From NCBI GenBank assembly GCA_963811305.1, contig CAWEQU010000003.1, forward strand, positions 130,688 through 194,687: 64,000 nucleotides of DNA, written 5' to 3'. Source of the DNA: an uncultured Chloroflexia bacterium (GTDB taxonomy: Bacteria > Chloroflexota > Chloroflexia > QHBQ01 > JADMIH01). The translations under genes were made by a program, and so were the position numbers. Below, piece after piece: positions 1 through 64,000 of the stretch. Positions within the stretch are counted from its first letter, which is position 1. Every line of letters starts with the position of its first letter. The notes beneath the pieces are model-generated. The model made no database searches. It saw only the letters and a list, made by a program, of their open reading frames with translations, and had not been told where the DNA came from.

Positions 1-158
1 GCCTGGTCAGCATGGGGCTGACGGATGGGCAGGTGGCAGAGCGGCTTACCCTCAGCCCGCGCACCGTGCACCGTCACCTGTCGTCTGTGTACAGCAAGCT
101 TGGCGTCACTACTCGTACGGCGGCAGCACACTTCGCTACCGAGCACAGGTTGGTATAG
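1..158 (+). CDS. LuxR-family transcriptional regulator, C-terminal HTH fragment (5' end outside window)
   Basis: Frame 3 translates to LVSMGLTDGQVAERLTLSPRTVHRHLSSVYSKLGVTTRTAAAHFATEHRLV*. This is the LuxR-type HTH signature (LSPRE-V, TV--H, I--KL). Stop at 156-158. Confidence 0.7.
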   Translation, partial: LVSMGLTDGQVAERLTLSPRTVHRHLSSVYSKLGVTTRTAAAHFATEHRLV

Positions 159-190
159 GACGATGGACGATGGACGAAGGACGAAAGAAA
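159..190. repeat. 7-nt word tandem array (GGACGAT/GGACGAA)
   Basis: Direct reading of ggacgatggacgatggacgaaggacgaaag immediately after the LuxR stop. Confidence 0.8.
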
Positions 191-459
191 CTATCCTTTC
201 CTCGACCAGACTTATTACTTATCCATGCACGAACCTAATGGACGATGGAGGCGTAGAGTTGTAAATCAATTTTGGCATATATTTTGAGAGGATAATTGCA
301 GGGAAAAAGTGATGGGTAATCTTACCCATCCATTTTCTTTTGTCGATTTTTGTAAATTGGGTAATCCTGCTGATGTACCGGGGTAAGCCTGGATGTAGAC
401 TTAGGGCACAAGAAGCAGGCAGAATTAAACGTCACAACCAACCAGAAGGAAACAGGGAA

Positions 460-791
460 ATGAAGAAGCTTTTTACGACACTCATGGCATCAGCAGCGGT
501 CTTGGCAGCAACAGCAGTGGGTGTAGCGCCCGCTAACAAGGGTGATAGTGTAAATTGGGGCGGCGTAAGTCGCGGTACCCAGGGGTCGGTCAACTGGGGC
601 GCACCTGCACCCGGTAATGACAGCGTCAACTGGGGCTTCAACGCCCTGGGCAAGTCGCAGGCCAGCGTGAACTGGGCGCACCTGCACCCGGTAATGACAG
701 CGTCAACTGGGGCTTTCACGCCACCAACACATCGGCCAGCGTGAACTGGGGCGCACCCGCACCTGGTTCGGATAGCGTCAACTGGGGCTAA
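460..791 (+). CDS. Small secreted repeat protein: signal peptide plus about seven SVNWG motifs in ~26-aa units; one apparent -1 frameshift at a G-run near 672
   Basis: MKKLFTTLMASAAVLAATAVGVAPA is a signal peptide. It is followed by DSVNWG...GSVNWGAPAPGNDSVNWGFNALGKSQASVNW. The DNA repeat unit then continues in the -1 frame (GAPAPGNDSVNWGFHATNTSASVNWGAPAPGSDSVNWG*). The second unit has aactggg where the first has aactgggg. An RBS-like aggaaacaggga lies upstream. Confidence 0.55.
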
Positions 792-804
792 AGACAACGG
801 AGTG

Positions 805-850
805 CAATAAGATAGGGCACCTTCCAAGCGGGAGGTGCTCTATTTTTGTT
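805..850 (+). terminator. Rho-independent terminator-like hairpin plus T-run after the SVNWG gene
   Basis: ggcaccttccaagcgggaggtgctc stem-loop followed by tatttttgtttg. Confidence 0.45.
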
Positions 851-1009
851 TGTCGTAAATTCGGATCTTACCGTACAGACCTTCGCTTCAACCTCGGCAG
901 AACTGCTGCTTTGTATGATATAAAGCAGGCATGAATAAAGAAATCTGCTGCTACTGCACGGCGCGTTGGGGGCGAGCGAACAATTCGCGCCCCTTCTCCC
1001 ACTCCTCCA

Positions 1010-1621
1010 GGAGATATAACCTCCACACGCTCGACTTCGAGGGGCATGGCCGTGCGCCTATGCAAGAGCGCCCGTTTCGCATCGAGCACTTCACGGAGAA
1101 CGTCCGCAGCTACCTGGCGCAGCACGCCATCGAGCGCACGCACATATTCGGCTACAGCATGGGCGGGTACGTCGCCTGCACCCTGGCTATCACGCACCCC
1201 GATCTTGTGGCGAGCATAGCGACGCTTGGCACGAAGTTCCACTGGGACCCTCAGACTGCCGAGCGTGAGGTAGGCTTCCTCGACACGGAGAAGATAGCGG
1301 CAAAGGTCCCCCACTTCGCCCGCGCCCTCACCGAGCGCCACACCACATCGGGTTGGGAGGCGGTTGTGAACAAGACCGCCGATCTACTTGTGTCCCTGGG
1401 GGAGGTTAGGGGTCTGCGGGCCGAGAAGCTGGGACAGGTTGCCTGTCGCGTAAGGGTTATGGTAGGTGACCGCAATTCGACGGTTGGCGTACCGGAAGCG
1501 TATGAGGTGTACCGCGCCCTCCCGCAAGGCGAGACTGGAGGTGCTGCCTGGGACGCGGCATGAGCTGGAGAGGGTTGAGGTGGGGAGGTTGGCGGGGGCG
1601 CTGGTGGGGTTCTTTGGGTAA
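1010..1621 (+). pseudogene. alpha/beta-hydrolase fold protein (GYSMGG nucleophile elbow), disrupted by at least two frameshifts; N-terminal HG-box remnant upstream in another frame
   Basis: GHGRAP...IFGYSMGGYVA...DRNSTV matches alpha/beta hydrolase. The C-terminus continues in another frame (ARLEVLPGTRHELERVEVGRLAGALVGFFG*, stop 1619-1621). The N-terminal LLLLHGALGASEQFAPLLPLLQE lies in a third frame at about 942-1015. Confidence 0.55.
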
Positions 1622-1942
1622 GCAGCTATGCTGGGGTCTAAGGCCCAGCTTGCATTAGCTCTCACAACCTATGGAGCAAATATGGACCTACTCTCAAGTT
1701 TATCAGTGGTTCTTGACCAGGGCTTTGTCTTCGTTTGCGCTGTTATGTGGGGCCCGGATATTGCCACATGAGAAGCTGAATATACTGCAATGGGTGTCGT
1801 CGTTACTATCATCTCTTTAGTTCTTGTTGCGTGGTCAGACTAGACAAGGCAGGAAGATCCCCACTTCGCCTGCCCCTTCCCCGATCACAAGCCACTACAG
1901 GATGTTATAATGGCCGCACTGAACCAATAAGGAGTTCCCAGC

Positions 1943-2476
1943 ATGTCAGATACTGTATGGGCCGCCATCATTGCTGTTGCTGGCGCGGTGGGCGGCACAT
2001 TACTCGGCGCCACTCTTTCACACATCTTTACCCTAATGAATAGGCGCGAAGAGGCTGAACGCCTCCGCGACCAATATTTACTCGACATTGAAGTAAAGAA
2101 AATTCAAGATGTATTACTCGCTCTCCACAATGCTACAAACATGATCAGCACGTTCAACCCGGAATCTCCAACCTACGAGAAAGACACATTAACAGAAATC
2201 AACAACTACGGCCAAAGCAACATTGACCTCAACAACCTTCTAGTCGTCACCTTACAATACTTCAAGAAGGAAGAACGCGATGCCATAAATAAAGCACGCA
2301 GGGCAATTCGAGAGCAGTTTGATCTTGCAAATGAACTCCACGAAGCAACACAAAATAACGACGAAGAAAAACGAGACACAATACTCAAAACCCTTGCAGA
2401 ACGCCAACCAAACTGGAGTGATGCTTTCTCGATAGCCATACTTATTGTAGGCACAAACTTCAACCAAGCTATCTAA
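1943..2476 (+). CDS. Hypothetical membrane-anchored protein (N-terminal TM helix plus helical or coiled-coil region), in a low-GC islet
   Basis: ORF with hydrophobic N-terminus WAAIIAVAGAVGGTLLGATL followed by a charged helical region. Local GC is visibly lower than the flanks. Confidence 0.5.
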   Translation: MSDTVWAAIIAVAGAVGGTLLGATLSHIFTLMNRREEAERLRDQYLLDIEVKKIQDVLLALHNATNMISTFNPESPTYEKDTLTEINNYGQSNIDLNNLLVVTLQYFKKEERDAINKARRAIREQFDLANELHEATQNNDEEKRDTILKTLAERQPNWSDAFSIAILIVGTNFNQAI

Positions 2477-2663
2477 AGAAGTAACATAATCAAGGATTCA
2501 CATCACGGCCAGTCCTTACGCGCAGAGGAATGCTTCGCCCCAAAAAGCGGCGCAGGCCAGTGCTAAATCAACCGCGCTCCTCGGGCGACCAGGCCAAGAG
2601 GCAAACAAAACTACACAGGATGCTATATAATACCGAAGCCCCACAATAAAGGAGTCTCAAACT

Positions 2664-3211
2664 ATGTCACCAGAATTCTGGCTCGCTATCATCGGCATCA
2701 GCGGCACCCTGCTCGCAACCATAATCCCCCAGTACTTCACCAGCAAGAAAGACGCCCGTGACCGCCAACAATGGTATGCTGAGTTCGCACTCAAACGCCG
2801 CTACGAAGCACTCAACGATCTCTACGCCAAAGCTACCACGTGCCTCCGCCAAGCTGAAGAGCAGAACCTCCAATTCCGCAAAGAACCTACAGAAGTGATG
2901 CTCGAGCTGTTAATGGGCACCGAGCCGTTCAAGATGCATTCGGCGTCGCCTCAACCTATCTTGACAGCAAAACTACCAGTATCACCGAAAACTTGATCGC
3001 CATTCTTAGCGAATACGTCTTGCTCAGCATGGAAAACGTACAGAAGGCCAGAATAAAAAAAGACTCGCCACCAACTCCCGACGAACTAACCAAACTCGAC
3101 GAAGTCTGGAAAAAGGCCAAATCCTCCCTGTTAGAACTACGCGACGATCTCAAACCTATTCTCAACCCTCCCATAGTGGACCGCTATCTCGAGGACATTT
3201 CACGCTCGTGA
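2664..3211 (+). CDS. Paralogue of the 1943-2476 protein (TM helix plus helical region); apparent frameshift near 2930 joins ORFs 2664-2996 and 2993-3211
   Basis: Same architecture: WLAIIGISGTLLATIIP N-terminal TM, then a helical region. The second ORF extends upstream in-frame as ...AVQDAFGVASTYLDSKTTSITENLIAILSEY. The combined length (~182 aa) matches the paralogue (177 aa). Confidence 0.4.
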
Positions 3212-3298
3212 GACTGAGCAATCGCCTCCTCGTATCTCGGCTCCCTTCCCCTCCTCCCTACGCGCCTCTCTGCAAGTATCTTCCACTTTGCTCGTTGC

Positions 3299-3652
3299 TC
3301 AAAGCCCCTGGCCAGAATGGAGCACTATTCCTCTGGTCATCACCTCTGTAGCGAAGGTGAACTCACGCTCCAAAGCCGACTGTAATTGCCTAGGTTCAAG
3401 CACAAGAATATCCAACGCAAGGGGGTGGTCAACGGCAGCCGCAATATTTGCAGCAGCACGTAATGGCCTGCCTCCAGCCTCCATTATCACGAGCAGGTCT
3501 AAGTCGCTATCTTCTCTTGGCACTCCATACGCATAGGAGCCAAACAAGATCACTTTCTGAGGGTGAAAGCCATTTACGATCTGCTGAACAAGCTTCTGTA
3601 AGACTTCAGAGTGTAACTTAGTTGTAATATCAGCCGTGTTGGTTGAATTCAT
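3299..3652 (-). CDS. Nucleotidyltransferase-domain protein (MNT-type, Pol-beta superfamily); no adjacent HEPN partner detected
   Basis: Motif ILFGSYAYGVPREDSDLDLLVI is the GSxxxGxxxxxSDxDL minimal NTase signature. Confidence 0.7.
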   Translation of the reverse strand: MNSTNTADITTKLHSEVLQKLVQQIVNGFHPQKVILFGSYAYGVPREDSDLDLLVIMEAGGRPLRAAANIAAAVDHPLALDILVLEPRQLQSALEREFTFATEVMTRGIVLHSGQGL

Positions 3653-3789
3653 AGCCCTGACCTTAGCGAGAAACAGGTGAAGCGGAGGTCTAGTTGACCT
3701 CTATGACCTATTCATGCCCGTTGATGCGAGAGAATTATAGCACAATGGGCGGCCCAAACGAACCGCCCATTTGTCTTTCTCAGGTTACA

Positions 3790-3892
3790 CTAACCGATAC
3801 TACCTTCCATCTGCAACTCGATCAGCCTGTTCAACTCAATCGCGTACTCTAGCGGGATTTCCTTCGTGATTGGCTCGATGAAGCCGTTGACT
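3790..3892 (-). repeat. Duplicated copy of the sufB 3' end (last ~34 codons plus stop), ~95% identical to 4655-4757 with only synonymous differences
   Basis: Direct comparison: the copy translates to [34 protein letters not shown], identical to the SufB C-terminus. All 5 nucleotide differences are silent. There is an upstream in-frame stop and no start codon. Confidence 0.8.
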
Positions 3893-3915
3893 ATCAACCA
3901 TCTCTTTTGTATTTG

Positions 3916-4302
3916 CTACCACAGAACTTCTACTGGGTATTGTGCGAATACCGCATCCCCACTGAGCAGCACAATACCTTCCACTTGTGCCTGGGTGATG
4001 AGCAGACGGTCGAACGGGTCTCTATGGTGCATGGGAAGGTTATCCAAGGCGAGTACATGCGGTAATTCAACAGGAAGTACCCGAAGGCTGTTCGATTGCT
4101 GATGGCTTGCTATGAGATCAGCGAGGGGCATAGCTAATTGCAATTTGCCAAGCTGATGCTTGATTTGTATCTCCCAGACGCTGGCCACGCTAAGTAATAA
4201 GGTATTTGCCTGGTCTTGGCACAGGGTGAGCACCCTTGGTGATAGCCTGGCAGGCTGGCTATCCCACCAAATGAACGTATGAGTGTCCAGCAGCAGCTTC
4301 AT
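3916..4302 (-). CDS. vapC: Type II toxin VapC (PIN-domain ribonuclease)
   Basis: MKLLLDTHTFIWW...D...LLITQA pattern typical of PIN/VapC. ATGA overlap with the upstream antitoxin gene. Confidence 0.75.
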   Translation of the reverse strand: MKLLLDTHTFIWWDSQPARLSPRVLTLCQDQANTLLLSVASVWEIQIKHQLGKLQLAMPLADLIASHQQSNSLRVLPVELPHVLALDNLPMHHRDPFDRLLITQAQVEGIVLLSGDAVFAQYPVEVLW

Positions 4303-4553
4303 GCCTCCCCAAGCCAGAACTCGTCGGGTAGAGGGTCATCGAAGTCTTCGCTGGTCCAGATGGCGCCGGGATGTAGACCGGCGATGCGCTGTGGCCGCTC
4401 TTGCTCGCCATTGACCGGCACAATGCGGGCCAATGTTTTAGCACCGTCGGTAAGGATTACCTCAGTGCCTTCAGCCACCAGAGCTAACAATCTGGGCAAT
4501 TGTGTTTGGGGGTCTCGCACGTCAACAGTTGTTATAGTCATTTCTGTGTCCAC
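4299..4553 (-). CDS. vapB: Type II antitoxin (Phd/YefM-like) partner of VapC
   Basis: 84-aa ORF with 4-bp overlap to vapC. N-terminus MTITTVDVRDPQTQLPRLLALVAEGTEVILTDGAKTLARIVPV resembles Phd/YefM antitoxins. Acidic C-terminal tail. Confidence 0.6.
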   Translation of the reverse strand: MDTEMTITTVDVRDPQTQLPRLLALVAEGTEVILTDGAKTLARIVPVNGEQERPQRIAGLHPGAIWTSEDFDDPLPDEFWLGEA

Positions 4554-4645
4554 CTCCTATATGCCACCGCCTGCTACAATTATACAAGAAAGGGTGGCCC
4601 AACATGGACCACCCCTTCCAAAGATAAACCGCAGATTGCAGGCTA

Positions 4646-6061
4646 TTATCCGATAGACCCTTCCATCTGCAACTCGATCAGCCTGTTCAGCTCGATTGCG
4701 TATTCCAGCGGGATTTCCTTCGTGATTGGCTCGATGAAGCCGTTGACTACCATCGAAGTGGCTTCATTCTCGGAGATGCCGCGAGACATCAGGTAGAATA
4801 GCTGGTCCTCGCCGACCTTCGAGACGGTGGCCTCGTGCTGTATCGTGGTCGAGTTGTTCGCCACGTTGATGGTCGGGTAGGTGTCGGAGCGGGAGGTGTC
4901 GTCCAGCAGGAGCGCGTCACACTTGACGTTGGCCTTGCAGTGGTGCGCGTCCTCGGCTACCTCAAGGAGGCCACGATAGGTGGCGCGCCCCGTGCCCTTC
5001 GAGATACTCTTGGAGACGACGTTGGAGGTCGTGTAGGGGGCCTTGTGGACCATCTTCGCGCCCGCGTCCTGGTGCTGGCCGTCGCCCGCGAAGGCTACCG
5101 ATAGCACGTCGCCCCGCGCCCCAGGCTCCATCAGCCACACGGCGGGGTACTTCATGGTGAGGCGGCTGCCCAGGTTGCCGTCCACCCACTCCATCGTCGC
5201 GTCGCGGTAGGCAGCGGCACGCTTGGTCACGAGGTTGTAGACGTTGTGCGACCAGTTCTGGATGGTGGTGTAGCGCACTCTCGCGCCTTCCTTGACGATG
5301 ATCTCAACGACGGCAGAGTGGAGCGAGTTGGTTGTGTACGTAGGCGCGGTGCAGCCCTCTACGTAATGGACGTAAGAGCCAGGCTCGGCGATGATGAGCG
5401 TGCGTTCGAACTGGCCCATGTTCTCGGCGTTGATGCGGAAGTACGCCTGTAGAGGCACGTCCACTTTGACGCCTGCGGGGACGTATACGAATGACCCTCC
5501 TGACCACACGGCGGAGTTGAGCGAGGCGAACTTGTTGTCGCCCGCGGGGATGATGGTGGAGAAGTACTCCTTCACGATGTCGGGGTACTCGCGAACTGCC
5601 GTGTCCATGTCGGTGAAGATGACGCCCAGCTCCTCCAGGTCTTCGCGCAGGGAGTGGTAGATTACCTCGGATTCGTACTGAGCGCCCACGCCTGCCAGGT
5701 ACTTCTTCTCGGCCTCCGGTATGCCCAGGCGGTCGAAGGTGTTCTTTACCTCGGCGGGCACGTCGTCCCAGCTTGTGCTGTTTCTGTCCGAAGCCTTCAC
5801 GTAATAATAGATGTCGGAGAAGTCAATGTCGTTCAGCCAGCCACCCCACTGGGGCATCGGCTTGTTCTCAAAGAGGCGCAGGGCGCGCACCCGGAAGCGG
5901 GTCATCCACTCCGGCTCGCCCTTCATCGAGGAAATCTCGCGCACCATGGCTTCGTCCAGCCCCTTGCGGGACTTGAACGCGTAATTCTCCGGCATAGAGA
6001 AGCCATAGCGATAGCCTTCAGTAGCAAGCCCTATCTCAGGGGTCTTTGTCTCAGCAACCAT
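4646..6061 (-). CDS. sufB: Fe-S cluster assembly protein SufB
   Basis: Strong similarity across the full length to SufB (…[19 protein letters not shown]…[14 protein letters not shown]…[10 protein letters not shown]…). Start chosen at MVAETKTP with GGGAGGT RBS upstream. Confidence 0.85.
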
Positions 6062-6218
6062 TTTACTAACCTCCCGGTCCAATACCAGCACGGTTCGTGC
6101 CGCAACCATTCTTTATGTTGTACAATGCTCTGTGTTACTCAGGTATGATACACGTTAAGTATACTCTAAAAATGCCTATTTTTCAATGTTTAGACAGCTT
6201 TAACTGATTTTAGTAGTT

Positions 6219-6279
6219 GGACGATAGACGATAGACGATAGACGATAGACGATAACTTTGAACCTTGAACTTTGAACCC
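6219..6279. repeat. Word arrays: (GACGATA)x5 then (TTGAACC)x3
   Basis: Direct reading ggacgatagacgatagacgatagacgatagacgataactttgaaccttgaactttgaaccc, in the divergent promoter region between sufB and the GT1 gene. Confidence 0.85.
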
Positions 6280-6281
6280 TT

Positions 6282-7379
6282 ATGAACATCGCTCTCGCGC
6301 ATGACGACTTGATACAATATGGTGGGGCCGAGCGTGTGGTGGATGTGCTACACGACATCTATCCCGACGCGCCTTTGTACACCGCTGTGTATGCGAAGGG
6401 GCAGATGCCTGCGCATTACAGGCGATGGAAGATTTACACGTCGTTTATGCAGAAGCTGCCTGGCATAGCTAAATTCCACCAATTGTACCTCCCCCTCTAC
6501 CCTACAGCCTTCGAGACGTTTGACCTGTCGGGGTACGATGTTGTGTTGAGCAGCAGCAGCCGCTTCGCCAAGGGGGTTATCACGGAGGCTGACGCCCTTC
6601 ACGTTTGCTATTGCCATGCGCCGATGCGCTTCGCGTGGAACTACCACAGCTACATGGAGGGGGAGCGCGCCGCGAGCAAAGCGCGCTTCGTCTTGCCCCT
6701 GGTGATGAACTATGTTAGACTCTGGGACGAGGCTTCGGCAGGGCGGGTGGACGCCTATATAGCCAACTCGCTTGTCACCGCTCGCCGCATACGCAAGCGC
6801 TACAGGCGTCAGGCTACGGTCATAAATCCGCCCGTGAATACGAGTTTGTATAAGCCCAGGTCAGACGGTAGCGTGGAAGATTACTTCCTGATTGTGTCGC
6901 GCCTGATACCGTACAAGCGGATAGACCTCGCGGTGGACGCCTTCAGCAAGCTGGGTCTGCCTCTGAAGATTGTGGGGAAGGGACGGCAGGAAGCGGAGTT
7001 GCGGGCAAGAGCCGGGTCCAATATAGAGTTCGTAGGCTCGGTATCGGACGAGAGGCTCAAGGCTCTGTACGCGGGGTGCAAAGCGTTCATCTTTCCGGGG
7101 GAGGAGGACTTCGGCATATCGCCCCTGGAGGCGCAAGCGTCAGGCCGTCCAGTGATAGCATACGGCGCGGGCGGCGCGCTCGAAACGGTTGTGCCTGGCG
7201 TGACCGGCGCGTTCTTCAGCGAGCAGACACCGGACGCCCTGGCCGAGACCGCCAGCCGATTCAACCCGCGACTGTACGATCCATCCGCCATACGCCGCCA
7301 CGCCGAAGGCTTTGATACAGAGGTGTTCAAGCGGAAAATAGCGGAATTTGTTGGACGGACGACGGACGATGAAACGTGA
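6282..7379 (+). CDS. Glycosyltransferase family 1 (GT4-type)
   Basis: C-terminal EEDFGISPLEAQASGRPVIAYGAGG is the GT1 E-x7-E motif region. The last 6 codons (TTDDET*) are encoded by a word array. Confidence 0.8.
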   Translation: MNIALAHDDLIQYGGAERVVDVLHDIYPDAPLYTAVYAKGQMPAHYRRWKIYTSFMQKLPGIAKFHQLYLPLYPTAFETFDLSGYDVVLSSSSRFAKGVITEADALHVCYCHAPMRFAWNYHSYMEGERAASKARFVLPLVMNYVRLWDEASAGRVDAYIANSLVTARRIRKRYRRQATVINPPVNTSLYKPRSDGSVEDYFLIVSRLIPYKRIDLAVDAFSKLGLPLKIVGKGRQEAELRARAGSNIEFVGSVSDERLKALYAGCKAFIFPGEEDFGISPLEAQASGRPVIAYGAGGALETVVPGVTGAFFSEQTPDALAETASRFNPRLYDPSAIRRHAEGFDTEVFKRKIAEFVGRTTDDET

Positions 7380-7476
7380 AACGTGAAACGTGATGACGGA
7401 GTACATACTTCCATAAAATAAACTCTGCGAACTCTGCGTCTCTGCGGTGAATTTACTTTCTGTCGTCCGTCGTCAA
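7354..7476. repeat. Word arrays (GACGGAC, GAAACGT) plus a conserved ~80-bp composite element (copy 1)
   Basis: Region gagtacatacttccataaaataaactctgcgaactctgcgtctctgcggtgaatttactttctgtcgtccgtcgtc is near-identical to 57690-57773 and ends with the inverted word TCGTCCGTCGTC. It lies in the 5' leader of the wzz-like gene. Confidence 0.8.
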
Positions 7477-7488
7477 AAAAGGAGAATC

Positions 7489-8229
7489 ATGGAGTTACGG
7501 CAATACTGGAACGTCATAATGAGAAGGCGGTGGCTGGTGCTGGCTATCGCGGTGCTGGCTACGTTGTTCAGCGCCTTTTCGTTCTTCACTTCGGTCAGGC
7601 AATACAAGGCTGAGACTATCTTTACGGTCAGACAGCAGAATACCCCAACCGATCCGACGAAGATATTCACATTCAATGACTACTACAACTGGATCGCTTC
7701 AGAGTACCTCGTTGACGACTATACGCAGATCGTAGAGAGCGATGCGTTTGGGCAGAGCGTACTTGACACCATCAAGAAAGAGGTGCCCGCGGGCAACATA
7801 GTAGTCAGCGACACCACGAAGCTCATGGTCGAAGTTGATAGGATGAGGCCTAAGAACGTTAGCGACGTCGTAGGCGCGGAGCGCCGTCACAGGGAGTTGC
7901 GCGTCTTCGCTGAAACTTCAAGCAGGGACCTCACTAAAGCTATATTGGAAGGATCGAGCATCGTGCTCACCGAAGGTCTGATGAAAGTCTATAGAGGCGA
8001 GAATACGGACAGACCGATTATCGCGCAGATAAACACCGTGACTAATGACGACATGACCTCAAGCGTGTCTAAGGACATTACCAACGCGATAATCCGCGTA
8101 ATCATGGGCCTGGTCGCCGCCCTTGCTATAGCCTTCTTGCTTGAATACCTCGATAATAGTGTCCGGGACGAAAGGGACGCTCGTAAAGTGCTCGATCTTC
8201 CTGTGATTGGGGCGATACCGAGGACGTAG
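7489..8229 (+). CDS. Polysaccharide co-polymerase (Wzz/CpsC-like chain-length determinant), paralogue 1
   Basis: Strong RBS aaaggagaa. N-terminal TM, and C-terminal TM plus LEYLDNSVRDERDARKVLDLPVIGAIPR tail typical of CpsC/Wzz PCP-2b proteins. Confidence 0.65.
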   Translation: MELRQYWNVIMRRRWLVLAIAVLATLFSAFSFFTSVRQYKAETIFTVRQQNTPTDPTKIFTFNDYYNWIASEYLVDDYTQIVESDAFGQSVLDTIKKEVPAGNIVVSDTTKLMVEVDRMRPKNVSDVVGAERRHRELRVFAETSSRDLTKAILEGSSIVLTEGLMKVYRGENTDRPIIAQINTVTNDDMTSSVSKDITNAIIRVIMGLVAALAIAFLLEYLDNSVRDERDARKVLDLPVIGAIPRT

Positions 8230-8270
8230 TTCAAGGTTCAAAGTTCAAGGTTCAAGGCTCAAGGCTCGAG
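8230..8270. repeat. (TTCAAGG)n word array, inverted relative to 8722-8770
   Basis: gttcaaggttcaaagttcaaggttcaaggctcaaggctcgagg. Confidence 0.85.
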
Positions 8271-8280
8271 GAGTGAGCAC

Positions 8281-8754
8281 ATGACGAGTGCCCGGCAGTT
8301 TGAGGAACTTGAAGTCTGGAAGAAGGCACGATTAGTAACAAGAGAGATATATGCTGTAAGCTCGAAGGGCGCATTTTCACGGAACTTCGGCCTTTGTGAT
8401 CAAATTCAGCGGGCAGCTGTATCCGTAATGTCCAATATTGCAGAAGGATTTGAGCGAGAAGGCAACAAAGAGTTTCGACAGTTTCTTGCCCTAGCAAAAG
8501 GCTCCGCAGGTGAAATTCGCTCCCAGCTATATGTCGCACTGGACGCGGGCTTCCTTCAACAAAGTGAGTTTCAGCAGCTATATAACTCTGTAATCGAATT
8601 GAGCCGTCTCATAGCAGGTTTGATGCGTTACCTCAATGCCTCTGATTACAAAGGAAACAAATTTAAGGAAGCTTCAGGTCCAGAGTACCACACAGAAGGT
8701 CCCGACAGTCAGCTAGAGCGTCTTGAACCTCGAACCTCGAACTTTGAACCTTGA
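8281..8754 (+). CDS. Four-helix-bundle protein (TIGR02436; former 23S rRNA intervening-sequence protein family)
   Basis: EELEVWKKARLVTREIYAV...FGLCDQIQRAAVSVMSNIAEGFEREGNKEFRQFLALAKGSAGEIRSQL matches the family consensus. The C-terminal tail is encoded by the TTGAACC array. Confidence 0.7.
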   Translation: MTSARQFEELEVWKKARLVTREIYAVSSKGAFSRNFGLCDQIQRAAVSVMSNIAEGFEREGNKEFRQFLALAKGSAGEIRSQLYVALDAGFLQQSEFQQLYNSVIELSRLIAGLMRYLNASDYKGNKFKEASGPEYHTEGPDSQLERLEPRTSNFEP

Positions 8755-8770
8755 ACTTTGAACTTTGAAC
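8722..8770. repeat. (TTGAACC/TCGAACC)n word array
   Basis: cttgaacctcgaacctcgaactttgaaccttgaactttgaactttgaac. Confidence 0.85.
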
Positions 8771-9475
8771 AAACACATGCAGCTTGACCTGAGACAAATA
8801 TGGAGCGGCCTGCGTAAGCGGTGGTGGCTGGCGTTGTTGGTGATGCTGTCGGCTGCCGCCGTCGCGTACCTTTACACCAATGCACAGCCGCGTGTGTATC
8901 AGGCGCAGGTGACACTTGTGGCAAAGCCTGTACCTCCTGATAATGGTCTCATAGAGGCGATCAAGAAAACTATGAGCACCTACGCCCAGGAGCTGGGGAG
9001 CAAGAGCCTCTGGACGTCTGTGGTAGATGGTAATTTGATGCGCACGGTGGACCTGAGCGCATTGTCCGGCCAGATAAAGGTGCAGCCACGTCCCGACCAA
9101 AACTCACTCGTTATGACGGTGGATAATCAAGACAGTGTGTTGGCCGCACAGATAGCAGAGGCTATCTCGCAGGCGTTCGTGGAGCGCCAGACCGCAGAGA
9201 ACCAGGCTCTGGCGAGTGGTAATAAGGTCGTGTGGGTGATAGCCCAGGCTGCCGAAGTGCCCTCTCAGCCCTACCAGCCTCGCCCGCTCTTGTATGCGGG
9301 TGCGGCGGCTTTATTTGGCCTTATACTCGGCCTTCTATTGGCAATTGGGCTTGAGTTGCTGGACACGACGATTAAGACTCCTGCGGATATCAAGCAGTAT
9401 ACGGAGCTTAACACGCTGGGGATAATTCCACGTGCTAGCAAGGACGAAGGACGAAGGACGAAGGACGACGGATAG
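8765..9475 (+). CDS. Polysaccharide co-polymerase (Wzz/CpsC-like), paralogue 2
   Basis: N-terminal TM (WWLALLVMLSAAAVAYLY), and C-terminal TM plus LELLDTTIKTPADIKQYTELNTLGIIPR. The final residues (KDEGRRTKDDG*) are encoded by the (GGACGAA)n array. Confidence 0.6.
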   Translation: MNKHMQLDLRQIWSGLRKRWWLALLVMLSAAAVAYLYTNAQPRVYQAQVTLVAKPVPPDNGLIEAIKKTMSTYAQELGSKSLWTSVVDGNLMRTVDLSALSGQIKVQPRPDQNSLVMTVDNQDSVLAAQIAEAISQAFVERQTAENQALASGNKVVWVIAQAAEVPSQPYQPRPLLYAGAAALFGLILGLLLAIGLELLDTTIKTPADIKQYTELNTLGIIPRASKDEGRRTKDDG

Positions 9476-9528
9476 GGATTCTCTATCACCTATTACCAGC
9501 TACCAGCCACTAACTACCGGAGGGACAA

Positions 9529-10233
9529 TTGGCAAGACGAGTCAAAACTAAGGAAGAGAGCAGCGCGGGCCTGGTTGCCCTTACGGAGCCGAGGTCGGCG
9601 GCGGCGGAGGCGTTTCGCGCTTTGCGGACCAATATTCAGTTCGCCAGCCCCGATAAGCCTGTGCATACCATACTGGCGACCTCTACCAGTCCCGATGACG
9701 GCAAATCCACGACCATCGCCAATCTTGCGATAACGTTCGCCGCCGCCGGGTCGCCTACGATATTGGTAGACGCCGATTTGCGCCGCCCGCACCTGCACAA
9801 GCTCTTCGGCCTCTCCAACGAATCGGGCCTTACTACTCTCGTGACGGAGATGGCGCGCAAGGATGGGGGCCAGGACGTTGACCTGCCTTTGCAGGATACG
9901 GAAGTGCCTAATCTGCAGGTGCTGACGAGTGGACCTGTGCCGCCTAACCCCGCCGAGATATTGGCTTCGCAGCGCATGGCCGATATACTGGCCCTCCTCC
10001 GTAACAAAGCTGAATACGTGCTGATAGATACCCCTCCCGTGATCGCCGTGACGGATGCAGCCGTGCTGGCTCCCCGCGTAGATGGAGTCTTCCTGGTGTT
10101 AAATGCAGGTAAGACGCGACGCGACCTTGCCTCTAAAGCACGCGACATCCTCCGGCAAGTAAACGCCAACCTCCTGGGCGTAGTGCTGAACAACGCCAAG
10201 CTCGATAAGAGCGCGTACGAGTATTATGGCTAG
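9529..10233 (+). CDS. BY-kinase (CpsD/CapB-type tyrosine-protein kinase); putative TTG start
   Basis: Walker A PDDGKSTT, Walker A' VDADLRRP, Walker B VLIDTPP. Lies downstream of the CpsC-like genes. Confidence 0.8.
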   Translation: MARRVKTKEESSAGLVALTEPRSAAAEAFRALRTNIQFASPDKPVHTILATSTSPDDGKSTTIANLAITFAAAGSPTILVDADLRRPHLHKLFGLSNESGLTTLVTEMARKDGGQDVDLPLQDTEVPNLQVLTSGPVPPNPAEILASQRMADILALLRNKAEYVLIDTPPVIAVTDAAVLAPRVDGVFLVLNAGKTRRDLASKARDILRQVNANLLGVVLNNAKLDKSAYEYYG

Positions 10234-10312
10234 GAATCAGGAGTCAGGAATCAGTAGAATATGAGTCCTAATCCCTGATTCCTGACTCCTGACCCCTAAT
10301 CCCTGACCCCTA
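10234..10312. repeat. Inverted word arrays forming a hairpin (GAATCAG/GAGTCAG with CTGATTC/CTGACCC)
   Basis: ggaatcaggagtcaggaatcag...aatccctgattcctgactcctgacccctaatccctgacccc, between the kinase and the phosphatase. Confidence 0.85.
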
Positions 10313-10314
10313 AA

Positions 10315-11094
10315 GTGATAGACATCCACACTCATATCATCCCTGACCTCGATGATGGGCCGCCCGATATGAAGACTTCGGTTGGTATGGGGCGCGTGGC
10401 GGCTGAGGAAGGGATAGAGGCTATCATCTCCACATCGCATAGCGAAGAAGCCTCCAATGTAGGGCTTGAAGCTATGCAGGCACGCTTGCTGGCTGTGCAG
10501 GGAGCGTGGGTCGCGGCGGGATTGAATATACGCCTTGAGCTGGGGGTGGAGATTTTCTTGCGACCTGACACGCCCGCTGCTCTCAAGTCGGGCGCGCTCT
10601 GGACGCTTGCGGGAAGCCGGTACGTATTGGTCGAAACTCCGTACCAGCCGTGGCCCACCTACGCCGACCAGACGCTATTCAACCTGCAACTGGCTGGATA
10701 CATCCCTATCCTCGCCCACCCTGAACGCTATATCCCTATTCAAAATGACCCCAACCGCATGTATGCTCTTGTGGAGAGGGGTGTGCTGGCGCAGGTGACG
10801 GCAGCCGCGCTCCTGGGCGAGCATGGGCCTGCATCGAGGCGATGCGCCGAGACGTTGGTGCGTCACAACCTGGCTCATTTCCTTGCGTCGGACGCTCACG
10901 GGCTGACGGTGCGGAGGCGTATGCCGCAATTGCGCGAAGCGTTGAGAGTCGCTGAAGGATTGGTAGGTGCGGAAGCTGCTCGTGCGTTAGTTCAGGACAA
11001 CCCTGCAAGGATACTTGCGAATATGCCTCTCGAAGTCACCCCTGAAAGGGTAAGCGGGAAGAAGTGGTCTTTAGGGGGCCTGTTCAGAGGCTAA
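10315..11094 (+). CDS. PHP-family protein-tyrosine phosphatase (CpsB/YwqE-type); GTG start
   Basis: N-terminal VIDIHTHIIPDLDDGP matches the CpsB MIDIHxHILPGxDDG motif. Confidence 0.75.
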   Translation: MIDIHTHIIPDLDDGPPDMKTSVGMGRVAAEEGIEAIISTSHSEEASNVGLEAMQARLLAVQGAWVAAGLNIRLELGVEIFLRPDTPAALKSGALWTLAGSRYVLVETPYQPWPTYADQTLFNLQLAGYIPILAHPERYIPIQNDPNRMYALVERGVLAQVTAAALLGEHGPASRRCAETLVRHNLAHFLASDAHGLTVRRRMPQLREALRVAEGLVGAEAARALVQDNPARILANMPLEVTPERVSGKKWSLGGLFRG

Positions 11095-11141
11095 GAATCT
11101 GTTCAAGAACAGAGTTGAGACGAGAGCGCCTATCAATAACG

Positions 11142-11252
11142 AAGCACTATTCTGCCTGTCATTCTGAGCGAAGCGAAGAATCTCCGAGCTTGGACGTGTG
11201 GGGGCAGCTTTAGATTCTTCGCTTCGCTCAGAATGACAGGCAAAAGCGTATT
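11142..11252. repeat. Long perfect hairpin element, GTCATTCTGAGCGAAGCGAAGAATCT family (copy 1)
   Basis: cctgtcattctgagcgaagcgaagaatctcc...loop...agattcttcgcttcgctcagaatgacagg. Related copies at 37938-38032 and 63071-63096. Confidence 0.85.
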
Positions 11253-11303
11253 GTTCTTAAATAGCCTTTTAGGAAAGCGTCTTACTTAAGGGTAACGATG
11301 CGA

Positions 11304-11567
11304 TTATCGCGGGAGCGCAGCCCTTATTTTTGTTTCAAGCTCCTCGATCTCTTGCATCACCTGTTTATGAGGCACCAGGATTGCTGTGCCTGAGCGGTAA
11401 TCTTGCAAGGCCTCCCTGACTGCCTCAACTTGCCATGATTGCTCATCTACGTAGTTTATTATCGCTTGCTCAATAACCCACGATTTAGGACGCTCCATTG
11501 AGGCAGCGAGCGCATCTAACTTGGCAGCAAGCTCATCTTCTAAGTAGATAAATATGATTTTTGGCAT
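11304..11567 (-). CDS. Ribbon-helix-helix (CopG/ParD-like) small DNA-binding protein
   Basis: 87 aa. N-terminal IIFIYLEDELAAKLDALAASMERPKSWVIEQAI is the RHH pattern. No toxin partner found. Confidence 0.45.
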   Translation of the reverse strand: MPKIIFIYLEDELAAKLDALAASMERPKSWVIEQAIINYVDEQSWQVEAVREALQDYRSGTAILVPHKQVMQEIEELETKIRAALPR

Positions 11568-11600
11568 AGCACGTCCCGATAATCAACTTTACTCTGCTGT

Positions 11601-13750
11601 TCATATACTAAACAGCGATCTTACGGTCCTTGCTGCACGCTCAGGCTGTAGTTCTGCTTTCAGCAGCGTATGGGGCGTTTCGCCCGCGACGATAAGCACC
11701 GCAGTATCGTAGGTCGTGCCGAGGCCATCTATCGTGAAGCTTACGTCGCCTGAGGGGCCGACCTCTACGGGCTGTATCTCGAAGCCATTCCTATTGAGCT
11801 TTATGGCGGCAAGGTAAATTGCTGGGGGAGGGAGTTGTGGATGCGGGCGAAGCCCGTACTCTGCCAGCCGGTGTCGCTCTCGGCGTCATCGACGTAGCCA
11901 AGCTCAGGGATCGAGATGTCGTCTACGGCGAACCCCTGCGCGTTGTAGCCGTCGTCGGTGATGTACTCGAAGCGGAGCATCACCTCTTTGCCCGCGTATT
12001 CGCCCAGGTCTATGCTTTCCTTTAGCCATCCGCCAGGGTCGGCACCTGATTGGTCCTTGCTCTTGCCCGTATAGCCGTTGCCCTGGTTGGTGCCGTTGGG
12101 GTTATCGGTAGTGGTGTACTCACCTTTGAGGCTGGCCCAGGTTGCGCCGCCATCCGTGGAAGCTTCTACGTAGGCGAAGTCGAAGGTCTTCTCGACGTCG
12201 AACCACGCGTAGAAGTCCAGGGTGGCCGCTTGCAGGTTCCGAAGGTCGAACGCCCGCGTCATGTTCATATTGCTCACGTCGCCCCGGTTGCTCCACCATA
12301 TAGAAGAGCCACTGTGCGCGGGTGGGTCTATCACTCGTGTTTCGGTTTTGCCCGTAAAGTGAACATTCAATGAATTGCCGCTGTCCGGCGCGCTCAACTC
12401 TATGTAGTCAGTCCCGAACTGCGACACCGTACCCCTGTAGTCCTTCGGGTAGCTGCCCACCCTAACGTGTGGCGATACGCTCACGTCGCGGTCGGGGTAA
12501 TCGAGGCCCTCTCTCGCCGCACTTTCCTGACCATCCAGGAGGTTTGCTACCGTCCATCGCTCAAACACGTCCTTGAACTGCTCCTGCTTGCCGAGGGCCT
12601 TTAGCGCATTGTCAATCGCATCGATGCCCGTGCCTGTGGACGATACGATGTCTTTAAGTATTTCTTTGCCGCCGTAGTGCGCTCGTATGTAATCAAGGAA
12701 GAGGAAGGCCGCGCCGTAATGGGGACCCGACTCATTGGGGGTGGCCTCCCAGGCGTTGAGTCTGTATATCGGTGTCGATCATGAAATCGAAGTCTACACC
12801 TACGTCCTCGTAGCCGTTGAGCGCGCTCGCCAGCACCGCCATTCCTTCGTTGAGCCATACGTCGTGATTGGCGTGCTCGTTCCAGTGGATCATATGCTGG
12901 TGCTCGTGGGCGAGGGTGCTTTCGACGCCGAACCAGCCGCTGCCGGTGTTGATATAGATCATCTCGCGCTCATTGCTGAACGGGTTGATAGCGCGGGTGT
13001 ACTCGTCCGCGGACGAGTAATATCCGCCGACATTCGGTATGTCGGCGAAAAGCACGGTGAGGCGAGGGTCGTTGTCCACGCCTGGCGACCACTCGGAGCC
13101 AAATAGCGAACGATTGTTGGGGTATATTTGCTCATCGAAGGCGAGCGCCGCATCCTCTAGCGCGGACCTGTCAATAGGTTTGCCGTCCTGAGCGTACCAG
13201 TAGGCGTGGTCGGTGACCCTCTGTATTGTGGCAGTGACTGTGTAATACCTGTGCTCGCTGATGTTGTTGACGTAGAAGGTATCGGTATGACCCTCCTGGT
13301 AATTACTGGGTGGGTTGCCTGTAGTGTGAGGGATGGGGGTTGTGCTCTTCAGCTTGAGTCTCTGGACGATGGAGTAAAGGTCGCGCTTGGGGACCTCGAT
13401 GCTATCCAAAAGCCGTAGCGTGGCATCCGCATCAGCAGAGACGGTGGCGTTTGGCGAAGGCGTAATGTCACCTGCCCCTACGCTGGGCGATGCTACAGGT
13501 GTAACGCTTGCCGTGCCGAGGCTAATGGCGGTAGGGACTGGCGTGCCCAGGCGAGTTGGCTGGGAGGTTACCTGCGCGATGACGGTGGGCGTGGCCGAAG
13601 GTCGTGGCGCCAACCTAACAGGTATGTTGATGCGATAACCAGCGCCGATACGCCAATTACGAGCGCAATGGTAAGAGCTATCAGCTTCGGTGTGCGGTCA
13701 GGGGGCTGTGGGGTATAGTTGCCGGTAGGTTGATATGGGGGAAGTGACAT
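11601..13750 (-). CDS. M6-family (immune inhibitor A-like) metalloprotease; reading frame interrupted by at least three apparent frameshifts at G/C homopolymers
   Basis: HEHQHMIHW zinc motif. Contiguous homology continues across frames: N-terminal signal/TM in ORF 13568-13750, catalytic part 12732-13613, then 11801-12770, then the C-terminus at 11601-11800. The junctions lie at ggggg/ccccc runs. Confidence 0.6.
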
Positions 13751-13756
13751 AGTGTG

Positions 13757-14251
13757 TTATTGCTCTTTCAAAGGCTCAGAGAATAGGAGCCAGGCGAAGT
13801 TTATGCCGAGGAATATCATCGCTGAGAAGAGGATACCCTCTAGCTCCAGGGGCTGGAGGGCGATACCCAGGTCTTGCCCCACCTCCGGTCTCAACGCGAT
13901 CAGGGTTATGAGTGCATACAAAGGCACCGTTATCCATTGCACCACGCGGGGTATCTGTATACTTTCTTCCTCTACCTTTACGGCGTTGATGACTATCACG
14001 GTGGCAATCATACCAACCAGTCCAGCAATACCGAAGGTCACTTGCCACAGGTATCTGGCGTCACCGGCGATGAGGGCTACAAGGGACATCATTCCTGGCA
14101 CGAGGAAGTAGAGCGACACTGCGTGCGCCATCCGCCGGTATCCCGGTTTTCGCATCCACTCTGCATGTCTGAACTGCACCACGGCCCACCAGAATCCCAG
14201 GAGGGTAAAACATAACTGTGCAGTGGTGGCGTAAAAGGTCTCTACGGACAT
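13757..14251 (-). CDS. Hypothetical polytopic membrane protein (~4 TM)
   Basis: Hydrophobic ORF. Start chosen at MSVETFY. The upstream part of the six-frame ORF is translation of the (GACGATA/GGACGAT) array (SIVHRPSS...). Confidence 0.45.
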   Translation of the reverse strand: MSVETFYATTAQLCFTLLGFWWAVVQFRHAEWMRKPGYRRMAHAVSLYFLVPGMMSLVALIAGDARYLWQVTFGIAGLVGMIATVIVINAVKVEEESIQIPRVVQWITVPLYALITLIALRPEVGQDLGIALQPLELEGILFSAMIFLGINFAWLLFSEPLKEQ

Positions 14252-14263
14252 ACCTTTGCTCTC

Positions 14264-14351
14264 GGACGATAGACGATAGACGATAGACGATAGACGATGG
14301 ACGATGGACGATGGACGATGGACGATGGACGATGGACGATGGACGATAGAC
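14264..14351. repeat. (GACGATA)x4 plus (GGACGAT)x7 word array
   Basis: Direct reading. Confidence 0.9.
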
Positions 14352-14511
14352 CATGAAGTCAATAAAAGGATAGCATATTGTGGGGTGGGTGGCGAGTTCT
14401 AGCCGATAAATGAAAGAGGTGTTGGGCGCGCCCAACACCTCTTTCATATGTAGATACAGAGTGTAGGTACAGGAATTGGACTTTCGCTTACGGGTTTGCA
14501 CACGCCTGCTG

Positions 14512-16704
14512 TTAGCTTTTGTATGTTAGCAGCCTCATCCCGTTGAGGGTTACCAGGAGGGAGACGCCCATGTCGGCCAGGATCGCGCCCCATAAGGGGA
14601 GCATACCGAGGCTTGCGAGAATGAGGGCTATTACTTTCGTCGCCAGCGATACGCCTATATTGGCCTTGATGACGCCTAATGCCTTGCGTGAGAGGGTTAT
14701 CGCGTAGGGGAGGCGCGAGAGGTCGTCGCTCATCAGGGCGACCTCAGCGACTTCCAATGCGGCATCTGTGCCTGCGATGCCCATGGCGATGCCCACGTCG
14801 GCGGTGGCGAGTGCAGGCGCGTCGTTCACGCCGTCGCCTACCATTGCTATGGGGCCATGCTCCGCGGCGATGCGCCGGACTGCTTCTACCTTCTCGGCTG
14901 GGAGAAGCTCAGCGTGGCAGCTATCTACATTGAGCTGGCGTGCTATCGCCTCGGCTGTTCGGCGGTTGTCGCCTGTGAGCATGGCTATATGGCGGATACC
15001 TGATTGGCGTAGCTCCTCAATCGCGGCCTGGGCGTTGGACCTGGACCTGTCGGCGAGGGCTATTATTCCCTGCACGCCGTCAGTAGTGCCCACAAGCACT
15101 GCGGTATTTCCCTCTTCATTGAGAGCGTCGAGCGTGGAAGCTATGCCATTTAGCTCGATGTGATGGTCCCTGAAGAGGCGCGGGCTGCCTACATAGATTG
15201 TCTCGCCACCTATGTCGGCGCGCGCACCCAGGCCGGGCAGGGCGGTGAAGCCAGTTGCCTCTAGCGCAGATGGGTTCTTGTGAAGATCGCGCGCCGCGTG
15301 TACGACGGCTCTCGCCAGGGGGTGCTCTGAGCGGGATTCAGCCGCAGCAGCCATTGTGAGCAACCTATCCTCGTCGCCGTCAGCAGCGCGAACGGCGACT
15401 ACCTGCGGGCGACCCTCGGTGAGAGTGCCGGTCTTGTCGAAGGCGACGACGCGCACCTTGCCCAGCGCCTCCAACGCCTCCCCGCCCTTGATAAGGACGC
15501 CATGCCTGGTAGCGGCACCGATTGCGGAGACGATGCTGACGGGCGTCGAGATGACCAGCGCGCACGGGCACGCTACCACCAGCAGCACCAGCGCGCGGTA
15601 ACCCCACTCCGCGAAGGGCTGTGCTAACAAGAGCGGGGGTATCAGCGCCACGAGGGCCGCTCCCGCTATGACCAGGGGCGTGTAAATCGCTGAGAAGCGG
15701 TCCACGAACTGCTGGGAGGGTGCGCGGCGGGCCTGGGCCTCCTCGACCATGCCGATGATGCGGGCAAGGGTGGTATCACCGGCGGCGCTTGTGCTTCGCA
15801 TGGTAAGCACGCCAGGCCCATTGATGGTCCCGGCGAAGATTTGCGATCCAGGTTCTACGTCAACCGGCACGCTTTCGCCCGTTATGGGGGACTGGTCGAT
15901 TGAAGATATACCCTGCAAGACGATGCCATCGAGGGGAACACGTTCGCCCGGACCAACCAGCACGGTCTCTCCAGGCAGTACTTCCTCTACGGAGACGCGC
16001 ACCTCACGCATGATGGGTAAGCCTGAGCTATTGTCGACGCGGCGCACAAGCGCGGTGTCCGGGGAGAGGTCCATTAGCGCGCGTATCGCGCCGCGCGTCT
16101 TTTGGAGGGTATACGCTTGCAGGGTGCCGCCGAAGGCGAAGAGGAGGACTACCGTAGCGGCTTCGGCCCAGTCGCCAAGCGCAGCCGCGCCTATCGCCGC
16201 CACGGACATGAGCAAGTTCATATCGGCCCGCCCGACGCGCAACGCGAGCAGACCCGCTCTTGCGAAGCCCAGACCGCTTATCACGATTGCCACTGCGTAG
16301 AGGGAATTGACAAACCAGGGAGCGACTCCGAAGAGCGATAGGGCGAAAGCAGCCAGCGCGAATAAGGTTCCAACGCCTGTGGTCAACACCCGGCGTTCTC
16401 GCCGCCAGAAGGGGACTTCTATCAGATGAGCACGCGCCTGGAGTGGAGTAGCTCTATAGCCAGCCTCGTTTACCTTTCGCTCGATGGTTGTTTCGATGCT
16501 GTTGAGCTTGCCTTTTGTGGGAACGACGGATAGCCTTGCAGCGCCGAAGTTCACCCGTGCTGTTTCCACGCCGGGTAGCGCGCCCACCGCCTTCTCTATG
16601 GTGCGCGCGCAGTCCCCGCAGTCCATCCCTTCGATGGTGAACTCAAGGAGGGCATTCGATTTTGGATTTTGGATTTTGGATTTTGGATTTTCTGTGGTAA
16701 TCAT
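14512..16704 (-). CDS. Heavy-metal (Zn/Cd/Pb-type) translocating P1B-ATPase
   Basis: N-terminal HMA GMDCGDC, CPCALVISTP transmembrane motif (ZntA/CadA type), DKTGTLT phosphorylation site and GDGVNDAPAL. The first 16 codons (MITTENPKSKIQNPKS) are encoded by the TTTTGGA array. Confidence 0.85.
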   Translation of the reverse strand: MITTENPKSKIQNPKSNALLEFTIEGMDCGDCARTIEKAVGALPGVETARVNFGAARLSVVPTKGKLNSIETTIERKVNEAGYRATPLQARAHLIEVPFWRRERRVLTTGVGTLFALAAFALSLFGVAPWFVNSLYAVAIVISGLGFARAGLLALRVGRADMNLLMSVAAIGAAALGDWAEAATVVLLFAFGGTLQAYTLQKTRGAIRALMDLSPDTALVRRVDNSSGLPIMREVRVSVEEVLPGETVLVGPGERVPLDGIVLQGISSIDQSPITGESVPVDVEPGSQIFAGTINGPGVLTMRSTSAAGDTTLARIIGMVEEAQARRAPSQQFVDRFSAIYTPLVIAGAALVALIPPLLLAQPFAEWGYRALVLLVVACPCALVISTPVSIVSAIGAATRHGVLIKGGEALEALGKVRVVAFDKTGTLTEGRPQVVAVRAADGDEDRLLTMAAAAESRSEHPLARAVVHAARDLHKNPSALEATGFTALPGLGARADIGGETIYVGSPRLFRDHHIELNGIASTLDALNEEGNTAVLVGTTDGVQGIIALADRSRSNAQAAIEELRQSGIRHIAMLTGDNRRTAEAIARQLNVDSCHAELLPAEKVEAVRRIAAEHGPIAMVGDGVNDAPALATADVGIAMGIAGTDAALEVAEVALMSDDLSRLPYAITLSRKALGVIKANIGVSLATKVIALILASLGMLPLWGAILADMGVSLLVTLNGMRLLTYKS

Positions 16705-16732
16705 TTGTGGGTTCTTATTCTTTGCGTTTAGG

Positions 16733-17140
16733 CTAGTAGTCCCGGACGTGCTCCAAGCAGACTGCTAACAGGGTACGGATATGCTCGTCATCGAGAGAGT
16801 GGTAGATTACTTTGCCGTTGCGCCTGCTCCTGATGAGGTGAAGGTGACGTAAGACCCGCAGGTGCTGGGAGACTGCCAACTCGCTGATGCCAGCTATGGC
16901 TGCCAGGTCGCAGGTGCATAGCTCCTGGCTGAGGAGGCTGTAGACTATCTTGGCGCGGCTCGGGTCAGCGAGCGCCTGGAAGGTGGCAGCTAACGCATGG
17001 TATTCGTGCTGCGGTAAGAGCGCCTCACGCCCGGCGCGCACGCTTTCAGGGTGGACGCAACGCGTCTCGCATACGTCGCTTGCAGGTTTAGTGCGAAGCA
17101 AGGTTATTGCCGCTTTCTTCTTTTCCTTTACAATAGCCAT
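16733..17140 (-). CDS. ArsR/SmtB-family metalloregulator (CadC/CmtR-like)
   Basis: ELCTCDLAAIAGISELAVSQHLRVL is the HTH with the metal-binding Cys motif. Lies directly upstream of the P-type ATPase on the same strand. Confidence 0.75.
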   Translation of the reverse strand: MAIVKEKKKAAITLLRTKPASDVCETRCVHPESVRAGREALLPQHEYHALAATFQALADPSRAKIVYSLLSQELCTCDLAAIAGISELAVSQHLRVLRHLHLIRSRRNGKVIYHSLDDEHIRTLLAVCLEHVRDY

Positions 17141-17257
17141 TTTTGCTCCTGTTCGATTTAGCAATCACTTAATCGTTAATGATATTATATGATATTTTGT
17201 GTGGGATAGCAACCTTTTTAGTGTGGATAAGTGCGTAGGATCGAGGTAAAGGGTAAA

Positions 17258-17320
17258 CCTTCTCTTCCTTCTAAATATTGGCTCCAGCGGAGCCAATATT
17301 TAGAAGGAAGAGAAGTTGGG
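17258..17320. repeat. Long perfect palindrome (AT-rich arms, GC loop) in the arsR upstream region
   Basis: cttctcttccttctaaatattggctccagcggagccaatatttagaaggaagagaag. Confidence 0.8.
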
Positions 17321-17747
17321 GTTGGGCGCAGGGAAATGATGGTTGGATGTGCAAAAACCATTGACACCACCCTATGGCGGGTGTAACATCCGCACACCTC
17401 AAGGCCGGGCACGTAACTCGGCGGCGTACGGAAATATGAAGCGAAGCAAGGGTTATTGGAAAGTGGAAAGGGTTGCCCCTATGCGTACCGACTGGATATT
17501 GTTTACATTGCTGGGTCTGCTATGGCTAGGGGCCGGGGGCATACACCTGAGATTGCCACGCCGTCAAAAGGACCAATCGCCGGAGATAGAGGAGTGAAAC
17601 GTGACGACGGACGATAGACGATAGACGATAGACGATAGACGATAATGTCTGATGCGTGATACGTAAGTCTATTGCCTAGCGCATAAACTCTTATAAAATC
17701 TTAGCGTTCTTGGTTATCTTTGCGTCTTGGCGTTTAATAATCACGCA

Positions 17748-19041
17748 TCAATCCTTCACGCGCCTGACTTTTGCGCCTAGAGTTTGCAGGCGGGTTTCGA
17801 TGGCTTCGTAGCCCCGGTCTATCTGGCGGACGTTGGAGATTGTGCTTGTGCCCTGGGCACACAGAGCGGCTTGCAAGAGGGCCATGCCTGCTCGTATGTC
17901 GGGGCTGGTGATCTCGTCGGCGCGCAGCTTCACTTTTCCCACTACTACCGCACGGTGCGGGTCGCACAGTACGATGCGTGCGCCCATGCTTATCAAGCTG
18001 TCCACGAAGAAGAGGCGGCTCTCGAACATCTTTTCGAATATGAGCACGGTGCCCTCGGACTGGGTAGCCGTAACGAGGGCGATACTCATCAGGTCGCTGG
18101 GGAAGGCGGGCCAGATGCCGTCGTCTATCTTCGGCACGGCGTCATGCACATCGTACTCTACCTTGAGGTCCTGCCCGCCAGGCACCACTATATCCTCACC
18201 ATCCACGTCTACGCGCACGCCCAGCTTCTTGAAGATATACCGCACCATGCGGAGATGCTCCGGCACGGCCTTGCGGATGCGTAATTCCCCGCCCGTTGCC
18301 GCCGCGAGACCTATGAAGCTTCCCACCTCGATGTGGTCCGACATGATGGTGTGCTCGCCACCATGTAGACCCCCGGTTGTGCCCTCGATGGTAAGGGTGT
18401 TGGTGCCGATGCCGCTTATGCGCGCACCGAGGCAGTTGAGCATATGGCAGAGGTCTTGCACATGAGGCTCGGAGGCGGCGTTGCCGACGATAGTTGTGCC
18501 ATCGGCGCAGACCGCCGCGAGGATGGCCTGCTCGGTGCCGGTCACGCTTGCCTCGTCGAGGAAGATGTCGGCTCCACGCAGGCGCTCTGCGCTCATTTCG
18601 TAGCGGTCATCTTTTACGCTGACCGTAGCTCCCAGCGCCTCTAAAGCCAGCTTGTGCGTGTCTATGCGCCTGCGGCCAATGCTGTCGCCTCCAGGTTGTC
18701 CGACTATAGCGTGTCCTCTGCGCGCCAGGAGCGGCCCGGCCATCAGGAGCGATCCACGCACTTTCGATCCGAGGTCCTGGTCGGGGTGGCTGTCTATACC
18801 GGAAGAGCGCAAGGTGACAACGTGCTCTGTTGCCAGTTGCGAAGTCCTCTACCTCTACGCCCATCTTCCTCAACAGCCTCAAGAGGACGCGAATGTCCTC
18901 GATGTTGGGCACATTGCGCAAGGTAACGGGCGCGTCGGTGAGAAGGCAGGCTGCCAGCATCGGCTGGGCCGAGTTCTTATTTCCGGCAGGGGTTATCTCC
19001 CCGTGTAATGGGCGTCCGCCTTCGACTATTAGCTTTTCCAT
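17748..19041 (-). CDS. murA: UDP-N-acetylglucosamine 1-carboxyvinyltransferase MurA; apparent 1-nt frameshift near 18830 (probably a sequence error, as the gene is essential)
   Basis: N-terminus [31 protein letters not shown] is the MurA start. The rest (…[35 protein letters not shown]…) continues in an adjacent frame. Confidence 0.75.
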
Positions 19042-19059
19042 TGAGCTCCTGTGTAGTTC

Positions 19060-19137
19060 GGACGAAAGATGAAGGACGATAGACGATAGACGATAGACGA
19101 TAGACGATAGACGACGGACGACGGACGACGGACGATT
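19060..19137. repeat. (GACGATA)n plus (GACGGAC)n word array upstream of murA
   Basis: Direct reading. Confidence 0.9.
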
Positions 19138-19178
19138 GATAATGAGTACTGCTTCTGCCTTCTGCCTTCTGTCTTCTA

Positions 19179-22100
19179 TTACCTCGTCGCTGTCAAGGTC
19201 AGGCTGTAATAGAGCGGTTGGCCTGGGGTTGGGGCTTTCAGTCTGAGCCAGTTAGTGCCTGCGTGCAATTCGCTGCCGGAGATGATAAGGGAGACCGTGC
19301 TTCCGTTGCTACCATCTGACGAAACCTGCACGGGGCGGTCATTCAGGGTGAGGGTAGGCAAGCCCTTCAACGCCTTTTCGCTCGACTGGGCTGCGTACCG
19401 TGACAGGGACCACATCGCGTCTGAGGTAGCGCCGTAGCCAGCCCAACCGATGCCCTGCCTGGACTCCATCAGAAGCCGGACATAGGTGGGGGCTGTGCTC
19501 GCGTAGGCTGAGGGCTCTCTTACTTGGTAAACAGGCTCCGCCTGGGTGGCAGCCTTGTCCGCTACAATGAGCGCATAGAGGACGGGCGCGGCGGCTTCGG
19601 CCGTAATCTTCATGCGGTCATCGAGCAGCCTGCCAACCAGCACGAGGCCATCCTGGGTGCTCCCCGACTGCATGAGCGCCAGGGCTAACCATGCCTGCCC
19701 TGCATAAGATAGACCTGCTCCTGGGGAGGCGTATGCTATATAGGGGCGAGCCAACTCAGGTTGGAGCACTCCATAAGAAGATAGTGCGTAGAGGCCATAG
19801 GCGCGTTTGTCTAGAGCCTCATCGTCCCTTACTGGGCGGGCTAGCTCCGCGCCGAGATAGGCAAGCCCGCGCTCGATTACAGCTACATCTACATGGGGAT
19901 ACGGGTCCGATTCGCGGTCTCGTTCTGGGGAGGTGAGGCTGTAGTGCCTCAGCGCTAGTAGAATATGTGCCGTGCCGGTAATGCTGCCGAGTGGCGCTTC
20001 CGCAACGGCGTCTTCGGCGCTCCAACTGCCGTCGCTGTTCTGAGCTGAATATATTTGCTCCAGGAGGCTCGCTACCTCTTCAGCTGTTGGAGAGAGGTTA
20101 TCGGGTATCTGCGCTCCTGCCTGAGTATAAGCCCAGGCGACTGAAGCAGAAGAACTCAGGCGCGCCGCCGATGCCATAGCTCTCTCATGCTTGGATGGCG
20201 AATCGCTTGCGATGTTGGTGGCTATGCTTGCGAGCGCGGGCAAGAGCGAGCTAGAGGCGCGCACCTGTAGCTCTACGCCGCCAGCAGATAGACCTGAGGG
20301 GACGAGTACGCCTACAGAACGCTCCCCGGACATCACCCCAGATACATAGGTAGTGTTCGTGCGCGCGCTCTTAGAGGCCACAATAGGGAGGCTCCACGCT
20401 CCCGCGCCATATTGTCCGGGTGCGAAGGAGAACGTTGCCAGGTGAGCGCCGGGCCTGGAGGCTTGCAAGCGCCAATCTACTCTCCGGCTACCACCGGGCG
20501 CGAGAGATAGGGTTTGCGAATCGCTGCTCAAGGTTCTAACTGCATCTTCGCCGTCCATGCGTATGACGACTGATGCAGACTGGTCGGTTGGGTTATGGAC
20601 TACTATGGAGACTGTTTGGGGTTCCATAGATTGAGCCTGAATGGTAGATGGCGTCTGGATCGAGGGGCCGGGCAGGACTCTCAGCACCGACCACGACTGC
20701 ACGTACCCTCCGTCTCCTGTGACCGCTTCCGATAGCATATACCAGAGGCCCGGCGTCCCCGGGGCTTGCAGGGTGGCAGATACGGTGCCGCTGGCTGAGA
20801 GGGTCACGTCTGGCTCCCAGCCACGCGATTCTCCCATGGCATCGCCTATATCGCTCCCGGCAACCCGCCTGAACCAGATGGACGCCACACCTGCTACACC
20901 CTGCCTTTCCCTGTCTGTGAGGCTTAGAAGGGTCACTACAGGTGCATTGGGCAAAGCGGGGAGCGGGTCGGACATTTGTAGCTCGATCCCACCAACTACC
21001 TGAGGCATGAGCGCCATCTCACGCGAGCCTGCTACTCCTGCCCTGAGAAGTCTCAAGCGCCCTCCTGCGTAGTGGCGAGGGAGGGGCACGGTGAGGTCGC
21101 CTGCGCTTGATAGGTCGAGAGACCAGGTTTGTTGCTCACCCGCCGGGGGGTAGGCCGTTAGCAACACGTCGCCATCGACGCCGCTACCGTTCAGCGTCAC
21201 GATACGCACGTTGATGCTGCCATCCTTCGCGGGGCGAGCCACAGCAGCCAGGTTGAGCTCAGGGGAGACCAACTGTCTCATACCCGCTCGCGCCGCCCCA
21301 AACGATGTAAGGTCGAGGTACTGGCTGTCGCTCCCTGCCATGCCATTGAGCGTTGCTGTGGTGGCAAGATAGAGGCTGGGGTCGTTATATGACGCTATCC
21401 ATGACGGTAAGGTCATAACGACTGTGGCCTTGCCCTCGCTATTTGTGGTAGCGGTGACCGGACTTGACACCCAGGAGTCGCCCATTATTCCGAGGGTCAT
21501 AGTGAGGGCAGAGCCTGGTGCAGCGCCTCCATTTGGCCCCAAAATGCTCACAGTACGCGTGATTACGCGGGGGGTCGCGTCCTCCGGCGCTCCGGGCACT
21601 ATATAGACGCCCAGGGTGTCGCTCTTTGGTTGCTTCACGTAGAGTGGGAAGCGACGCTCCTCTCCACCGGCACGGGCCAGCAGCGTGTATTCTCCAGGGC
21701 GTAAATCAGTGGGTAAGTTGAACAGGCCGCTTGCGCCTCCTGCATCGTCAGGTTTCAGGGTGAGAGACCTTAGCACATTTCCTGGAGGGGTGAGCAAAGA
21801 GACTTCTACCTCTCGCTCTGTGAGGGGGGTGTTCGGAATGGCGTCCGTGGTGGGGTGCAACAGTACGCGAAAGTTGACTGTCTGGCCGGGATAATATTCC
21901 GCGCGGTCGGTGCGTAGCGTGGCCGCGAGGGTGTCCCTGGATTGCGTCTTCGGGGCTGTTCCGGGAGACAGCGTCATGGCGGCGAGATGACCCGCACCGT
22001 CGCGGGCGATAGCCAGAGTAGCTTTCTCCATCAATATGTCGGGGGACCAGAGGCCGCGCTCATCCGTAAGCCCCTTCTGGAGGAGTGAGCCTTCAGGCGA

Positions 22101-23765
22101 ATAAAGAGAGATTTCGCTGCCTGCCCATGCGTGGCCGTGCTCGCCAGTGGCCCAGAAGGAGGGTCCACCTCTGTCGTCGATAGCTACCAGGTTATGGTCA
22201 GCAACCGCCAGCAATTGCCAGTCGGTCACAATCCCCTCTTCTGCCAGGGTAGAAGCTACGAGCAGATACGTGCCTGCCGGAAGCTCGTCCGGCACGGGGG
22301 CCGCGCCTTCTGATTTGCCCGCATCTGGCAGGCTCGAACTGAACGTCTGGACCGGCGCTAATCCAGCGGGTAGCCCGCCGGGGAGGGAGACCGGCCAGGG
22401 CCTCTTCTGCGCGCCCAGGGCAGATATGTACTCGGCGGGGAGGTTGTACAGAGAGAACGTCACGATAGGGCCGGAATTCGCATCTTCATCAGGGATGTAA
22501 CCCTGCGCCGGGACTTCACGCGCTTCATCTGCACTTACTTCATACTTTACGCTTCCTGACTGGCTCATGGGAACTACGCTGACACGCCCATCCAACAAGC
22601 GAACCCTCGAAGTTGGGAGCGTGCTGGTGTAGGCGAACTCATGGGGCTGCCCCAGGGTATCGCCACCCTGGGTGCGTGAGGTAGCTGCTGTGCGTAGATA
22701 GACCGTACCTTCGGGCATCGGTACGTCGGGCGACACAATGACTTTGCGCCCATCTGGATCCCAGTAAAGGGTTGCGGGCAAAGCCTCGCTTGACCCGCTC
22801 GTGTGGAGCGACACAGCCGTTTGTTCTCTGTTCATGGGGGCTTCAAAATTGAGGCTGAGTGTGGCTGTGGGGGATAGAGTAGCGCCTGGATTGGTGTCCG
22901 GCATGACGCCATATGGCTCTTTGGTGCGGAAGGACCAGGTGATGGGCTGCCGGAGGGGCGTGCCGGTGAGGGAGCGCGCAGTGCTGCTGAGTAGCAGGGT
23001 GTAAGTGATGCCCCTGAGCAGGCCCGGCTCGTGCGGGGAGAAGAGCAACTCGTTGTCGGCTGCCCACTGGAACGCCCCGGCTGCGGGTGGGTCTATGCCC
23101 CAGGCGTTTTCGACCGAGGCCCGGTCCATAGGCTGGTCGAAGCGGATGCTCATGGGCGCGCCGAGGGGAACGTCGTGAGCATCGCCGGTGGGCGAGAGGC
23201 GCACCGGATTGGGTATGGCTACCGGACCGCCAACCCCGTATTTGCCCGATGATATGGCCGCTAGAGGAGTGGAGTTGACGGCAATGGGGGCTTCTTCGCC
23301 CGGCACGAGGAAGCCAAGCTCTTTGTAACCCCCAATGGGAGGGAGTATGTTCAGCCAGTAGGCCAGGCTGATCATGGCAAAGATGGAGGTGGCTGCCGCA
23401 AATGCGACGCGCTTCGGAGAAGGATCGAACCGCAAGAGCAGACCTGCCGCAAGCAAGCTCCACTTTCTAAATGCGGAGTGCGGAGTGCGGAGTGCGGAAT
23501 TGGGACGGGTTGTGGCTTGGATTGATCTGGTAGGCGCTGGCTCGTCGTGCTTGACGGAGCTTAGGACGGCGTTTCGCACGCGGTCAGAGGGGCGAGGCTC
23601 GGAGGCTGCTTCCTTGAGAAGCACGTCTGTCTGGCGTGCGCGGGCCAGCCATGCGGCGCACTCGTGGCAGCCCTCTACGTGGTCGAGCAACTCGCGGCGC
23701 TGGCGGGGCGTGACCTCGCCATCCATGTAGCGCGATATTAGCTGCCGGTAGCGCGCGCAGGTCAC
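19179..23765 (-). CDS. Giant membrane anti-sigma factor (1528 aa): N-terminal zf-HC2 anti-sigma domain, TM, tandem SbsA-type Ig-like domains, MG-like repeats and a C-terminal alpha-2-macroglobulin TED-like region
   Basis: CARYRQLISRYMDGEV…HVEGCHECAAWL is a zf-HC2 anti-sigma motif. GTG start overlaps the sigma gene stop. The C-terminal LEQIYSAQNSDGSWS…TAHILLAL resembles an A2M thiol-ester domain, but no CxEQ thioester motif is evident. The GCGGAGT x3 array is in-frame in the cytoplasmic linker. Confidence 0.55.
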   Translation of the reverse strand: MTCARYRQLISRYMDGEVTPRQRRELLDHVEGCHECAAWLARARQTDVLLKEAASEPRPSDRVRNAVLSSVKHDEPAPTRSIQATTRPNSALRTPHSAFRKWSLLAAGLLLRFDPSPKRVAFAAATSIFAMISLAYWLNILPPIGGYKELGFLVPGEEAPIAVNSTPLAAISSGKYGVGGPVAIPNPVRLSPTGDAHDVPLGAPMSIRFDQPMDRASVENAWGIDPPAAGAFQWAADNELLFSPHEPGLLRGITYTLLLSSTARSLTGTPLRQPITWSFRTKEPYGVMPDTNPGATLSPTATLSLNFEAPMNREQTAVSLHTSGSSEALPATLYWDPDGRKVIVSPDVPMPEGTVYLRTAATSRTQGGDTLGQPHEFAYTSTLPTSRVRLLDGRVSVVPMSQSGSVKYEVSADEAREVPAQGYIPDEDANSGPIVTFSLYNLPAEYISALGAQKRPWPVSLPGGLPAGLAPVQTFSSSLPDAGKSEGAAPVPDELPAGTYLLVASTLAEEGIVTDWQLLAVADHNLVAIDDRGGPSFWATGEHGHAWAGSEISLYSPEGSLLQKGLTDERGLWSPDILMEKATLAIARDGAGHLAAMTLSPGTAPKTQSRDTLAATLRTDRAEYYPGQTVNFRVLLHPTTDAIPNTPLTEREVEVSLLTPPGNVLRSLTLKPDDAGGASGLFNLPTDLRPGEYTLLARAGGEERRFPLYVKQPKSDTLGVYIVPGAPEDATPRVITRTVSILGPNGGAAPGSALTMTLGIMGDSWVSSPVTATTNSEGKATVVMTLPSWIASYNDPSLYLATTATLNGMAGSDSQYLDLTSFGAARAGMRQLVSPELNLAAVARPAKDGSINVRIVTLNGSGVDGDVLLTAYPPAGEQQTWSLDLSSAGDLTVPLPRHYAGGRLRLLRAGVAGSREMALMPQVVGGIELQMSDPLPALPNAPVVTLLSLTDRERQGVAGVASIWFRRVAGSDIGDAMGESRGWEPDVTLSASGTVSATLQAPGTPGLWYMLSEAVTGDGGYVQSWSVLRVLPGPSIQTPSTIQAQSMEPQTVSIVVHNPTDQSASVVIRMDGEDAVRTLSSDSQTLSLAPGGSRRVDWRLQASRPGAHLATFSFAPGQYGAGAWSLPIVASKSARTNTTYVSGVMSGERSVGVLVPSGLSAGGVELQVRASSSLLPALASIATNIASDSPSKHERAMASAARLSSSASVAWAYTQAGAQIPDNLSPTAEEVASLLEQIYSAQNSDGSWSAEDAVAEAPLGSITGTAHILLALRHYSLTSPERDRESDPYPHVDVAVIERGLAYLGAELARPVRDDEALDKRAYGLYALSSYGVLQPELARPYIAYASPGAGLSYAGQAWLALALMQSGSTQDGLVLVGRLLDDRMKITAEAAAPVLYALIVADKAATQAEPVYQVREPSAYASTAPTYVRLLMESRQGIGWAGYGATSDAMWSLSRYAAQSSEKALKGLPTLTLNDRPVQVSSDGSNGSTVSLIISGSELHAGTNWLRLKAPTPGQPLYYSLTLTATR

Positions 23766-24350
23766 TTAGAAGCCCTCCCCTTTGTCGCCCAGGCCATCCG
23801 CGCTGAGAGGCTCGGTGTTGTGGGAGAAGTCGCGGTATCCCTGCATGAAGGCTTCGCGGGCGCGGGCAAGGCGGCTAAAGACGGTGCCCTTGGGTATCTT
23901 GAGGATTTCGGCTATCTCTTCGCAAGAGAAGCCCTCTACGGAGCGCAATACGAGGCATACGGCCAGCGCGGGGGGCATCTCGCGTAAAGTGCGGCGCACT
24001 ATTTGCGACTCGATAACCTGGGGCGCGAAGTCGTCGGAGGTGAACTCGGCTGTCTTCTCACTCTCTTCGAGGATGGGCATCCAGGTGATCAGCTTGCGGC
24101 GGCGGAGTATGTCGAAGCAGGCGTTGGAGGCTATGCGGTATAGCCATGCGCTGACGTTGGAGTCCCTGGCGATGCTTCTTATGCCCTGGAATGCCTTGAG
24201 GAAGGTCTCCTGGGTAATGTCGTCGGCTAGCTCCTGGTTTCCGATGAGGCGGTAGACATAGCGATATATCTGCGGGCTGAAACGCTCGTAGATGAGCACA
24301 AAAGCTTCTTCGTCGCCATTACGCGCCCGTTCGATTACTGCTATATCCAT
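23766..24350 (-). CDS. ECF (sigma-70 family, group IV) RNA polymerase sigma factor
   Basis: Region 2 (YRYVYRLIGNQELADDITQETFLKAF) and region 4 (EGFSCEEIAEILKIPKGTVFSRLARAR) signatures. Confidence 0.8.
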   Translation of the reverse strand: MDIAVIERARNGDEEAFVLIYERFSPQIYRYVYRLIGNQELADDITQETFLKAFQGIRSIARDSNVSAWLYRIASNACFDILRRRKLITWMPILEESEKTAEFTSDDFAPQVIESQIVRRTLREMPPALAVCLVLRSVEGFSCEEIAEILKIPKGTVFSRLARAREAFMQGYRDFSHNTEPLSADGLGDKGEGF

Positions 24351-24496
24351 GGAACGTGATACGTGATTAAGGTGGTAGTTATCCCTCTAGTTTAAGAGGA
24401 TGAGGGGAAGATACCCTATGATTATAGGAGGGATGCTTGCTGGTCGTCAAGATATTCTCTTGCCTGAGAGTGGCGAAAAATGAAGAGAAATATTTG

Positions 24497-24575
24497 TAGG
24501 GGCGTGATTTATCGCGCCCTGGAGTAAGAGGATGCTGTACCAACCAGGGCGCGATAAATCACGCCCCTACATCTG
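24497..24575. repeat. ~27-bp-stem perfect hairpin in a divergent promoter region
   Basis: tgtaggggcgtgatttatcgcgccctgg…ccagggcgcgataaatcacgcccctaca. Confidence 0.8.
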
Positions 24576-24647
24576 CATTATTCGCTACTCCTCTTCTCAT
24601 ACCACAGACCGATAGGCTGGGCTGCCACCGACCTGTATAATGTCAAC

Positions 24648-26459
24648 ATGTCTGTGGCCGTTGATTCCGCACGTCGAACCGCCAATAAGGAAGGCCCTCC
24701 CGTCAGGGGCCGCCGTCCCTTCCGCACTTTGCTCGGCACATATCTCAGGCCGCAGTGGCGTCGCGCCCTGTTGCTGTGCCTGCTGCTGTTCGGCGGCATC
24801 ACTCTCCAACTGATCAACCCACAGGTGCTCGGTAGCTTCATAGACAGCGCGACCGGCCAGAATGCGCAGCAGAGCCAGGGGCTTGACGTTCTAACCGGGC
24901 TGGCCTTGCTCTACCTGGGGCTGGCATTTGTTGGGCAAATCGTAACGGTCATAGAGACTTATGTAGCCCAGAATATTGGGCTAACCGCCACCAACAAGCT
25001 GCGCAACGACCTGTTGCTGCACACCCTGGGCCTCGATCCTGGGTTTCATAACTCGCACACCCCCGGAGAGATGATTGAGCGTGTGGATGGTGACGTCTCT
25101 CTGCTTGGCAACTTCTTCTCGCGCTTCGTGGTCAATCTGCTGGGCAATGCCATCCTGCTTGTTGGGGTGCTGGCGCTGCTGCTAGCCATTGACTGGCGCG
25201 TGGGCGTCGCGGTGGGTATTTGCAGTCTATCCGGCATATTCCTGATGAACTCGCTACGAAGGTTCGCCGTGCCTCATTTCAAAGCAGGGAGGCAGGCAAG
25301 CGCCGAGCTTTTTGGCTACCTGGAAGAGAGATTATCGGCTACGGAAGATATACGCTCCAGCGGGGCAATTCAGCACGCGATGCGAGGGCTGTACGCCAGG
25401 AGCCGGGCGCTTTTAGAAAAGCAGCGCAGGGCAGCAATAGTAGGCAGCCTCGCCTGGAACACTACTTTTGCCTTCCTCTTGTTCAGCCTGGCCGCCGCGA
25501 TGGGCATAGGCGGCTATCTCTATATGCAGGGCCAGATCACCATCGGCACGCTGTATATTATCTTCAACTACACCTCTCTGCTGAGAAACCCTATCGAGCA
25601 GATATCGCGGCAGATGCAAGACCTACAGCAGGCCGCCGCAGGCATCTCGCGTATCTACGACCTTTTGAACACGCAAAGCATTCTCAAAGACGGGCCAGGC
25701 ACGCCGCTCCCCGCAGGCGCGCTCTCTGTGGAGTTTGACGGCGTGGCCTTCGGCTACGACGCCGAGGAGATCATACTGCGCGATATCTCGTTCAACCTGC
25801 GGCCGGGTGAGGTGCTGGGACTGCTGGGGCGCACCGGCTCAGGCAAAACGACGATGACTCGCCTCCTCTTCCGGCTATACGACCCGACACGGGGTGCCAT
25901 CAAGCTGGGCGGGGTGGCCCTGCGCGATATGTTCATAAAAGAGTTGCGGCGGCACGTGGGCATGGTTACCCAGGACATCCAGATATTCCACGCCAGCGTG
26001 CGTGACAATCTTACCCTGTTCGACCGCTCCATCCCCGACAGCAAGGTAGAAGGGGCGCTGGCTGACCTGGGTCTAGAGGGTTGGCTTCACGGCCTGCCGC
26101 ACGGGCTGGACACAAAATTAGCCCCCGGCGCGTCCGGCTTATCGGCGGGGGAGGCGCAGCTCCTCGCTTTTGCGCGGGTCTTCCTGCATGACCCTGGAGT
26201 GGTCATCCTTGACGAAGCCTCCTCGCGCCTCGATTTTGCTACAGAGCAGAAGCTGGAGCACGCCGTTTCGCGCCTGCTTGAGGGGCGTACGGGCATAATC
26301 ATCGCGCATAGACTCGGCACTGTGCAGCGAGCCGATACGATAATGGTGCTGGAGGACGGGCTGTGCCAGGAGTATGGCGAGCGAGCCGCTCTGGAGCGCG
26401 ACCCCAATTCTCGCTTCGCCCAACTACTGAAGGCCGGTTTGGAAGAAGTGCTGGTTTGA
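24648..26459 (+). CDS. ABC exporter, fused permease/ATPase (half-transporter 1)
   Basis: 6-TM N-terminal domain, Walker A GRTGSGKTT, signature LSAGEAQLL, Walker B ILDEASS. Confidence 0.8.
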   Translation: MSVAVDSARRTANKEGPPVRGRRPFRTLLGTYLRPQWRRALLLCLLLFGGITLQLINPQVLGSFIDSATGQNAQQSQGLDVLTGLALLYLGLAFVGQIVTVIETYVAQNIGLTATNKLRNDLLLHTLGLDPGFHNSHTPGEMIERVDGDVSLLGNFFSRFVVNLLGNAILLVGVLALLLAIDWRVGVAVGICSLSGIFLMNSLRRFAVPHFKAGRQASAELFGYLEERLSATEDIRSSGAIQHAMRGLYARSRALLEKQRRAAIVGSLAWNTTFAFLLFSLAAAMGIGGYLYMQGQITIGTLYIIFNYTSLLRNPIEQISRQMQDLQQAAAGISRIYDLLNTQSILKDGPGTPLPAGALSVEFDGVAFGYDAEEIILRDISFNLRPGEVLGLLGRTGSGKTTMTRLLFRLYDPTRGAIKLGGVALRDMFIKELRRHVGMVTQDIQIFHASVRDNLTLFDRSIPDSKVEGALADLGLEGWLHGLPHGLDTKLAPGASGLSAGEAQLLAFARVFLHDPGVVILDEASSRLDFATEQKLEHAVSRLLEGRTGIIIAHRLGTVQRADTIMVLEDGLCQEYGERAALERDPNSRFAQLLKAGLEEVLV

Positions 26460-26493
26460 TGTGTTAGAGGCAATAAGCAGGTAGAAGGCTGTA

Positions 26494-28319
26494 GTGAAAA
26501 TCCAAAATCCAAAATCTAAAATCCAAAATCGGAAGAGCTGGTGGTATATCTGGCGGCTAGCCCGCTTCCGCTTTCCTCTTTACCTGCTGAGCGGCCTGCT
26601 GGCAAGCTCGCTATTTTACTTCTTTCCACTGATCCCCGGTCTCTTTGTGCGTGAGATATTCGACAACCTCACCGGCAATGCCCCCGCCGAGAGCAGCCTC
26701 TGGACCTACGCCGCACTGATCGCCGCCGTAGGCCCCGTCCAGATGCTATCCAATCTAGGTGCTAATGTGGTCGAGGTGACCATGCAACTGACCACGGCGG
26801 CGCTGCTGCGCCGCAATATGTTCGAGCGTATACTACAGCGTCCAGGAGCGAAGGCGCTGCCCGCGTCGACGGGAGAGGCGATAAGTCGCTTCCGCAATGA
26901 CGTTGAGGAGATTTACGGCTTCCTGACCTGGACGCTCGATCCCCTGGGCCAGGCGATAGTCATGATCCTCGCTCTCAGCATACTGATCAGCATCAACCCA
27001 CTCATCACGGTGGCGGTTTTCGTGCCGCTCGTGGCGGTGCTGGTCATTGTAAACACTGCCAGTAAGCGCATCCAGAAGTATCGCAAAGCCAACCAGGAAG
27101 CGATTGGTGAGGTGACAAGTCTACTGGGCGAGGTGTATGGGGCAGTACTGGCGATAAAGGTGGCGGGCGCTGAGGAGAACGTAGCAGCGCATTTTCGGGG
27201 AGTGAACGAGGCGCGTCGAAAAGCCGCGCTCAACGACGTGCTGCTCACAGAGCTGCTAGGCTCGATCTCCTTCAACGTCGCCAACCTGGGCACCGGGTTG
27301 ATGCTACTGGTCGCGGCGCAGGCCATGCACAGCGGCAGCTTTACCGTGGGCGATTTCGCACTCTTCGTATCGTACCTGGGCTGGCTGACCGTCGTGATCA
27401 GCATGTTCGGGAACTATCTGACCAAGTATCGCCAGGTGCAGATATCGTTGCAAAGGGCTATCGAGCTGTTACAGGGCGCGCCTTCCGAGATGCTTGTCAG
27501 ATATAACCCCGTCCACATGCGCGGCCCTCTGCCTGAGCCTACCCACATCCAAAGGACCGAGGCCGACACCCTGAAACGGCTCGAAGCCACCGGCCTGGTA
27601 TTTCATTACCCAGGCTCCTCTAATGGGATTGAGGCTGCCAGCTTTAGCCTTGAGCGAGGATCATTTACCGTCATCACGGGGCGCATCGGTGCGGGCAAGA
27701 CAACCTTGCTGCGAGTGCTGCTGGGGTTGTTGCCGCGAGAGGGAGGTGCGGTCCGGTGGAACGGTGAGGAGGTGGACGACCCGGCGAGCTTCTTCGTGCC
27801 GCCACGCTGTGCCTACACGCCGCAGACGCCGCGCCTCTTCAGCGACTACGTTGCGAGAGAACATTCTGCTCGGGCTACCCCGGTGAGGAACCGGCCATGA
27901 CCACTGCCCTGCACGCCGCCGTGCTCGAACGGGACATCGGCGAGATGGAGCAGGGGCTTGACACCCTGGTTGGGCCACGGGGGGTCAAGCTGTCGGGTGG
28001 GCAGATGCAGCGCACCGCGGCGGCGCGCATGTTCGTGCGCGAGGCCGAATTATTGGTAGTGGACGATCTTTCGAGCGCGCTCGACGTGGAGACCGAAAGC
28101 GCTCTCTGGGCACGCCTGGCCCGGCAGCGAAACGTCACCACCCTCGCCGTCTCCAACCGGCGCTCGGCTTTGCGCCGTGCCGATCAGATCATTGTCCTCA
28201 AAGAGGGGCAGGTTGAGGACAGGGGCACGCTGCCCGAGCTGCTGGAGAGATGCGAGGAGATGCATCGCCTATGGCACGGCCAGCTTGAGAGACGCGAGGT
28301 GGAGGAAGCACGCGCATAA
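26494..28319 (+). CDS. ABC exporter, fused permease/ATPase (half-transporter 2); two closely spaced apparent frameshifts at 27845-27890
   Basis: Walker A GRIGAGKTT. After …PRLFSD the expected TLRENILLGLP and GEEPAMTTALH… segments are in the other two frames (C4 run), then LSGGQMQRTAAARMF. The N-terminus MKIQNPKSKIQNRKS is encoded by the TCCAAAA array. Confidence 0.7.
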
Positions 28320-28611
28320 ACCGATGGTATTTTCTTTGCGCACGCGGTTTTGAAATGCGCTCAAGGGAGTGGCAAAAAGGGGAGACATGATTGGGTAGCG
28401 CCAGCATCTTGCTGGCATTGTCAAGCGTCATACTTGCCGCCAAGATGGCGGCGTTACAATTACGTCTCTTCCTTTTTAGCCACTCCCGCTCAAGCAGACA
28501 TTTGCATACTTTGGTGGATATTGTATACTGCGACAGCGCGCCCGCCAGCCTTAGAGAGGCGGGGGCAGCGCCGAGGCAACTAATATTTATGTTTAGGAGG
28601 AGGTAGAGATC

Positions 28612-29926
28612 ATGTCTATACGACGGCGTTTATCAAGTGGTCTGGCCTTAGCAATGCTGATAGGGACTTTGCTGCCGGCAGGTAGCACGCTTGCCAAGGA
28701 AGACTCGCACACGGGCCACGTAGTGGCGGGCGGCCTGGCCAGCCCTCGCGGTCTCAGCGTGGGTGACGACGGCAACCTGTACGTGGCCGAAGCAGGCAGC
28801 GGCGGTGACCAGGTGGTTACTATTATAGGTCCGGACGGGGAGCCAACGGAGGCCCGCGTCGGCCTCAGCGGGCAGGTTAGCAGGATCACACCTGATGGGC
28901 AGAAGACGATAGTAGCACGCAACTTGCCTTCGGCCCTTACGGGGGATGCGGAGGCTGCTGAGGCCGCAGGACCGCATGGCGCGATCTACGCAAATGGCGC
29001 TCTTTGGGTGACCACTTTCGGTGCCCTGCAAGCCCCTCAGCCGCCGCCCAATACGGGAGCACTTCTCAAAGTCAACGTACAGGATGGCTCGATAGAGGAG
29101 ATCGCAAACCTCCAGAATTACGAGAAGGCCAATAACCCCGACGGCTTCCTACCCGAACTCGAACCCCTACGGCCTGGCCCTCGGTAAGGATGGCATGATA
29201 TACGTTGCTGATGCCGGTGGTAACGCGCTCTACAAGGTAAATCCGGCCAGTAAGGAGTTGAGCGTGGTCAGCGTGTTCGCTGGGCTGCCTCTCCCTGAGA
29301 TGCTGCGTGGGCCTGGACCGTTCGCGGAGGGGAACCCGACGCGCAACGGCGCTTTCGAAATCGACCCTGTACCCACAGGCGTAACCATAAGTGACGGCGG
29401 CACTATCTATGTCGGCATGTTGAGTGGTTTCCCCTTCCTGCCAGGCGGGACCAAGATAGTAAGCGTTTCGAGCGATGGCAAAATGGCTGACGCAGCCGAT
29501 GGTCTCACAATGGTTGTGGATGTTGAATATGGACCGGACGGGATGCTCTACGCGTCCGAGTTCGGCCAGTTCAGCCTGGGCGAAGGTGGCCCTCCAGGCT
29601 TCATTCCCAACAGCGGCCGTATCATGCGCGTTATGCCGGACGGCACCTCGGAGGCAATTGCCCAGGGTCTGAGCTTCCCCAACGGCATCGCTATCATGGA
29701 AGATGGTAGCTTGTATGCTGCCGTCGACAGCCTCTCCACTACCGACGGCCAGGTAATGATGCTCGGCAACGTAAATGAGTTGACCGGAATACCTGTCGGT
29801 ATGCCTACTTCCGGGCAGGGCTTCACTCTCGACTGGGCGATTTACGTTAGCCTGGTGATGTTGCTTGGCGGCTGTGCGATACTCGTCACATCGCATAGGC
29901 TTGCACTCCGCAAGCGCGACCTCTAA
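28612..29926 (+). CDS. ScyD/ScyE-family beta-propeller protein with signal peptide and C-terminal TM anchor; apparent frameshift near 29150
   Basis: HGAIYANGALWVT and NPYGLALGKDGMIYVADAGGNALYKV are ScyD/ScyE-type motifs. The two ORFs (28612-29187 and 29195-29926) are joined in adjacent frames. Confidence 0.55.
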
Positions 29927-29933
29927 AGGAATT

Positions 29934-29988
29934 CTTCTTTTTCGTCAAATATCGGCCTTGCAAGGCCGATATTTGACGAAAAAGAAAT
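29934..29988. terminator. Long perfect palindrome after the ScyD-like gene (bidirectional terminator-like)
   Basis: ttctttttcgtcaaatatcggccttgcaaggccgatatttgacgaaaaagaa. Confidence 0.6.
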
Positions 29989-30686
29989 AAAAGTTTGGCT
30001 GGGTACGCCGAGCCTTTCAACCAGGTAGCCTTGCCGGCTGGTTGTTATTTTCACGCGTGGGTGCTATAATGTATACTTGTGATGTGGCCCCTACGCAGGT
30101 GGGAATGAGCGAAGCGGGGTGGGGCAAGTTAGATAATTACGTCATTCTGTATAAACACCGACAGGTAAGGGGCACTGTTCGCTACGACGCTACGAGCACA
30201 CAAGAATAGACGGTCACAGGGACCGCGCAGATAGGCAGGCTCGTAGGCCCCCTGTTTATGAAACTCGAAACTCCGACATGTGCCGCCCCGACACGGGCAG
30301 GCACATTATCTTCTAGAGCGCACGTCAGCGAGTGCGCCCCTATATCCCCTACAGGCGAGAAGGAACCTGGTACGCGCTTGCCCGGCGCGCTGTCACTCTT
30401 GACGGCGTGCGGAGATTACCTGTCTACCATGCTTTACTTCAGACATTCCCGACACCTGACTTTCCCAATATCCCGTTTCCTTGCCGCACGATCAGTCTAT
30501 GCTGCCCTCTTTAGAGAGAGCACAGCATCTTCTCGATGCTTCCTTGTGGGAACCGGATTTGCACTCACGCTGTGTATGGTGAATATGGCACATATAGCAA
30601 CAGCCTGACGTATATTATAGTGGCACGCCCATTGCCAGGAAACATGGTGAGCGCGCCTGATACTTACTAGAGGAGTTATAAAAGCA

Positions 30687-31172
30687 TTGGCTCCACTCAA
30701 GATAGGTCGAACGAACGGTGAGACCACAACCAAGCGCATACTGGTGCCCGTGAAGGGCGATTTGATAGATGACGAAGCGATGCGCCTGGCGTATACTTAC
30801 GCGCAGGCCAAGATGGGTAAGGGGCGCAATGTGGAGGTAGATGTGGTCTACGTGGTAGCCGTACCCCATGCCCTGCCGCTGAATGCTGAGCTGCCCAACG
30901 AGCTGGAGAAGGGGGAAAAAGCGCTCGACCATGCGGAGAGCGTAGCCCGCGACATGGGTTTGCACGTCGAGTCGTCATTGCTACAGGCCCGCAGCCCTGG
31001 GGCGGCTATCGTGGACATGTCCCGCGAAAGCGGCTGCGAACTGATCGTTATGGCAACCGATTATGAGCGCAAGCTGGGCGAGCTTGACCTGGGCCGAACC
31101 ATACCCTACGTGCTAAAGAACGCACCTTGCCGCGTATGGGTGTGCCGCGCGCCTATGGAAGAAGCGACGTGA
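30687..31172 (+). CDS. Universal stress protein (UspA family); putative TTG start
   Basis: KRILVPVKGDLIDDEAMRLAYTYAQA…ELIVMAT…VLKNAPCRVWV matches the UspA fold pattern. Confidence 0.65.
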   Translation: MAPLKIGRTNGETTTKRILVPVKGDLIDDEAMRLAYTYAQAKMGKGRNVEVDVVYVVAVPHALPLNAELPNELEKGEKALDHAESVARDMGLHVESSLLQARSPGAAIVDMSRESGCELIVMATDYERKLGELDLGRTIPYVLKNAPCRVWVCRAPMEEAT

Positions 31173-31236
31173 TGTGGACGATAGACGATAGACGATAGAC
31201 GACTAGATTTTACCGCAGAGACGCAGAGTTCGCAGA
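31173..31236. repeat. (GACGATA)n array plus inverted partial copy of the composite element (CCGCAGAGACGCAGAGTTCGCAGAG)
   Basis: Reverse complement of the ctctgcgaactctgcgtctctgcgg core seen at 7420-7450 and 57705-57730. Confidence 0.75.
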
Positions 31237-31297
31237 GATTTATTGAGGATTCACGCATCACGTTTCACGTCACGTATGACGAATGGAGGAAGGGGAG

Positions 31298-31963
31298 ATG
31301 AAGATAGTTATCCTGGGTAGCGGGCGCGTGGGAGCGCGGTTGGCTCAGCTGATGGAGGCTGATGGTCACGATGTCAATATTATTGACGGCGACAAGGCCT
31401 CTTTCGACCGGCTGCCCGACAGCTTCAAGGGGAGGACGATACTGGGCACAGGCATAGACGTAGACGTGCTCAAGTCCGCCGGTATCGAGAACGCCGATGC
31501 TTTTGCCGCCGTTACGAACTTCGACAATACCAATATCATGGCGTGCCAGGTTGCTAAGGAGATATTTGGCGTCAGGAAGGTGCTGGCGCGCATTTACGAT
31601 CCTGGGCGCGAGCAGCTTTATCATGAGCTTGGGCTGGAGACGATCTGCCCCACTACCCTCATATCTACCACCTCCCGCGACATATTGCTGGCGGCAGATG
31701 GGGTGGAGATATTACAGATGCCGCCACACATAGGGGGTCCCAAGCTGAATGTAACTCCCATCATGTCCTCCGCTACTACCCCGCTATCGAGCGATGAGCA
31801 TGAAGGGCACAGGCCCATGTCTCAACCTGCTCGAACGCAGGCTGATAGCGATAACCGCCCTGGACAGCAAGCATCGCAGGGTCTCCAGCCCAATGGTGGA
31901 GATGAGCAAGGGGAGCGCTCGCCCAATAATGGGCGTGGGTTGAGGGGGATATTCAAGCATTAG
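31298..31963 (+). CDS. TrkA-N (NAD-binding) domain protein with low-complexity C-terminal extension
   Basis: MKIVILGSGRVGARLAQLMEADGHDVNIIDGD is the Rossmann GxGxxG motif. RBS ggaggaagggg. Confidence 0.65.
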   Translation: MKIVILGSGRVGARLAQLMEADGHDVNIIDGDKASFDRLPDSFKGRTILGTGIDVDVLKSAGIENADAFAAVTNFDNTNIMACQVAKEIFGVRKVLARIYDPGREQLYHELGLETICPTTLISTTSRDILLAADGVEILQMPPHIGGPKLNVTPIMSSATTPLSSDEHEGHRPMSQPARTQADSDNRPGQQASQGLQPNGGDEQGERSPNNGRGLRGIFKH

Positions 31964-32048
31964 GAATTAGGAATCAGGAGTCAGGAATGAGTAGATGGAC
32001 TCGGCCACTAATTGCTACTAACTCCTGGCTCCTGATTTCTGATTCCTG
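31962..32048. repeat. Inverted GAATCAG/CTGATTC word arrays forming a hairpin
   Basis: ggaattaggaatcaggagtcaggaatgag…actcctggctcctgatttctgattcctgg. Confidence 0.85.
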
Positions 32049-32077
32049 GAAGCACTTCATAGAGAGGTACTGAAAGT

Positions 32078-32743
32078 ATGTACATAATCATCGTAGGTGG
32101 CGGCAAGGTGGGGTATTACCTTGCCAAGACCCTGGTGAATGAGGGGTATGAGCTGCTGCTCATCGAGAAGAACCCCAAGAAGGTGGCGACATACTACGAG
32201 CGGTTCGGCGCGGTGGTGATGGAGGGGGATGGGGCCGAGATGGATACCTTGCAGGAAGCGGGTATGGGGCGCGCCGACGTGGTGGTAGCCGTGACGGGAG
32301 AGGACGAGGACAACCTGGTGATATGCCAGACCGCGAAGAAGCTCTTCCACGTGCCTCGCGCTATCGCTCGCGTCAACAACCCCAAGAATGAAGAGTTGTT
32401 CAGACGGCTAGGTATAGACGTTACGGTTTCGGCTACCAACATCCTCCTGAGCATTATCGAGCAGGAGATACCTCAGCGCGGGCTGGTCCACCTTATTGCT
32501 TTGAAGCACGGGCAGCTTTCGCTGGTGGAGGCGACGGTCGAGGCTGGAGCGCCCGCCGCAGGTAAGTCGCTGGCCGAGATTAGCTTCCCTCCCAACGTGG
32601 TCATATCCGCGGTGTTACGCGACGGTAGCGTGTTGATCCCAAGGGGCGACACCACGCTGGTGCCCAAGGATGAAGTGATAGCACTCTCTCCACGTGAGAG
32701 TGAGGGAACGTTGCGCGATATACTTATCGGGGCAGCTCCTTGA
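32078..32743 (+). CDS. trkA: K+ transport regulator TrkA/KtrA (TrkA-N plus TrkA-C domains)
   Basis: MYIIIVGGGKVGYYLAKTL…VVAVTGEDEDNLVICQ… and the C-terminal RCK_C region. Confidence 0.65.
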   Translation: MYIIIVGGGKVGYYLAKTLVNEGYELLLIEKNPKKVATYYERFGAVVMEGDGAEMDTLQEAGMGRADVVVAVTGEDEDNLVICQTAKKLFHVPRAIARVNNPKNEELFRRLGIDVTVSATNILLSIIEQEIPQRGLVHLIALKHGQLSLVEATVEAGAPAAGKSLAEISFPPNVVISAVLRDGSVLIPRGDTTLVPKDEVIALSPRESEGTLRDILIGAAP

Positions 32744-32774
32744 TGGGACGACAGACGATGGACGATAGACGAGG

Positions 32775-32812
32775 AATCAAAATGAGCGCCGCAGGCGCTC
32801 ATTTTGATTCCT
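32775..32812 (+). terminator. Strong hairpin terminator after trkA
   Basis: aatcaaaatgagcgccgcaggcgctcattttgattc. Confidence 0.6.
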
Positions 32813-33900
32813 ATAGGACTTACGCAAGAACCATCTTGATGGCAGGATATTTGAGTTGAGCAACAAGATAGTCATGAAGCAAGGCATGCTTAAGTTGATA
32901 AACCGTCTGTGCGGTCTGGTAAGCCAGGCTCTTGAGCCTGCTCCACACCAGCAACGAGCAAGCTATGTGATTGCGCTGAATACGAGCTTTGCGACACTGG
33001 CAATCCTCAAGGCCCGTCAGTTGCTTGGCTTCTCGATGAAACTCCTCAATCTTCCAGCGCAAGGCACTCACTTGTTGAGCGCCTTGTGTCGAGGATTGAG
33101 ACAAGTCGTTGGTCACGACCCATTCCGTGCGGTGGGTACGAGAGTAGGACACCTCAACCCGGAACAGCTTCACCTTGAACTCCCCTGGGAACCCTCTGAC
33201 CTTGACCAGCTTGCCTCCTACCAATTCAGCCTCGCTCCAATCCAACTTCTCGATACGACGGTAAGGCTGCTCCCCTCCACTGTCGTCCGCCAGACGGTTG
33301 GACTTGAGCGGGCAATAGAAGAGCTTGCCCATTCCGGCGATCTGCATCATCACCTCTTTGGCAGCATACCAGGCGTCCATCAAGACCATTTGGAAGGGGA
33401 GCCTACGCTGTCCTGCCATCTGAAGCATCTCCCTAACATGGTCCAGTTTGCTCTTGCCATCGGTGTCAGGGTCAAAGATGCGGTAGTCAATCACCCAGAA
33501 CTGCTCCGTCCGAGGATTGACATACACACACGACACCAATCCTATGCCTCGGATCACGCTCTTTTGGTTGCCACTCCACTGACGACGTACCATCTCGATA
33601 CGAGGGCCAAAGCTGTGGTCAAGCACGGTGTCATCGAAGATCAGGTAAGCTCCATCGTCGAATTCCAGCATCGGCTGTACTTGCTCCCACAACAGACGAG
33701 GCGAAAGCTTCTCGCCACGCAGGTACCGATTGATGGTATCATGGCTGAAGCTTTGCAGGTGGTCAGCCATGTGCGTCAGCGTGTAATTGATCTGGCTGCT
33801 CAACAGAAATTGGCAGTAGTCGAGTTTGCTAAAGGCTCTTTCGCTCATGCCTCTAGTTTACCATCCGATCTCCCTTCTGTTGCTGCTGCGTAAGTCCTAT
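32813..33900 (-). mobile_element. IS element (IS4/IS701-like) with 14-bp perfect terminal inverted repeats ATAGGACTTACGCA; possible 3-bp TSD CCT
   Basis: TIRs at 32813-32826 and 33887-33900. Contains the 342-aa DDE-type transposase ORF. Confidence 0.65.
32820..33848 (-). CDS. DDE transposase (IS4/IS701-like)
   Basis: MSERAFSKLDYCQFLLSSQINYTLTHMADHL N-terminus and DDE-region pattern. Bounded by TIRs. Confidence 0.6.
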   Translation of the reverse strand: MSERAFSKLDYCQFLLSSQINYTLTHMADHLQSFSHDTINRYLRGEKLSPRLLWEQVQPMLEFDDGAYLIFDDTVLDHSFGPRIEMVRRQWSGNQKSVIRGIGLVSCVYVNPRTEQFWVIDYRIFDPDTDGKSKLDHVREMLQMAGQRRLPFQMVLMDAWYAAKEVMMQIAGMGKLFYCPLKSNRLADDSGGEQPYRRIEKLDWSEAELVGGKLVKVRGFPGEFKVKLFRVEVSYSRTHRTEWVVTNDLSQSSTQGAQQVSALRWKIEEFHREAKQLTGLEDCQCRKARIQRNHIACSLLVWSRLKSLAYQTAQTVYQLKHALLHDYLVAQLKYPAIKMVLA

Positions 33901-33915
33901 CCTAAAGAAAGGAGG

Positions 33916-35988
33916 TTACTGTTTGCCCCAGGAGATGGTGGCGGAATCTAGCATGAAGAAGTTAGCGCAGCGTATACAGCTGCTGATGCTCAGGTTGGTG
34001 ATGGTGAGGGTGTTGGAGCCTTTCTTGAGGGTTTTTGACGGGATAGGCCAGGTGTGAGTGTCCCAGTTGCCGGGGCCATTGGGGTTGTTTACGGTGTCAT
34101 TGGGGAAGGGATTTCGGGCCACTGAATATCTCGGTGTTGTTGATGGTTATCAGGATAGGGGTCTTGGCAACGTCCTCGGAGTCTACTGCAACCATAGTGA
34201 GAGTGGCGTCTCCTTTAGGGGCTTTGTCGAGGTCGAAGTGAGCGGTCATGGTGTGGTACTGCGTGCGCTGGCCGTAGACCCACTGGGCTGTGACGTTGTG
34301 GTAGAGGCCGTTGCCGTTGGTGTAGCCGCCTGTGAAGCTCGTGTCCTGTATGGTAATCGTACCTGGGGTCTCGGTTATAGGGTCGGGCGTGGGAGTGTCG
34401 TCTACAGGCGCAGGCTCGATGGTCGCCGTTGGTTCAGGCTCGATAATGAGTGTAGGCTCGACAGTAGGCTCAGGTGGGGGTTCAGGGGTCAGCGTTGGAG
34501 GCTCCGGCGTGGGTGGGGGTGGCACAGTGTTTCGGTGGGTGGGAGGGGTGTTTCAGTGGGAGGGGTGAGCGTCTCGGTTGGGGTTATGGCGAGCGTGACC
34601 GTCTCGGTAGGGGTTAGCACCAGTACGGCAGTGGGTGGGGCTGTGGTGGCCGTTGCGTCGAGGGGTACGGTGGTGGGCGGGGTGATAATGGCTTCCAGGG
34701 TGGCAGTGGGGGTCGCGGCTACAGGGCCGTTGTTGGGACCAAGTAACGTGCTCCCCAGCCATATGCCTGCTCCCCCCAGGCCAAGCAATAGTAGCGCGAT
34801 GGCCGCCATCGGCACCCAGCTTGAATCTCTACGGCCACCAGAGCTTGCTACAATTGGCGCTCTTGGCGGGGGAGGTGGTGGGGATGCCTGGTGCGTCCTG
34901 GAGGAGGTCCTTTGGGGTGGTGGCGTTACCGTTACCCTGGGGACAGGTATGCTGTGAGGGGGCTGTGCCCCCTGCTGAGGCCCTACTCCCCTGCCTCCAG
35001 GGCCTCCTGCTCGCGTGGAGGGCATAGGGATGGGCTGGCTCATCTCGGCGGAGGCGCGCTGCCCGGTCGGGGTCCACCGCCCGCCGTTGGGCAGGGAGGC
35101 CATAGCCCCCAGGGAGACGGCCTGCGTAGGCTGGTTGAAGGAGACGCTGAGGGTTTCTAGCTCCTGCGCCAGGGACTCGGTGTTGGGGTAGCGCCTCTGC
35201 GGGTCTTTGCTCAGGCAGCGCATTATCACGCTTTCAAGGGATGGGAAGACTTCGGGAGCCATTTCGTGGAGAGGTTGGGGCTGCTCCCACACCTGCTTGT
35301 AGGCGACTATCGCGGGGTTGTCGCCTGTGAATGGGGGCTGGCTCGACAGGCACTCGTACATGACGCAGCCGAGCGCGTATATGTCGGACGCGGGTCCTAC
35401 AGGCTCGCCCGTAGCCTGCTCAGGGGAGAGGTAGGCGGCAGTGCCGAAGGTCATGCCAGACTGGGTGAGGGAGGGGCCTGAGAGGGCTTTGACTACGCCG
35501 AAGTCGGTGAGGTGGGCGTTGCCACGCTCATCTATCATTATGTTCTGGGGCTTTACGTCGCGGTGGATCAGCCCCTTGGAGTGGGCGGCGGTGAGGGCGT
35601 AGCACGCCTGTATCGCTATGGTTATGGTCTCGGCGGTGGAGAGACGACCGCGCTTATGCAGGATGTCCTTGAGGTTCTTGCCCTCGATGAATTGCATGGC
35701 GAGGAACATCGCGCCGTCTTCGGCCTCGCCGAAGTCGTAGATGTCCACGATGTTTGGGTGGGAGAGGGCTGCCGCGGCCTTAGCCTCTACGACGAAGCGC
35801 CTGCGGGAGGCGGAGTCGTGTGTATACTGGGGGCGCAGTAGCTTGATGGCAACTACGCGGTCGAGGCGGATGTCCCTGGCGCGGAAGACTTCGGCGGCCC
35901 CGCCTTCGCCTACCTTTTCGATGAGCCGGTATCGCCCGGCGAGCGTACCTTCTCCCTCGAACATGGGTGTGGAACCGTCGGTTTGCAT
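33916..35988 (-). CDS. Hanks-type Ser/Thr protein kinase with TM segment, Pro/Thr-rich linker and extracellular beta-rich sensor domain; two apparent frameshifts in the 3' part (near 34520 and 34100)
   Basis: Kinase subdomains (VAIK, HRDVKPQN, DFG, SPE). The C-terminal ORFs 34097-34525 and 33916-34122 continue the extracellular region in other frames. G-runs at the junctions. Confidence 0.65.
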
Positions 35989-36136
35989 GAGAACTCCTTG
36001 CTAATATCCAGGTATGGGCATCCAGTTATAACGTGCTGAAAGCATGGGGCGTGATGCTATGGCTCATACCTGGCGTTGGTGACACGCTATTTAGAATAGC
36101 ACATCATGTGCCGAGGTGGACGGGGGACGATGGGTC

Positions 36137-36262
36137 GTGAAACGTGATGATGGACGAAAGACGAAAGACGAAAGACGGATTAAACGCCAAGACGCCAAGA
36201 TTACGAAGGACGCCAAGATTATTTATGGGTATTAGCCGCAGAGACGTAGAGGTCTTATGGTA
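36137..36262. repeat. Word arrays (GAAACGT, GGACGAAA, CGCCAAGA) plus partial inverted composite element (GCCGCAGAGACGTAGAG)
   Basis: Direct reading. ATTAAACGCCAAGACGC also occurs inverted at 17718-17735. Confidence 0.75.
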
Positions 36263-36900
36263 GGTGTTTTGATGGTAAGGTGGTGTAGTGGGTAGGGGTG
36301 CGGTGGCAGGGGCATGGCGACGCCATGCCCCTACGGGCGCGTTGGGTTGTCGGTTGTCGGTTGTGGGGTCAGGTGTCCCTGTGCCGCAACTGGTTCCTGG
36401 TGATTTATCTCTGTGCCTGGGGTGTATCGTTATTTGGTTAGATACACCGCCAGGGGAGAGCTATGGGCGTGGCGCTCCTACCAGGTACGGATTGACCTGC
36501 GCTGTGCCCGTTGTTCGAATGTTGAGTGCGGAGTGCGGAATGTTTGTGGGTGGCACTCTCTACTCTGCACTCTATATTCTAGGCTGAGACCTCCTTTTCG
36601 GGGGTGTCAAGGGAGAGTGTAATTCCCTCGACGACAGGGACACCAGCGGGACCCTTGGGGTTGGACCTCGACTGCGGTGGGCGAGGTCGGAAATGCATCT
36701 CTATTAACTTAATCCCCTTTCGAGGCTAAAATGGGACATGATTTTGGGGGTTTTTCCAAAATTGGTCTGAAATTGGTCGTTTGGGGGGTATTTTGGTGGA
36801 CTATGGACGATATACCATAGATGAAGAGGGCTGCTGTGTGGTTTTTGAAGGCGCTCTTAGTTCGGAGGAGGGTTAGATTGGGCGATATTGGGGGTGAGAA

Positions 36901-37749
36901 GTGAAGAGTATGTGCGCTATTGTTGTGACGGGCGCTTCGAGCGGGATTGGGGAGGCTTGCGCGTTGCGGATGGACGAGTTGGGGTTCAAGGTGTTCGCGG
37001 GGGTGCGCAAGGTTGAGGATGGAGAGGCGTTGAAGCGCAAGGGGTCTGAGCGGCTGGCGCCTGTGCTTCTTGATGTGACCGATGCGGACTCTATTGCCTC
37101 TTTCGCCAGGATCGTGGGGGAGGCGGTGGGTGAAGATGGGCTGGCGGGGCTGGTGAATAACGCTGGGATAGCGGTGGCGGGGCCGTTGGAGTTCCTGCCT
37201 GTGGGGGAGCTTCGCAGGCAGCTTGAGGTGAACGTGGTGGGGCAGGTCGCCGTGACGCAGGCGTTGCTGCCGATGTTGCGTAAGGGGCGCGGGCGGGTGG
37301 TGAATATTGGGTCGATCAGTGGAAGGGTATCTGTTCCTTTGCTGGGGCCTTATTGCGCTTCAAAGTTCGCGCTTGAGGCGGTTACGGCGGCGTTGCGCAT
37401 GGAGTTGCGACCCTGGGGAATAACAGTGTCCATCATAGAGCCTGCGGGGATTGCGACGCCGATATGGGAGAAGTCGCTGGCGCGGGGGGATAAGCTCCTG
37501 ATAGACCTCCCTCCTGAGGCGCAGGAGCGGTACGGAAAGATGATTGCTGCCCAACGCAAGCGCGCTATGAAGACAGGTAAGCATGGCATACCTGTTGAGG
37601 AGGTGGTCCGCCCTGTTGTACATGCGCTTACCAGCAAGCGGCCGAGGGCAAGATACCCGATAGGTAGGACCACGCGATTGGGGGAGATATTGCGGCTGCT
37701 CCCCGACAGGCTGCGAGAGCTTATTATCTTGCGGCAACTGTCCAGGTAA
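36901..37749 (+). CDS. SDR-family short-chain dehydrogenase/reductase
   Basis: TGASSGIGEA cofactor motif, NAGI, and catalytic YCASKFALEA (YxxxK). Confidence 0.8.
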   Translation: MKSMCAIVVTGASSGIGEACALRMDELGFKVFAGVRKVEDGEALKRKGSERLAPVLLDVTDADSIASFARIVGEAVGEDGLAGLVNNAGIAVAGPLEFLPVGELRRQLEVNVVGQVAVTQALLPMLRKGRGRVVNIGSISGRVSVPLLGPYCASKFALEAVTAALRMELRPWGITVSIIEPAGIATPIWEKSLARGDKLLIDLPPEAQERYGKMIAAQRKRAMKTGKHGIPVEEVVRPVVHALTSKRPRARYPIGRTTRLGEILRLLPDRLRELIILRQLSR

Positions 37750-37937
37750 GTATTACTTTCAACCTTCGTCTGCACTGGATTGCAGGGATAATCCGCACTG
37801 ATTTTTAAGTGTGAACGAATATATTCTGCTCGGAATGAGGGTTGCCTGTACGTGGTTGAGACAAATACACAGCCAACGAGCATTTCTACATGGTCTCAAA
37901 ACTCTGCGCAGAATATAAGAGGAGGGGTAACAACGAG

Positions 37938-38032
37938 TGTAATAAGAGTGTCATTCCGAACGCAGTGAGGAATCTCCGTGCTTGGATGTATGGATAGACC
38001 TTTATATTCCTCACTTCGTTCGGAATGACAGG
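37938..38032. repeat. Long hairpin element, GTCATTCCGAACGCAGTGAGGAATCT family (copy 2)
   Basis: tgtcattccgaacgcagtgaggaatctcc…tattcctcacttcgttcggaatgacagg. Confidence 0.85.
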
Positions 38033-38176
38033 AAAAAGGTGCTTCGTTATAGCAGACTACTCAGCCTCCGTCATAGTTGGTAAACAGGCACTAACAAATG
38101 AAACGGTGATTATAGCAACGATTTTCCGATGAGTAGGAAGCGCTAACCGCGTTTTTGAATGGCCTCCTGGTTGCCC

Positions 38177-39256
38177 CTATTCCGGATGAAGCGCGACAAG
38201 CGCGTCGGCGATGCGGTATATCTCCTGTGCCAAACGCTCGGCGGAGTCAAGTCGCTCTGCCCATGCCTCGGCTGATGTATACCCCAGAGCGGCATGCATT
38301 GCTTGTAGCTGTGCCGCGAACTCAGGTTTCTCGCCATCGGGAGCATCATTCTGCAGCACGAGATACAATTCGCCAGCGAGTGCCATGATCCAGAACATCG
38401 CTTCTCGATGATTCCCTTCGTCGATCATCTCCTGGGTCGCTTCGGCGAGATAGGGCCGCAGATGAGGGCGGATTGTGAAGCCATACGGCGTTGGCGTTTG
38501 ATAGACCTCAACTGACCGGTCGAAGGCGAGCACGCTCTGGTCAAGCATGGCCTGAACGTCCGCACGGCTCATGTGTGCGGACCCGAAGAGTGTGAGCGCT
38601 GCCTCATTCAGATCGGGCCGCCCTTGCGCTTCGAGTAACTCGCGCAACAGGGTCAGCGTGCGCCGCGTGGTCGGACGCTTGAGTTGAGCGACGGCAAGCA
38701 GTCCACTGAGCGCGCTGAGAAACTGCCACACGGAATCGATGCGCTCAGTAAAGGTAGACGCCTGGCGCATAGCGGTCAGGGCTTTCTCCGCCGATGCCTT
38801 TTCCTTCTCGCAGCGTGCCTCTATCCAGCGGCGCCGGCTATACTCCGCAGCGACAGCCTGTTGCAGGGGTGCGAGTATCCCGGTAGGGTCGGCCAGGATC
38901 TGCGTCGTAGCCATGTTGGGGCCATGGCTGGGGTTTGCCAGTATAGCTTCAGCGTCCTGGTGGGCTTCGAGGTCCAGCGAGATGACCTCCAGCATGAGAC
39001 CGCGGTAGAAAACCTCCACGGTGTCATCTTGTGCGCCCTTGGGCAGCACCACAACTACATCGACATCGCGGTAGAGTGGAAAGGGCGCATCCGGCGGCAA
39101 CGCGGTGATCCCGGCCCACAGATAAGCGCCAGCAAAATCTGGCAGGTGGCGTGCATGGAGGTCCACCCACTCTCGCACAATTTCTACGACTTCTATAACA
39201 GGCAGGACTGCGCTACTTCCCGCCAGACCTGCCTGTTTTGTTTCCTGCGCCGGCAT
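38177..39256 (-). CDS. Nucleotidyltransferase-fold protein with large helical C-terminal domain (function unknown)
   Basis: GAYLWAGITALPPDAPFPLYRDVDVVVVL fits the Pol-beta-like NTase G[SA]…DxD motif. Confidence 0.4.
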   Translation of the reverse strand: MPAQETKQAGLAGSSAVLPVIEVVEIVREWVDLHARHLPDFAGAYLWAGITALPPDAPFPLYRDVDVVVVLPKGAQDDTVEVFYRGLMLEVISLDLEAHQDAEAILANPSHGPNMATTQILADPTGILAPLQQAVAAEYSRRRWIEARCEKEKASAEKALTAMRQASTFTERIDSVWQFLSALSGLLAVAQLKRPTTRRTLTLLRELLEAQGRPDLNEAALTLFGSAHMSRADVQAMLDQSVLAFDRSVEVYQTPTPYGFTIRPHLRPYLAEATQEMIDEGNHREAMFWIMALAGELYLVLQNDAPDGEKPEFAAQLQAMHAALGYTSAEAWAERLDSAERLAQEIYRIADALVALHPE

Positions 39257-39293
39257 CGAAATGTCTCCAGTAATGTGGTCCTATTATAGCATG

Positions 39294-39367
39294 GTGGACG
39301 ATGGACGATGGACGATAGACGATGGACGATGGACGATGGACGGTGAAGTGAAACGTGAAACGTGAGG
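39294..39367. repeat. (GGACGAT)n plus (GAAACGT)n word array upstream of the NTase-like gene
   Basis: Direct reading. Confidence 0.9.
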
Positions 39368-39510
39368 GTAGAAGGTTATTGCCTTCTGTCGTCCTGAGTT
39401 CAGCGTCCCATTGCTTGCCAAACTCTGGTGCGTGCGCTATTATGCTCGTCATATCTGAGAAAGTACTTCACCCGTTGGGCAGGGGATGTTAGTGAGTATA
39501 AGGAGGTTAT

Positions 39511-39891
39511 ATGATGAACGCGGGTATACGCGAGTATGAAGTGAAGGCGCAGTCGACCGATACATTTGGGCGGGTGATGTGCAGCGCCCGCAACCACTAC
39601 TTTGTGGTGGACGGGCCGGTCCAGAATGGGTGCCCAGGCGAGGAGATTACGCCGAGCGAGCTTTTCCTGTCGGCGGTGGCAGCGTGCGGGGTCGAGCTGT
39701 TGCAGGTGATAGCCAGGCAACAGGAAGTGCCTCTTACGGGGTCGAGCGTGCGCGTCTACGGCATGATGGACCGCAACAACCCGGTGCGCCCTGACGTGGC
39801 GCTGTTCAATTCGGTCAGCCTTCAGTTCCGGCTCAGAGGGGTCACCCAGGAGGAGGGGGAGGGGCTGGTACAGGCGTTCAAGGGCCGCTGA
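39511..39891 (+). CDS. OsmC/Ohr-family protein
   Basis: ELFLSAVAACGVELLQVIARQ matches the OsmC Cys-containing core. Confidence 0.65.
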   Translation: MMNAGIREYEVKAQSTDTFGRVMCSARNHYFVVDGPVQNGCPGEEITPSELFLSAVAACGVELLQVIARQQEVPLTGSSVRVYGMMDRNNPVRPDVALFNSVSLQFRLRGVTQEEGEGLVQAFKGR

Positions 39892-40031
39892 CCGCTGTAC
39901 GGCACGGTCGCAGTTGCGACCCCCGACGTTCGCGTTGAAGTGCAGGTGGAGCTTTAGACTGGACGATAGACGATAGACGATAGACGATAGACGACGGAGG
40001 GCAGCAGGTTGGGGTAAGGTTTGGGTAGGTT

Positions 40032-41354
40032 CTACGCTTTGAGCTGAGCCATCTCCCTTTGTACTTGAGCCTGGCCCTCTGTGGCAATCTCCATTAGCGA
40101 ACGCTCTAACGCTTCCAGGGCGTAGTCTATCTGGTCCCTGGTTATTACCAGGGGCGGCTGGACCCTGACGACGTTGCCATAGACGCCCCCTACGCCTACC
40201 AGGACACCTTTCTCCAGGCAGGAAGCTCTGATAGCTTCCGCTTGCGCCGTGGCGGGGGTCATATCTCCGGTGACAAGCTCCATGCCGATCATCAGGCCGA
40301 TGCCTCGCACATCTCCGATGATTGGGAACTGGATTTGTAAAGCTCTGAGCTTGGAGAGTACGTATTGTCCATCCTCCCAGGCTTTGGCGCTAAGCTGCTC
40401 GCGCTCTATGAAGTCGATGCTTGCCAGGGCAGCCGCGCATGACACCGGGTTGCCGCCGAAGGTGGAGAGGTGGTCGCCCGGCCTGAACGCCGCCGCGATT
40501 TCGTCTCGCGTGGTGAAAGCGCCCAGTGGGAAGCCGTTTGCAATCCCTTTCGCCGTTACCAGGATGTCCGGCTCAATGCCGTAGTGCTCGACGGCGAACA
40601 TCGCCCCGGTGCGCCCAAATCCGGTTTGCACTTCGTCGGCTATGAAGAGGATGTCGTGTTTGTCCAGGATGCGCTTCACCTCTTTGAAGTAGTCGAGCGG
40701 CGGGACGATGATGCCACCCTCGCCCAGCACCGGCTCGGCTATGAAGGCGGCTACGTCGCCCGACGTGGAGAACTGGAGGATGTCTTCCAGCGAGCGGGCG
40801 CATTGGTCGGTGATCTCGTCCTCGCTACTTGCATGCGAGCGGTAAAGATACGGGGCCTGAGAGAAAGCGACGCCTGGAGCGTAGGGTCCGCCGCGACGCT
40901 TGCGGCCTGCGTTGCCCGTAATGCTTAGAGTGCCCCAGGTGCGCCCGTGGAAGCCGTGCGTGAGGGCGATAAGCTCTGCCTTGCCCGTGTAGAGCTTCGC
41001 CAGCTTGATGGCACCCTCTATCGCTTCCGCGCCGCTGTTGGCGAAGAAGCTCTTTTTGAGCCGTCCTGGAGTAATCTGCGCCAGCTTCTCGGCGAGGTCG
41101 GCGATGGGCGCGTTGTGGTAGACGTAAGAGCAGCAATGCACCAGCTTCTCCATCTGCGCCCTGGCTGCCGCTATGACTTCGGGGTTGCAGTGCCCGGCGT
41201 TGACTACGGCTATCCCGGCAAAGCAGTCAATGTAATCTTTGCCTGCGCTGTCCGTCACCACAGCGCCTTGCGCCCTCTCGATTACGATTGGCTGGATGGC
41301 CTTCACGAAGCTGGTGATGACGTACTCCCGGTATTTGTCGAATGTGTCAGTCAT
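40032..41354 (-). CDS. Class III (aspartate aminotransferase family) PLP-dependent aminotransferase
   Basis: Full-length similarity, e.g. FIADEVQTGFGRTG and the …TFGGNPV… motif. Confidence 0.8.
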   Translation of the reverse strand: MTDTFDKYREYVITSFVKAIQPIVIERAQGAVVTDSAGKDYIDCFAGIAVVNAGHCNPEVIAAARAQMEKLVHCCSYVYHNAPIADLAEKLAQITPGRLKKSFFANSGAEAIEGAIKLAKLYTGKAELIALTHGFHGRTWGTLSITGNAGRKRRGGPYAPGVAFSQAPYLYRSHASSEDEITDQCARSLEDILQFSTSGDVAAFIAEPVLGEGGIIVPPLDYFKEVKRILDKHDILFIADEVQTGFGRTGAMFAVEHYGIEPDILVTAKGIANGFPLGAFTTRDEIAAAFRPGDHLSTFGGNPVSCAAALASIDFIEREQLSAKAWEDGQYVLSKLRALQIQFPIIGDVRGIGLMIGMELVTGDMTPATAQAEAIRASCLEKGVLVGVGGVYGNVVRVQPPLVITRDQIDYALEALERSLMEIATEGQAQVQREMAQLKA

Positions 41355-41375
41355 ATATGACTCCTATATCTACTC

Positions 41376-42113
41376 CTATATCTTGAAACTACTTTGTCGC
41401 ATGCAGGTGGGGCCTGAGTTATAGATCTTATCGGCCAAGAAGTCCGATACAATCATCTTCAGCAAGGGTGTCGCTTTTTCCACTACCTGATGATCATTAG
41501 CATCATCTGCCCTCTTGCCTCCATGTAGTAGGTTGTTCCGAACCGTATAGAGCAAATTGACTATTTCTATTGCCAAAGTATTCTTAGCCTTAACGTCTTG
41601 GTTATTCCCTTTGTAGCGCGTATACAGGCTAATATCAATTGGACTCCAAACTGGGTGGTCTTTATTAATCGTACGACCAACGTTTAGGACTCCATTTAGC
41701 TTTTGACGCTGTTTGTCATACTCCAGGCGTTCCATGTGCCAGGAAGGGGTTCGGTGCAGGAAGAATTCGATATTTGGGTGCATGATAAGACTGTGTTTCA
41801 GCTCTTCACTCAATTCAGCACATGCTAATTTTATCTGCTCTATTTCGGTTGGTCCCGATACCTCAGGGATATTTACGCCACCCTCCCGTTTTGTTATTAT
41901 ACGTCCTCTTCGAGTTCTCAGTTTTGGTACATATCCCCGATATTCAGCATTGGTTGTATAGATGTTATTGAACGCCATCCAGAGGAAAATGTACTTGTGA
42001 AACGGTTGATATCCCTCATGGGGAATTCCTCTAGTCAAAGCGAACAGTGAATAGGCTACAGGAACTTCATAACGGTGGAATACACGGCCCATAGTCATAA
42101 CCTCCATTTTCAA
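41376..42113 (-). CDS. Low-GC orphan protein with C-terminal HEPN-like R-x4-HG motif (TVRNNLLHGGK); candidate Abi/HEPN-type RNase
   Basis: AT-rich ORF embedded among GC-rich housekeeping genes. Rx4H motif near the C-terminus. No other recognisable domain. Confidence 0.35.
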   Translation of the reverse strand: MKMEVMTMGRVFHRYEVPVAYSLFALTRGIPHEGYQPFHKYIFLWMAFNNIYTTNAEYRGYVPKLRTRRGRIITKREGGVNIPEVSGPTEIEQIKLACAELSEELKHSLIMHPNIEFFLHRTPSWHMERLEYDKQRQKLNGVLNVGRTINKDHPVWSPIDISLYTRYKGNNQDVKAKNTLAIEIVNLLYTVRNNLLHGGKRADDANDHQVVEKATPLLKMIVSDFLADKIYNSGPTCMRQSSFKI

Positions 42114-43250
42114 GATAGAAGACGGCTATATTTCCTCAGTATCTCCCGAAGGCGGTCGTGGGGGAGGGCTATGACGCGGTGGTTGTCGCGGCCAACCATC
42201 GTTTCGGCGGCGACAAGGGCGTTGATGATGGCTTCTTCGGTAGCCTGGACTGTGGCATCGAATAGCGGGGTGATGGCGTTGTTGCTCAACATATCGACGT
42301 GGGCGACAGGCTCTTCGGTTGCCTGGGGATTGGCGGTGGAGAAGGCGATGAAGATGTCGCCGGAGCTGTTGCCCGCAATGCTGCCCGTTCTAGCGAGGCC
42401 CATCGTGGCGCGTCGCACGATGCGTTTTAGCTGGTGGGGAAGAAGGGGTGCGTCGGTTGCGACGACGATGATGATGGAGCCGGTATCTCCTGAAGTTGGA
42501 TTGGCTGATACGGGTCCTGGTAAGTTATCAGATAGCTCTTTGCCTACGGGCGCGCCAGCGACCAATAGCTGATGCCTGAGGCCAAAGTTGCATTGGGCAA
42601 GCACCCCTAGAACGTACCCGCCTGCATCTTCAGCTAGCTTTCTTGAAGTGGTGCCGATGCCGCCCTTGAACTGGTAGCAGACCATGCCAGTGCCGCCGCC
42701 GACGTTGCCCTCTTCTACGGGGCCGGAGCGGGCGTTGTCGAGGGACTCGAAGACGTGCTCCTCTTTGACGTGGAAGCCGTTGATGTCGTTCAGGTAGCCG
42801 TCGTACGTCTCTCCGACGACCGGGAGGGACCAGAAGCCATTAATGAAGTTGTATTGTTTCTTGCTGTTGAGGCGTAAACGCGCATGTGTCTTTATCTGCC
42901 AGGCGATTACCGAGTCTCGGACGGTGCCGACGCTGTGGGTGTTGGTAATCATCACAGGCCCTTCGAGGAAGCCCGAACTCCTCGACCCAGGTGGTGCCGG
43001 TCATCTCGCCATTGCCGTTTTGTGAGAACCAGCCAGCGAAGGCAGGCTCTATAGAGTCGCGCCCGCGTGGGAAGATGGCCGTGACGCCGGTGCGTACCGG
43101 GCCAACGCCCACCTGTAGCTCTCCTTCGCCGGAGATGAGCGTGACCTGGCCGACCTCGACGCCGCTCACGTCGGTGATGGCGTTGAGCGGGCCGGGCGTG
43201 CCGTCGAAGGGGATGCCGAGGTCGCGGGCGCGTGGCTTGGGCCGGGTCAT
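42110..43250 (-). CDS. Peptidase S58 (DmpA/L-aminopeptidase D-Ala-esterase family); apparent frameshift near 42960
   Basis: DmpA-like N-terminal region (ARDLGIPFDGTPGPLNAITDVSGVEVGQVT…) and C-terminal part (…ITNTHSVG…GGTGMVCYQFKGGIGTS…) in adjacent frames. Confidence 0.6.
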
Positions 43251-43756
43251 GCGCGCACCCCTTCGACCAATTGCCTGTATTCCAGTGAGTTGAAGAATAA
43301 AGGCAAGATATGGGTTGTGCTTATCGCTAAGTCCAACTTCAGGGCCTCGTGAGGAGCTAAAAAAGCCAGGACATCACCCTCAGTAAGTATCATGTCTTGC
43401 AGGAGGGTAGTCGTGAGTCCGTAGAAGATATAGACCTCGCGGAGAGGGATGGCATCTGCACTGGCGTTACCGGCACTGCCTGCTTCCACGTAATAGAATG
43501 AGCCGTCGGGTTCGCGGTATATCATAATGTGCCTGAAGAGGGTTAGAGGCTCAGTTAGACGCAAGTCTAGTTCTTCCAGAAGCTCTCGCCGGACGGCTTC
43601 TTCTGGTGTTTCAGGAGGTTCGATGTGCCCGCCGGGGGTTGCCCAGGTGTTTGGCGACGTGGGGGCGTTTGCATCGCGGTGCTGTAGGAGTACTCGCCCG
43701 GTGGGGTCTACCAGCAGTGCGCCCGCGACGACAGGCCACTCGCTCCCAGGCATCAC
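43247..43756 (-). CDS. NUDIX hydrolase
   Basis: Nudix box GGHIEPPETPEEAVRRELLEELDL. Confidence 0.8.
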   Translation of the reverse strand: MMPGSEWPVVAGALLVDPTGRVLLQHRDANAPTSPNTWATPGGHIEPPETPEEAVRRELLEELDLRLTEPLTLFRHIMIYREPDGSFYYVEAGSAGNASADAIPLREVYIFYGLTTTLLQDMILTEGDVLAFLAPHEALKLDLAISTTHILPLFFNSLEYRQLVEGVRA

Positions 43757-43766
43757 TCCATACCTC

Positions 43767-45245
43767 TCAGAACCTCCGAGACCACTCGCTCGGCCAGCGC
43801 TCGATTACCACCTTCTTATCAGTGTAGAACTCTACGGCGTCGCGCCCCTGGCCGTGCAACACCCCCAGGAAGCTGTCTTTCCAGCCGCTGAAGGGGAAGT
43901 AGGCCATCGGAGCGGCCACGCCGATGTTGACGCCGATGTTGCCTGCGGGCGCTCTGTAGCGGAACTCGCGCGCCGCGGCCCCGCTGCTCGTGAAAATCGA
44001 GGCGGCGTTACCGTAGCTGCTGCGCGCCAGGATGTCTATCGCTTCATCAACGCTCTCTGCGTGGACGAGGCTGAGGACGGGGCCGAAGATTTCGGTCTTC
44101 TGCAACTCGCTGTCGGGGGACACGCCGTCCAGTACGGTTGGCTTGATGAAATTGCCTCCATCGTAGCCTGGGATTCGGGCGCTGCGGCCATCCAGCAGAA
44201 GGTGAGCGCCTTCGCTCGCTCCCTGGGCTATCAGCCCCTCGATGCGCGATTTGCTCTCGCTGGTGATTACGGGACCCATCTGCACGCCCTGGTCCAGGCC
44301 GGATCCGACCCTGAGTGAGCCTGCCATGTCGGCTATGGCATCCCTGAAGGTGCGTTGCGCTTCTCCCACCGTAACCGCTACCGAGACGGCAAGACACCTC
44401 TGGCCTGCACAGCCGAATGCGCTATCGCTGACGATGCGCGTCGCCATCTCCAGGTCGGCATCTGGGAGGATGACGGCGTGGTTTTTGGCCCCGCCCTGGC
44501 ACTGGACCCTCTTGGCATTTTGCGCGCCGCGTGCGTAGATGTACCTCGCTACGGGGGTTGAGCCTACGAAGCTGATGGCTCGCACGGAAGGGTGGTCCAG
44601 GAGAGCGTCAACCGCTTCTTTCGACCCGTTGACTAGGTTGAGCACGCCCGGGGGGAGATGAAGCTCCTCCATCAATTGGAAGACGTGGCTTATCGCCACC
44701 GGGACTCTTTCCGAGGGCTTGAGGATGAAGGTATTGCCGCAAGCGATTGCATATGGCAGGAACCAGAAGGGGATCATCACCGGGAAGTTGAAAGGGGTGA
44801 TGGCGGCGACCACGCCGAGCGGCTGGCGGATCATGAACTCGTCGATGCCTGCGGCCACGTCCTCAAGATTGTAGCCTTGCATGAGCGTAGGGATACCGCA
44901 TGCTACTTCGACGTTCTCTATACCCCGGCGGATCTCGGCCTTCAATTCGTCCAGGGTCTTGCCATTTTCTAGCGTGACGAGGCGCGCTATCTCCTCGAAG
45001 TTTGCCTCGAGAAGCTGCTTGAGCTTGAAGAGGTACTGGATTCGCTCTTCCGGCGGCGTGCGCCGCCAGCCTGGGAACGCTTCCGCCGCTGCTTCCACGG
45101 CAGCAGCGACTTCGATCTGGCTGGATAGTGGGACTTGTGCGAGGAGTTCGCCCGTTGCCGGATTGATAACGTCCTTATGGCCGTCCGACTGCGGGTTGGT
45201 CCACCGCCCGTTGACGTAGTTAGATATTCGAGTGCTGGTAAGCAT
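43767..45245 (-). CDS. mmsA: CoA-acylating methylmalonate-semialdehyde dehydrogenase (aldehyde dehydrogenase family)
   Basis: ALDH fold with [11 protein letters not shown] and catalytic GQRCLA characteristic of MMSDH. Confidence 0.7.
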
Positions 45246-45351
45246 CCCTTTTGCCTTTCACCAATAGTTGGTTGCCATTATACAGGAGCGAGGGCAAACA
45301 TGGCACATCCCGCACCAAACCCCCACCTCCAACCCCTCCCCAACGGGGAGT

Positions 45352-45412
45352 TTGAAAAAGGATAAAATAAAGGTTCGGCGCAGCCGAACCTTTATTTTAT
45401 CCTTTTTCAAAG
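45352..45412. terminator. Long perfect palindrome (bidirectional terminator-like) after the cupredoxin operon
   Basis: tttgaaaaaggataaaataaaggttcggcgcagccgaacctttattttatcctttttcaaa. Confidence 0.6.
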
Positions 45413-45442
45413 AAGTGTTAATGCGTCAACACTGGTAATGCG

Positions 45443-45964
45443 CTATCGGGCGATACGTCCTCGAATACTCTTGCTGACGACGAGTGCGCCCAGGCTGATA
45501 AGTACCAGGGCGACCATGCCTAGCAGCCATAGCTCAGATAGTGAGCTATTTCCCGTCCCAGGCATACCGCCGGGAGTTGTAGACGTGACTTCGATCTCGC
45601 CCATCATGCCATGCCCTTTGTGATCATCTACCGGGCAGTACATCTCCCAGTCGCCGGCTACCGGGAATACATATTCGGCAGTGCGCGTCTCTCCGGGCAT
45701 GAGATTTGTATCGAAGAGATGCTGCTCGATACCCCTGTCTTCAAGCTCCACTACGAGATTGTGTGGCACGGTGCCGCCGTTGTGTACGGTGAAATGTACC
45801 ATCTGGCCCGCCGAAACGGTGACACTCGATGGTGTGATCTTGAACTCGCTGAGCGTAATATCTAGCTCCTGGCCGTCCTGGGCGAGAGCGAATGAGGGGA
45901 TGAGGAGCACGGCTGCCAGCCACGCGATTCCCAGCAAGCTGCGGGTGAATGAACGACAAGTCAT
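45443..45964 (-). CDS. Membrane-anchored cupredoxin (type-1 blue copper protein, plastocyanin/azurin-like) with signal peptide and C-terminal TM
   Basis: Type-1 Cu ligand pattern H…C…H…M (PHNLVV…YCPVDDHKGHGMMG). N-terminal signal MTCRSFTRSLLGIAWLAAVLLIPSFALA. Confidence 0.65.
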   Translation of the reverse strand: MTCRSFTRSLLGIAWLAAVLLIPSFALAQDGQELDITLSEFKITPSSVTVSAGQMVHFTVHNGGTVPHNLVVELEDRGIEQHLFDTNLMPGETRTAEYVFPVAGDWEMYCPVDDHKGHGMMGEIEVTSTTPGGMPGTGNSSLSELWLLGMVALVLISLGALVVSKSIRGRIAR

Positions 45965-46116
45965 GATTCTGGCCCTCCTAGTTTGTGGATGTTGGTCTAT
46001 TGCAGCGCTGATATAGGGGCTAACGTTTCTATGTGCGGAAAAGTAGCGGGCAGGCAAGCAAAAAGACCGGCGATTTCTGCCGGTCTTTTTGCGGGGCGGA
46101 GGGATAGAAGTTGAAA

Positions 46117-46824
46117 TTAGAAGCCGGTGGCATACCACCTGAAGAATAGACTTTCAGGAACCACGATGGGCGTCCCGGGGCCTTCATGTATCCAGATTTC
46201 CAGGGCGCGGTAACGCTCAGGACCTGGCAGGCGCTCGGCTATACACGACATCTGGGCACCTACGGCGGGCTGGCCGTGTATCTCGGTTGCAGCGTCGATG
46301 ACCACCTCGGTGTCATCGCCGATCAGCCATTCGTTGCCGTCGATGCGCGTGATGGTCCCACTGTAGTGCTCCAATGGCGTGCGCGTATCGGGCTGCCGGA
46401 GGAGGGGCGTCGTAAACACCAGCACCAGGGCTACCAGCGCGGCCAGCACGGGCAGGACAAAGACCAGCTTGCGGCGTGGTGCTTGCAAGAGCGTATCGAG
46501 CCAGGAACGGCGTTGTGGCTGAGGGGGCAATATTCGCGGGCGACCGATCTCCTGAGCAGGGGAGGTCGTGGCGTCCTCTATAGTGCGTGGCTCCTGGGTG
46601 GTAGCGTGAAGCTGCTCTTTCATACGGGCAAGGGCCTTCGAAGATAGCGCCGGGGAAGGCACGGCGCGGATGGCGAGGTTGAGCCGCAGGAGGGCTTCCA
46701 GCTCCGCGGCGTGCTGGGGGAACTGCTCCAGCACCAATTCGATGCTGTGACCGGACATGACCTGCCGCGACGCCTCGCTGAATGCTTCTTCAACTCGCGG
46801 GTTGCTTTCAAACATTGTTGCCAT
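46117..46824 (-). CDS. Putative membrane anti-sigma factor (single TM) cognate to the upstream ECF sigma
   Basis: Overlaps the sigma gene end, has a single TM (LVFVLPVLAALVALVLVF), and operon position. Confidence 0.4.
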   Translation of the reverse strand: MATMFESNPRVEEAFSEASRQVMSGHSIELVLEQFPQHAAELEALLRLNLAIRAVPSPALSSKALARMKEQLHATTQEPRTIEDATTSPAQEIGRPRILPPQPQRRSWLDTLLQAPRRKLVFVLPVLAALVALVLVFTTPLLRQPDTRTPLEHYSGTITRIDGNEWLIGDDTEVVIDAATEIHGQPAVGAQMSCIAERLPGPERYRALEIWIHEGPGTPIVVPESLFFRWYATGF

Positions 46825-46846
46825 AGTTCCTTCTAGCCGGGGTCTA

Positions 46847-47407
46847 TCATGTAGCCTCTCCGATGGCGACGAACGCACGGCGGAGGGCCTCCATTCCCCG
46901 GTAATATAACCCTTTTACTGAAGGGAGGGTCCGTTCGAGCATGAGCGCCACGTCCGGTAAGTCCCAACCCTCGATTATATGTAGCAAAATCACCTGGCGC
47001 TGCTCGTCCGTCACCATTTCCAGGGCCTGTCGCAGTTGCTCGCGGTCCAATATCCCTTCAAAGCGCGGGTCGTAAGCGCCCGGCTCGCTGGCAGGCTCGA
47101 CGTCGAGCCTCTCCTCAAGAGAGACGTGGGGGTGACGCTTACGTGCCCTGTGATGGTCTATGACCAGGTTCCGAGCGATGCGAAAGAGCCAGGCTTGAAA
47201 GCTGGCCTGCTCTACCCTGAACGAACCGATATGCCTGACCATTCTTGCGAGTACCTCTGCAACCAGGTCCTCTGCGTAGGTGGCGTCGTGCAATTGGTAG
47301 AAAGCGAACCGGTACAGGGCCGGTGCGTAATGATGCACAACGTATTCAACCGCTTCGGAATCGCCCCGCTTCAAGCCAGCCAGGAGAGCAATGTCATCCA
47401 TGCATCG
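46847..47407 (-). CDS. ECF sigma factor (sigma-70 group IV)
   Basis: Region 2 YRFAFYQLHDATYAEDLVAEV and region 4 EGWDLPDVALMLERTLPSVKGLYYRGMEAL. Confidence 0.8.
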   Translation of the reverse strand, partial: RCMDDIALLAGLKRGDSEAVEYVVHHYAPALYRFAFYQLHDATYAEDLVAEVLARMVRHIGSFRVEQASFQAWLFRIARNLVIDHHRARKRHPHVSLEERLDVEPASEPGAYDPRFEGILDREQLRQALEMVTDEQRQVILLHIIEGWDLPDVALMLERTLPSVKGLYYRGMEALRRAFVAIGEAT

Positions 47408-47742
47408 TGGGGCGGTGGTGGTAGTGTAGGGCAAGGCCCAGAGTTGATCTTGGTACATCTAACCCCGTCGGCATAGGTTGTAGAATGCGGGCTTCGGCGA
47501 TATCAGGCACGGCGTTCTGGCTTGTAGCGTTACTCATAATGTCTAACGTGCCAGAGGCCCGAAAAGTACCGGGTGATTTGACGACTTTTACAAGAGCATA
47601 AGTTGTGCCTGGGAAGAATCGCACAGCCTTGTGTATCCACGACCCTGGTGTTATAATCAATTTCGGGCAGCGATAGCTGCCTGGTGGAACCCCGGACAGC
47701 GTGGTCCGGCCCCCGCCTCTCGCCAGCATAGGAGGAATTGGA

Positions 47743-48713
47743 TGAACGACGCATTGCCACTCCTTTGTTACTTTGAAGGTAAGGTTATGCCTCTCAGCGA
47801 GGCTAAAGTGGGCATACTTACCCACGCCCTGAGCTACGGAACCGGATGTTTCGAGGGCATACGAGCCTATTACAATAAAGAGCAGGACCAGCTCTACGGC
47901 TTTCGCGTGCGCGAGCATTACGAGCGCTTGCAGCAATCAAGCCGCGTCCTGCTTATGGACCTCCCCCATTCGCCGGAGCAACTCGTAAGTATCACTAACG
48001 ACCTGCTGAGACGCAGTGGCATCCGCCAGGACGCATATATGCGTCCTATGGTTTACAAGGCTGACGAAGTCATAGGAGTCAGGCTGCACAATCTCCGCAC
48101 CGAGATGTATGTCACGGTACAGCCCTTTGGCAATTACATAGACATAGACCGCGCTCTCGAAGTGGGCGTATCTTCCTGGAAGCGTATTGACGACAATATG
48201 ATACCGGCCCGCGCCAAGATAACGGGTACATACGTCAACTCAGCCTTCGCCAAGAGCGAAGCCAACATGAATGGCTTCGATGAGGCGATTATGCTAGACC
48301 ACGCTGGGCACGTTTCGGAAGGCTCCGCCGAGAACTTATTCATGATACGTAACGGTGTAGCCTACACACCGCCCGTCACCGAGAACATACTTGAGGGGAT
48401 CACCCGCCTCACGATTATGACCTTGCTGAGCGAAGAGCTGCATATCCCGCTTGTCGAGCGCGTCATAGACCGTACGGAGCTATATGTCTGCGACGAGCTA
48501 ATACTGTGCGGCACGGGCGCGCAGATAGCCCCCGTAGGCTCGGTAGACCACCGCCCCGTCGGCAATGGCGGCGTGGGTAAGATAGGCCATGCGCTCCAGG
48601 AGCTTTATTTTGATGTGGTACGTGGCAATGTACCAAAGTACAAAGAGTGGTGCAGCCCCGTTTATGCAGAAGCTCGCCGCCCCGCCGACGTGCGAATGGC
48701 AGTAGCCTCATAA
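47743..48713 (+). CDS. ilvE: Branched-chain amino acid aminotransferase (class IV PLP enzyme)
   Basis: Full-length BCAT similarity incl. EGSAENLF and catalytic Lys region. Confidence 0.8.
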
Positions 48714-48770
48714 TTTTGGATTTTGGATTTTCGATTTCGATAGTTGATCCAAAATCCAAAATCCAAAATC
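48714..48770. repeat. Inverted TTTTGGA/TCCAAAA word arrays (hairpin) between ilvE and the bPH gene
   Basis: ttttggattttggattttcgatttcgatagttgatccaaaatccaaaatccaaaatc. Confidence 0.85.
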
Positions 48771-48772
48771 AT

Positions 48773-49738
48773 ATGTCTTTTTGGCGTCCGCAATCTTCAC
48801 CAACCAGGCTCGCGTTGTTCATACTGCCGGTGCTATGTATAGCATTGGCGGTATGGATGTGGCTGCTTATCGCCGCACGCGTGCCGGTGGTGGTGTTCGA
48901 CGCCGGGGTGTTTCTGCTGGGCCTGGAGCTGTTCCTGGCGCTCACGCTGGCGGGGATGCTCGCTTATATGGGGTGGTGCGTCTCTACCATGCGATACCGT
49001 ATTGACGACGACGCTGTGGCGGTACGGTGCGGGGGGGTCAAGTACGTTGTCCCCCTGGAAAGCATTATTGCCGTATATGCGCCGGGGGCCACCGTCAACG
49101 GCGAGCCGATAAGCGTCATATGGAAGCGCACAACGCCCCCTCTGCCTGGCTACGTGATTGGCTCAGGCATCAGTATGAAGCTTGGGAACGTCATATCGGT
49201 GGCGACGAGGCCGCCCTCTGAGCAGGTGTTTATTGTCACGCGTGAGGCAGCTTTCGGGGTCTCTCCTCAAAGCGGGCTTGAGTTCGTCTCCCAGCTTAAC
49301 CAGAAGCTGAAACTGGCGGAGCGTGACGAGGAGTTAGATGAGCAATTGGAATACTCAGGCGAGGGCGCGTACCTGGAGCTATCGGGAATTAGCGGGTGGG
49401 GAGCAACCCTCTGGGCAGACCCTTTAGCGCGACCCCTTCTCTTTATAGGGCTGGCTATTTGCGCGGCTATCTTTCTTTACCTGGGATTTGTGTACGGCAG
49501 CCTCCCCACGAACCTCTTACTGCACTGGAACGCACTCGGCCAGCCGGACCGCGTGGGTGACCCTATAGAGCTGCTGCGCCTGCCCGCGTTCGCCCTGGGT
49601 ATATGGCTGGTCAATGCTGTGGTGGCCTGGGTAGTGCGCCCCAGGGAGCGCGCCGCTACCCTCTTCCTGCTGGGGGGAGCGGTTGCGGTGCAGGTGGTGT
49701 TCGCGGCAGCGGTGCTCTCTATCGTCCTGCGCTCATAG
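48773..49738 (+). CDS. Membrane protein with bacterial PH (bPH_2/YdbT-like) domain
   Basis: TM pairs flanking YRIDDDAVAVRCGGVKYVVPLESIIAV (bPH-like). Confidence 0.5.
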   Translation: MSFWRPQSSPTRLALFILPVLCIALAVWMWLLIAARVPVVVFDAGVFLLGLELFLALTLAGMLAYMGWCVSTMRYRIDDDAVAVRCGGVKYVVPLESIIAVYAPGATVNGEPISVIWKRTTPPLPGYVIGSGISMKLGNVISVATRPPSEQVFIVTREAAFGVSPQSGLEFVSQLNQKLKLAERDEELDEQLEYSGEGAYLELSGISGWGATLWADPLARPLLFIGLAICAAIFLYLGFVYGSLPTNLLLHWNALGQPDRVGDPIELLRLPAFALGIWLVNAVVAWVVRPRERAATLFLLGGAVAVQVVFAAAVLSIVLRS

Positions 49739-49744
49739 CAGCCT

Positions 49745-49990
49745 GTAGGGGCGTGCCGTCGGCACGCCCCAAATGTATCAAGCAAGCCCTCAATACGTCT
49801 ATAATCCCCAAGAGGGAAAAGGAATTATTCTTATATCTCAATAATCGACCCTGCCAGGGTCGATTATTGAGATATAAGAAAGATAAGTTTGGCTGGGCGC
49901 GCCACTTGAGGCGCTGATCGCCGCCAGGGAGAGGTAAAAAATCCTTAGCTTGGTACGCATGGGGCATGCCGTCGGCACGCCCCTACGGAG
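49745..49990. repeat. Cluster of palindromes: two inverted copies of GGGGCGTGCCGTCGGCACGCCCC flanking a 49-bp perfect palindrome and an AAGTTTGGCTGGG motif
   Basis: Direct reading. Lies between convergent genes. The same AAGTTTGGCTGGG.RCGCC motif follows the palindrome at 29990-30010. Confidence 0.75.
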
Positions 49991-50007
49991 AAGCTGTATC
50001 ATAAACC

Positions 50008-50595
50008 TTAACTCGTTACTCCTCCGTGCTGCTCAAGCAGGGGGGTTATCTCATCGTGGCCCTTATCTATGGCTGCTTGGAGGGGCGTTTTCTTGTCGAA
50101 GTTGAGCACGTTCACGTCAGTGACGCCGTGGTCGAGGAGCCACTTCACCATTTCCAGGTGGCCGAAGTTGACCGCCGCGTGCAGAGCGCCATTTATACCT
50201 TCCCTGGCTCCATGAGCAAACAGGAGGTCAGCTACCTCTGTTTGGCCGCTCAGGGCGGCATGGTACAGCACGGGGATGCCGTGCGCGCCTCGCGCATTTG
50301 CAAGCGCGGGGTCCTCCCGTAAGAATTGCGCAACTTCATCAGCCATACCGAGCATGGCCGCCGCACAGATATTGTTTGGCGCACCCTCTGACAGCAGATA
50401 GAGCGCTATCTCACGGTTTCCCATGTGAGAGGCGGCTTGCAGCGCGGTCTCATCGAACTTCTCCCATGTGGAGTTGAGGAGCGCCGGGTTTTCTGCGTGC
50501 AGTTCCCGCACCCTGGCAAGGTTACCATGCGCTGCGATAACAAATGGTTCTACAAGCTCTTGCGAAAGCTCCTGTGTCATGTTCATGTTACACAC
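50008..50595 (-). CDS. Ankyrin-repeat protein
   Basis: Repeated …G.TPLH.AA..GH.E.V..LL..GA… units. Confidence 0.75.
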   Translation of the reverse strand: MCNMNMTQELSQELVEPFVIAAHGNLARVRELHAENPALLNSTWEKFDETALQAASHMGNREIALYLLSEGAPNNICAAAMLGMADEVAQFLREDPALANARGAHGIPVLYHAALSGQTEVADLLFAHGAREGINGALHAAVNFGHLEMVKWLLDHGVTDVNVLNFDKKTPLQAAIDKGHDEITPLLEQHGGVTS

Positions 50596-50602
50596 TCCTG
50601 GA

Positions 50603-51595
50603 TTACTTCTTGATCCGGGTTAATCTTCCCTGACCAGTATAATCGATTGCGCCACTCTCTATGCCCATGAGCAGTCCCGCGGCGAGGTCGATACCCGTAG
50701 TATTGCCAATTGAGAAGAGTCGAGTTGCCGACGAGACGAGGTCATCTATATTGCCGGAGAGAAGTACTGCGCCGAGGTCCATTGCGGGCGCATACAACAC
50801 CCCTTCACAGGCGTGCCACAAGAGGCGAGCACTGATGCGGTTAGTCCTCGATGAAGCAACCGCGCTGATCGCCTCGGTTAGCCGTTGGACAAGCTCCCCC
50901 GGGACGCAGCCTAAACGAGCCTGCCATACGAGAGCCGCTACCACACCAGCTACTAAATCGTCGCCGGAAGGGGTCAGGCCGGGACCCAGCCCTATGAGGG
51001 CAACTAGAGCGTTGGCAGTCTCCTCGTAATCGCCTCTAAGCATTGCATTATGAGCCTTGTTGAAGCTTCTTATGAAGCGAGATAACAAGGCGTCGGGAGG
51101 CACATCCTGTAGGGGCATGGCGTGCGTCGCTACGCTCCATGCCCCTACGAGTTGCGCGATAAATGGAGCGCAACCCTCTGATTTCCCTATATCTTCGATG
51201 AGTCGTGTCAAGGTGTGAGAGGCACGTAGTCGCTCGCTGGCGGAACCTACTTCACTAGGAAGCTGGGGCGACCAGCATGGAGTATCTGCCCACACTATTG
51301 GAGGTACGCCCTCTATGTAGAGCGCTTCCCGGGTAGCCTTGAATGTTACACCAGGGTGTGAGGTGAGCGCCGAGCGTAGGGGTGTCAGGTCTGCAACGCG
51401 AAGGGTGAGTGGGCCGTCGATCTCGCCGTCTACGATGCAGATGATGCGTCCATCGTCGCATTCCAGGTAGAGTGCGTTCCGCAGCAGAGCCAGCACGCGT
51501 CCAATGGCAGGCTCTGCTCTCACTTCAGCCGCCTCCGGTCCGAGGCAAAGAGGGTAAAGGAAATATGTAGATTCGGTGCGATACTCTATTGACAT
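50603..51595 (-). CDS. DUF2877-domain protein
   Basis: GLGPGLTPSGDDLVAGVV motif characteristic of DUF2877. Confidence 0.5.
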   Translation of the reverse strand: MSIEYRTESTYFLYPLCLGPEAAEVRAEPAIGRVLALLRNALYLECDDGRIICIVDGEIDGPLTLRVADLTPLRSALTSHPGVTFKATREALYIEGVPPIVWADTPCWSPQLPSEVGSASERLRASHTLTRLIEDIGKSEGCAPFIAQLVGAWSVATHAMPLQDVPPDALLSRFIRSFNKAHNAMLRGDYEETANALVALIGLGPGLTPSGDDLVAGVVAALVWQARLGCVPGELVQRLTEAISAVASSRTNRISARLLWHACEGVLYAPAMDLGAVLLSGNIDDLVSSATRLFSIGNTTGIDLAAGLLMGIESGAIDYTGQGRLTRIKK

Positions 51596-51687
51596 ATTAG
51601 AACAATTGTGCTATAATGGTCCTATCTTCGTTATACCTTACGTCCCACCTCACAAACCCCTATTCATACTGAGGAGGCAAATTTATC

Positions 51688-52077
51688 ATGGCTAATCGCT
51701 CTATCGTACACGTCGAATTTTCCACCAAGGACGCTCCATCTTCGGCCAGGTTCTACTCCGAGTTGTTCGGCTGGGAGATGCATGAGATGCCGGAGTTCAA
51801 CTATTGGACCTTTGCGACAGGTCCTGAACAGGGTGGCGGCTTCAACAACATAGGCGACAACGCGGGAGGCGGCTTCGAGGTCAAGCCGGGCACGGTAGTC
51901 AGCTACGTGACGTCTGAAGATATAGATGCCGACCTTGCCAAAGCCAAGTCGCTTGGTGGGACAACCAAATCGCCTAAGATGGAGATACCTGGCATCGGCT
52001 GGTATGGTGTTTTCGAGGATCCATCAGGAAATCTGGTTGGTTTATACACAGGTATGCCCAGGCCCGCCGAGGCTTAG
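51688..52077 (+). CDS. VOC-family (glyoxalase/bleomycin-resistance fold) protein
   Basis: Single VOC-domain pattern (VHVEFST…FYSELFGWE…GNLVGLY). Confidence 0.65.
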   Translation: MANRSIVHVEFSTKDAPSSARFYSELFGWEMHEMPEFNYWTFATGPEQGGGFNNIGDNAGGGFEVKPGTVVSYVTSEDIDADLAKAKSLGGTTKSPKMEIPGIGWYGVFEDPSGNLVGLYTGMPRPAEA

Positions 52078-52126
52078 TGCTGCTCAAGCCCCACCCCTGA
52101 CCCCTCTCCACTGGGGAGGGGAGTAT

Positions 52127-52183
52127 GAAAAGCATAAAAAGTAGGTTTCGGCGAAGCCGAAACCTACTTTTTATGCTTTTCAT
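52127..52183. terminator. Long perfect palindrome between convergent genes (bidirectional terminator-like)
   Basis: gaaaagcataaaaagtaggtttcggcgaagccgaaacctactttttatgcttttc. Confidence 0.6.
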
Positions 52184-52237
52184 AGATTAATAATTCAGCA
52201 CCATGCTTGTTGACAATTCTGGAAGTCTCATGTTTCA

Positions 52238-53701
52238 TTAGCGTATTGTGATGGCCTTGCCCCAAAGGTCGTACTCGGTGCTCTCGGTGACGCGCACTTT
52301 GACCACATCGCCTTGTTTTAGCTCAGTCTCTTTGGGCGGCTTGATGAAGACCATGCCGTCCACTTCGGGGGCCTGGCGGTAGGTGCGGCCCACGTAGATG
52401 GGGACCTGGCGGCCCTTGCCGTCCTCCAGGGTGCCCGTGCCGTCTACCAGCGCCTCAACCGTTTGCCCGACCATGCGGCGGTTCTTCTGGGAGCTGATCT
52501 TCTGCTGGCGAAGCATGGCCTCGCGGTAGCGCTTCATCTTCACCTTCTCAGGCACTTGTCCTGGCATGTCGCCTGCGGGCGTGCCCTTCTCAGGCGAGTA
52601 AGTGAACATCCCGACGTTATCGAAGCGCACTTCTTCTATGAATTCGAGTAGCGTCTTGAACTCTGCGTCGGTCTCACCAGGGAAGCCGACTATGAAGGTG
52701 GTACGTAGAGCGATGTCGGGCATGGCCTCGCGGAAGCTCTCTATGAGGCGGCGGTATCGCTCCACGTCGTTGGGGCGCTTCATGCGCTTCAGCACGTCGG
52801 GGTGCCCATGCTGAAGGGGCATGTCTATGTACTTGGCTACCTGTGGGTGGCGGGCCATCGCCTCTATGAGGCCGGGCGTCACCTGGGTCGGGTATGCGTA
52901 CATGAGACGCACCCACATTACGCCTGGGGCGGCCTCGGCTATGGCGTCAAGCAGGCGAGCCAGCCCGTCGCGCATCCCCAGGTCGATGCCGTAGTAGGTG
53001 CTATCCTGGGCTATCAGCACTACCTCTTTGACGCCCTGCTCGGCCAGGTCAGCGACTTCGTGGGCTATTTCATCGATGGGGCGCGAGACGTGCTTGCCAC
53101 GTATGGCGGGGATGATGCAGAAGGCGCACTTGTGGTCGCACCCCTCGGAGATTTTGACGTACGCGCTAGGCCCGTTGGCTTTGCGGCGGAATCGCTTCAA
53201 CTGAGAGGTAATCTGCACAGGCGCGATGGGCGCCCAGGCGATTCCTGTGATGCCAGTGCTGGGGACGGACGATGGACGATGGACGATGGACGATGGAGAA
53301 GTGAGAACTGAGACAGAAGTGCCGTTTGATTCCTGACCCCTGACCCCTGATCCCTGATCCCTTAACTTCTCAACGTACTGCGCTATCTCCGGCCATGCAC
53401 GGGTGGAGATTACGCCGTCCACACCGGGCACCCAGCCTGGCACGTCGGGAGCGTAACGCTCGCTCATGCAGCCTGCGGAGATGAGTATCTGGCCGTCGCG
53501 CTTCTTCTCGGCCAGGGCGCGCAGCTCCCCTACCAACTCATCTACGGCGGATTGGAGGAAGGCGCAAGTATTGACTATGAGCACGTCGGAGTCGGCGGGG
53601 TTGGCGCTCTGCTCGTATCCCGCCTCGGTGAGCATCGCGCCCATGCCCTCGCTATCAACGTTATTCTTTTCGCAACCCAGGGTGGTGATGTTGAATTTCA
53701 T
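52238..53701 (-). CDS. rimO: Ribosomal protein S12 methylthiotransferase RimO, carrying a ~45-aa in-frame linker insertion made of word-array DNA
   Basis: MTTase N-domain, radical-SAM CDHKCAFCIIP, TRAM C-terminus. Between the first two domains lies …DQGSGVRGQESNGTSVSVLTSPSSIVHRPSSVPST…, encoded by (GGGATCA/GGGGTCA)n plus (GGACGAT)n at 53262-53364. Confidence 0.8.
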   Translation of the reverse strand: MKFNITTLGCEKNNVDSEGMGAMLTEAGYEQSANPADSDVLIVNTCAFLQSAVDELVGELRALAEKKRDGQILISAGCMSERYAPDVPGWVPGVDGVISTRAWPEIAQYVEKLRDQGSGVRGQESNGTSVSVLTSPSSIVHRPSSVPSTGITGIAWAPIAPVQITSQLKRFRRKANGPSAYVKISEGCDHKCAFCIIPAIRGKHVSRPIDEIAHEVADLAEQGVKEVVLIAQDSTYYGIDLGMRDGLARLLDAIAEAAPGVMWVRLMYAYPTQVTPGLIEAMARHPQVAKYIDMPLQHGHPDVLKRMKRPNDVERYRRLIESFREAMPDIALRTTFIVGFPGETDAEFKTLLEFIEEVRFDNVGMFTYSPEKGTPAGDMPGQVPEKVKMKRYREAMLRQQKISSQKNRRMVGQTVEALVDGTGTLEDGKGRQVPIYVGRTYRQAPEVDGMVFIKPPKETELKQGDVVKVRVTESTEYDLWGKAITIR

Positions 53702-53705
53702 GCTT

Positions 53706-53780
53706 TAAGAAGTTAGAAGTTAGAGATTAGAAGCTAGAAGCTGATGATCAGATTTCTAACTTCTAACTTCTGATTTCTAC
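53706..53780. repeat. Inverted AGAAGTT/AACTTCT word arrays (hairpin) between yajQ and rimO
   Basis: agaagttagaagttagagattagaagctagaagctgatgatcagatttctaacttctaacttctgatttctac. Confidence 0.85.
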
Positions 53781-54274
53781 CTGTAATTTGTGAATTGCAG
53801 CGCCACAGGCAAATCATCGGCCTTGCCGCGCAGGTGTTGGATTACGCGCTGGAGGTCGTCTTTACTCTTGGCGGTGATACGCAGGGCGTCTCCCTGGATT
53901 TGGGACTGCACCTTTGGGAAGTTAGACTTGATATCTTTGACGAGGCTCTTGGCTATCTCCTCACTGAGGCCCTTTTGCAAGTCTACGATCTGGCGGATGC
54001 GGTCACCTGAGGCAGACTCGGCCTTGCCGAACTTGAATATCTTTAGCGACAGACTGCGCTTGACCGCCTTGCTCTGGAGGATGTCCTTGATGGCGGTCAG
54101 GTGGTATTCAGAGTCTGTACTGATGGTGATCTTCTTATCTTCGAGATCAATGTCGGTCTTGCTGTCCTTGAGGTCGTAACGGGTACGCACCTCCCGCAGG
54201 GTCTGGTCCACCACGTTGACCACTTCCTGCTTATCAAAGTCGCTCACTACGTCAAATGAAAATGTATCTGCCAT
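53777..54274 (-). CDS. yajQ: YajQ-family (UPF0234) nucleotide/c-di-GMP-binding protein
   Basis: [18 protein letters not shown]…LQFTNYR matches YajQ end-to-end. Confidence 0.75.
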
Positions 54275-54295
54275 CTCTTCTCCCGATTGAAATTA

Positions 54296-54375
54296 TGAAG
54301 GAAAAGGGAAAAAGGATAAATTACAACCATAAATGTATTTGCATTTATCCTTTATCCCTTTTCCTTTTTCCTTTA
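54296..54375. repeat. Inverted AAAGGGA/AAAAGGA word arrays (hairpin)
   Basis: gaaggaaaagggaaaaaggataaat…atttatcctttatcccttttcctttttcctt. Confidence 0.8.
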
Positions 54376-55294
54376 CTTGATGATTGTCTCTTCTCCTGCG
54401 ACGTTCCACTCTTTTTCCAGGATGAGGTCCTTACCGTCGCCCAACATTAAACCCCTGTCTTCACCGTTCACGGTGAGTTTTACGACATCTGCGCGGCCCG
54501 TTCGTATGCGGACGGTGCTGTCGCCGGTCCACTGCCTGGTAGTGCCCTGGGCGAGGGTGCCTTCGTATGTCTTCACGCCGTCTACCGTCACACGCATCCA
54601 GACGTCCCTTACGGCTGTAACCTTGACGGTTGCCTTGCCAGAAATTGCAGTTTCGCCAGTCAGGACTCGCCCCGGCTTCGGGTGTAGAGCCAGGCGATAG
54701 GGGCGTACCTTCCACCACAGGCACCTGAGTGGTAGTGATCGGGTTCGTGGTGATAACAATGGTTGGTGGTGCGGCTGTGAAGGCGCTCATGGGCAGAGGG
54801 GTCACGGTAGCGAGTGCTGGGCCGGTTGTGGGTAGTGGAATGACGGCGCTACGATTGCCGAACGCGCCGCTGTAGATAAAGTAAAAAACGATAATCAGGG
54901 GTATCGCTAGCAGAGATATAGCTACGTATTGCGTGCCATATCGCACGCGAGTGTCTATCTTCTCAGGGCTGAGGGGCGCGATGCTTATCCTTTCGGGGTC
55001 TTTTGCGCCCTTCAGCTTGGGCATAGGCTCGCCCCGCGCCGTTCTGATCTTGGTGCGTGTAGGCGTGCTCTGGCTGTTATATAACTCGAGAGTCTCGTCG
55101 GGGTCTACTCCCAGGTAGAGAGCATAATTTCGAAGGAAGCCGCGCACATACAGCGGACCTGGAAGCGCCGCTATGTTATCGTCCTCAAGTGCGGCCAGGT
55201 ATTTCTGGCGTATTTTGGTCTCGCGCTCGGCATCGGCAAGGGTAAGCCCTCGCCTCTCGCGCACCTCGCGCAGCATTTCACCTACTGTTGACAA
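54373..55294 (-). CDS. rodZ: Cytoskeleton protein RodZ (XRE HTH, TM, DUF4115); apparent frameshift near 54700
   Basis: N-terminal HTH (LREVRERRGLTLADAERETKIRQKYLAALE), a TM segment, and the C-terminal DUF4115-like beta domain in the adjacent frame (VKVTAVRDVWMRVTVDG…). Confidence 0.65.
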
Positions 55295-55617
55295 ATGGGT
55301 CCCTCGTTACTGGCTACCAGACGTCAGCTATCAATTGGCTGACGCTTGCCTACTCCCGACCTTCCATTATACACAAGTGAGTTGCAAAGGGGCAAATTGC
55401 TTGGGACGATGGACGACAGAGAAGCGGGCTGCTATTTCCCTGGCTCTCTTGCTGATTGGAAAGAGCAAAAGCGCACCTCACATCTTACGAAGGTCTATGT
55501 GAGGTGCGCTTTTGCCACAATCCAAACACTAATGGTTCTCCGTTAATTGGAACAGGGAAGATAGGGTGGACAACACCTTATCTTCCCTGTTCTATCTCGC
55601 CCATGCTAATTTTGCTA

Positions 55618-56535
55618 CTAGGGGCCTGGGCTAGCTGTTCCGCTAGGTACAGCTGTACCTACTCTTGTGCTCGCTGCTGTTGTGCTCGTCAGGACCGTAG
55701 GGACCGCACGAGATGGGGTTGCAGGCACACTGGGCGCACTCGTGGGCAATGGCGCAGGTGTAAAGGTTGGTGTAGGCGGCACAGGAGTGTCGGTCGGTGG
55801 CGGTGGTGGGATGCTACGCTTGATAATGGTCAGCCTTTGGACGATGGTGCTGCTGGCGAGGTCTTGCCCTTTGTTGTTGGGCTTGGGGCGTATTTCCACC
55901 GAGATGGGGTAACCAAGTCCAGGCTCGAACGTAGAGATATAATCAACCCGCTGCTCCAACGCGCTGCCGAACCCCTCGGAGGTCAGCCGGGCCTCAATCG
56001 AGGCGAACATGCCATCCACCGTCATGAACTTCAACGCCTCTCCAACCATGAAATCAGGCGGCGTTGTAGGGGTAATAACGTTGGGCGCCGAGTAGCTAAC
56101 CACATCTATCTGGGCGCCGTTTACGTGGAGGGTCCAAGTTCCTCCAAACTGAGCGGGGGAGTTGTTCTGCACCACCACTTCATACTCGATCACGTACTGT
56201 GCGCGCCACTTCGCAAGACCTTCATCGTACTTCGCGCGCGCTTCCGCCGCGTCTTTCCTCACGAGAGTGGTAGGCTGCGGCCCCGGCAGGCTGACAAAAG
56301 TAGGCTGGGGCGTCTCGGTGGGCGTGCTGGTCGGCGTGGATGTGCTGGTAGCCGTAGGTGTACTGGTAGCCGTTGCAGTAGGGGTGGGCGTGCCGGGAGG
56401 TGTGGGAGATGCCACCGTCGTGGGCGTGGATGGGATGCGGGTGGGCGTGGGCTTCTCGTCGGAGTCGCACGCGCTTATAAAGAAGATGGCGGATAGAGAG
56501 ATGAGGAAGATGAGGCAGAGACGCATGACCTTCAT
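55618..56535 (-). CDS. Lipoprotein with Pro/Thr-rich linkers (function unknown)
   Basis: Signal peptide with lipobox LSAIFFISAC. PT-rich low-complexity segments flank a globular domain. Confidence 0.55.
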   Translation of the reverse strand: MKVMRLCLIFLISLSAIFFISACDSDEKPTPTRIPSTPTTVASPTPPGTPTPTATATSTPTATSTSTPTSTPTETPQPTFVSLPGPQPTTLVRKDAAEARAKYDEGLAKWRAQYVIEYEVVVQNNSPAQFGGTWTLHVNGAQIDVVSYSAPNVITPTTPPDFMVGEALKFMTVDGMFASIEARLTSEGFGSALEQRVDYISTFEPGLGYPISVEIRPKPNNKGQDLASSTIVQRLTIIKRSIPPPPPTDTPVPPTPTFTPAPLPTSAPSVPATPSRAVPTVLTSTTAASTRVGTAVPSGTASPGP

Positions 56536-56634
56536 ACAGTATGTTCCTTAGAGCGTTTTAGGGAACTGGTTTAGCCGGGTATGAAGGTATTATAGGTGAA
56601 CTCGATTTCTTGAGTATAGTTATCCCCTCTATCC

Positions 56635-56964
56635 TCACTTCGCCATGCCCCCACTCGCCGCCACTTCACGTGCCTCCGTACTTGCTCCATCCTCCGGCCT
56701 GTGCCGCATATCCTGGTCGAGGAGCATCATGGGGAAGCCGCGCTCTATTGGGTAGACGCGGTTGCAGCCGTTGCACTTCACGGCATCGCGCAGCATCTTT
56801 ATGTCGCTTCCGCAGGCAGGGCAGGCCAGTATAGTTTCGAGGTTGAGCTTGCGAGCGGGAGTACGCTTCTGGCGGCGCAGCCTGGTTACCAGCTTCTTGG
56901 CGGGCCTGGGCAGGAACTCATCGGCGACTGTTATAGCGGTGCGTTTTACTGATGTAACAGGCAA
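56635..56964 (-). CDS. Trm112-like zinc-ribbon protein (methyltransferase activator family)
   Basis: LACPACGSD…CNGCNRVYPIERGFPMML is the Trm112p/YcaR motif. Overlaps the 3' end of the methyltransferase gene. Confidence 0.6.
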   Translation of the reverse strand: MPVTSVKRTAITVADEFLPRPAKKLVTRLRRQKRTPARKLNLETILACPACGSDIKMLRDAVKCNGCNRVYPIERGFPMMLLDQDMRHRPEDGASTEAREVAASGGMAK

Positions 56965-57539
56965 CTCTCTGGCACGGCCATGCGCTTGAGGACGCGGGGG
57001 TCGTCCAGGTTGAGGGGCGAGCTATCGCGCATCTCTATGTTGATGTGGCCTTCCCACTCGTATTCCATCCAGAAGAGGTCGGGCACCGAGCGGTGGAAGC
57101 GTGCGAACCAGGGGTTGTACTCGTAGAAATAGTCGAAGAGATCCCCGAAGATGTTGGGCACGTTCACCTTGGGGTGCAGGACCAGCTTGTCGCCCAGCTT
57201 GTTGACGTACCACTTGTGGAACGACCAGTAAAACATGTGCTCGGCAAGCTCGGTGGGCGACGCGATGAACCCGCGCCTGGAGACGCGCTCAAGCTCCGAG
57301 CAGAAGCGCTGGGGGTCGTCCATGTGCTCGATGATATGTGAGGCGATAACGTAGTCGAACGCCTTGTCTTTGAAGGGGAGGTTATGGCCGTCAGCGACGA
57401 TAAGTGGGCGGTCAACCTGGATGGCCCCGCCACGCTCGGTGTCGTCTTCGATGTAGCGGTCGCACAGCACGTCGCTACGCGGGTTGGGGCTGTGCCCGCT
57501 CCCCACGTCCAGCACAAGGTCGTCAGGACCTATCTTCAA
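56946..57539 (-). CDS. Class I SAM-dependent methyltransferase
   Basis: Motif I VLDVGSGHSP and post-I acidic residue. Adjacent Trm112-like partner. Confidence 0.65.
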   Translation of the reverse strand: MKIGPDDLVLDVGSGHSPNPRSDVLCDRYIEDDTERGGAIQVDRPLIVADGHNLPFKDKAFDYVIASHIIEHMDDPQRFCSELERVSRRGFIASPTELAEHMFYWSFHKWYVNKLGDKLVLHPKVNVPNIFGDLFDYFYEYNPWFARFHRSVPDLFWMEYEWEGHINIEMRDSSPLNLDDPRVLKRMAVPESCLLHQ

Positions 57540-57617
57540 TGAGAATACTCCTCTGAGGGAAATTGCATCTAACCGAAGGATGATAGCACCTGCGGTCTGG
57601 GAGTGTCAACTTGCTAT

Positions 57618-57773
57618 GGACGATAGACGATAGACGATAGACGATAGACGATAGACGATAGACGATAGACGATAGACGATAGAGGATGGAATGCATACTT
57701 CCCTAAAATAATCTCTGCGTCTCTGCGGTGAATTTACTTTCTGTCGTCCATCGTCCGTCGTCTATGATATAAT
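57618..57773. repeat. (GACGATA)x10 array plus conserved ~80-bp composite element (copy 2)
   Basis: gcatacttccctaaaataatctctgcgtctctgcggtgaatttactttctgtcgtccatcgtccgtcgtc matches 7400-7476. Confidence 0.85.
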
Positions 57774-57801
57774 ATCCTCCACACGTGGAAAGGACCTGAA
57801 C

Positions 57802-58053
57802 ATGCCTGTAGAGCCGATGGATATACGCATCGGGGATGTGTATACCTTGAGGAAACCGCACCCTTGCGGGAGCTATGATTGGCGCGTGGTGCGCGTGGGA
57901 GGCGACATCGGTATGCGCTGTGTCAAGTGCGACCACAAAGTGCTCCTCCCGCGCTCGGAGTTCGAGCGTCGGAGTCAAGAAATTGGTGGAGCGTACAGAG
58001 ACCGAAAATGCGATATAATTCATATTACGTATTGCGTGATGCGTGATGCGTGA
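57802..58053 (+). CDS. DUF951-family small protein
   Basis: IRIGDVYTLRKPHPCGSYDWRVVRVGGDIGMRCVKCDHKVLLPRSEFERR fits the DUF951 Zn-ribbon-like pattern. The tail is encoded by the (TGCGTGA)n array. Confidence 0.55.
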   Translation: MPVEPMDIRIGDVYTLRKPHPCGSYDWRVVRVGGDIGMRCVKCDHKVLLPRSEFERRSQEIGGAYRDRKCDIIHITYCVMRDA

Positions 58054-58110
58054 TGCGTAATAGCCTGTAAGCAATCAGATGCCCTACGAACTATTTCAAT
58101 ACGAGTATTT

Positions 58111-59655
58111 ATGATCAAAGAAGAACAAGTCACAAGCGGCCACGAGCATCAGCATCAGAAGGTCAAGGCTGAAGAGACGCCGACGATGCGCGACGTGCTC
58201 AAGAACCGCAACTTCCTGAAACTGTGGCTGGCGCAAATAGTGTCGCAGACGGCGCAGCAGATCGTCAATTTCGCGCTGGTGCAGCACGGTCTTCCAGCTG
58301 ACCGGGTCGAGCACGGCAGTAGGGGGCGTGATTATCGCCTTCACCGTGCCGGGCATCCTATTCGCGGCTATCGCGGGGGTGTTTGTCGAGCGCAACTCCA
58401 AGCGCACCATGCTGATAGCTACGAATATAGCTCGCGGCATATTGGTGCTTGCCTACATATTCACCGACAAGAGCTGGGGAGCTGGGGCCGTGCTCCCACT
58501 GATATATACTGTGACGCTTTTGTTTTCGGCAGTGAGCCAGTTCTTCAGTCCGGCTGAAGCGTCGATGATACCGATCGTTGTAAAAAAAGAGGAGCTGGTG
58601 GCGGCCAATTCACTCTTCAATCTCACACTGACGGGCACGGCCCTGGGTGGATTTGTAATATTGGGGCCATTGCTCATCGCTACAATATTCAGTGGGCAGA
58701 ACTTCTCGGGCATGTACATGATTCATCTGTGTATTGTGCCTGGCGGCTGCTATGGTAACTTACTTTCTACCCAAAGATAAGCCCATTGAGACAATGGGAG
58801 AGCTACTACGTGGTAGGGACGGTACTGCAACGCCCACGACCAGGTGGCGGATGCTCAAGAGCGGCATAGATACCGCGTGGGGAGAACTGGTCGAAGGGTG
58901 GTCCTTTCATACGCAAGGACCGCATTATAGGGAGTGCAATCATCTACTGGTCCATCGCCATCGCAGTATTCATGATGCTTGGCACCATCGGGCCGGGCTT
59001 CCTCGTGCGGATGTTGGGCATAAACCCCGAGCAGCTTGTCTATGTTCTCTTGCCTGGCGGCATCGGCCTGGTGATAGGGGTAATATTGGTAGGGCGTATA
59101 TCTACCGAGGCAAATCGTGAGGACCTGATAAACCGCAGCCTGCTGGCGGCCGGCGTAACCCTGGTAATATTCGCGCTTATACAGCCTGTCAGTAGCTGGC
59201 TTTTAGGGGTTGTACAGGTCACTCCGCCCGCATGGCTAATGCTGGTGCTTATGGGTGGGTTGACCCTGGTGCTCGGTGGCTTCAATAGCGCCATATCTGT
59301 GCTGGCGCAGACGGCGTTACAGGAGCGCTCGCCCGAAGAGATACGTGCACGCGTCTTCAGCGCCTTTTATACGGTGTCTAACGCTATATTGCTCGTGCCC
59401 GTATTCTTCGCAGGCGCGCTGGCCAACTCTCTTGGGTACGTGCAGACAGTGACGGCAATAGGCGTGGTGGTGGCGCTAATCGCGGGCTTCGGCTTCTATC
59501 GCATGAAGCATCGCACCGCTCCTGAGACCCGGCCCCTCTCCATAGGCGGCGTTACCCCTGAAGAGGCCGAAGCAGCGCTCATGGTAGGCTCCCCTGCCCC
59601 TCGCCCCCTCACGGCAGCCACAGAACAGCAGGGGCATCACGCTACGCAAGAATAG
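58111..59655 (+). CDS. MFS transporter (DHA3/EntS-like), reading frame broken by several apparent frameshifts
   Basis: MFS TM segments are spread over ORFs 58111-58557, 58328-58780, 58734-59120 and 58972-59655 in different frames. Confidence 0.5.
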
Positions 59656-59727
59656 CAGGCGAGATTATCTCTTGCGCTTCACCATAAGATTTGGGAACGC
59701 GGCCTCTAGCATTGGGTCGCGTTCCAT

Positions 59728-60081
59728 CTATTCGAGGTAGCCTCTTTCCCTACCCCACATGAGCCACGCCTTTGCTGCACCTTCAACACTATCCTCGGGT
59801 TGAGCAGGGTTTTCACCAGTGATAGCGTTAAGTGCCCAAAACCAGTGGTCAGGCTCTTGTCCCAGCTTGCGCAAAATTAGGGGGACCACCTGCCGCCCCA
59901 TACCTATGATCCTCTGGTAGGAAGGATGAACGCACATATCATCCAGCGATGACATGAAGAAGGTCTCGCTCTTCCATTTTTCGGCATGGCTCTGAAACTC
60001 CTTTTCCAATTCGGAAGGGGTATATAGAAAGAGTTCTGCCTCGCCTATAGAGATACCTTTTACTCTTGTTACGGCTTGCAT
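59728..60081 (-). CDS. Hypothetical protein
   Basis: ORF only. No recognisable motif. Relatively AT-rich. Confidence 0.3.
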   Translation of the reverse strand: MQAVTRVKGISIGEAELFLYTPSELEKEFQSHAEKWKSETFFMSSLDDMCVHPSYQRIIGMGRQVVPLILRKLGQEPDHWFWALNAITGENPAQPEDSVEGAAKAWLMWGRERGYLE

Positions 60082-60208
60082 ATCTGTATTGTAACATATC
60101 ATTCTATAGTGCTAGAGCCCTAATCTAGGCTGTTATTCTAATCCAGCCTGTTATGATATAACTAGGGTATATTTCAGTCAAACCTGAGAGACTCACCGAG
60201 GAGTTTTC

Positions 60209-62317
60209 ATGTCAACACCCAGCACTCAGTGGCAGCCCCTGCCTGCTCCTAGCGACCCACGCAATCCCTCCACAGATTGGTGGCTCGCTATATTGGAGCG
60301 TGCCCTCATCTCGCGCGCGATGGACGACCTCGAGGTCACGAAGGAGTACCGACCCAACCCTGACAAGCCGCACGAAGGGAAGCTCAAGTTTCAGTTCGGG
60401 GCGAAGGGGCACGAAATCCCACAGCTTATAGCCGCTGCGCTCTTGAGTCACCCCCACGACGGTGCGACCGTCTATTATCGCTCGCGCCCTCTGATGCTGG
60501 GCGTGGGGCTGACTCCGTTCGAGGCATTCGCCAGTAATATGCACAAGCTTGAGGGCGTGTCGGGTGGGCGTGACATAGGCGTGGTCTTCAATCACAAGCA
60601 GCCAGGCGGCGTGACAGTCCTCCCGGCATCGGGCGACGTTGGCGCGCAGTTCACGCCCGCCATAGGGTGGGCGCAGGCCGTGCAGTACCGCGCCACCGAG
60701 CTTGGGCAGGAGGAGTACGCGGGCGCCGTCGCGCTGGCTCACGCAGGCGACGGCGCTACCTCCACCAACGGCTTCTGGAGCGCCATCAACATAGCAGCCC
60801 CTCGCCGTCTCCCCTACGTGATGCTGATTGAAGACAATCGCTATGCCTTATCGGTGCCCTGGCGCTATCAGAGCGGCTCCCCATCCATCGTAGACAACCT
60901 CCGCAACTTCCAGGACCTCAATATGCAGTCCGTCGAGGGCGGCGACATCCTGGCTCTTTATCAGGCCCTGTACAGCGCCATCATGGGAGCGAGGCAGGGT
61001 GCTGGCGCGCAGTTAGTCCACGTCAAAGTGCCCCGCCTAACAGGCCACAACTGGCAGGACCCCGCCGCCTACAAGAGCGCCGAGGAGAAAGAGGAAGACG
61101 CTCGACGCGATCCCCTCACACGCCTCATCGCTCACCTGCAAGAGGAGCATGGCGTCTCCGCCGCGCAGATAGACGCACTGCGCGAGCAAGCAACCGAGTT
61201 CGCAAGGGAGCAGGCAGAAGCAGCCTGGGAGCGCGGCTCCGATCCGCCCGGCGACGACGCTACCACTCACCTATTCTCCCCTCAGCAATCCAAACTCCAA
61301 AATCCAAAATCCGAAATCGTCACGGAGGGTCCCAGGCTGACTATGCAGCAGGCCATCAAGCAGACCCTTGAGGACGAGATGGCCCACGACAATACCATCC
61401 TGGTCTTCGGGGAGGACGTGGGGGCGTTCGGCGGCGTGCATAGGGTGACGGATGGGTTGCAGGCACGCTTCGGCGAGGCGCGCTGCTTCGACACGAGCCT
61501 GAACGAGGAGGGCATTGTAGGTCGCTCTGTGGGCATGGCGCTCAACGGACTTAGACCCGTGCCCGAAATCCAGTTCCGTAAGTATGCAGACCCCGCGCAT
61601 GAGCAGATCACCGACGCGGGGAGCATGAGGTGGCGCACGCATGGGCGCTTCGGCGGCCCAATCGTGCTGCGCATCCCCGTAGGCTACCAGCTTATGGGAG
61701 GGGACCCCTGGCACGCGGTGTGTGGGGAGGCTGTGTTCGCCCACCTCCCCGGCTGGCAGATAGCCTACCCGTCGAACGCGGCGGACGCAGTGGGCCTACT
61801 CCGAACCGCGCTACGGGGAGATGATCCTGTGGCCTTCCTGGAGCATCGCCTCCTCTATCGCTACCGCGAGGCCAACCGCCCTTATCCCGGCGCAGATTAC
61901 GTAGTGCCCTTTGGTCAAGCCGCTCAGGTCCGCGAGGGGGACGATGCGCTCATAGTCACCTGGGGCGATACCGTTTACCGCTCGCTGGAGGCGGCGAACG
62001 TCGTGGCGCAAAGCACGGGCGCGCAGACCCGCATCCTCGACCTGAGGACGGTGGTCCCCTGGGACCATGATAAGGTTATGCAGGCGGTGAAGGATATAGG
62101 CCGCGTGCTGGTCGTGCATGAGGATACGATAACGTGCGGCTTCGGTGCGGAGATAGCTGCCCAGGTCGCTGATGAAGCCTTCGTCTATCTCGACGCGCCG
62201 GTGAAGCGTGTGGCGTGCGCCGACGTCCCCTCCCCTACCCACGACAACCTCTTCGAGGCCGTCATGCCCACCGCCCGCAAGATACAGGCGGCGCTGGAGG
62301 AGTTGGTTAAGTTCTAA
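60209..62317 (+). CDS. Fused 2-oxoacid dehydrogenase E1 component (TPP-dependent alpha subunit plus beta subunit in one 702-aa chain); linker encoded by a word array
   Basis: N-terminal E1-alpha TPP fold (…GDGATSTNGFWSAINIA…), C-terminal E1-beta (…ILVFGEDVGAFGGVHRVTDGLQARFG…RCFDTSLNEEGIVG…). The linker …QQSKLQNPKSEIV… is encoded by caaactccaaaatccaaaatccgaaatc (61288-61319). Confidence 0.75.
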   Translation: MSTPSTQWQPLPAPSDPRNPSTDWWLAILERALISRAMDDLEVTKEYRPNPDKPHEGKLKFQFGAKGHEIPQLIAAALLSHPHDGATVYYRSRPLMLGVGLTPFEAFASNMHKLEGVSGGRDIGVVFNHKQPGGVTVLPASGDVGAQFTPAIGWAQAVQYRATELGQEEYAGAVALAHAGDGATSTNGFWSAINIAAPRRLPYVMLIEDNRYALSVPWRYQSGSPSIVDNLRNFQDLNMQSVEGGDILALYQALYSAIMGARQGAGAQLVHVKVPRLTGHNWQDPAAYKSAEEKEEDARRDPLTRLIAHLQEEHGVSAAQIDALREQATEFAREQAEAAWERGSDPPGDDATTHLFSPQQSKLQNPKSEIVTEGPRLTMQQAIKQTLEDEMAHDNTILVFGEDVGAFGGVHRVTDGLQARFGEARCFDTSLNEEGIVGRSVGMALNGLRPVPEIQFRKYADPAHEQITDAGSMRWRTHGRFGGPIVLRIPVGYQLMGGDPWHAVCGEAVFAHLPGWQIAYPSNAADAVGLLRTALRGDDPVAFLEHRLLYRYREANRPYPGADYVVPFGQAAQVREGDDALIVTWGDTVYRSLEAANVVAQSTGAQTRILDLRTVVPWDHDKVMQAVKDIGRVLVVHEDTITCGFGAEIAAQVADEAFVYLDAPVKRVACADVPSPTHDNLFEAVMPTARKIQAALEELVKF

Positions 62318-62379
62318 TATACTATAATAGATACATGACCTGGTTGAACTAGGCCTTTCCAGAGAAAAAGGAGTATGCG

Positions 62380-62616
62380 ATGGTGATGACAACACAAGGC
62401 CAACTCGTACAGTATGGGGACAATCTGGCCCTGGTGCTTGACGCTGAGATGTTGAAGCAGATGGACATCACTCCCGATACTAAGCTTGATATAGTTGTGG
62501 ACGGCAACTCGATGATCGTTACCGTTCGTGATGAGGAACATCGTGCCAGGCTGCATCAGATAATGGAGGAGATGAACCAGGAGTACGCCGAGGTATTCAG
62601 GAGATTGGCGGAGTAG
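62380..62616 (+). CDS. AbrB/MazE-fold antitoxin (Doc partner)
   Basis: 78 aa, swapped-hairpin pattern (LVLDAEMLKQMDITPDTKLDIVVDGNSMIV), 2-nt spacing to the Doc gene. Confidence 0.55.
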   Translation: MVMTTQGQLVQYGDNLALVLDAEMLKQMDITPDTKLDIVVDGNSMIVTVRDEEHRARLHQIMEEMNQEYAEVFRRLAE

Positions 62617-62618
62617 CT

Positions 62619-63014
62619 GTGAGTCCTCTTTTCCTTAGCCTCGAAGACGTGCTGGAACTGCATGAGGACCAGATCAATCGGTACGGAGGGAGCGCGGGTA
62701 TACGCGATCTTGGTCTGCTGTTATCGGCCATTGAAATGCCTAAAGCCAGTTTCGGCGGCCAATTCCTACATGAGGACCTGTATGCCATGTCTGCCGCATA
62801 CCTGTTCCACATAGTACAGAACCATCCATTCATAGATGGTAACAAGCGCGCAGGGCTTGCGGCAGTTATAGCGTTTATGGGTCTTAACAATCTCAAGGTA
62901 AAAGCGGACAAAGCCGCCTTGACCGATTTAGTGCTAAGCGTAGCTCAGGGGAAGGCAGATAAAGGGGCAATAGCCAAGTTCCTGCAAGCAAACGCGATAC
63001 AGCAGCAACCCTGA
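62619..63014 (+). CDS. Fic/Doc-family toxin (death-on-curing)
   Basis: Fic motif HPFIDGNKRAG. Confidence 0.8.
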   Translation: MSPLFLSLEDVLELHEDQINRYGGSAGIRDLGLLLSAIEMPKASFGGQFLHEDLYAMSAAYLFHIVQNHPFIDGNKRAGLAAVIAFMGLNNLKVKADKAALTDLVLSVAQGKADKGAIAKFLQANAIQQQP

Positions 63015-63070
63015 GACGTGGGCAAAGATATACCTCTGAGAGGGCGTCCGAAACGTGTAAAGTAATGAAT

Positions 63071-63096
63071 GTCATTCTGAACGCAGTGAAGAATTC
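63071..63096. repeat. Left arm of a GTCATTCTGAACGCAGTGAAGAAT hairpin element (copy 3), interrupted by the IS5 insertion
   Basis: gtcattctgaacgcagtgaagaattc matches the arms at 11145-11170 and 37940-37965. Confidence 0.7.
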
Positions 63097-63100
63097 TAAG

Positions 63101-63968
63101 AAACTGTCTGAAAAGGGGTGACGGTCAGGGAGGAAAGAGGATAAACTTGGAGTGTGAAGCACCAAAGATATCCAACTGACCTGACTGACCGTCAATGGGA
63201 GTGTATCAGAAACCATATACCTGAGGCAAAGCCTGGTGGCAGACCTCGCACTCTTGACATGCGAGGGGTCATCAACGCCATCTTGTACATAGTAGTGGGA
63301 GGGTGTCAGTGGCGAATGCTGCCCCGCGAGTACCCCAACTGGAAGAGTGTCTACCACTACTTCAGCAGATGGCGAGACGATGGTACTTGGCAGCGTATCC
63401 ACGACAAGATACGAGCAACTCTCAGACGCAAGTTGGGGCGTAACAAACAAGCAAGTGCTGGGTGTTTGGATAGCCAATCGGTCAAGGCCACACAGGTACG
63501 TGGTGTGCGTGGGTATGATGCCAACAAGAAGATAACAGGACGCAAGCGCCATGTGGTGACTGACACGTTGGGGCTGCTCCTGGCGGTAGTGGTCACCGCA
63601 GCCTCTGTTTCCGACCCGCAAGGAGGGAAGCTGGTGTTGAGTAGGGTTCGGCAACTGGGCAGCGGCAAGAGGCTGAGGCGCATCTGGGTAGATGGCATCT
63701 ATCGTGGCGCTCTGATGGAATGGGTGGTTGGACATTTCAGGTTTGTGTTGGAGGCAGTGTTACGCCCCGACGAGATGAAAAATGTGAAAGGGTGGGTGGT
63801 GTTACCGAGGCGATGGGTGATCGAGAGGACATTCTCATGGCTGATGCATTGCAGACGATTGGGCAGGGATTACGAAGCGTTACCAAAGAGCAGCGAGGCT
63901 TTCATCTACATCGCTATGACCCGTTTGATGCTCCGTCGTCTTGCTCGCTGACCTTTTCAGACAGTTTC
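63101..63968 (+). mobile_element. IS5-family insertion sequence, 16-18-bp terminal inverted repeats (AAACTGTCTGAAAAGG), flanked by CTAAG direct repeat
   Basis: TIRs at 63101-63116 and 63953-63968. CTAAG lies immediately outside both ends. Single 265-aa DDE transposase ORF. Confidence 0.75.
63154..63951 (+). CDS. IS5-family DDE transposase
   Basis: MKHQRYPTDLTDRQWE…GRPR… N-terminal DUF4096-like region and the DDE domain (…DSQSVK…DANKKITGRKRHVVTDTLGLLL…). Confidence 0.8.
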   Translation: MKHQRYPTDLTDRQWECIRNHIPEAKPGGRPRTLDMRGVINAILYIVVGGCQWRMLPREYPNWKSVYHYFSRWRDDGTWQRIHDKIRATLRRKLGRNKQASAGCLDSQSVKATQVRGVRGYDANKKITGRKRHVVTDTLGLLLAVVVTAASVSDPQGGKLVLSRVRQLGSGKRLRRIWVDGIYRGALMEWVVGHFRFVLEAVLRPDEMKNVKGWVVLPRRWVIERTFSWLMHCRRLGRDYEALPKSSEAFIYIAMTRLMLRRLAR

Positions 63969-64000
63969 TAAGGATTTTTACCGCAATACATGCTCAGAGA

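Follow-up and report, generated by a model that had tools for sequence, protein, structure and literature searches.

A probable small dispersed repeat with a CTCTGCG core in intergenic DNA of an uncultured Chloroflexia bacterium

Results

Composite Elements at the GT1-wzz and DUF951 Loci

Two full copies of a composite element are present in the window (herein the whole 64-kb stretch of DNA that was analyzed). Copy A (7354-7474) occupies the spacer of the co-directional GT1 and wzz genes, and copy B (57619-57762) lies between divergent promoters, upstream of the DUF951 gene. Full copies have a layered build. Outermost are inverted arms of 7-nt words (GGACGAY and RTCGTCC), which pair to form a long stem; next comes an A/T-rich head; and innermost lies a core of 17-34 nt, in which two to four CTCTGCG words stand at a fixed 9/8-nt spacing and end in GGTGAA. 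The alignment of copies A and B has 69 columns at 87% identity and an indel of one 9-nt unit; their 43-nt right halves differ by a single base (98% identity). The original prediction, made from the letters of the window, of a repeated composite of ~80 bp is thus borne out, and the gene names that it gave (GT1, Wzz, DUF951, TrkA_N, and SDR) are correct.

Copy A reads along the plus strand. Its left arm (GACGGAC x2.3; 7354-7369) is the partner of the right arm and is directly followed by a TGAAACG x3.4 array (7370-7393) within which the GT1 stop codon falls. The head CATACTTCCATAAAATAA (7404-7421) includes a -10-like hexamer, TAAAAT; the core, CTCTGCG-AA-CTCTGCG-T-CTCTGCGG (7423-7447), has three words at 9/8-nt spacing; and the tail GTGAATTTACTTTCT (7447-7461) leads into the right arm GTCGTCCGTCGTC (7462-7474), which ends 4 nt 5' of the wzz ribosome-binding site. 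Copy B, also on the plus strand, consists of a (GACGATA) x9.9 left arm (57619-57687), a head (57694-57711), a two-word core TCTCTGCG-T-CTCTGCGG (57712-57728), the same tail GTGAATTTACTTTCT (57728-57742), and the right arm GTCGTCCATCGTCCGTCGTC (57743-57762), which stops 2 nt short of the extended -10 of the DUF951 gene (ATG at 57802). Both copies had been said to follow a (GACGATA)n array; this holds for copy B and not for copy A, where GACGGAC and then TGAAACG words take its place. The expression signals proposed beside the two copies exist at slightly different positions, the wzz ribosome-binding site AAGGAG at plus-strand 7479-7484 (ATG at 7489) rather than 7477 and the TATAAT-like box, in the form of the plus-strand extended -10 TGATATAAT, at 57765-57773 rather than 57776.

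Four additional modules bring the core to other parts of the window. The 16-mer CTCTGCGTCTCTGCGG has four sites with up to two mismatches (7432+, 31213-, 36236-, and 57713+), against a chance expectation of 0.13, and none of 100 shuffles reached four. Copy C (31177-31248, minus strand) is inverted upstream of trkA-N; it has a three-word CTCTGCG core (31213-31237) and a head (31238-31248) in the minus-strand reading, adjoins a plus-strand GACGATA x4.3 array (31177-31207), and is complementary at 94% over 32 nt (31209-31240) in the inverted-repeat comparison. It has no complementary arms and is unstructured (z +0.2). Copy E (36153-36251, minus strand), likewise unstructured, has a GACGAAA x3.6 array (36153-36177) beside two tandem modules, one reading CTCTACG-T-CTCTGCGG (36236-36251) and the other, a variant, CTTGGCG-TC-CTTCGTA-AT-CTTGGCG-T-CTTGGCG-TTTAAT (36185-36217). 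Copy D (17603-17750, plus strand) begins with a GACGAYA x5 array (17603-17644) and contains short arms TGATGCGTGAT and ATCACGCATCA (17650-17660 and 17740-17750), a head TTATAAAAT (17691-17699), and the variant core CTTAGCG-TT-CTTGGTT-AT-CTTTGCG-T-CTTGGCG-TTTAAT (17700-17732). Its complementarity to 36179-36230, in the copy E region, is 83%. The inverted partial copies noted at the first inspection are present at 31213-31237 and 36236-36251, and the modules at 17700-17732 (plus strand) and 36185-36217 (minus strand), with CTTGGCG and CTTTGCG words, had been overlooked.

The Arms Close Long Hairpins

In all five full copies, A and B and three from a sister species described below, the arms close a stem on folding (ΔG -40 to -63 kcal/mol, z -3 to -7.3) and leave a loop of 55-75 nt. 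For A and B (-40.3 and -48.4 kcal/mol, z ~-3), this agrees with the earlier proposal that the terminal word pairs with the upstream array. A transcript or single-stranded DNA would thus carry a very stable hairpin of ~17-30 bp with the core in its loop; the predicted stem measures ~17 bp in copy A, ~25-30 bp in the L123 ortholog and L124, and ~28 bp in L002. Since sites with a module only fold like shuffles (z ~0), it is the arms, rather than the core, that give rise to the hairpin.

Heptamer arrays are common throughout this DNA. Tandem Repeats Finder (TRF) reports more than 40 period-7 arrays within the 64 kb, with a GACGA-type word at 13 loci, and other intercistronic heptamer hairpins of the window have z-scores of -4 to -8. 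Only the arms of the composite share the character of these arrays (tandem 7-nt words, intergenic, many loci); the CTCTGCG core has a period of 9/8 and is not a short tandemly repeated repetitive (STRR) sequence. GACGA-type arrays lie on the G-rich strand without exception. Free GACGA arrays follow the GC skew, and the orientation of the composite does so less strictly, L002 being the exception. In at least one case (10262-10311), a hairpin arm moved a start codon, and one hairpin seems to have grown out of a single Shine-Dalgarno-containing word, as judged from the L176 locus against the window.

Copies Turn Over between Relatives

The sister-species metagenome-assembled genome (MAG) GCA_035274425.1, whose syntenic DNA is ~86-88% identical in nucleotides to the window, carries an orthologous copy at GT1-wzz (L123:9853-9996) and, at other loci, two full copies (L001 and L002) and one core-only module (L123:881-904). 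L001 and L002 are nonorthologous sites with unrelated flanks, and modules are present or absent among relatives; both observations support the proposal of a mobile or recruited module. L002 matches copy A at 54/54 bases, well above the figure for syntenic DNA. Pairwise identity among the five full copies is 83-88%, with orthologs no closer than paralogs. A 22-mer of the composite matches the sister MAG only among species-representative genomes, and a Chloroflexia-specific 20-mer has no match among metagenome contigs; therefore, the full composite is lineage-restricted.

At the same sites, more distant relatives show the same architecture spelled with other words, an array hairpin of another kind, or no element at all. 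The core words shift jointly at orthologous sites: L124 has CTTTGTG, and L127 CTTTGCG, in place of CTCTGCG. Complementary arms are kept in 5/6 elements across the two orthologous sites, as judged by comparison of whole arms, these being register-ambiguous tandem arrays; three arm word sets occur there (GGACGA/TCGTCC, GCGTGAAAC/GTTTCACGC, and GGGTTAG/CTAACCC). Close relatives, then, keep copies at a given intergenic site while words and copy number change and the arms stay complementary. Modules and hairpins are also gained or lost: L176 lacks a module both at the trkA-N site and at the kinase-upstream site, the copy C module is missing at its site in L176 and L177, and copy E is missing in L176. 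No transposition event is directly visible, because the GT1-wzz and DUF951 copies are vertically inherited, and the differences between relatives at the other sites could reflect loss instead of gain.

Local replication slippage could in principle have produced such words independently at each site, with neither common descent nor function. The abundance of heptamer arrays in the window, the variation of words and copy number between relatives, and the hairpin that appears to have grown from one Shine-Dalgarno-containing word all speak for it. However, the nonrepetitive head CATACTTCC.TAAAATAA and the tail GTGAATTTACTTTCT are common to unrelated loci in two genomes, L002 and copy A coincide over the whole of their 54-base match, and four phyla share a structured core with a sharp boundary (see below). 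As an account of the composite, slippage is contradicted and very improbable; for the changes in the arms it is a reasonable explanation.

The CTCTGCG Core Recurs across Phyla and Brackets Small Genes

Beyond Chloroflexota, the core was found in more than 120 metagenome contigs (GC 0.38-0.75; Acidobacteriota, Desulfobacterota, and Cyanobacteriota) and in 47 viral contigs, that is, in at least four bacterial phyla, Chloroflexota included, and on phage contigs; named hosts are Pyrinomonadaceae, Ca. Desulfatibia, and Sphaerospermopsis (L114). Across phyla it spans 25-40 nt, CTCTGCG-NN-CTCTGCG-N-CTCTGCGG-TGAA, with an optional fourth word upstream and no conservation beyond, so that the outer end is sharp. 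Outside the search pattern, the conserved bases directly after GG are T (96%) and A (74%). Hosts over the whole GC range have the same word sequence and spacing, and the spacer bases vary. Modules stand alone at 76 sites and have an inverted partner within 150 nt at 66; in inverted modules the GGTGAA ends point outward. No paper containing any of six representative core 16-mers was found among searchable papers, and the CTCTGCG repeat is apparently undescribed so far.

Clustering of neighboring genes at ~165 loci gave as recurrent families only GxxExxY genes (PF13366, PD-(D/E)XK) and related phage structural genes; transposase families were not recurrent among them. All eight GxxExxY genes in core loci adjoin a module, and 5/6 complete ones are bracketed by inverted modules. 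In one such cassette (L074) both arms carry the CTTTGCG variant. A phage gp49_66 gene is bracketed likewise. In the Chloroflexia lineage the loci examined supply no mobilizing enzyme, because transposase, RAYT, and GxxExxY genes are absent from the window and from ~125 kb of related loci; Pfam assigns small open reading frames (ORFs) of the window to PIN, MNT, and RHH toxin-antitoxin-like genes and to no recombinase. A bracketed gene does occur close to copy A, in the spacer after its own: a PF05635 (IVS-type four-helix-bundle) gene at 8229-8770 is enclosed by inverted heptamer arrays, as are IVS-type four-helix-bundle genes in L123 and L125, and L124 has an empty hairpin at the site of this gene. 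No mention of flanking repeats was found in the literature on GxxExxY, PF13366, or PF05635.

The constancy of words and spacing would also be expected if the CTCTGCG words were recognized, in DNA or RNA, by a sequence-specific protein that several phyla have in common, be it a regulator, a nucleoid protein, or the nuclease of the cassette itself, with (CTCTGCGNN)3 as its putative target and the element kept for binding. The joint switching of all words in L124 and L127, the matching change in both arms of the L074 cassette, the sharp boundary, and the solo modules, which need no hairpin, fit such a protein. Nevertheless, the analysis yielded no candidate protein, relatives lose sites without replacement, and the neighboring genes show no link by functional class. 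We regard binding as the reason for the element's conservation as unlikely; it is in any case compatible with a mobile cassette rather than opposed to one, because a mobilizing enzyme also binds the ends of its element.

Orientation to Genes, Promoters, and RNA Signals

If the element were a portable promoter or 5' leader, the head would give the -10, transcription would start at the CTCTGCG words, and words, tail, and arm would form the leader. Copies A, B, L001, and L123 all face a downstream gene start, and the right boundary abuts the GT1-wzz ribosome-binding site (in three genomes) and the DUF951 -10. The head contains TAAAAT or TATAAT in 4/5 full copies (A, B, L123, and L001), and two of these have promoter-like sites in sense orientation where 0.1-0.2 are expected (L123, TAGACG-18-TAAAAT, 9/12; L001, ACGACA-18-TATAAT, 10/12). 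Yet the consensus scan found no promoter inside copy A or B, and in L002 the promoter-like site is antisense only; a σ70 promoter module would be expected to place its -35 and -10 hexamers 16-18 nt apart and in one position and orientation across copies. The extended -10 of DUF951 lies downstream of the element and is retained (TATGNTATAAT) in L125, where a quite different, unrelated hairpin replaces the element, and also in L127 and L128.

Orientation points the same way. L002 lies antisense within a gcv operon (glycine riboswitch, minus strand), L123:881-904 is antisense between two ABC-transporter genes, and copy C too is antisense to or faces away from its neighbors; at the trkA-N and kinase-upstream sites relatives lack the module altogether. 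In the wider family, flanking genes are convergent at 20 sites and divergent at 6, with (+,+) at 20 and (-,-) at 22, counts that rest on crude ORF gene calls. Because copies occur in both orientations to flanking genes, also inside operons, the proposed gene-specific leader or promoter is poorly supported, and we consider it distinctly improbable. A stop codon in a fixed frame within GGTGAA or GGTTAA was considered as well and rejected, as the frames differ.

The suggestion of a small RNA fares worse. Some 80 nt of conserved sequence with a stable predicted fold would suit a small non-coding RNA gene or a riboswitch-like cis-regulatory RNA, but Rfam 15 has no family at the window or at the elements in 20 loci with either gathering or permissive thresholds (permissive matches being chance-level snoRNAs, E ≥0.4), and none of the five full copies has an intrinsic terminator (GC-rich stem, short loop, and T run). 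A search of the window for tRNA genes returned zero. The stem is made of tandem words of variable length, the loop region lacks conserved pairing, and orientation to genes is not constant. An RNA gene or riboswitch at these sites is thus highly implausible.

Discussion

A Probable Gene-Less Derivative of Hairpin-Bracketed Cassettes

Taken together, the data indicate that the element probably belongs to a family of small, non-coding repeats dispersed in an uncultured soil Chloroflexia lineage and is not a device of the genes that it precedes. On this reading it would descend from a mobile cassette bracketed by hairpins, carry no gene, and function chiefly as a stable stem-loop. The window copies would be gene-less or solo derivatives of such cassettes, and they may spread or be regenerated through slippage, template switching, and copying that depends on hairpins. 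The host would be affected chiefly in structure, by a long stem of double-stranded RNA placed between cistrons or beside promoters. An intercistronic role of this kind does not apply to copy B, which lies between divergent promoters. By analogy with the intervening sequences of 23S rRNA, this stem is a putative site for RNase III-type processing or stabilization; insertion into transcribed spacers would be tolerable because the stem would serve as such a site.

A wider reading, which we put forward tentatively as less likely than not, makes the CTCTGCG module the end repeat of miniature gene cassettes that would form a hitherto undescribed family, transferred between phyla and carried by phages. 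GxxExxY would be the cargo and possibly the mobilizing or homing enzyme, and solo or gene-less offspring would include the Chloroflexia composite. The relation between repeat and gene would resemble that of REPIN and RAYT with another enzyme fold, and a bracketing stem might allow removal at the RNA level, as in intervening sequences, so that insertion inside operons is tolerated.

For annotation, such elements are not to be labeled as leaders, promoters, or small RNAs, and they produce spurious ORFs. Differences in array length will disrupt assemblies and alignments in this Chloroflexia lineage. Intergenic hairpins with arms of tandem words are a case in which complementarity persists while relatives swap the words themselves. 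The consistent bracketing of GxxExxY genes by the core offers a concrete and testable route both to the function of PF13366/TIGR04256, a very common family of uncharacterized proteins, and to the movement of very small repeats between genomes.

Comparison with Known Repeat Families

Intergenic heptamer repeats have been described as TAACTGA repeats (PMC4679880) and as (GATAGRA)n "satellites" in Chloroflexus aurantiacus (PMC6749651). Neither paper mentions a strand bias like the G-rich-strand placement of the GACGA-type arrays here. As in cyanobacterial STRR, TAACTGA, and Chloroflexus arrays, the words are 7 nt long, tandem, and almost all intergenic, many arrays occur per genome, and word and copy number differ between relatives; the C. 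aurantiacus word is close to the arm word, GACGATA being GATAGAC rotated. The arrays here differ in that they are often inverted pairs closing long hairpins, that they enclose cargo other than heptamers (a CTCTGCG module or a gene), and that the whole composite, beyond the word, was copied between loci.

MITEs are likewise small, non-coding, multicopy, and insertion-polymorphic between relatives, and terminal inverted repeats are present here, GGACGAY(n) pairing with RTCGTCC(n) in 5/5 full copies. Unlike in MITEs, the ends are tandem words of variable length, and no related transposase-bearing element was found. There is no consistent direct repeat indicative of target-site duplication in the flanks of A, B, L001, L002, and L123, and none at the doublets L022, L025, and L026.

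Elhai et al. (2008, Genome Res 18:1484) reportedly described small dispersed repeats, SDR1-8, in Nostoc punctiforme and other cyanobacteria. These are said to be intergenic units of 20-40 nt that nest in heptamer arrays and hairpins, vary in presence between relatives, are widespread in some families, and have neither an encoded protein nor a target duplication. By this description, rather than by sequence, they are like the CTCTGCG module, which also occurs in cyanobacterial contigs (L114) and may be one of the SDR families. The module differs in being an internally repeated 7-nt word at 9/8-nt spacing, found well beyond cyanobacteria and bracketing GxxExxY genes.

REP and REPIN sequences are short intergenic repeats, occurring as singlets and as hairpin-forming inverted doublets, enriched at gene 3' ends and inserted with no target duplication, and REP-RAYT systems include an associated small gene flanked by inverted repeats (PMC3116915). 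Singlets and inverted doublets (76 solo and 66 partnered), the enrichment at gene 3' ends, the bracketed gene, and the lack of target duplication all recur here. A REP unit, however, is itself palindromic, if imperfectly, and has a conserved GTAG-type head, whereas the CTCTGCG module is a direct-repeat array that folds no better than shuffles; RAYT is a Y1 (IS200-like) transposase, whereas the bracketed gene encodes a PD-(D/E)XK (PF13366) protein; and REP families are species-specific, whereas the core is common to phyla and phages.

A parallel for the stem is found in 23S rRNA, where the terminal inverted repeats of intervening sequences form a long stem around nothing or a small ORF and RNase III removes the insertion at the RNA level. 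Ralph and McClelland are said to have described such sequences with a four-helix-bundle ORF (PF05635) in 1993. Copy A at GT1-wzz similarly has a long stem around cargo in a transcribed spacer, and a PF05635 gene is bracketed likewise in the window. The 23S elements lie in rRNA, whereas those described here, known from sequence, lie in mRNA spacers and promoter regions and have arms that are tandem word arrays.

The composite repeat and its copies in the window

We found the two predicted near-identical copies in the window (copy A, 7354-7474; copy B, 57619-57762), with 87% identity over aligned columns and 98% in the 43-nt right half. Read directly on the plus strand, copy A comprises a head (CATACTTCCATAAAATAA, 7404-7421), a core (CTCTGCG-AA-CTCTGCG-T-CTCTGCGG, 7423-7447), a tail (GTGAATTTACTTTCT, 7447-7461), and a right arm (GTCGTCCGTCGTC, 7462-7474); copy B, on the same strand, has its head at 57694-57711, a core with one word fewer (57712-57728), a tail at 57728-57742, and a right arm at 57743-57762. 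The repeat is genuine and beyond chance, the 16-mer core occurring four times in the window versus 0.13 expected, with 0 of 100 shuffles reaching four. The inverted partial copy proposed near 31209 was also borne out (31209-31240; 94% complementary over 32 nt), and two modules with variant words (CTTGGCG/CTTTGCG) that had been missed lie at 17700-17732 (plus strand) and 36185-36217 (minus strand). A GACGATA array had been placed before both copies; it precedes only B, and copy A follows GACGGAC x2.3 and then TGAAACG x3.4. The gene names in the original prediction were correct. The wzz ribosome-binding site and the DUF951 box both exist, at corrected positions: the former is 7479-7484 (wzz ATG, 7489) and the latter is an extended -10, TGATATAAT, at 57765-57773.

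Hairpins belong to the arms

Every full copy is predicted to fold, the left GGACGAY array pairing with the right RTCGTCC words and the head, core, and tail occupying a loop of 55-75 nt. Predicted ΔG is -40.3 (A) and -48.4 kcal/mol (B) in the window and -60.7, -62.1, and -63.4 kcal/mol for the copies at three loci (L001, L002, and L123, respectively) of the sister-species MAG GCA_035274425.1; z for the five full-copy folds ranges from -3 to -7.3. The module-only sites without complementary arms (17600, 31170, and 36140) fold no better than shuffles; it is therefore the arms that make the hairpin, and the core stands apart from it.

Period-7 arrays are abundant across the window, and several intercistronic spacers hold hairpins in which one arm is an array and the other its reverse complement (10225-10318, 31950-32055, 48705-48778, 53702-53785, and 54290-54380; z -4 to -8). 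Free-standing GRCGRNR (GACGATA/GGACGAT) arrays all present the G-rich strand regardless of the direction of neighboring genes. GRCGRNR arrays in the window (examples at 6220-6254, 14265-14348, 19075-19130, 39297-39345, and 57619-57681) number 13 on the plus strand versus 1 on the minus strand, the latter being the right arm of copy B, and in related genomes (L001, L002, L123, L127, and L128) they track the sign of local GC skew. As the arrays follow GC skew and not gene direction, their placement suggests a replication-strand rather than a transcription-strand bias. An AATCCAA x4.6 array (61287-61318) lies inside a 702-aa E1 dehydrogenase/transketolase ORF (60209-62317), an unusual coding-region site for a period-7 array.

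Persistence, turnover, and gain or loss among relatives

Among species-representative genomes, the exact 22-mer has only two matches, L001 and L002, both in the sister MAG; these share the layered architecture of the window copies, but nothing in their flanks resembles the window. Through a Wzz homolog (93% identity) we reached L123, an orthologous locus of the same MAG that is syntenic with window 4201-17213 at ~86-88% nucleotide identity and carries both the orthologous copy of A (L123:9853-9996) and an antisense, core-only module between two ABC-transporter genes (L123:881-904). Copy A and L002 are identical at 54 of 54 bases, which far exceeds the 87% background, so this stretch is under constraint or was copied recently. 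The five full copies are equidistant (83-88% pairwise), with orthologs no closer than paralogs.

The GT1-wzz spacer of a further relative (L124; Wzz 82% identity) holds an element of the same architecture that meets the ribosome-binding site at the same right junction (predicted ΔG -57 kcal/mol, z -7.2); an (GCGTGAAACGTGAT)n array and its reverse complement form the arms, and every core word is CTTTGTG in place of CTCTGCG. The divergent MTase/DUF951 spacer of L127 (MTase 91% identity) contains a homologous module whose words are CTTTGCG and whose junction onto TATGATATAAT is unchanged; that of L128 holds a CTCTGCG pair in inverted orientation, with an insert nested in it; and that of L125 (MTase 91%) has a (GTTAGGG/ATCAGGG)n hairpin instead, without the CTCTGCG core. 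This L125 hairpin (9770-9915; ΔG -83 kcal/mol, z -8.8) is the most stable of all elements folded. Its words are telomere-like (GGGTTAG/GGGATTA and complement). The extended -10 TATGNTATAAT is kept in all four spacers (window, L125, L127, and L128). Arm words are thus replaced between relatives with complementarity kept, core words switch all together at orthologous sites, and these sites tend to stay filled by some array hairpin.

Modules and hairpins also vary in presence between relatives. Module C (31177-31248), sought at the USP/TrkA region, is absent in L176 (TrkA 94% identity) and L177 (89%), as are the kinase-upstream modules in L176. The window hairpin between TrkA-N and TrkA (31950-32055; 27-bp stem, ΔG -51 kcal/mol) is likewise absent in L176 (3495-3535), where a single AGGAGTCAGG word also acts as the Shine-Dalgarno sequence and seems to be the unit from which the array grew.

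The right arm (~50 nt) of a heptamer hairpin in the ParA-CpsB spacer is present only in the window (10231-10318) and not in L123 (12765-12810); it falls 3' of the ATG at which CpsB begins in the sister MAG, so that CpsB in the window now starts at a downstream GTG (10315), its start codon remodeled by the hairpin arm. The Trm112-fused methyltransferase, ~300 aa in all relatives, is split in the window (56635-57539, minus strand) into two ORFs, one of 197 aa (56946-57539) and the other of 109 aa (56635-56964), through a frameshift, pseudogenization, or sequencing error.

The core in other phyla and phages, and the genes it brackets

The pattern CTCTGCG-NN-CTCTGCG-N-CTCTGCGG (22 specified bases) matched at least 120 metagenome contigs and 47 IMG/VR contigs; a rough estimate, not a computed one, puts chance matches in such a collection at well under one. 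Host contigs among the matches listed span 38-75% GC, and exact look-up of flanking proteins gave three hosts: Pyrinomonadaceae (Acidobacteriota), Ca. Desulfatibia (Desulfobacterota), and Sphaerospermopsis (Cyanobacteriota). A profile built from the five full composites aligns with these contigs over the core only. Among the matches listed, conservation outside the search pattern comprises T (96%) and A (74%) directly behind GG, and about half of the sites add a fourth word upstream; because conservation stops beyond these, the outer end of the element, ...CTCTGCGGTGAA, is sharp. For about half of these listed sites, an inverted partner lies no more than 150 nt away. By crude ORF calls on the same matches, sites are mostly intergenic, with 20 in one orientation and 22 in the other between co-directional genes, and 20 between convergent versus 6 between divergent genes.

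When ORFs within 1.2 kb of modules were clustered, GxxExxY proteins (identity checked: PF13366 at E 1e-42, TIGR04256) were the most recurrent neighbor among the loci listed, and no transposase was found there. All eight GxxExxY genes in these loci adjoin a module, and 5 of 6 complete genes are bracketed by inverted modules with GGTGAA ends outward; at one locus (L074) both bracketing arms carry the CTTTGCG variant. Three viral contigs show such bracketing around a phage gp49_66 gene. The function of PF13366 is listed as unknown, and multiple transfers of the family between divisions are noted (PMC3424549). On a public metagenome contig (L068, ~1170-1280; OGVY01009487.1), an Illumina adapter/index (CAAGCAGAAGACGGCATACGAGAT...GTGACTGGAGTTCAGACGTGTGCTCTTCCGATCT) is assembled onto the end, beside a GxxExxY gene.

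A Chloroflexia PF05635/TIGR02436 four-helix-bundle gene (23S-IVS-type) has inverted heptamer arrays on both sides in the window, L123, and L125. The window gene (8281-8754), between two Wzz-domain genes, has (GTTCAAG)n/(CTTGAAC)n arms at 8229-8271 and 8728-8770; the arrangement is the same in L123 (10745-11320), and L125 (19620-20180) uses a different word, (GTACCGA)n/(CTCGGTA)n. At that site L124 (3065-3135) has no gene, and the (AGAAGTT)n hairpin is empty.

Leader, promoter, or small RNA

The original prediction named a mobile or recruited module acting as a leader, promoter, or small RNA. The mobile or recruited part agrees with the dispersed copies at unrelated MAG loci; the functional label is mostly wrong. 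Copies do not keep a fixed orientation with respect to genes: L002 is antisense inside a gcv operon, between two genes on the minus strand, which also carries a glycine riboswitch, and L123:881-904 and window copy C are likewise reversed. Terminator-like sites are absent from the five full copies, and an Rfam search of the window and of the elements at the loci returned no match. Because two MAG copies score as sense promoters, the last word of the arm supplying the -35 and the head the -10, some copies may carry an outward-reading promoter; however, no promoter-like site was found inside copies A and B, and copy B is flanked by a strong minus-strand promoter (TTGACA-18-TATCAT, 57609-57580) and DUF951's own extended -10.

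Other repeats and insertions

A second hairpin repeat family (TTCTGCCTGTCATTCTGAGCGAAGCGAAGAATCT and complement; arms 97% complementary) occupies two window sites (11150-11245 and ~37928-38075) and, in the sister MAG, a different, non-orthologous HMA/HTH_5 spacer (L123 18441-18588); it looks insertion-polymorphic. GC-rich, REP-like palindromes headed by GTAG (GTAGGGGCGTGCCGTCGGCACGCCCC and variants) are found singly and as one inverted pair separated by 164 nt (24495-24571, 36309-36331, 49745-49783, and 49948-49986). Perfect A/T-rich palindromes of 26-29 nt, whose loops span 0-3 nt (e.g., TTTGAAAAAGGATAAAATAAAGGTTCGGC and complement) are intergenic (17259-17315, 29935-29986, 45351-45411, 49828-49880, and 52124-52184) and could be bidirectional terminators or another repeat family.

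A 106-nt direct repeat (3791-3896 and 4647-4752; 91% identity) flanks a low-GC stretch holding a PIN gene (3916-4302, minus strand), with a nucleotidyltransferase gene (3299-3652, minus strand) just outside the left copy. One copy is the 3' end of a 487-aa gene (4646-6109) orthologous to the MAG SufBD gene, and both also match the sister MAG. The arrangement resembles a toxin-antitoxin-type insertion flanked by its duplicated target.

Proposed mechanism and relation to known systems

The element is a layered, hairpin-forming, dispersed non-coding repeat that persists vertically with fast arm turnover and preserved complementarity, and that is gained or lost between relatives. We propose that the window copies derive from hairpin-bracketed cassettes, as gene-less or solo forms whose arms would be altered by slippage and template switching. 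At the host level, the effect would be a long RNA stem in spacers, subject to RNase III-type processing or stabilization by analogy with rRNA intervening sequences, which undergo such processing. In the most speculative step, the GxxExxY nuclease may mobilize the cassettes. No mobilizing gene was found in the Chloroflexia loci, no target duplications at the copies, and no direct transposition event in the compared loci.

Cyanobacterial SDRs are dispersed units nested in heptamer arrays and hairpins, and the similarly nested 25-40-nt dispersed unit recalls them in a comparison by description only. The copy arms are STRR-like heptamer arrays; comparable arrays are described in Chloroflexus, where they are called "(GATAGRA)n satellites" (PMC6749651), and in Beggiatoaceae, cyanobacteria, and Bacteroidetes, where they are TAACTGA repeats (PMC4679880). 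In having singlets, doublets, and a gene enclosed by repeats, the family resembles REPIN-RAYT systems (PMC3116915), whereas the CTCTGCG unit is not a palindrome and the bracketed gene is not a Y1 transposase. A MITE was rejected because neither target duplications nor a transposase partner was found. Given these likenesses and differences, we place the element among small dispersed intergenic repeats, with its core open to a more novel reading. The outcome is more interesting than a leader label: hairpins armed with arrays, and a CTCTGCG end, shared across phyla, that brackets GxxExxY genes.

Follow-up and report, generated by a model that had tools for sequence, protein, structure and literature searches.

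A four-helix-bundle gene enclosed by inverted heptamer arrays at a capsule operon junction of an uncultured Chloroflexia bacterium

The window, the whole 64-kb stretch of DNA that was analysed, carries a capsule operon whose genes and repeat features are collected in Table 1. A small four-helix-bundle (4HB) gene lies in it between two genes for CpsC/Wzz-type co-polymerases (wzz1 and wzz2). The succession of Wzz/CpsC, a separate BY-kinase and a PHP phosphatase is that of the Gram-positive-type CpsB/CpsC/CpsD capsule regulation module, and the order of the wzz, kinase and phosphatase genes is kept in eight related loci. Orthologues of wzz1 were found in all relatives compared and those of the glycosyltransferase gene (GT1) lie 5′ of wzz1 in L001, L002, L004, L005, L007 and L008. 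The regulatory module at this locus is ordinary, and the clade ancestrally has two CpsC-type genes instead of one. The first-pass annotation had set out this gene order, the arrays and the 4HB gene, and all are in the sequence within 1–2 nt of where it placed them; its third copy of the repeat word upstream of the locus and its hairpin array between the kinase and phosphatase genes are likewise there. A promoter and terminator scan of the operon gave counts equal to the shuffle expectation. An Rfam search of positions 6000–11500 gave no rRNA match, and returned just sub-threshold matches of plant and animal miRNA precursors to the hairpin at 10228–10303, which are meaningless.

Table 1. Genes and repeat features of the operon, in window coordinates.
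Feature	Position	Strand	Evidence
Third copy of the repeat word, (CTTTGAAC/CTTGAAC)~3.6, in downstream-arm orientation	6254–6278	+	Tandem Repeats Finder, pattern search
GT4/GT1-family glycosyltransferase (GT1), first gene of the conserved block	6282–7379	+	PF00534 E 7.4e-25
GT1–wzz1 spacer hairpin, inverted (GACGRAC)/(GTCGTCC) arrays, loop ~70 nt	7358–7474	+	Repeat search, RNA fold −40.3 kcal/mol
wzz1, CpsC/Wzz-type polysaccharide co-polymerase	7489–8229	+	PF02706 E 9.2e-10; TIGR01006 E 8.2e-16
Upstream (5′) arm, ~6 heptamer units	8229–8271	+	Tandem Repeats Finder, pattern search, repeat search
4HB gene, 157 aa, core domain aa 8–119	8281–8754	+	PF05635 E 1.8e-35; TIGR02436 E 3.2e-32
Downstream (3′) arm, 7 units CTTGAAC/CTCGAAC/TTTGAAC	8722–8770	+	Reverse complement of upstream arm
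wzz2, second CpsC/Wzz paralogue, anciently diverged	8777–9475	+	PF02706 E 5.5e-8; TIGR01006 E 5.1e-13
CpsD-type BY (tyrosine) autokinase	9529–10233	+	TIGR01007 E 1.7e-59
Kinase–phosphatase spacer hairpin, gene-less	10231–10313	+	Repeat search (10231–10298), Tandem Repeats Finder, RNA fold
CpsB-type PHP tyrosine phosphatase	10315–11094	+	PF19567 E 1.5e-56

The two arms enclose the 4HB gene and take up the wzz1–wzz2 spacer: the upstream one starts at the wzz1 stop codon, and the downstream one leaves 6 nt to the wzz2 ATG. The upstream arm (units GTTCAAG GTTCAAA GTTCAAG GTTCAAG GCTCAAG GCTCGAG G) begins on the last base of the wzz1 TAG stop (8227–8229), and its 3′ end supplies part of the Shine-Dalgarno sequence GAGGAG (8268–8273) that lies 7 nt 5′ of the 4HB ATG. 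There is no Shine-Dalgarno sequence between the downstream arm and the wzz2 ATG. Tandem Repeats Finder called period-7 repeats at 8229–8264 (GTTCAAG, 5.1 copies), 8722–8770 (CTTGAAC, 7.0 copies) and 6254–6278. A search with TTCAAGGTTCAAGG at up to 2 mismatches gave 12 matches, every one within these three arrays; 0.28 were expected from shuffled sequence and 12 were reached in 0 of 100 shuffles. The repeat search paired 8229–8271 with 8728–8770 over 43 nt at 88% complementarity, the arms being separated by 456 nt, and the TIGR02436-type gene lies between inverted arrays as had been proposed. The predicted RNA fold of 8200–8800 pairs the arrays along their full length, with the entire ORF inside, in both the MFE and the centroid structure. 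The third copy of the word lies just 5′ of the GT1 start, where it adjoins a (GACGATA)5 array at 6220–6254. It is 100% complementary to 8235–8255 over 21 nt at a distance of 1956 nt, and is present in L001 and in none of the relatives that lack the 4HB gene.

The 4HB protein passes the cut-offs of both family HMMs (PF05635, 121.8 bits against 33.8; TIGR02436, 111 against 24). Residues 4–116 match PDB entry 2GSC (XCC0516, 5 chains) at E 2.2e-14, and 2RLD was matched at E 0.0069. Judged by sequence, the protein is homologous to a solved pentameric four-helix-bundle structure; 2GSC is a homopentameric toroid, as cited by Warrier et al. Relative to L001 the gene has a dN/dS of 0.043, and the protein is clearly under purifying selection. 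Its dS is 0.22 against 0.42–0.63 for the flanking genes, and in sliding comparison with L001 the ORF is the best conserved stretch (93–97% identity). Recent recombination importing the cassette together with its flanks was rejected, since no extended block of high identity to L001 reaches into wzz1 or wzz2. The PADLOC defence HMMs gave 0 families for the 4HB protein at E ≤ 0.01, and a look-up of its exact sequence matched no record. Viral contigs held one match to the 4HB family, distant and without heptamer arms, and hence no link to phages. The tail of the protein past ...YKGNKFK is translated from the downstream arm.

The first-pass annotation had proposed a search for other 4HB genes flanked by inverted word arrays, and such genes proved to be common. 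We examined 73 metagenomic loci encoding 4HB relatives 46–63% identical, scoring flanking inverted heptamer arrays at a threshold of ≥28; for the control, an identical geometry was placed at random within these loci. The arrays bracket the 4HB gene in 60/73 loci, against 3/540 controls. Median arm length in the 60 bracketed loci is 32–33 nt, with 4–5 units per arm and a mode of 5, arrays of fewer than ~3.4 units falling below the detection threshold. GT is contained in 58/60 arm consensus units; when these are phased on GT the next position is a pyrimidine in 58/58 and the one after it in 54/58, and purines dominate positions 6–7. The overall consensus, GT-Y-Y-M-A-R, with which the upstream arm in the window agrees, keeps a fixed polarity relative to the 4HB gene across loci of 38–68% GC. 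Deviations in a single unit are mirrored in the opposite arm in 94 columns, against ~8 expected under independence on a rough estimate. Transition mismatches in the stems are 57 of G:U type and 61 of A:C type (p = 0.78); this absence of wobble bias gives no ground for preferring selection on pairing in the sense RNA over upkeep of complementarity in the DNA, and it counts against the RNA part of the explanation favoured below.

The positions of these loci are also alike. The upstream neighbour is co-directional in 41/49 loci and in 39 of those 41 the arm starts between −8 and +12 nt from its stop, while the downstream arm typically finishes a few nt 5′ of the next start codon. Host junctions include BREX brxC–pglX (Dissulfurirhabdus thermomarina), Opp permeases (Nitrospinae), MFP–RND, an ABC transporter, GspE–GspF and the two halves of a transketolase, and some relatives are inserted between genes of BREX (L090, L033) or cas operons (L098). 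The cassette is retained at orthologous junctions whose flanks are 60–85% identical, at times with the word changed in both arms together, and at many junctions 4HB divergence follows flank divergence, i.e. inheritance has long been vertical. None of the 20 metagenomic loci tested lies in rRNA. Heptamer-bracketed 4HB genes also occur in named Desulfobacterota, Nitrospinae, Bacteroidota, Cyanobacteria and Alphaproteobacteria, and different phyla have the package of 4HB gene and inverted heptamer arrays at comparable positions. More distant members with flanking heptamer arrays were found in Riemerella, Nostoc, Calothrix and Azospirillum. The flanking arrays are direct in Pseudanabaena (L098) and non-complementary in Nostoc 7120 (L097), so the stem is not universal in the 4HB family.

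We think it probable, with real room for doubt, that the window holds a resident copy of a widespread cassette: a PF05635 gene in the loop of a stem whose inverted-heptamer arms have 4–7 units each, of the type known from rRNA intervening sequences (IVSs), seated in an operon spacer. The cassette would be transcribed by read-through from wzz1. In the RNA its arms would form a stem of ~43 bp, looping out the ~450-nt insert and rejoining the wzz1 stop to the start of wzz2 with its missing Shine-Dalgarno sequence; because stop and start would be brought together, expression of the flanking genes would survive the insertion. By analogy with rRNA IVSs the stem may be a substrate of RNase III, which would release the 4HB-coding RNA. 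Any sequence would serve as a mere RNase III duplex, so this processing step leaves the conserved period and unit consensus unexplained. That the unit is conserved, and typically present 4–5 times in an arm, suggests that the repeats may be read by the 4HB pentamer itself.

An overlapping and not exclusive explanation, possible and on balance doubtful, is a protein–RNA or protein–ssDNA iteron module. Here each heptamer unit is a putative binding site for one subunit of the 4HB pentamer. The cassette would be a domesticated regulator acting on the flanking operon genes and on itself, through processing, stability or coupled translation, and the stem would be secondary. The consensus and its fixed polarity over the full range of GC content speak for this, as do the persistence of cassettes at orthologous junctions, the strong purifying selection on the protein, and the modal five units per arm beside the five deposited chains of 2GSC, the closest solved homologue. 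Distant members with direct or non-complementary arrays are still flanked by heptamers on both sides, and the homologous protein Avd acts with a reverse transcriptase on structured RNA. However, the words differ at 3–4 of 7 positions between loci though the proteins are 50–60% identical, and the figure of ~5 units may merely reflect a preferred stem of ~30 bp; the detection threshold also removes the shortest arrays.

We then compared the same junction in related Chloroflexia. The closest relative, L001 (94% BY-kinase identity), is the only one to share the 4HB cassette there. Five others (L002, L004, L005, L007 and L008) have GT1–wzz1–wzz2–BY-kinase with no 4HB gene. The wzz1–wzz2 spacer is bare in L004, where it is 13 nt, and in L008, where it is longer, with neither arrays nor a 4HB gene in either. 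In L002 it holds a gene-less hairpin, (TCCAAAG)3-loop-(CTTTGGA)4, and in L005 another, (TTTTGAA)3-loop-(TTCAAAA)4; either the 4HB gene joined an older hairpin, or a full cassette lost its gene. Comparison by eye of the occupied spacers (window, L001) with the empty ones (L004, L008) showed no target-site duplication. In the lineage leading to this genome and L001, the cassette was inserted recently into a tight wzz1–wzz2 junction that is ancestral.

This distribution bears on a further explanation, a DNA-level mobile element of foldback or MITE-like type, which we hold to be possible and, like the iteron module, rather unlikely. The arrays would be terminal inverted repeats serving movement or maintenance by template switching, the gene-less hairpins (those of L002, L005 and the kinase–phosphatase spacer) non-autonomous derivatives, the 4HB protein a mobility factor or cargo, and RNA folding a by-product. 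The absence of the cassette from the same junction in the next relatives is consistent with it; so are the lack of G:U bias in arm mismatches, as expected from DNA copying, the mirroring of unit variants in register between arms, and the lower dS of the 4HB gene, which would fit a younger coalescence. Hairpins that lack a gene but have 4HB-type words adjoin full cassettes in L025 and one occupies the orthologous spacer of L002, and the architecture recalls eukaryotic Foldback elements. Against it, no transposase, integrase or reverse transcriptase lies in or beside the cassette (which holds no transposase domain), no target-site duplication was seen, and the window contains this single cassette and 4HB gene with no second copy. 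Moreover, many cassettes have long been inherited vertically, and the 4HB family is almost absent from viral contigs.

Heptamer arrays are not confined to the cassette. Outside it the window holds ~25 further arrays (0.39 per kb); the density is 0.25 per kb in related Chloroflexia loci and 0.12 per kb as background in the metagenomic 4HB loci, much of the latter adjoining the 4HB gene. Short-loop hairpins of inverted heptamers lie in nearly every spacer of the operon in the clade. The kinase–phosphatase hairpin pairs AGGAATC/AGGAGTC with GATTCCT/GACTCCT, begins in the kinase TAG stop and finishes at the phosphatase GTG start (10228–10316, predicted MFE −38.5 kcal/mol); the orthologous spacers of L001, L002, L004, L005 and L006 carry hairpin arrays of other words. 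The final 11 codons of wzz2 are themselves an (AAGGACG)4.7 array (9440–9472, Tandem Repeats Finder). The loop core of the GT1–wzz1 hairpin, TCTCTGCGGTGAATTTACTTTC, is found again at 57720–57741. Since arrays are so frequent in the window they are by themselves unremarkable, and it is the bracketing of the 4HB gene that proves to be the non-random part. That a genome full of hypermutable heptamer microsatellites simply happens to have an unrelated small gene between two of them, as the array densities and the hairpins in most spacers might suggest, is very improbable: bracketing recurs in 60/73 relatives from unrelated metagenomes of low array background and in the five named groups above, and the word family is specific.

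The weakest explanation is that of the first-pass annotation, in which the inserted cassette made two genes of the CpsC activator gene, by duplication or by splitting. Two Wzz/CpsC-type genes do flank the cassette, but we give the idea almost no credence, as Wzz1 and Wzz2 are 22% identical, far below their identity to orthologues in relatives (43–93% and 63–96%, respectively). Judged by eye, moreover, both proteins have hydrophobic, apparently membrane-spanning stretches of their own at the N and the C terminus, and a C-terminal kinase-activating tail motif. The comparison of loci had been expected to turn up relatives with a single wzz and no cassette, but all five cassette-less relatives have both genes, adjacent and intact, and the two-wzz arrangement without arrays in L004 and L008 is the outcome that had been named in advance as refuting the idea, which these two relatives do refute. 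The low Wzz identity and the 4HB-less relatives together indicate insertion into an old junction. Of the repeat-bounded cassette first proposed, a discrete insertion between two Wzz paralogues stands, whereas inverted arrays are not unique to it.

These data indicate that the IVS architecture is not specific to rRNA, the same package being present between the genes of ordinary operons in many phyla. Instead of arbitrary inverted repeats it has phased arrays of a conserved heptamer unit as arms, gene-less versions occupy neighbouring spacers, and the package can persist for long at one junction while both arms switch word together. PF05635 is a large bacterial family with, to our knowledge, no assigned function outside diversity-generating retroelements (DGRs), and as far as we know the origin of ORF-bearing rRNA IVSs has been an open question since ~1990. 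The label of selfish element becomes concrete and testable for this family. For annotation, small 4HB genes that split BREX, cas, transporter or capsule operons need not belong to those systems. A bolder proposal, speculative and in our judgement improbable, is that 4HB pentamers are dedicated partners of tandem heptamers, reading and perhaps propagating them, and that the foldback gene is one ancient self-insulating element. If so, it would colonise any transcribed junction that tolerates an insert which is looped out or excised by RNase III, whether an operon spacer or an rRNA helix. It would account at once for where ORF-bearing rRNA IVSs come from, for what the thousands of free-standing 'four helix bundle protein' genes do, and for at least part of the unexplained heptamer microsatellites (STRR-type arrays, gene-less hairpins) of cyanobacteria, Chloroflexia and others.

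Lastly, we compared the cassette with known systems. The searchable literature yielded no description of 4HB genes as generally having arms of heptamer arrays; a prior one is possible, as most subscription journals lay outside the search. Avd, the DGR accessory protein, works in complex with the DGR reverse transcriptase on structured RNA; its fold, a pentameric four-helix bundle, is homologous. No Pfam is more frequent beside DGR reverse transcriptases than PF05635, to which Avd is homologous (PMC10053308). However, a DGR was rejected, as the operon has no reverse transcriptase and the repeats in 6100–11300 are arrays, not a template/variable pair; an integron cassette was rejected, there being no integrase or attC.

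Eukaryotic Foldback transposons have long terminal inverted repeats made of short tandem units, with a coding loop in some and arms only in many. Their hosts are of another domain of life and their relationship to a transposase is known, whereas here there is no sign of transposition. Neisseria Correia/NEMIS elements (cleaved by RNase III), REP/BIME and ERIC are co-transcribed intergenic hairpin repeats or MITEs, and as operon-spacer hairpins they resemble the gene-less hairpins of the clade (10231–10313, L002, L005). They differ in being dispersed copies of one consensus with target-site duplications; the clade's hairpins have tandem heptamer arms whose word varies by spacer and genome, and some carry a gene. 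The STRR heptamers of heterocystous cyanobacteria and the TAACTGA repeats of Beggiatoaceae are intergenic tandem heptamers, abundant in some lineages and often directly next to start codons (PMC4679880). In cyanobacteria, 4HB genes on plasmids have STRR-type arrays on their flanks, but STRR and TAACTGA are described as direct repeats, and neither a 4HB link nor inverted pairing was found for them in the literature searched.

The closest likeness is to the ORF-bearing IVSs of 23S rRNA, known from Coxiella burnetii, Leptospira, Azospirillum and others. There, terminal inverted repeats of ~28–45 nt form a stem whose loop carries an S23p/PF05635 ORF, and the 5′ arm has tandem heptamers that vary in copy number between strains. 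The window copy is flanked by wzz1 and wzz2 and not seated in helix 25 or 45 of 23S rRNA. The Coxiella IVS has a 28-bp terminal stem, cleaved by RNase III, and three tandem GACAGAT heptamers before its S23p ORF; the paper describing it holds the sole mention in the searched literature of heptamers with such an ORF (PMC4990558). Its unit word differs from the GTTCAAG of the window, and its ORF is decaying and probably untranslated, whereas the 4HB gene here is under purifying selection with a good Shine-Dalgarno sequence. The link to rRNA IVSs drawn in the first-pass annotation is borne out by Azospirillum lipoferum (L099), whose 4HB homologue lies inside 23S rRNA (Rfam LSU_rRNA) between inverted heptamer-like arms. 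The window cassette has the same make-up: its loop carries an S23p-family ORF, its 5′ arm is built of tandem heptamers, and its terminal inverted repeats give a predicted stable stem around the whole element.

The capsule locus forms a block of six genes on the forward strand (6282-11094; see table) and is in itself an ordinary module. The first-pass annotation had placed a four-helix-bundle (4HB) gene of this locus between inverted word arrays, and this was borne out both by the two arms, which lie between wzz1 and wzz2, and by the matches of the protein to PF05635 and TIGR02436. The feature is very probably a 4HB cassette of the type seen in intervening sequences (IVSs) of 23S rRNA. A 14-mer of two arm-word units has 12 matches in the window, where 0.28 would be expected. 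The arms are 88% complementary across 43 nt with 456 nt between them, and folding of 8200-8800 as RNA pairs them end to end around the whole 4HB ORF. The upstream arm and the TAG stop of wzz1 share one base, the first of the arm and the last of the stop, whilst 6 nt, with no Shine-Dalgarno sequence, separate the end of the downstream arm from the wzz2 ATG. Half of the GAGGAG of the 4HB gene (8268-8273) falls within the upstream arm. The customary ...KFK stop has been lost from its ORF, which runs on for 26 nt inside the downstream arm; the ORF of the closest relative (L001) stops earlier.

Genes and heptamer arrays in the window, wzz1-wzz2 spacers of related loci (L002-L008) and distant 4HB members (L094-L099)
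Feature	Position	Strand	Remarks
GT4/GT1 glycosyltransferase	6282-7379	+	
wzz1, Wzz/CpsC-type co-polymerase	7489-8229	+	
Upstream arm (GTTCAAG)n	8229-8271		brackets 4HB gene
4HB protein, 157 aa	8281-8754	+	PF05635, E 1.8e-35; TIGR02436, E 3.2e-32
Downstream arm (CTTGAAC)n	8722-8770		brackets 4HB gene
wzz2, second Wzz/CpsC-type protein	8777-9475	+	
CpsD-type tyrosine autokinase	9529-10233	+	
CpsB-type PHP phosphatase	10315-11094	+	
Inverted-pair hairpins	10231-10313, 31953-32048, 48713-48770, 53706-53778, 54298-54374		RNA folds
(GACGATA)/(GGACGAT)-type arrays	159-186, 6220-6254, 14265-14348, 17603-17644, 19075-19130, 31177-31197, 32747-32767, 36153-36173, 39297-39338, 39962-39996, 53268-53295, 57619-57681	+	
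(GACGATA)/(GGACGAT)-type array	57742-57762	-	opposite orientation
L002 spacer			TAG-(TCCAAAG)3-TCG-8 nt-(CTTTGGA)4-...ATG
L004 spacer			13 nt, no arrays
L005 spacer			TAA-(TTTTGAA)3-loop-(TTCAAAA)4-...ATG
L007 spacer			one weak array
L008 spacer			~40 nt, no arrays
L094, Nostoc ATCC 53789	plasmid		inverted arrays, other word
L095, Riemerella	3' of Fe-S accessory gene stop		inverted GGTTCAA/GGTTTAA arrays
L096, Calothrix	plasmid		inverted arrays, other word
L097, Nostoc 7120	plasmid		heptamers on both sides, non-complementary
L098, Pseudanabaena galeata	plasmid pPg_01, 1340-2000, between cas6 and cas4		direct arrays (AAAGCTA)~16, (AAAGCCA)~10
L099, Azospirillum lipoferum 4B	inside 23S rRNA gene (Rfam LSU 283-3336), ORF ~1200 nt in, region of helix-45 IVSs		inverted heptamer-like arms: ...CAGAGGA CGGATGA CAGAGGA CGGAGGA... 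/ ...TCCGTCC TCTGTCT TCTGTCA TCCGTCT...

A kinase-based scan with one genome per species returned eight loci, all from Chloroflexia/Chloroflexota MAGs (78-94% identity). The order GT1-wzz1-wzz2-kinase(-PHP) is kept in L001, L002, L004, L005, L007 and L008, and among these relatives only L001 carries the 4HB gene. Wzz1 shares 22% identity with Wzz2, and both cluster with their respective orthologues, including those of relatives lacking the 4HB gene; the two-wzz state is therefore ancestral. Thus, of the earlier interpretation, the inserted 4HB cassette stands, whereas the proposal that it had duplicated or split the CpsC/Wzz gene does not. No Shine-Dalgarno sequence precedes wzz2 in any relative, the gap from stop to start is 13 nt in L004, and the junction is tight and probably translationally coupled. 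The cassette is an insertion into this junction, its arms filling the spacer.

A closer look at the spacers of the relatives revealed short-loop inverted-heptamer hairpins spanning stop codon to start codon in L002 and L005, the L002 word being one base off the TTCAAAG units of the window. The kinase-phosphatase spacer holds a hairpin array in the window, L001, L002, L004, L005 and L006, with a different word in each and a period of 8 in L006. Operon spacers in this clade are occupied by fast-evolving foldback arrays, and in the window and L001 one such array has a 4HB gene in its loop. Parsimony slightly favours entry of the 4HB gene into the loop of a hairpin already present in the ancestor of the window, L001, L002 and L005. 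An old full cassette followed by two losses is plausible and would fit the finding that gene and arms are almost always linked elsewhere, but takes three events against two.

Other insertions were seen in this operon. The kinase-phosphatase spacer of L003 (763-1452) has arms GGGGTGA GGGGTGA TGGG... and ...CACCTATCACCCAATACCCAACACCC around an insert of ~650 nt that contains a hydrophobic ORF on the opposite strand and no 4HB gene, suggesting that hairpin-array loops can take up other DNA as well. The GT1-wzz1 spacer of L004 (7582-8347) has gained another gene, an ORF of ~200 aa that by eye looks N-acetyltransferase-like, followed by a (GAGAAAC/GAGAAAT)n hairpin array.

An alignment of 32 4HB relatives was used to retrieve 80 metagenomic loci (proteins 46-63% identical to the query), and each locus was given the score of the strongest inverted repeat with one arm in the 150 nt 5' of the start and the other around the stop. 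Scores of at least 28 were found in 60 of 73 testable loci, compared with 3 of 540 placements chosen at random within those loci with the geometry unchanged (median score 41 and 16, respectively). The arms are tandem heptamer arrays in every positive locus, and several 'negative' loci have arrays beside the 4HB gene, beyond the search frame or at the ends of contigs. Arms have a median length of 32-33 nt, and five is the commonest number of units. GT is present in 58/60 arm consensus units; when these are phased on GT, position 3 is a pyrimidine in 58/58 and position 4 in 54/58, and positions 6-7 are mostly purines. The resulting consensus is GT-Y-Y-M-A-R, e.g. GTCCAAA (13 loci), GTTTCAA, GTTCCAA and, in the window, GTTCAAG. 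As the 5' arm carries this unit and the 3' arm its reverse complement, the polarity of the cassette with respect to its gene is fixed. Where a single unit departs from the consensus, the opposite arm shows the mirrored change in 94 columns and does not in 148; a rough calculation gives ~8 mirrored columns under independence. The arms are therefore true mirror copies and not two independent microsatellites. GC content of the loci ranges from 38 to 68%, and named carriers include Dissulfurirhabdus thermomarina (Desulfobacterota), a Nitrospinae MAG and a Chloroflexota MAG.

The upstream neighbour is co-directional in 41 of the 49 loci with enough upstream sequence, and in 39 of these 41 the distance from its stop codon to the beginning of the arm is -8 to +12 nt. 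At the other end, the next start codon usually follows the downstream arm within a few nt; 27 downstream neighbours are co-directional and 12 opposite. Since operon spacers are short, the adjacency to stop codons may merely reflect insertion into tight junctions rather than stop-codon recognition. The separated pairs are functionally coupled genes: BREX brxC-pglX, OppB-OppC-type permeases, an MFP-RND pump, an ABC sugar-binding protein and its ATPase, GspE-GspF, NusB-PHP and two transketolase halves. At many loci the cassette is kept between orthologous flanks of 60-85% identity (4HB identity 60-78%). In some orthologous groups both arms have changed word, with GTTCAAA, GTCTCAA, GTCCAAA and GTTTCGA in one group and GTCACGA, GTCCAAG and GTTCAAG in another. 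Such cassettes are long-term residents with covarying arms.

In L090 (D. thermomarina, 2943-3480) and the metagenomic locus L033, cassettes with GTCCAAA or GTCACGA arms lie between BREX brxC/pglY and the pglX methyltransferase gene, where they could be mistaken for BREX components. In a single case (metagenomic locus L014), the 3' end of a group II intron (338-413, Rfam RF00029, 55.9 bits) is followed after 8 nt by the upstream arm of a 4HB cassette (422-886); this neighbour is of interest because Avd homologues act with reverse transcriptases.

Compared with L001, the 4HB gene has a dN/dS of 0.043 (18 synonymous and 3 non-synonymous changes), and the protein is therefore functional. Its dS (8281-8700 against 8775-9194 of L001) is 0.22, compared with 0.42-0.63 for each of the five neighbours, and nucleotide identity across the locus is highest in the ORF and lowest in the arrays. 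The low dS points to RNA constraint or to a cassette coalescence younger than its surroundings.

As a tentative mechanism, possible rather than probable, we propose looping-out combined with RNase III cleavage. Read-through transcription from wzz1 would place both arms on one RNA, and their pairing would loop out the ~450-nt insert and bring the wzz1 stop and wzz2 start near one another again. By analogy with rRNA IVSs, the near-perfect duplex of ~43 bp would be the type of substrate taken by RNase III, whose cleavage would release the 4HB mRNA. This model leaves the conserved period and unit unexplained. The 4HB protein, encoded within the loop, would be the most economical candidate reader of the phased ~5-unit repeat; 2GSC, its nearest homologue of solved structure, is pentameric. 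Among transition mismatches of the stems, 57 are of the G:U type and 61 of the A:C type, which argues against a purely RNA-level view. Complementarity may therefore be kept at the DNA level, and template switching between the arms or the mode of element copying may maintain it.

Heptamer arrays alone are unremarkable here, as the window (57% GC) is full of them, with ~25 outside the cassette. These are of two kinds, single arrays, chiefly (GACGATA)n, and close inverted pairs folding into hairpins; the GT1-wzz1 spacer (7358-7474) is also closed by inverted arrays. The third array of the cassette word that had been reported upstream of the locus was recovered at 6254-6278, upstream of GT1. Over 21 nt it matches the complement of the upstream arm (8228-8255), 1956 nt away, at 100%, where the actual partner arm reaches 88%. 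It is common to the window and L001, absent from relatives lacking the 4HB gene, and may either offer the upstream arm a second partner to pair with or be what is left of another cassette. A comparable three-array layout occurs in the metagenomic locus L028.

Of the arrays of the (GACGATA)/(GGACGAT) type, ~13 share one orientation and a single one has the opposite, despite surrounding genes on both strands, suggesting a tie to replication direction or a polar process and not to transcription. Spacers 7354-7476 and 57614-57762 have a common composite architecture, (GACGRYR)n, ACTTCC.TAAAATAA..CTCTGCG..TCTCTGCGGTGAATTTACTTTC, (GTCGTCC)n, which recurs in the GT1-wzz1 spacer of L001. Both contain an identical 22-nt core (7439-7460 and 57720-57741; 0 expected by chance), each folds into a long hairpin, and the composite looks like a second, gene-less foldback element family. 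Just 3' of the PHP gene, a 34-nt inverted repeat (11150-11245; 97% complementary, 28-nt loop, TTCTGCCTGTCATTCTGAGCGAAGCGAAGAATCT...) is not heptamer-built, and L001 has a different hairpin there; it is probably an operon-end hairpin or belongs to another repeat family. Arrays also extend into coding sequence at 9440-9472, where (AAGGACG)4.7 forms the last 11 wzz2 codons (KDEGRRTKDDG), and at 14264-14355. The first ~30 codons of the mechanical ORF 13757-14362 (SIVHRPSSIVHRPS...) are a (GGACGAT)13 array, and its true start is therefore probably downstream.

Lastly, a tblastn search of plasmids with the 4HB core domain found 24 more distant members (26-54% identity), mainly from cyanobacteria and Riemerella, of which six were inspected (L094-L099; see table). 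A CRISPR survey lists '23S rRNA IVP' among proteins associated with adaptation modules (PMC10910872); judging from the arrangement in L098, this association may reflect cassette-type insertion and not functional partnership. In the full-text literature, mostly without subscription journals, we found neither heptamer-array arms reported as a family-wide 4HB property nor IVS-type elements in mRNA operon spacers, although an earlier report is possible. The cassette exemplifies a variant of the IVS kind that is widespread and, as far as could be found, undescribed, and it is worth following up.

The only heptamer precedent found was the Coxiella IVS, which has an S23p ORF in its loop, a 28-bp terminal stem cut inside by RNase III and, before the ORF, three tandem GACAGAT heptamers of strain-variable copy number (Warrier et al., PMC4990558). 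The window cassette has the same architecture, with an S23p-family ORF in the loop, a terminal stem and tandem heptamers. However, it lies outside rRNA, the defining location of an IVS, and is therefore a variant of the IVS kind rather than a member.

What the first reader, a model, noticed from the sequence alone, without database searches (positions are those of the whole stretch)
19179..24350. ECF sigma factor paired with a 1528-aa anti-sigma protein whose extracytoplasmic part carries Ig-like domains and an alpha-2-macroglobulin-like TED region
The zf-HC2 anti-sigma domain is translationally coupled to the sigma gene (TAAGTG overlap). Past a single TM it is fused to tandem SbsA-type Ig domains and a C-terminal alpha/alpha-toroid resembling the A2M thiol-ester domain. 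A2M-like proteins trap proteases. Fusing one to an anti-sigma factor suggests a sensor that couples protease encounter or cleavage to ECF-dependent transcription. That would be an unusual signalling logic.
Basis: inference. Interest (0 to 1): 0.6.

Follow-up and report, generated by a model that had tools for sequence, protein, structure and literature searches.

The report
Anti-sigma factor with macroglobulin-derived sensor
A stress-type sigma factor gene is followed by a membrane anti-sigma factor whose outside part is a stripped-down copy of a bacterial protease-trap protein (alpha-2-macroglobulin), and the pair always sits in front of the cell-wall gene murA, an undescribed but conserved arrangement in uncultured Chloroflexia.

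Summary
On the minus strand, an ECF sigma gene (23766-24350) is followed directly by one intact 1528-aa ORF (19179-23765). That ORF has a zf-HC2 anti-sigma domain, one transmembrane helix, two Big_5 Ig domains and a near-complete alpha-2-macroglobulin (A2M) body, including a 12-helix TED. A2M homology is solid: profile-profile probability is 100% (E 2e-83), TED alone scores 99.4%, and Foldseek's best hits are E. coli and Salmonella A2M (E 1e-42).

The trap machinery is gone. The ectodomain has no cysteine, so no thioester. The thioester motif position reads KHERAMA. The bait loop is 13 aa against about 61 aa in free A2Ms, and MG10 is absent. All three fused subfamilies lack CxEQ, and bait length is not conserved.

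It is conserved in every Chloroflexia locus with enough flank, down to 52% sigma identity, behind a sigma-A-type promoter.

My best reading is an envelope or cell-wall stress module using an exapted A2M scaffold as sensor. I infer that a conserved, disordered juxtamembrane linker is cut to release sigma. I class this as a new variant of known kinds, of moderate interest.

The parts
24421..24450 (-). Sigma-A-type promoter of the operon (TTGACG, 18 nt, TATAAT)
   Evidence: The consensus scan gives 11 of 12 matches. TTGAC-N(14-19)-TATA is present upstream of sigma in 25 of 25 non-redundant orthologous loci and is the only conserved two-part motif there. No GAAC...CGT ECF-like motif was found.
23766..24350 (-). 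ECF (group 4) sigma-70 factor, 194 aa
   Evidence: Pfam finds Sigma70_r2 and Sigma70_r4_2. TIGR02937 scores above its cutoff, and no equivalog model (SigM, SigW, SigY and others) reaches its cutoff. Orthologues at 64-93% identity precede every fused A2M gene, and 255 relatives occur in metagenomes.
23541..23765 (-). Cytoplasmic class I anti-sigma domain (zf-HC2/ZAS type), residues 1-75
   Evidence: The zf-HC2 hit scores above its cutoff. C3, H29, C33 and C36 are invariant in 36 sequences. AF2 predicts four helices at 3-14, 20-32, 34-54 and 61-72. There are weak hits to RsiW (5wuq_C) and RsrA.
23340..23408 (-). Single transmembrane helix, residues 120-142, N-in/C-out
   Evidence: This is the only 19-residue window with Kyte-Doolittle hydropathy above 1.6. 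The flanks carry a net charge of +3 on the N-terminal side and -2 on the C-terminal side. AF2 predicts a helix at 117-137.
23217..23339 (-). Extracytoplasmic juxtamembrane linker, residues 143-183: sequence-conserved but predicted disordered; candidate site-1 cleavage or recognition segment (inferred)
   Evidence: pLDDT is about 40. Mean top-residue frequency is 0.59 and identity is 48%, as high as in the folded MG domains. G151 is invariant and F152 is at least 90% conserved. A (K/R)(L/F)GF motif is shared by the short and long subfamilies.
22608..23216 (-). Two Big_5 (SbsA-type) Ig-like domains, residues 184-386
   Evidence: Pfam Big_5 scores 1.4e-13 over two stretches. These domains align to the third and fourth Big_5 of free Chloroflexi A2Ms. 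pLDDT is above 90.
21186..22595 (-). Macroglobulin (MG) domain array, residues 391-860 (MG1-like, bMG3, MG2, shortened bMG5- and bMG6-like)
   Evidence: Pfam finds MG2 at 1.3e-12 and a weak bMG3 hit. The domain map comes from the hhalign mapping. AF2 predicts beta-sandwich domains.
20868..21119 (-). Shortened bait-region-domain (BRD)-like segment, residues 883-966
   Evidence: It spans 84 aa against 149 aa in the template A2M_BRD. On its own, its hhalign probability is only 47%.
20829..20867 (-). Vestigial bait loop, residues 967-979 (RVAGSDIGDAMGE)
   Evidence: It has 13 aligned residues where free A2Ms have about 61, including a GGGGGG stretch. It is the most variable ectodomain segment (top-residue frequency 0.34) and has low pLDDT at 973-978.
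20556..20828 (-). A2M (MG7-like) domain, residues 980-1070
   Evidence: 91 of 91 columns align to the Pfam A2M domain of P0061. The long subfamily hits PF00207 directly.
20232..20555 (-). CUB N-terminal half and linker into the TED, residues 1071-1178 (assignment by position)
   Evidence: It aligns to template residues 1361-1478, with 105 columns aligned. AF2 predicts beta strands.
19398..20231 (-). Thioester-domain (TED) homologue without thioester, residues 1179-1456 (alpha/alpha toroid)
   Evidence: Taken alone, it gives hhalign probability 99.4% and E 1e-21 against the TED_complement region of free A2Ms. AF2 predicts 12 helices. The Q..DG.W motif is conserved.
20172..20192 (-). Position equivalent to the thioester motif (template PYECTEQ aligns to KHERAMA: Cys to Arg1195, Gln to Ala1198)
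   Evidence: hhalign and MAFFT agree on this alignment and the translation was checked. The ectodomain has no Cys.
19182..19397 (-). C-terminal beta segment (CUB C-terminal half), residues 1457-1528; the protein ends where MG10 would begin
   Evidence: It aligns to template residues 1742-1815. The template's bMG10 (1827-1960) has no counterpart.
19042..19178 (-). Spacer between the anti-sigma gene and murA, filled with heptamer tandem repeats; no terminator or promoter detected
   Evidence: TRF finds a GACGATA array with 8.9 copies. No terminator-like site lies on the minus strand here. No conserved motif occurs across loci. In three orthologous loci the spacer is only TAAAATG.
17748..19041 (-). 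murA (UDP-N-acetylglucosamine 1-carboxyvinyltransferase), third gene of the conserved cassette; frameshifted in this window by a 1-nt insertion near 18843
   Evidence: The L003 orthologue matches TIGR01072 murA at 459 bits (cutoff 392.7). A single extra T relative to L003 causes the shift. murA is present downstream in all 25 non-redundant loci with enough flank, and in L078.

Best explanation
This is a three-gene operon, ECF sigma then anti-sigma then murA, transcribed from a sigma-A-type promoter.

The anti-sigma factor is a single-pass membrane protein. Its cytoplasmic zinc-finger (ZAS-type, class I) domain holds the sigma factor. Its roughly 1380-aa outside part descends from the lipoprotein-anchored alpha-2-macroglobulins of Chloroflexi, but it has lost the parts that make a protease trap: the thioester, the bait and, in this subfamily, MG10. 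The macroglobulin body has therefore been exapted as a large, rigid sensor or gate module standing in the cell envelope.

The mechanism I think most likely is inferred, not shown. A disturbance of the envelope or cell wall changes the state or accessibility of this ectodomain. The conserved but disordered juxtamembrane linker (residues 143-183) is then cut by a dedicated site-1 protease. A site-2 protease cuts within the membrane, and the sigma factor is freed to switch on envelope or cell-wall genes. The invariable linkage to murA, the first committed step of peptidoglycan synthesis, ties the module to wall homeostasis.

What is shown: the gene order, the domain identities, the losses and the conservation. 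What is inferred: sigma binding, the trigger, regulated proteolysis and the regulon.
For: Identity of the pair:
- Sigma70_r2 and r4_2, zf-HC2, invariant C3/H29/C33/C36 and a four-helix N-terminus.
- The anti-sigma start codon abuts the sigma stop codon.
- Sigma lies upstream in 28 of 28 non-redundant loci with 5' flank, and in L078.

A2M descent:
- hhalign of the family against free Chloroflexi A2Ms gives probability 100% and E 2e-83 over residues 182-1527.
- TED alone gives 99.4%.
- Foldseek's best hits are ECAM 5a42 (1e-42) and Salmonella A2M 4u48 (4e-42).
- Sister subfamilies carry Pfam A2M, A2M_BRD and bMG10.
- Free A2Ms start with a signal peptide followed by Cys, as lipoproteins do. A canonical A2M lies next to the operon in L079.

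Loss of the trap:
- No CxEQ in any fused member.
- No Cys outside the zinc finger.
- Bait of 13 aa against 61 aa, and not conserved among subfamilies.
- No MG10.

Linker as the regulated site:
- It is disordered (pLDDT about 40) yet as conserved as the folded domains, with a GF motif shared across subfamilies. This is the opposite of a hypervariable bait.

Cell-wall link:
- murA (TIGR01072) follows in every locus with enough flank, in all three subfamilies, down to 52% sigma and 37% anti-sigma-domain identity. Other flanking genes are not conserved across subfamilies.
- The spacer is only TAAAATG in three loci, and no terminator or promoter lies between the genes.

Precedent from the literature: Type I A2M genes pair with the peptidoglycan synthase gene pbpC (PMC5764988).
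Against: - No site-1 or site-2 protease, target promoter or regulon was identified.
- No ECF-type promoter was found upstream of sigma or murA. murA may therefore simply be co-transcribed constitutively and not be sigma-dependent.
- Within the short subfamily, unrelated downstream genes (ArsR, P-type ATPase) are also syntenic, so part of the murA linkage could be plain synteny among relatives.
- The ligand or signal of the ectodomain is unknown.
- The vestigial bait loop is still flexible and variable, so it could still be a cleavage site.
- All genomes are uncultured MAGs and there are no expression data.
Confidence: 0.45

Rival explanations
1. Protease tripwire. Foreign proteases that reach the membrane cut the macroglobulin ectodomain. 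The cut, or the conformational change it triggers, leads to degradation of the anti-sigma factor and an ECF response. Protease attack itself is the signal.
For: - The ectodomain is a true A2M homologue, and the model resembles native (uncleaved) A2M forms more than activated ones: TMq 0.40-0.43 against 0.25-0.27.
- Thioester-less Type II A2M (MagD) still traps a protease after bait cleavage (PMC5764988).
- The bait-equivalent loop is the most variable and a low-confidence segment.
- Some long-subfamily members keep a 30-35-aa Pro/Ala-rich bait.
- The A2M-with-wall-synthesis pairing echoes the proposed yfhM-pbpC defence-and-repair logic (PMC5764988).
Against: - The bait is reduced to 4-8 variable residues in the whole short subfamily and is absent in several long-subfamily members (P0055, P0057, P0104). 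A bait is therefore not a conserved requirement of the cassette.
- There is no thioester and no MG10.
- A cut at residue ~970 would leave an ~830-aa stub outside the membrane. By analogy with known site-2 proteases, such a stub is not a substrate without further trimming (established knowledge of RseP and RasP, not tested here).
Confidence: 0.2
2. Non-proteolytic receptor. The macroglobulin scaffold or TED binds a partner or ligand, such as a peptidoglycan or S-layer component or a wall-synthesis enzyme. It signals across the membrane by conformational change or sequestration, without regulated proteolysis. Alternatively, it mainly positions the sigma/anti-sigma pair at sites of wall synthesis.
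For: - The TED toroid, CUB and MG domains are retained under purifying selection despite loss of trap features (39-51% identity per domain).
- The Big_5 domain resembles the Ig-like stalk domains of mycobacterial L,D-transpeptidases.
- murA linkage is conserved.
- MagD works in a multiprotein membrane complex (PMC5764988).
Against: - No partner gene is conserved beside the cassette other than murA, which is cytoplasmic.
- The single-pass membrane anti-sigma factors characterised so far (RsiW, RsiV, RseA) are released by proteolysis (PMC8999054 abstract for the general scheme; own knowledge for the named cases).
- No ligand-binding motif was identified.
Confidence: 0.15
3. Cytoplasmic redox switch. 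The H-x3-C-x2-C zinc site of the anti-sigma domain senses thiol oxidation, as in RsrA, and releases sigma. The outside macroglobulin part is an independent structural or protective surface module that merely uses the anti-sigma factor as its membrane anchor.
For: C3, H29, C33 and C36 are invariant. There is a weak match to the RsrA model TIGR03988.
Against: - The match to RsrA is far below cutoff (21.9 against 62.5 bits).
- The ZAS motif is also present in anti-sigma factors that are not redox sensors, such as RsiW (own knowledge).
- A 1380-aa ectodomain co-inherited with sigma in three subfamilies argues that it is the sensor rather than a passenger.
Confidence: 0.08

Closest known systems
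Type I bacterial alpha-2-macroglobulin (E. coli ECAM/YfhM, Salmonella Sa-A2M; PDB 5a42, 4u48)
   Same: - These are the best structural matches (Foldseek E 1e-42 and 4e-42).
- The domain order is the same: MG array, BRD, A2M/MG7, CUB and TED.
- Both are anchored on the outer face of the cytoplasmic membrane.
- Both are genetically linked to a peptidoglycan-synthesis gene: pbpC there (PMC5764988), murA here.
   Different: - The fused protein has no CxEQ thioester, a 13-aa vestige in place of the bait, and no MG10.
- It is anchored by a transmembrane helix joined to a cytoplasmic anti-sigma domain, not by a lipid.
- It is encoded behind an ECF sigma gene.
- Two Big_5 domains precede the MG array.
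Type II bacterial alpha-2-macroglobulin (P. aeruginosa MagD, E. coli YfaS)
   Same: Both lack the thioester. Both are associated with the inner membrane (PMC5764988).
   Different: - MagD keeps a functional bait and traps a protease non-covalently.
- MagD is encoded in the six-gene mag operon and is held by the membrane protein MagB (PMC5764988).
- Here the bait is vestigial, no mag-type neighbours are present, and the protein is itself the membrane anchor and an anti-sigma factor.
Free Chloroflexi A2Ms (about 1900-2050 aa, Big_5 x4 plus a full A2M, many with CTEQ; e.g. P0061)
   Same: These are the direct sequence relatives (hhalign 100%, 23% identity over 1273 columns). They share the Big_5 motif FDQPMDRxSVE. 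One such gene lies beside the operon in L079.
   Different: They have a lipoprotein-type signal peptide in place of the anti-sigma domain and TM helix. They keep a roughly 60-aa bait with a Gly run, the YPYECTEQ motif and bMG10. They have no sigma or murA neighbours.
B. subtilis sigma-W/RsiW and sigma-V/RsiV (single-pass anti-sigma factors removed by regulated intramembrane proteolysis)
   Same: - An ECF sigma gene is followed by a single-pass anti-sigma gene.
- RsiW has the same zf-HC2 N-terminal domain (weak hit to 5wuq_C).
- RsiV shows that an anti-sigma ectodomain can itself be the receptor for an envelope-attacking enzyme, lysozyme, and so trigger site-1 cleavage (PMC6066255).
- The outputs of both systems are envelope defences.
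   Different: Their ectodomains are small (under about 200 aa) and unrelated to A2M. No site-1 or site-2 protease or inducing signal is known here. No autoregulatory ECF promoter was found.

Membership tests
ECF (group 4) sigma-70 factors | Only sigma regions 2 and 4, about 200 aa or fewer | tested here: met
   The protein is 194 aa. Sigma70_r2 covers 20-86 and Sigma70_r4_2 covers 116-167. TIGR02937 scores 86.3 bits against a cutoff of 42.9.
ECF (group 4) sigma-70 factors | Assignment to a named ECF group or equivalog (SigM, SigW, SigE and others) | tested here: not met
   All NCBIfam equivalog models fall below their cutoffs. The best is SigM PRK09643 at 114 bits against 190. ECF-Hub group models were not available.
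ECF (group 4) sigma-70 factors | Autoregulatory ECF-type promoter (AAC-type -35, CGT-type -10) upstream of its own operon. This is typical of the family, not obligatory. | tested here: not met
   Only TTGAC-N17/18-TATAAT is conserved (25 of 25 loci). There is no GAAC-N15-18-CGT motif in 28 of 29 upstream regions.
Class I anti-sigma factors (ASDI, zf-HC2/ZAS) | N-terminal zf-HC2 domain with the H-x3-C-x2-C motif, helical bundle | tested here: met
   PF13490 scores 35.4 bits against a cutoff of 22.2. The motif is HVEGCHEC at residue 29. C3, H29, C33 and C36 are invariant. AF2 predicts four helices.
Class I anti-sigma factors (ASDI, zf-HC2/ZAS) | Encoded next to and co-transcribed with its cognate ECF sigma | tested here: met
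   The spacer is 0 nt here. Sigma lies upstream in 28 of 28 loci and in L078.
Class I anti-sigma factors (ASDI, zf-HC2/ZAS) | Binds and inhibits the sigma factor; binds zinc | not testable with these tools
   This needs biochemistry or a complex prediction. Only single-chain predictions of window sequences were allowed.
Alpha-2-macroglobulin / thioester-containing protein superfamily | Array of macroglobulin (MG) beta-sandwich domains in the canonical order | tested here: met
   MG2 scores 48.3 bits against a cutoff of 32.8. hhalign gives 100% over 1273 columns. Foldseek's top 50 hits are all A2M, C3/C5, TEP or CD109.
Alpha-2-macroglobulin / thioester-containing protein superfamily | TED alpha/alpha-toroid domain inserted in CUB | tested here: met
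   The TED segment alone gives hhalign 99.4% and E 1e-21 against the TED_complement region. AF2 predicts 12 helices flanked by beta segments. The Pfam TED model itself gives no hit.
Alpha-2-macroglobulin / thioester-containing protein superfamily | CxEQ thioester | tested here: not met
   There is no C.EQ in the query or in P0001-P0057, P0101-P0104, P0289, P0303 and P0316. The site aligns to KHERAMA. The ectodomain has zero Cys.
Alpha-2-macroglobulin / thioester-containing protein superfamily | Exposed bait region of about 30-60 aa between BRD and MG7 | tested here: not met
   13 residues align against 61 in the template. Members of the short subfamily have 4-8 variable residues.
Alpha-2-macroglobulin / thioester-containing protein superfamily | C-terminal MG10/receptor-binding-type domain | tested here: not met
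   The protein ends at the column before the template's bMG10, and no ORF for it lies downstream. The domain is present in the long and third subfamilies.
Alpha-2-macroglobulin / thioester-containing protein superfamily | Protease entrapment with conformational change | not testable with these tools
   This needs purified ectodomain, proteases, and gel-shift or SAXS measurements.
Type II bacterial A2M (MagD/YfaS system) | Thioester-less A2M encoded in the six-gene mag/yfaS operon with MagA, B, C, E and F partners | tested here: not met
   The thioester-less criterion is met. The neighbours, however, are the ECF sigma and murA, then ArsR and a P-type ATPase or others. mag-type genes were not searched for by profile.
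Type I bacterial A2M (ECAM/YfhM) | Thioester-containing lipoprotein encoded with pbpC | tested here: not met
   There is no thioester and no lipoprotein signal, since the anti-sigma domain and TM helix take its place. The downstream gene is murA, not pbpC.
Anti-sigma factors controlled by regulated intramembrane proteolysis | Single-pass N-in topology with an extracytoplasmic sensor | tested here: met
   There is one hydrophobic segment at 120-142, and the positive charge is on the N-terminal side.
Anti-sigma factors controlled by regulated intramembrane proteolysis | Site-1 cleavage near the membrane followed by site-2 (S2P) cleavage | not tested
   No protease genes were sought. Only a candidate linker (143-183, conserved and disordered) was identified.

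The most novel reading that the evidence does not exclude
The macroglobulin fold is used here as a signalling receptor. The spring-loaded A2M body would convert an extracellular event directly into release of a transcription factor, driving peptidoglycan synthesis. That event could be proteolytic attack or loss of cell-wall contact. It would be the first case of an A2M-family protein acting as a transmembrane signal transducer rather than as a trap or opsonin. It would also be a bacterial 'attack sensed, wall repaired' circuit analogous to the hypothesised A2M-PBP1c pair, but wired through an ECF sigma.
Probability: 0.25. Interest if true: 0.75.

Novelty: new variant of a known kind. Interest (0 to 1): 0.55.

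Why it matters
Bacterial alpha-2-macroglobulins are known only as periplasmic protease traps, and their physiological role is still debated. ECF anti-sigma factors are known to carry many kinds of sensor domain, but I found no paper describing a macroglobulin one. Four full-text searches returned nothing relevant, and it is not mentioned in the 2021 ECF reclassification main text.

This cassette shows that a lineage of soil Chloroflexia recruited an entire A2M body, stripped of thioester and bait, as the outside half of an anti-sigma factor. The lineage has kept it welded to an ECF sigma and to murA across at least three divergent subfamilies.

It gives a second, independent genetic link between A2M-like proteins and peptidoglycan synthesis, after yfhM-pbpC. 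It also offers a tractable question: what can a trap-dead macroglobulin sense? Practically, these genes are annotated only as 'Ig-like domain-containing protein', and that annotation could be improved.

Tried and rejected
1. I first took LLEQ (residues 1232-1235, SLLEQIYSAQNSDGSW) for a degenerate thioester site. I rejected this. Both hhalign and MAFFT place the real site at 1192-1198, and LLEQ...DGSW is the Q..DGGW helix-hairpin motif of the toroid.

2. Direct Pfam and NCBIfam hits for TED, A2M, BRD and MG10 in the query gave nothing. phmmer and profile searches against PDB sequences detect only the MG2 and Big_5 regions. The TED needed profile-profile and fold evidence.

3. I searched for an ECF-type promoter upstream of sigma and of murA in about 29 loci, by two-part motif enumeration and with GAAC-N15-18-CGT. 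Only the sigma-A-type promoter is conserved. The regulon could not be defined.

4. I considered whether the heptamer repeat array between the anti-sigma gene and murA is an operon-specific attenuator. I rejected this as specific, because the same kind of array fills many spacers across the window.

5. I considered whether the 27-nt inverted repeat upstream of the promoter is a dispersed element or a conserved operator. It is unique in the window and absent from all fetched loci.

7. The sigma homologue search returned only close orthologues of at least 74% identity. It therefore did not reveal the ancestral ECF group or its usual partner.

8. I treated murA synteny as strong functional evidence at first. 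I tempered this, because ArsR and the P-type ATPase are also syntenic within the short subfamily. Conservation of murA across the long and third subfamilies is what carries weight.

Full report
**1. What is in the sequence**

On the minus strand, ORF 23766-24350 (194 aa, ATG) and ORF 19179-23765 (1528 aa, GTG) follow each other with no spacer. The sigma stop codon TAA is immediately followed by GTG, so the two genes are adjacent and do not overlap.

The small protein is a standard ECF sigma factor. Pfam finds Sigma70_r2 and Sigma70_r4_2, and TIGR02937 scores above its cutoff. No named equivalog model reaches its cutoff.

The large protein gives these curated hits: zf-HC2 (residues 3-37), two Big_5 domains, MG2 (617-700) and a weak bMG3 hit. 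Nothing hits its last 800 residues.

It has a single hydrophobic segment at residues 120-142, with positive charge on the N-terminal side. It contains only three cysteines (C3, C33, C36), all in the zinc finger.

**2. The ectodomain is a near-complete alpha-2-macroglobulin**

A database search found about 52 full-length homologues of around 1500 aa (39-92% identity, all from Chloroflexia MAGs). It also found a sister group of 1742-1799 aa that has the same zf-HC2 N-terminus together with direct Pfam hits to bMG3, MG2, A2M_BRD, A2M and bMG10. Beyond these came the free A2Ms of Chloroflexi, about 2000 aa long, many with a TED_complement hit and a CTEQ motif.

The family profile aligns to the free-A2M profile with probability 100% and E 2e-83, covering query residues 182-1527 against template residues 258-1815.

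Transferring the template's Pfam domains gives this map for the query:

| Domain | Query residues | Note |
|---|---|---|
| Big_5 | 184-281 | |
| Big_5 | 286-386 | |
| MG1-like | 391-525 | |
| bMG3 | 526-606 | |
| MG2 | 615-699 | |
| bMG5-like | 724-792 | shortened |
| bMG6-like | 807-860 | shortened |
| BRD-like | 883-966 | 84 aa against 149 aa |
| Bait loop | 967-979 | 13 aa against 61 aa |
| A2M/MG7 | 980-1070 | |
| CUB N-terminal half | 1071-1178 | |
| TED | 1179-1456 | |
| CUB C-terminal half | 1457-1527 | |
| bMG10 | none | no counterpart |

The TED segment taken alone still gives 99.4% and E 1e-21 against the template's TED region.

An AlphaFold2 model of residues 331-1528 was built with a 42-sequence alignment (pLDDT 85, pTM 0.61). 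It shows a run of beta-sandwich domains, then 12 helices at 1174-1460, then four strands. Foldseek against the PDB returns E. coli ECAM (5a42, E 1e-42, TMq 0.43) and Salmonella A2M (4u48, E 4e-42) first. Only A2M, C3/C5, TEP and CD109 structures follow in the top 50. Native forms score higher TM than protease-activated forms. I give that last point little weight, because predictions tend to reproduce native states.

Neither is met.

**3. The trap machinery is missing**

In both hhalign and an independent MAFFT alignment, the free-A2M motif YPYECTEQ aligns to SKHERAMA in the query. The thioester Cys aligns to Arg1195 and the Gln to Ala1198. All fused proteins show xxxxAAARLS-type sequences at this position. 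No fused protein in any subfamily contains C.EQ.

The bait differs sharply between groups:
- Free A2Ms have about 60 residues between BRD and MG7, including a conserved Gly run.
- Long-subfamily members have anything from almost nothing (P0055, P0057, P0104) to about 35 Pro/Ala-rich residues.
- The short subfamily, including this gene, has 4-8 variable residues.

The remaining loop (967-979) is the most variable ectodomain segment and has low model confidence. A bait is therefore not a conserved feature of the fused family. This gene lacks all three hallmarks of the trap: thioester, bait and MG10.

**4. The N-terminal half**

A second model covers residues 1-420 (pLDDT 80). It gives a four-helix anti-sigma domain (3-72), a disordered cytoplasmic linker (73-96), an amphipathic helix (98-112) and the TM helix (117-137). 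A 35-40-residue extracytoplasmic linker (145-179) follows with pLDDT around 40, and then two confident Big_5 domains.

C3, H29, C33 and C36 are invariant.

The disordered outside linker is unexpectedly conserved. Its identity is 48% and its top-residue frequency 0.59, equal to the folded MG domains. G151 is invariant, F152 is nearly so, and a (K/R)(L/F)GF motif is shared with the long subfamily. A conserved yet disordered juxtamembrane segment behaves unlike a bait, which evolves fast. It behaves like a recognition or cleavage site for a dedicated partner.

Free Chloroflexi A2Ms begin with a signal peptide ending in Cys, as lipoproteins do and as ECAM does. The fusion therefore replaced a lipid anchor with an anti-sigma domain and a TM helix.

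**5. Genomic context**

A scan of one genome per species returned 33 loci encoding fused proteins, all from Chloroflexia or Chloroflexota MAGs.

tblastn with the window's proteins shows an ECF sigma (64-93% identical) immediately upstream in all 28 non-redundant loci that have 5' flank. It shows a PF00275 gene (70-95% identical) immediately downstream in all 25 with enough 3' flank. Free-A2M loci have neither neighbour.

The downstream gene is murA (TIGR01072, 459 bits against a cutoff of 392.7).

An exhaustive search with residues 1-185 revealed a third fused subfamily (P0303 and P0316, about 1600 aa). It has Pfam A2M_BRD, A2M and bMG10, and no CxEQ. Its locus again reads sigma (52% identity), then the fused A2M, then murA (61% identity).

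Other neighbours are not conserved across subfamilies. ArsR and a P-type ATPase are syntenic only within the short subfamily. In L079 a canonical 2068-aa A2M with a TED lies divergently beside the operon.

Upstream of sigma, the only conserved two-part motif is TTGAC-N17/18-TATAAT, found in 25 of 25 loci and located here at 24450-24421. No ECF-like motif was found there or in front of murA.

The spacer between the anti-sigma gene and murA is just TAAAATG in three loci. Elsewhere it is 60-630 nt of lineage-specific short repeats with a conserved AGGAG ribosome-binding site. No terminator was detected in the window's spacer.

The three genes therefore most likely form one operon driven by the housekeeping sigma.

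**6. Interpretation**

These points are shown:
- An ECF sigma and a ZAS-type single-pass anti-sigma factor form a pair.
- The anti-sigma sensor domain is an exapted macroglobulin without a trap.
- The pair is fixed in a cassette with murA in three divergent subfamilies.

These points are inferred. The ectodomain reports on the state of the envelope or wall. Activation goes through cleavage in the conserved disordered linker, followed by intramembrane proteolysis, as for RsiW, RsiV and RseA. The response concerns wall synthesis.

Two precedents inform this reading. RsiV shows that an anti-sigma ectodomain can itself be the receptor for a wall-attacking enzyme (PMC6066255). The Type I A2M-pbpC pairing is a precedent for linking A2M to peptidoglycan synthesis (PMC5764988).

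It is weakened by the non-conservation of the bait. The other rivals are a non-proteolytic receptor or scaffold role and a cytoplasmic redox switch.

**7. Novelty**

Full-text searches combining anti-sigma or ECF with macroglobulin or Chloroflexi returned nothing relevant. The 2021 ECF reclassification main text mentions neither macroglobulin nor murA. Source annotations read 'Ig-like domain-containing protein' or 'MG2 domain-containing protein'.

I rate this a new variant of known kinds. It is an ECF/anti-sigma pair with a new sensor domain, and a bacterial A2M with a new anchor and role. It is not categorically new.

**8. Caveats**

- All relatives are MAGs.
- No regulon, signal or protease was identified.
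- The window itself carries at least two frameshifted conserved genes, murA at about 18843 and an ABC transporter near 27890. Indel errors in the assembly are therefore likely.
- The 1528-aa ORF is nevertheless intact and matches its homologues end to end.

Noticed in passing
window 17748-19041 (minus), shift near 18843: murA is split into two frames by a single extra T relative to the 88%-identical orthologue in L003. The rest of the gene is intact. It is either an assembly indel or a very recent pseudogene.
   Followed up: yes
window 26494-28300 (plus), shift near 27880-27900: The second ABC-transporter gene stops inside its ATPase domain. The remainder, including LSGGQ at about 27990 and Walker B, continues in another frame. 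This is a second frameshift in a conserved gene, which suggests indel errors typical of long-read assemblies.
   Followed up: partly
window, many intergenic spacers (e.g. 158-184, 6220-6254, 8722-8770, 14264-14355, 17610-17644, 19060-19136, 39295-39342, 39962-39994, 53267-53297, 57619-57687): Tandem arrays of heptanucleotides fill many spacers, up to 13 copies, mostly GACGATA/GGACGAT but also CTTGAAC, TGAAACG, GATTTTG and others. Orthologous spacers in other Chloroflexia MAGs carry different heptamers, some forming long hairpins (GTGGTTA/TAACCAC in L010 and L014). This resembles the short tandemly repeated heptamers (STRR) of cyanobacteria. Their function is unknown.
   Followed up: partly
window 24496-24570: A perfect 27-nt inverted repeat (GTAGGGGCGTGATTTATCGCGCCCTGG, 21-nt loop) lies between the sigma-operon promoter and the divergent ABC-transporter gene. 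It is unique in the window and absent from all 79 fetched loci.
   Followed up: partly
window 11801-12568 (minus): A 255-aa ORF carries only an InhA-like MAM domain (immune inhibitor A metalloprotease family, E 1e-37). It may be a fragment of a larger secreted protease gene, possibly another frameshift. A secreted protease gene 7 kb from an A2M-derived sensor is curious, but it is not conserved in other loci.
   Followed up: no
L079 597-6803 (minus), next to the orthologous operon: In one long-subfamily genome, a canonical 2068-aa A2M lies divergently beside the sigma/anti-sigma/murA operon, separated by a small response-regulator gene. It has Big_5, MG2, BRD, A2M, TED_complement and bMG10. 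A neighbouring A2M could have been the source of the fusion by duplication, or this could be a functional pairing.
   Followed up: no
window 23217-23339 (residues 143-183 of the anti-sigma factor): Within the conserved disordered linker, the consensus T-P-L-x-A-x-S-S-G has small residues at -3/-1 and a Pro at -6, like a type I signal-peptidase site. It lies about 30 residues from the membrane. This is speculative and untested.
   Followed up: no
window 14512-17164 (minus): An ArsR-family regulator and an HMA-domain P-type ATPase (a heavy-metal efflux pair) lie downstream of murA. They are syntenic in most short-subfamily loci but not in the other subfamilies.
   Followed up: partly
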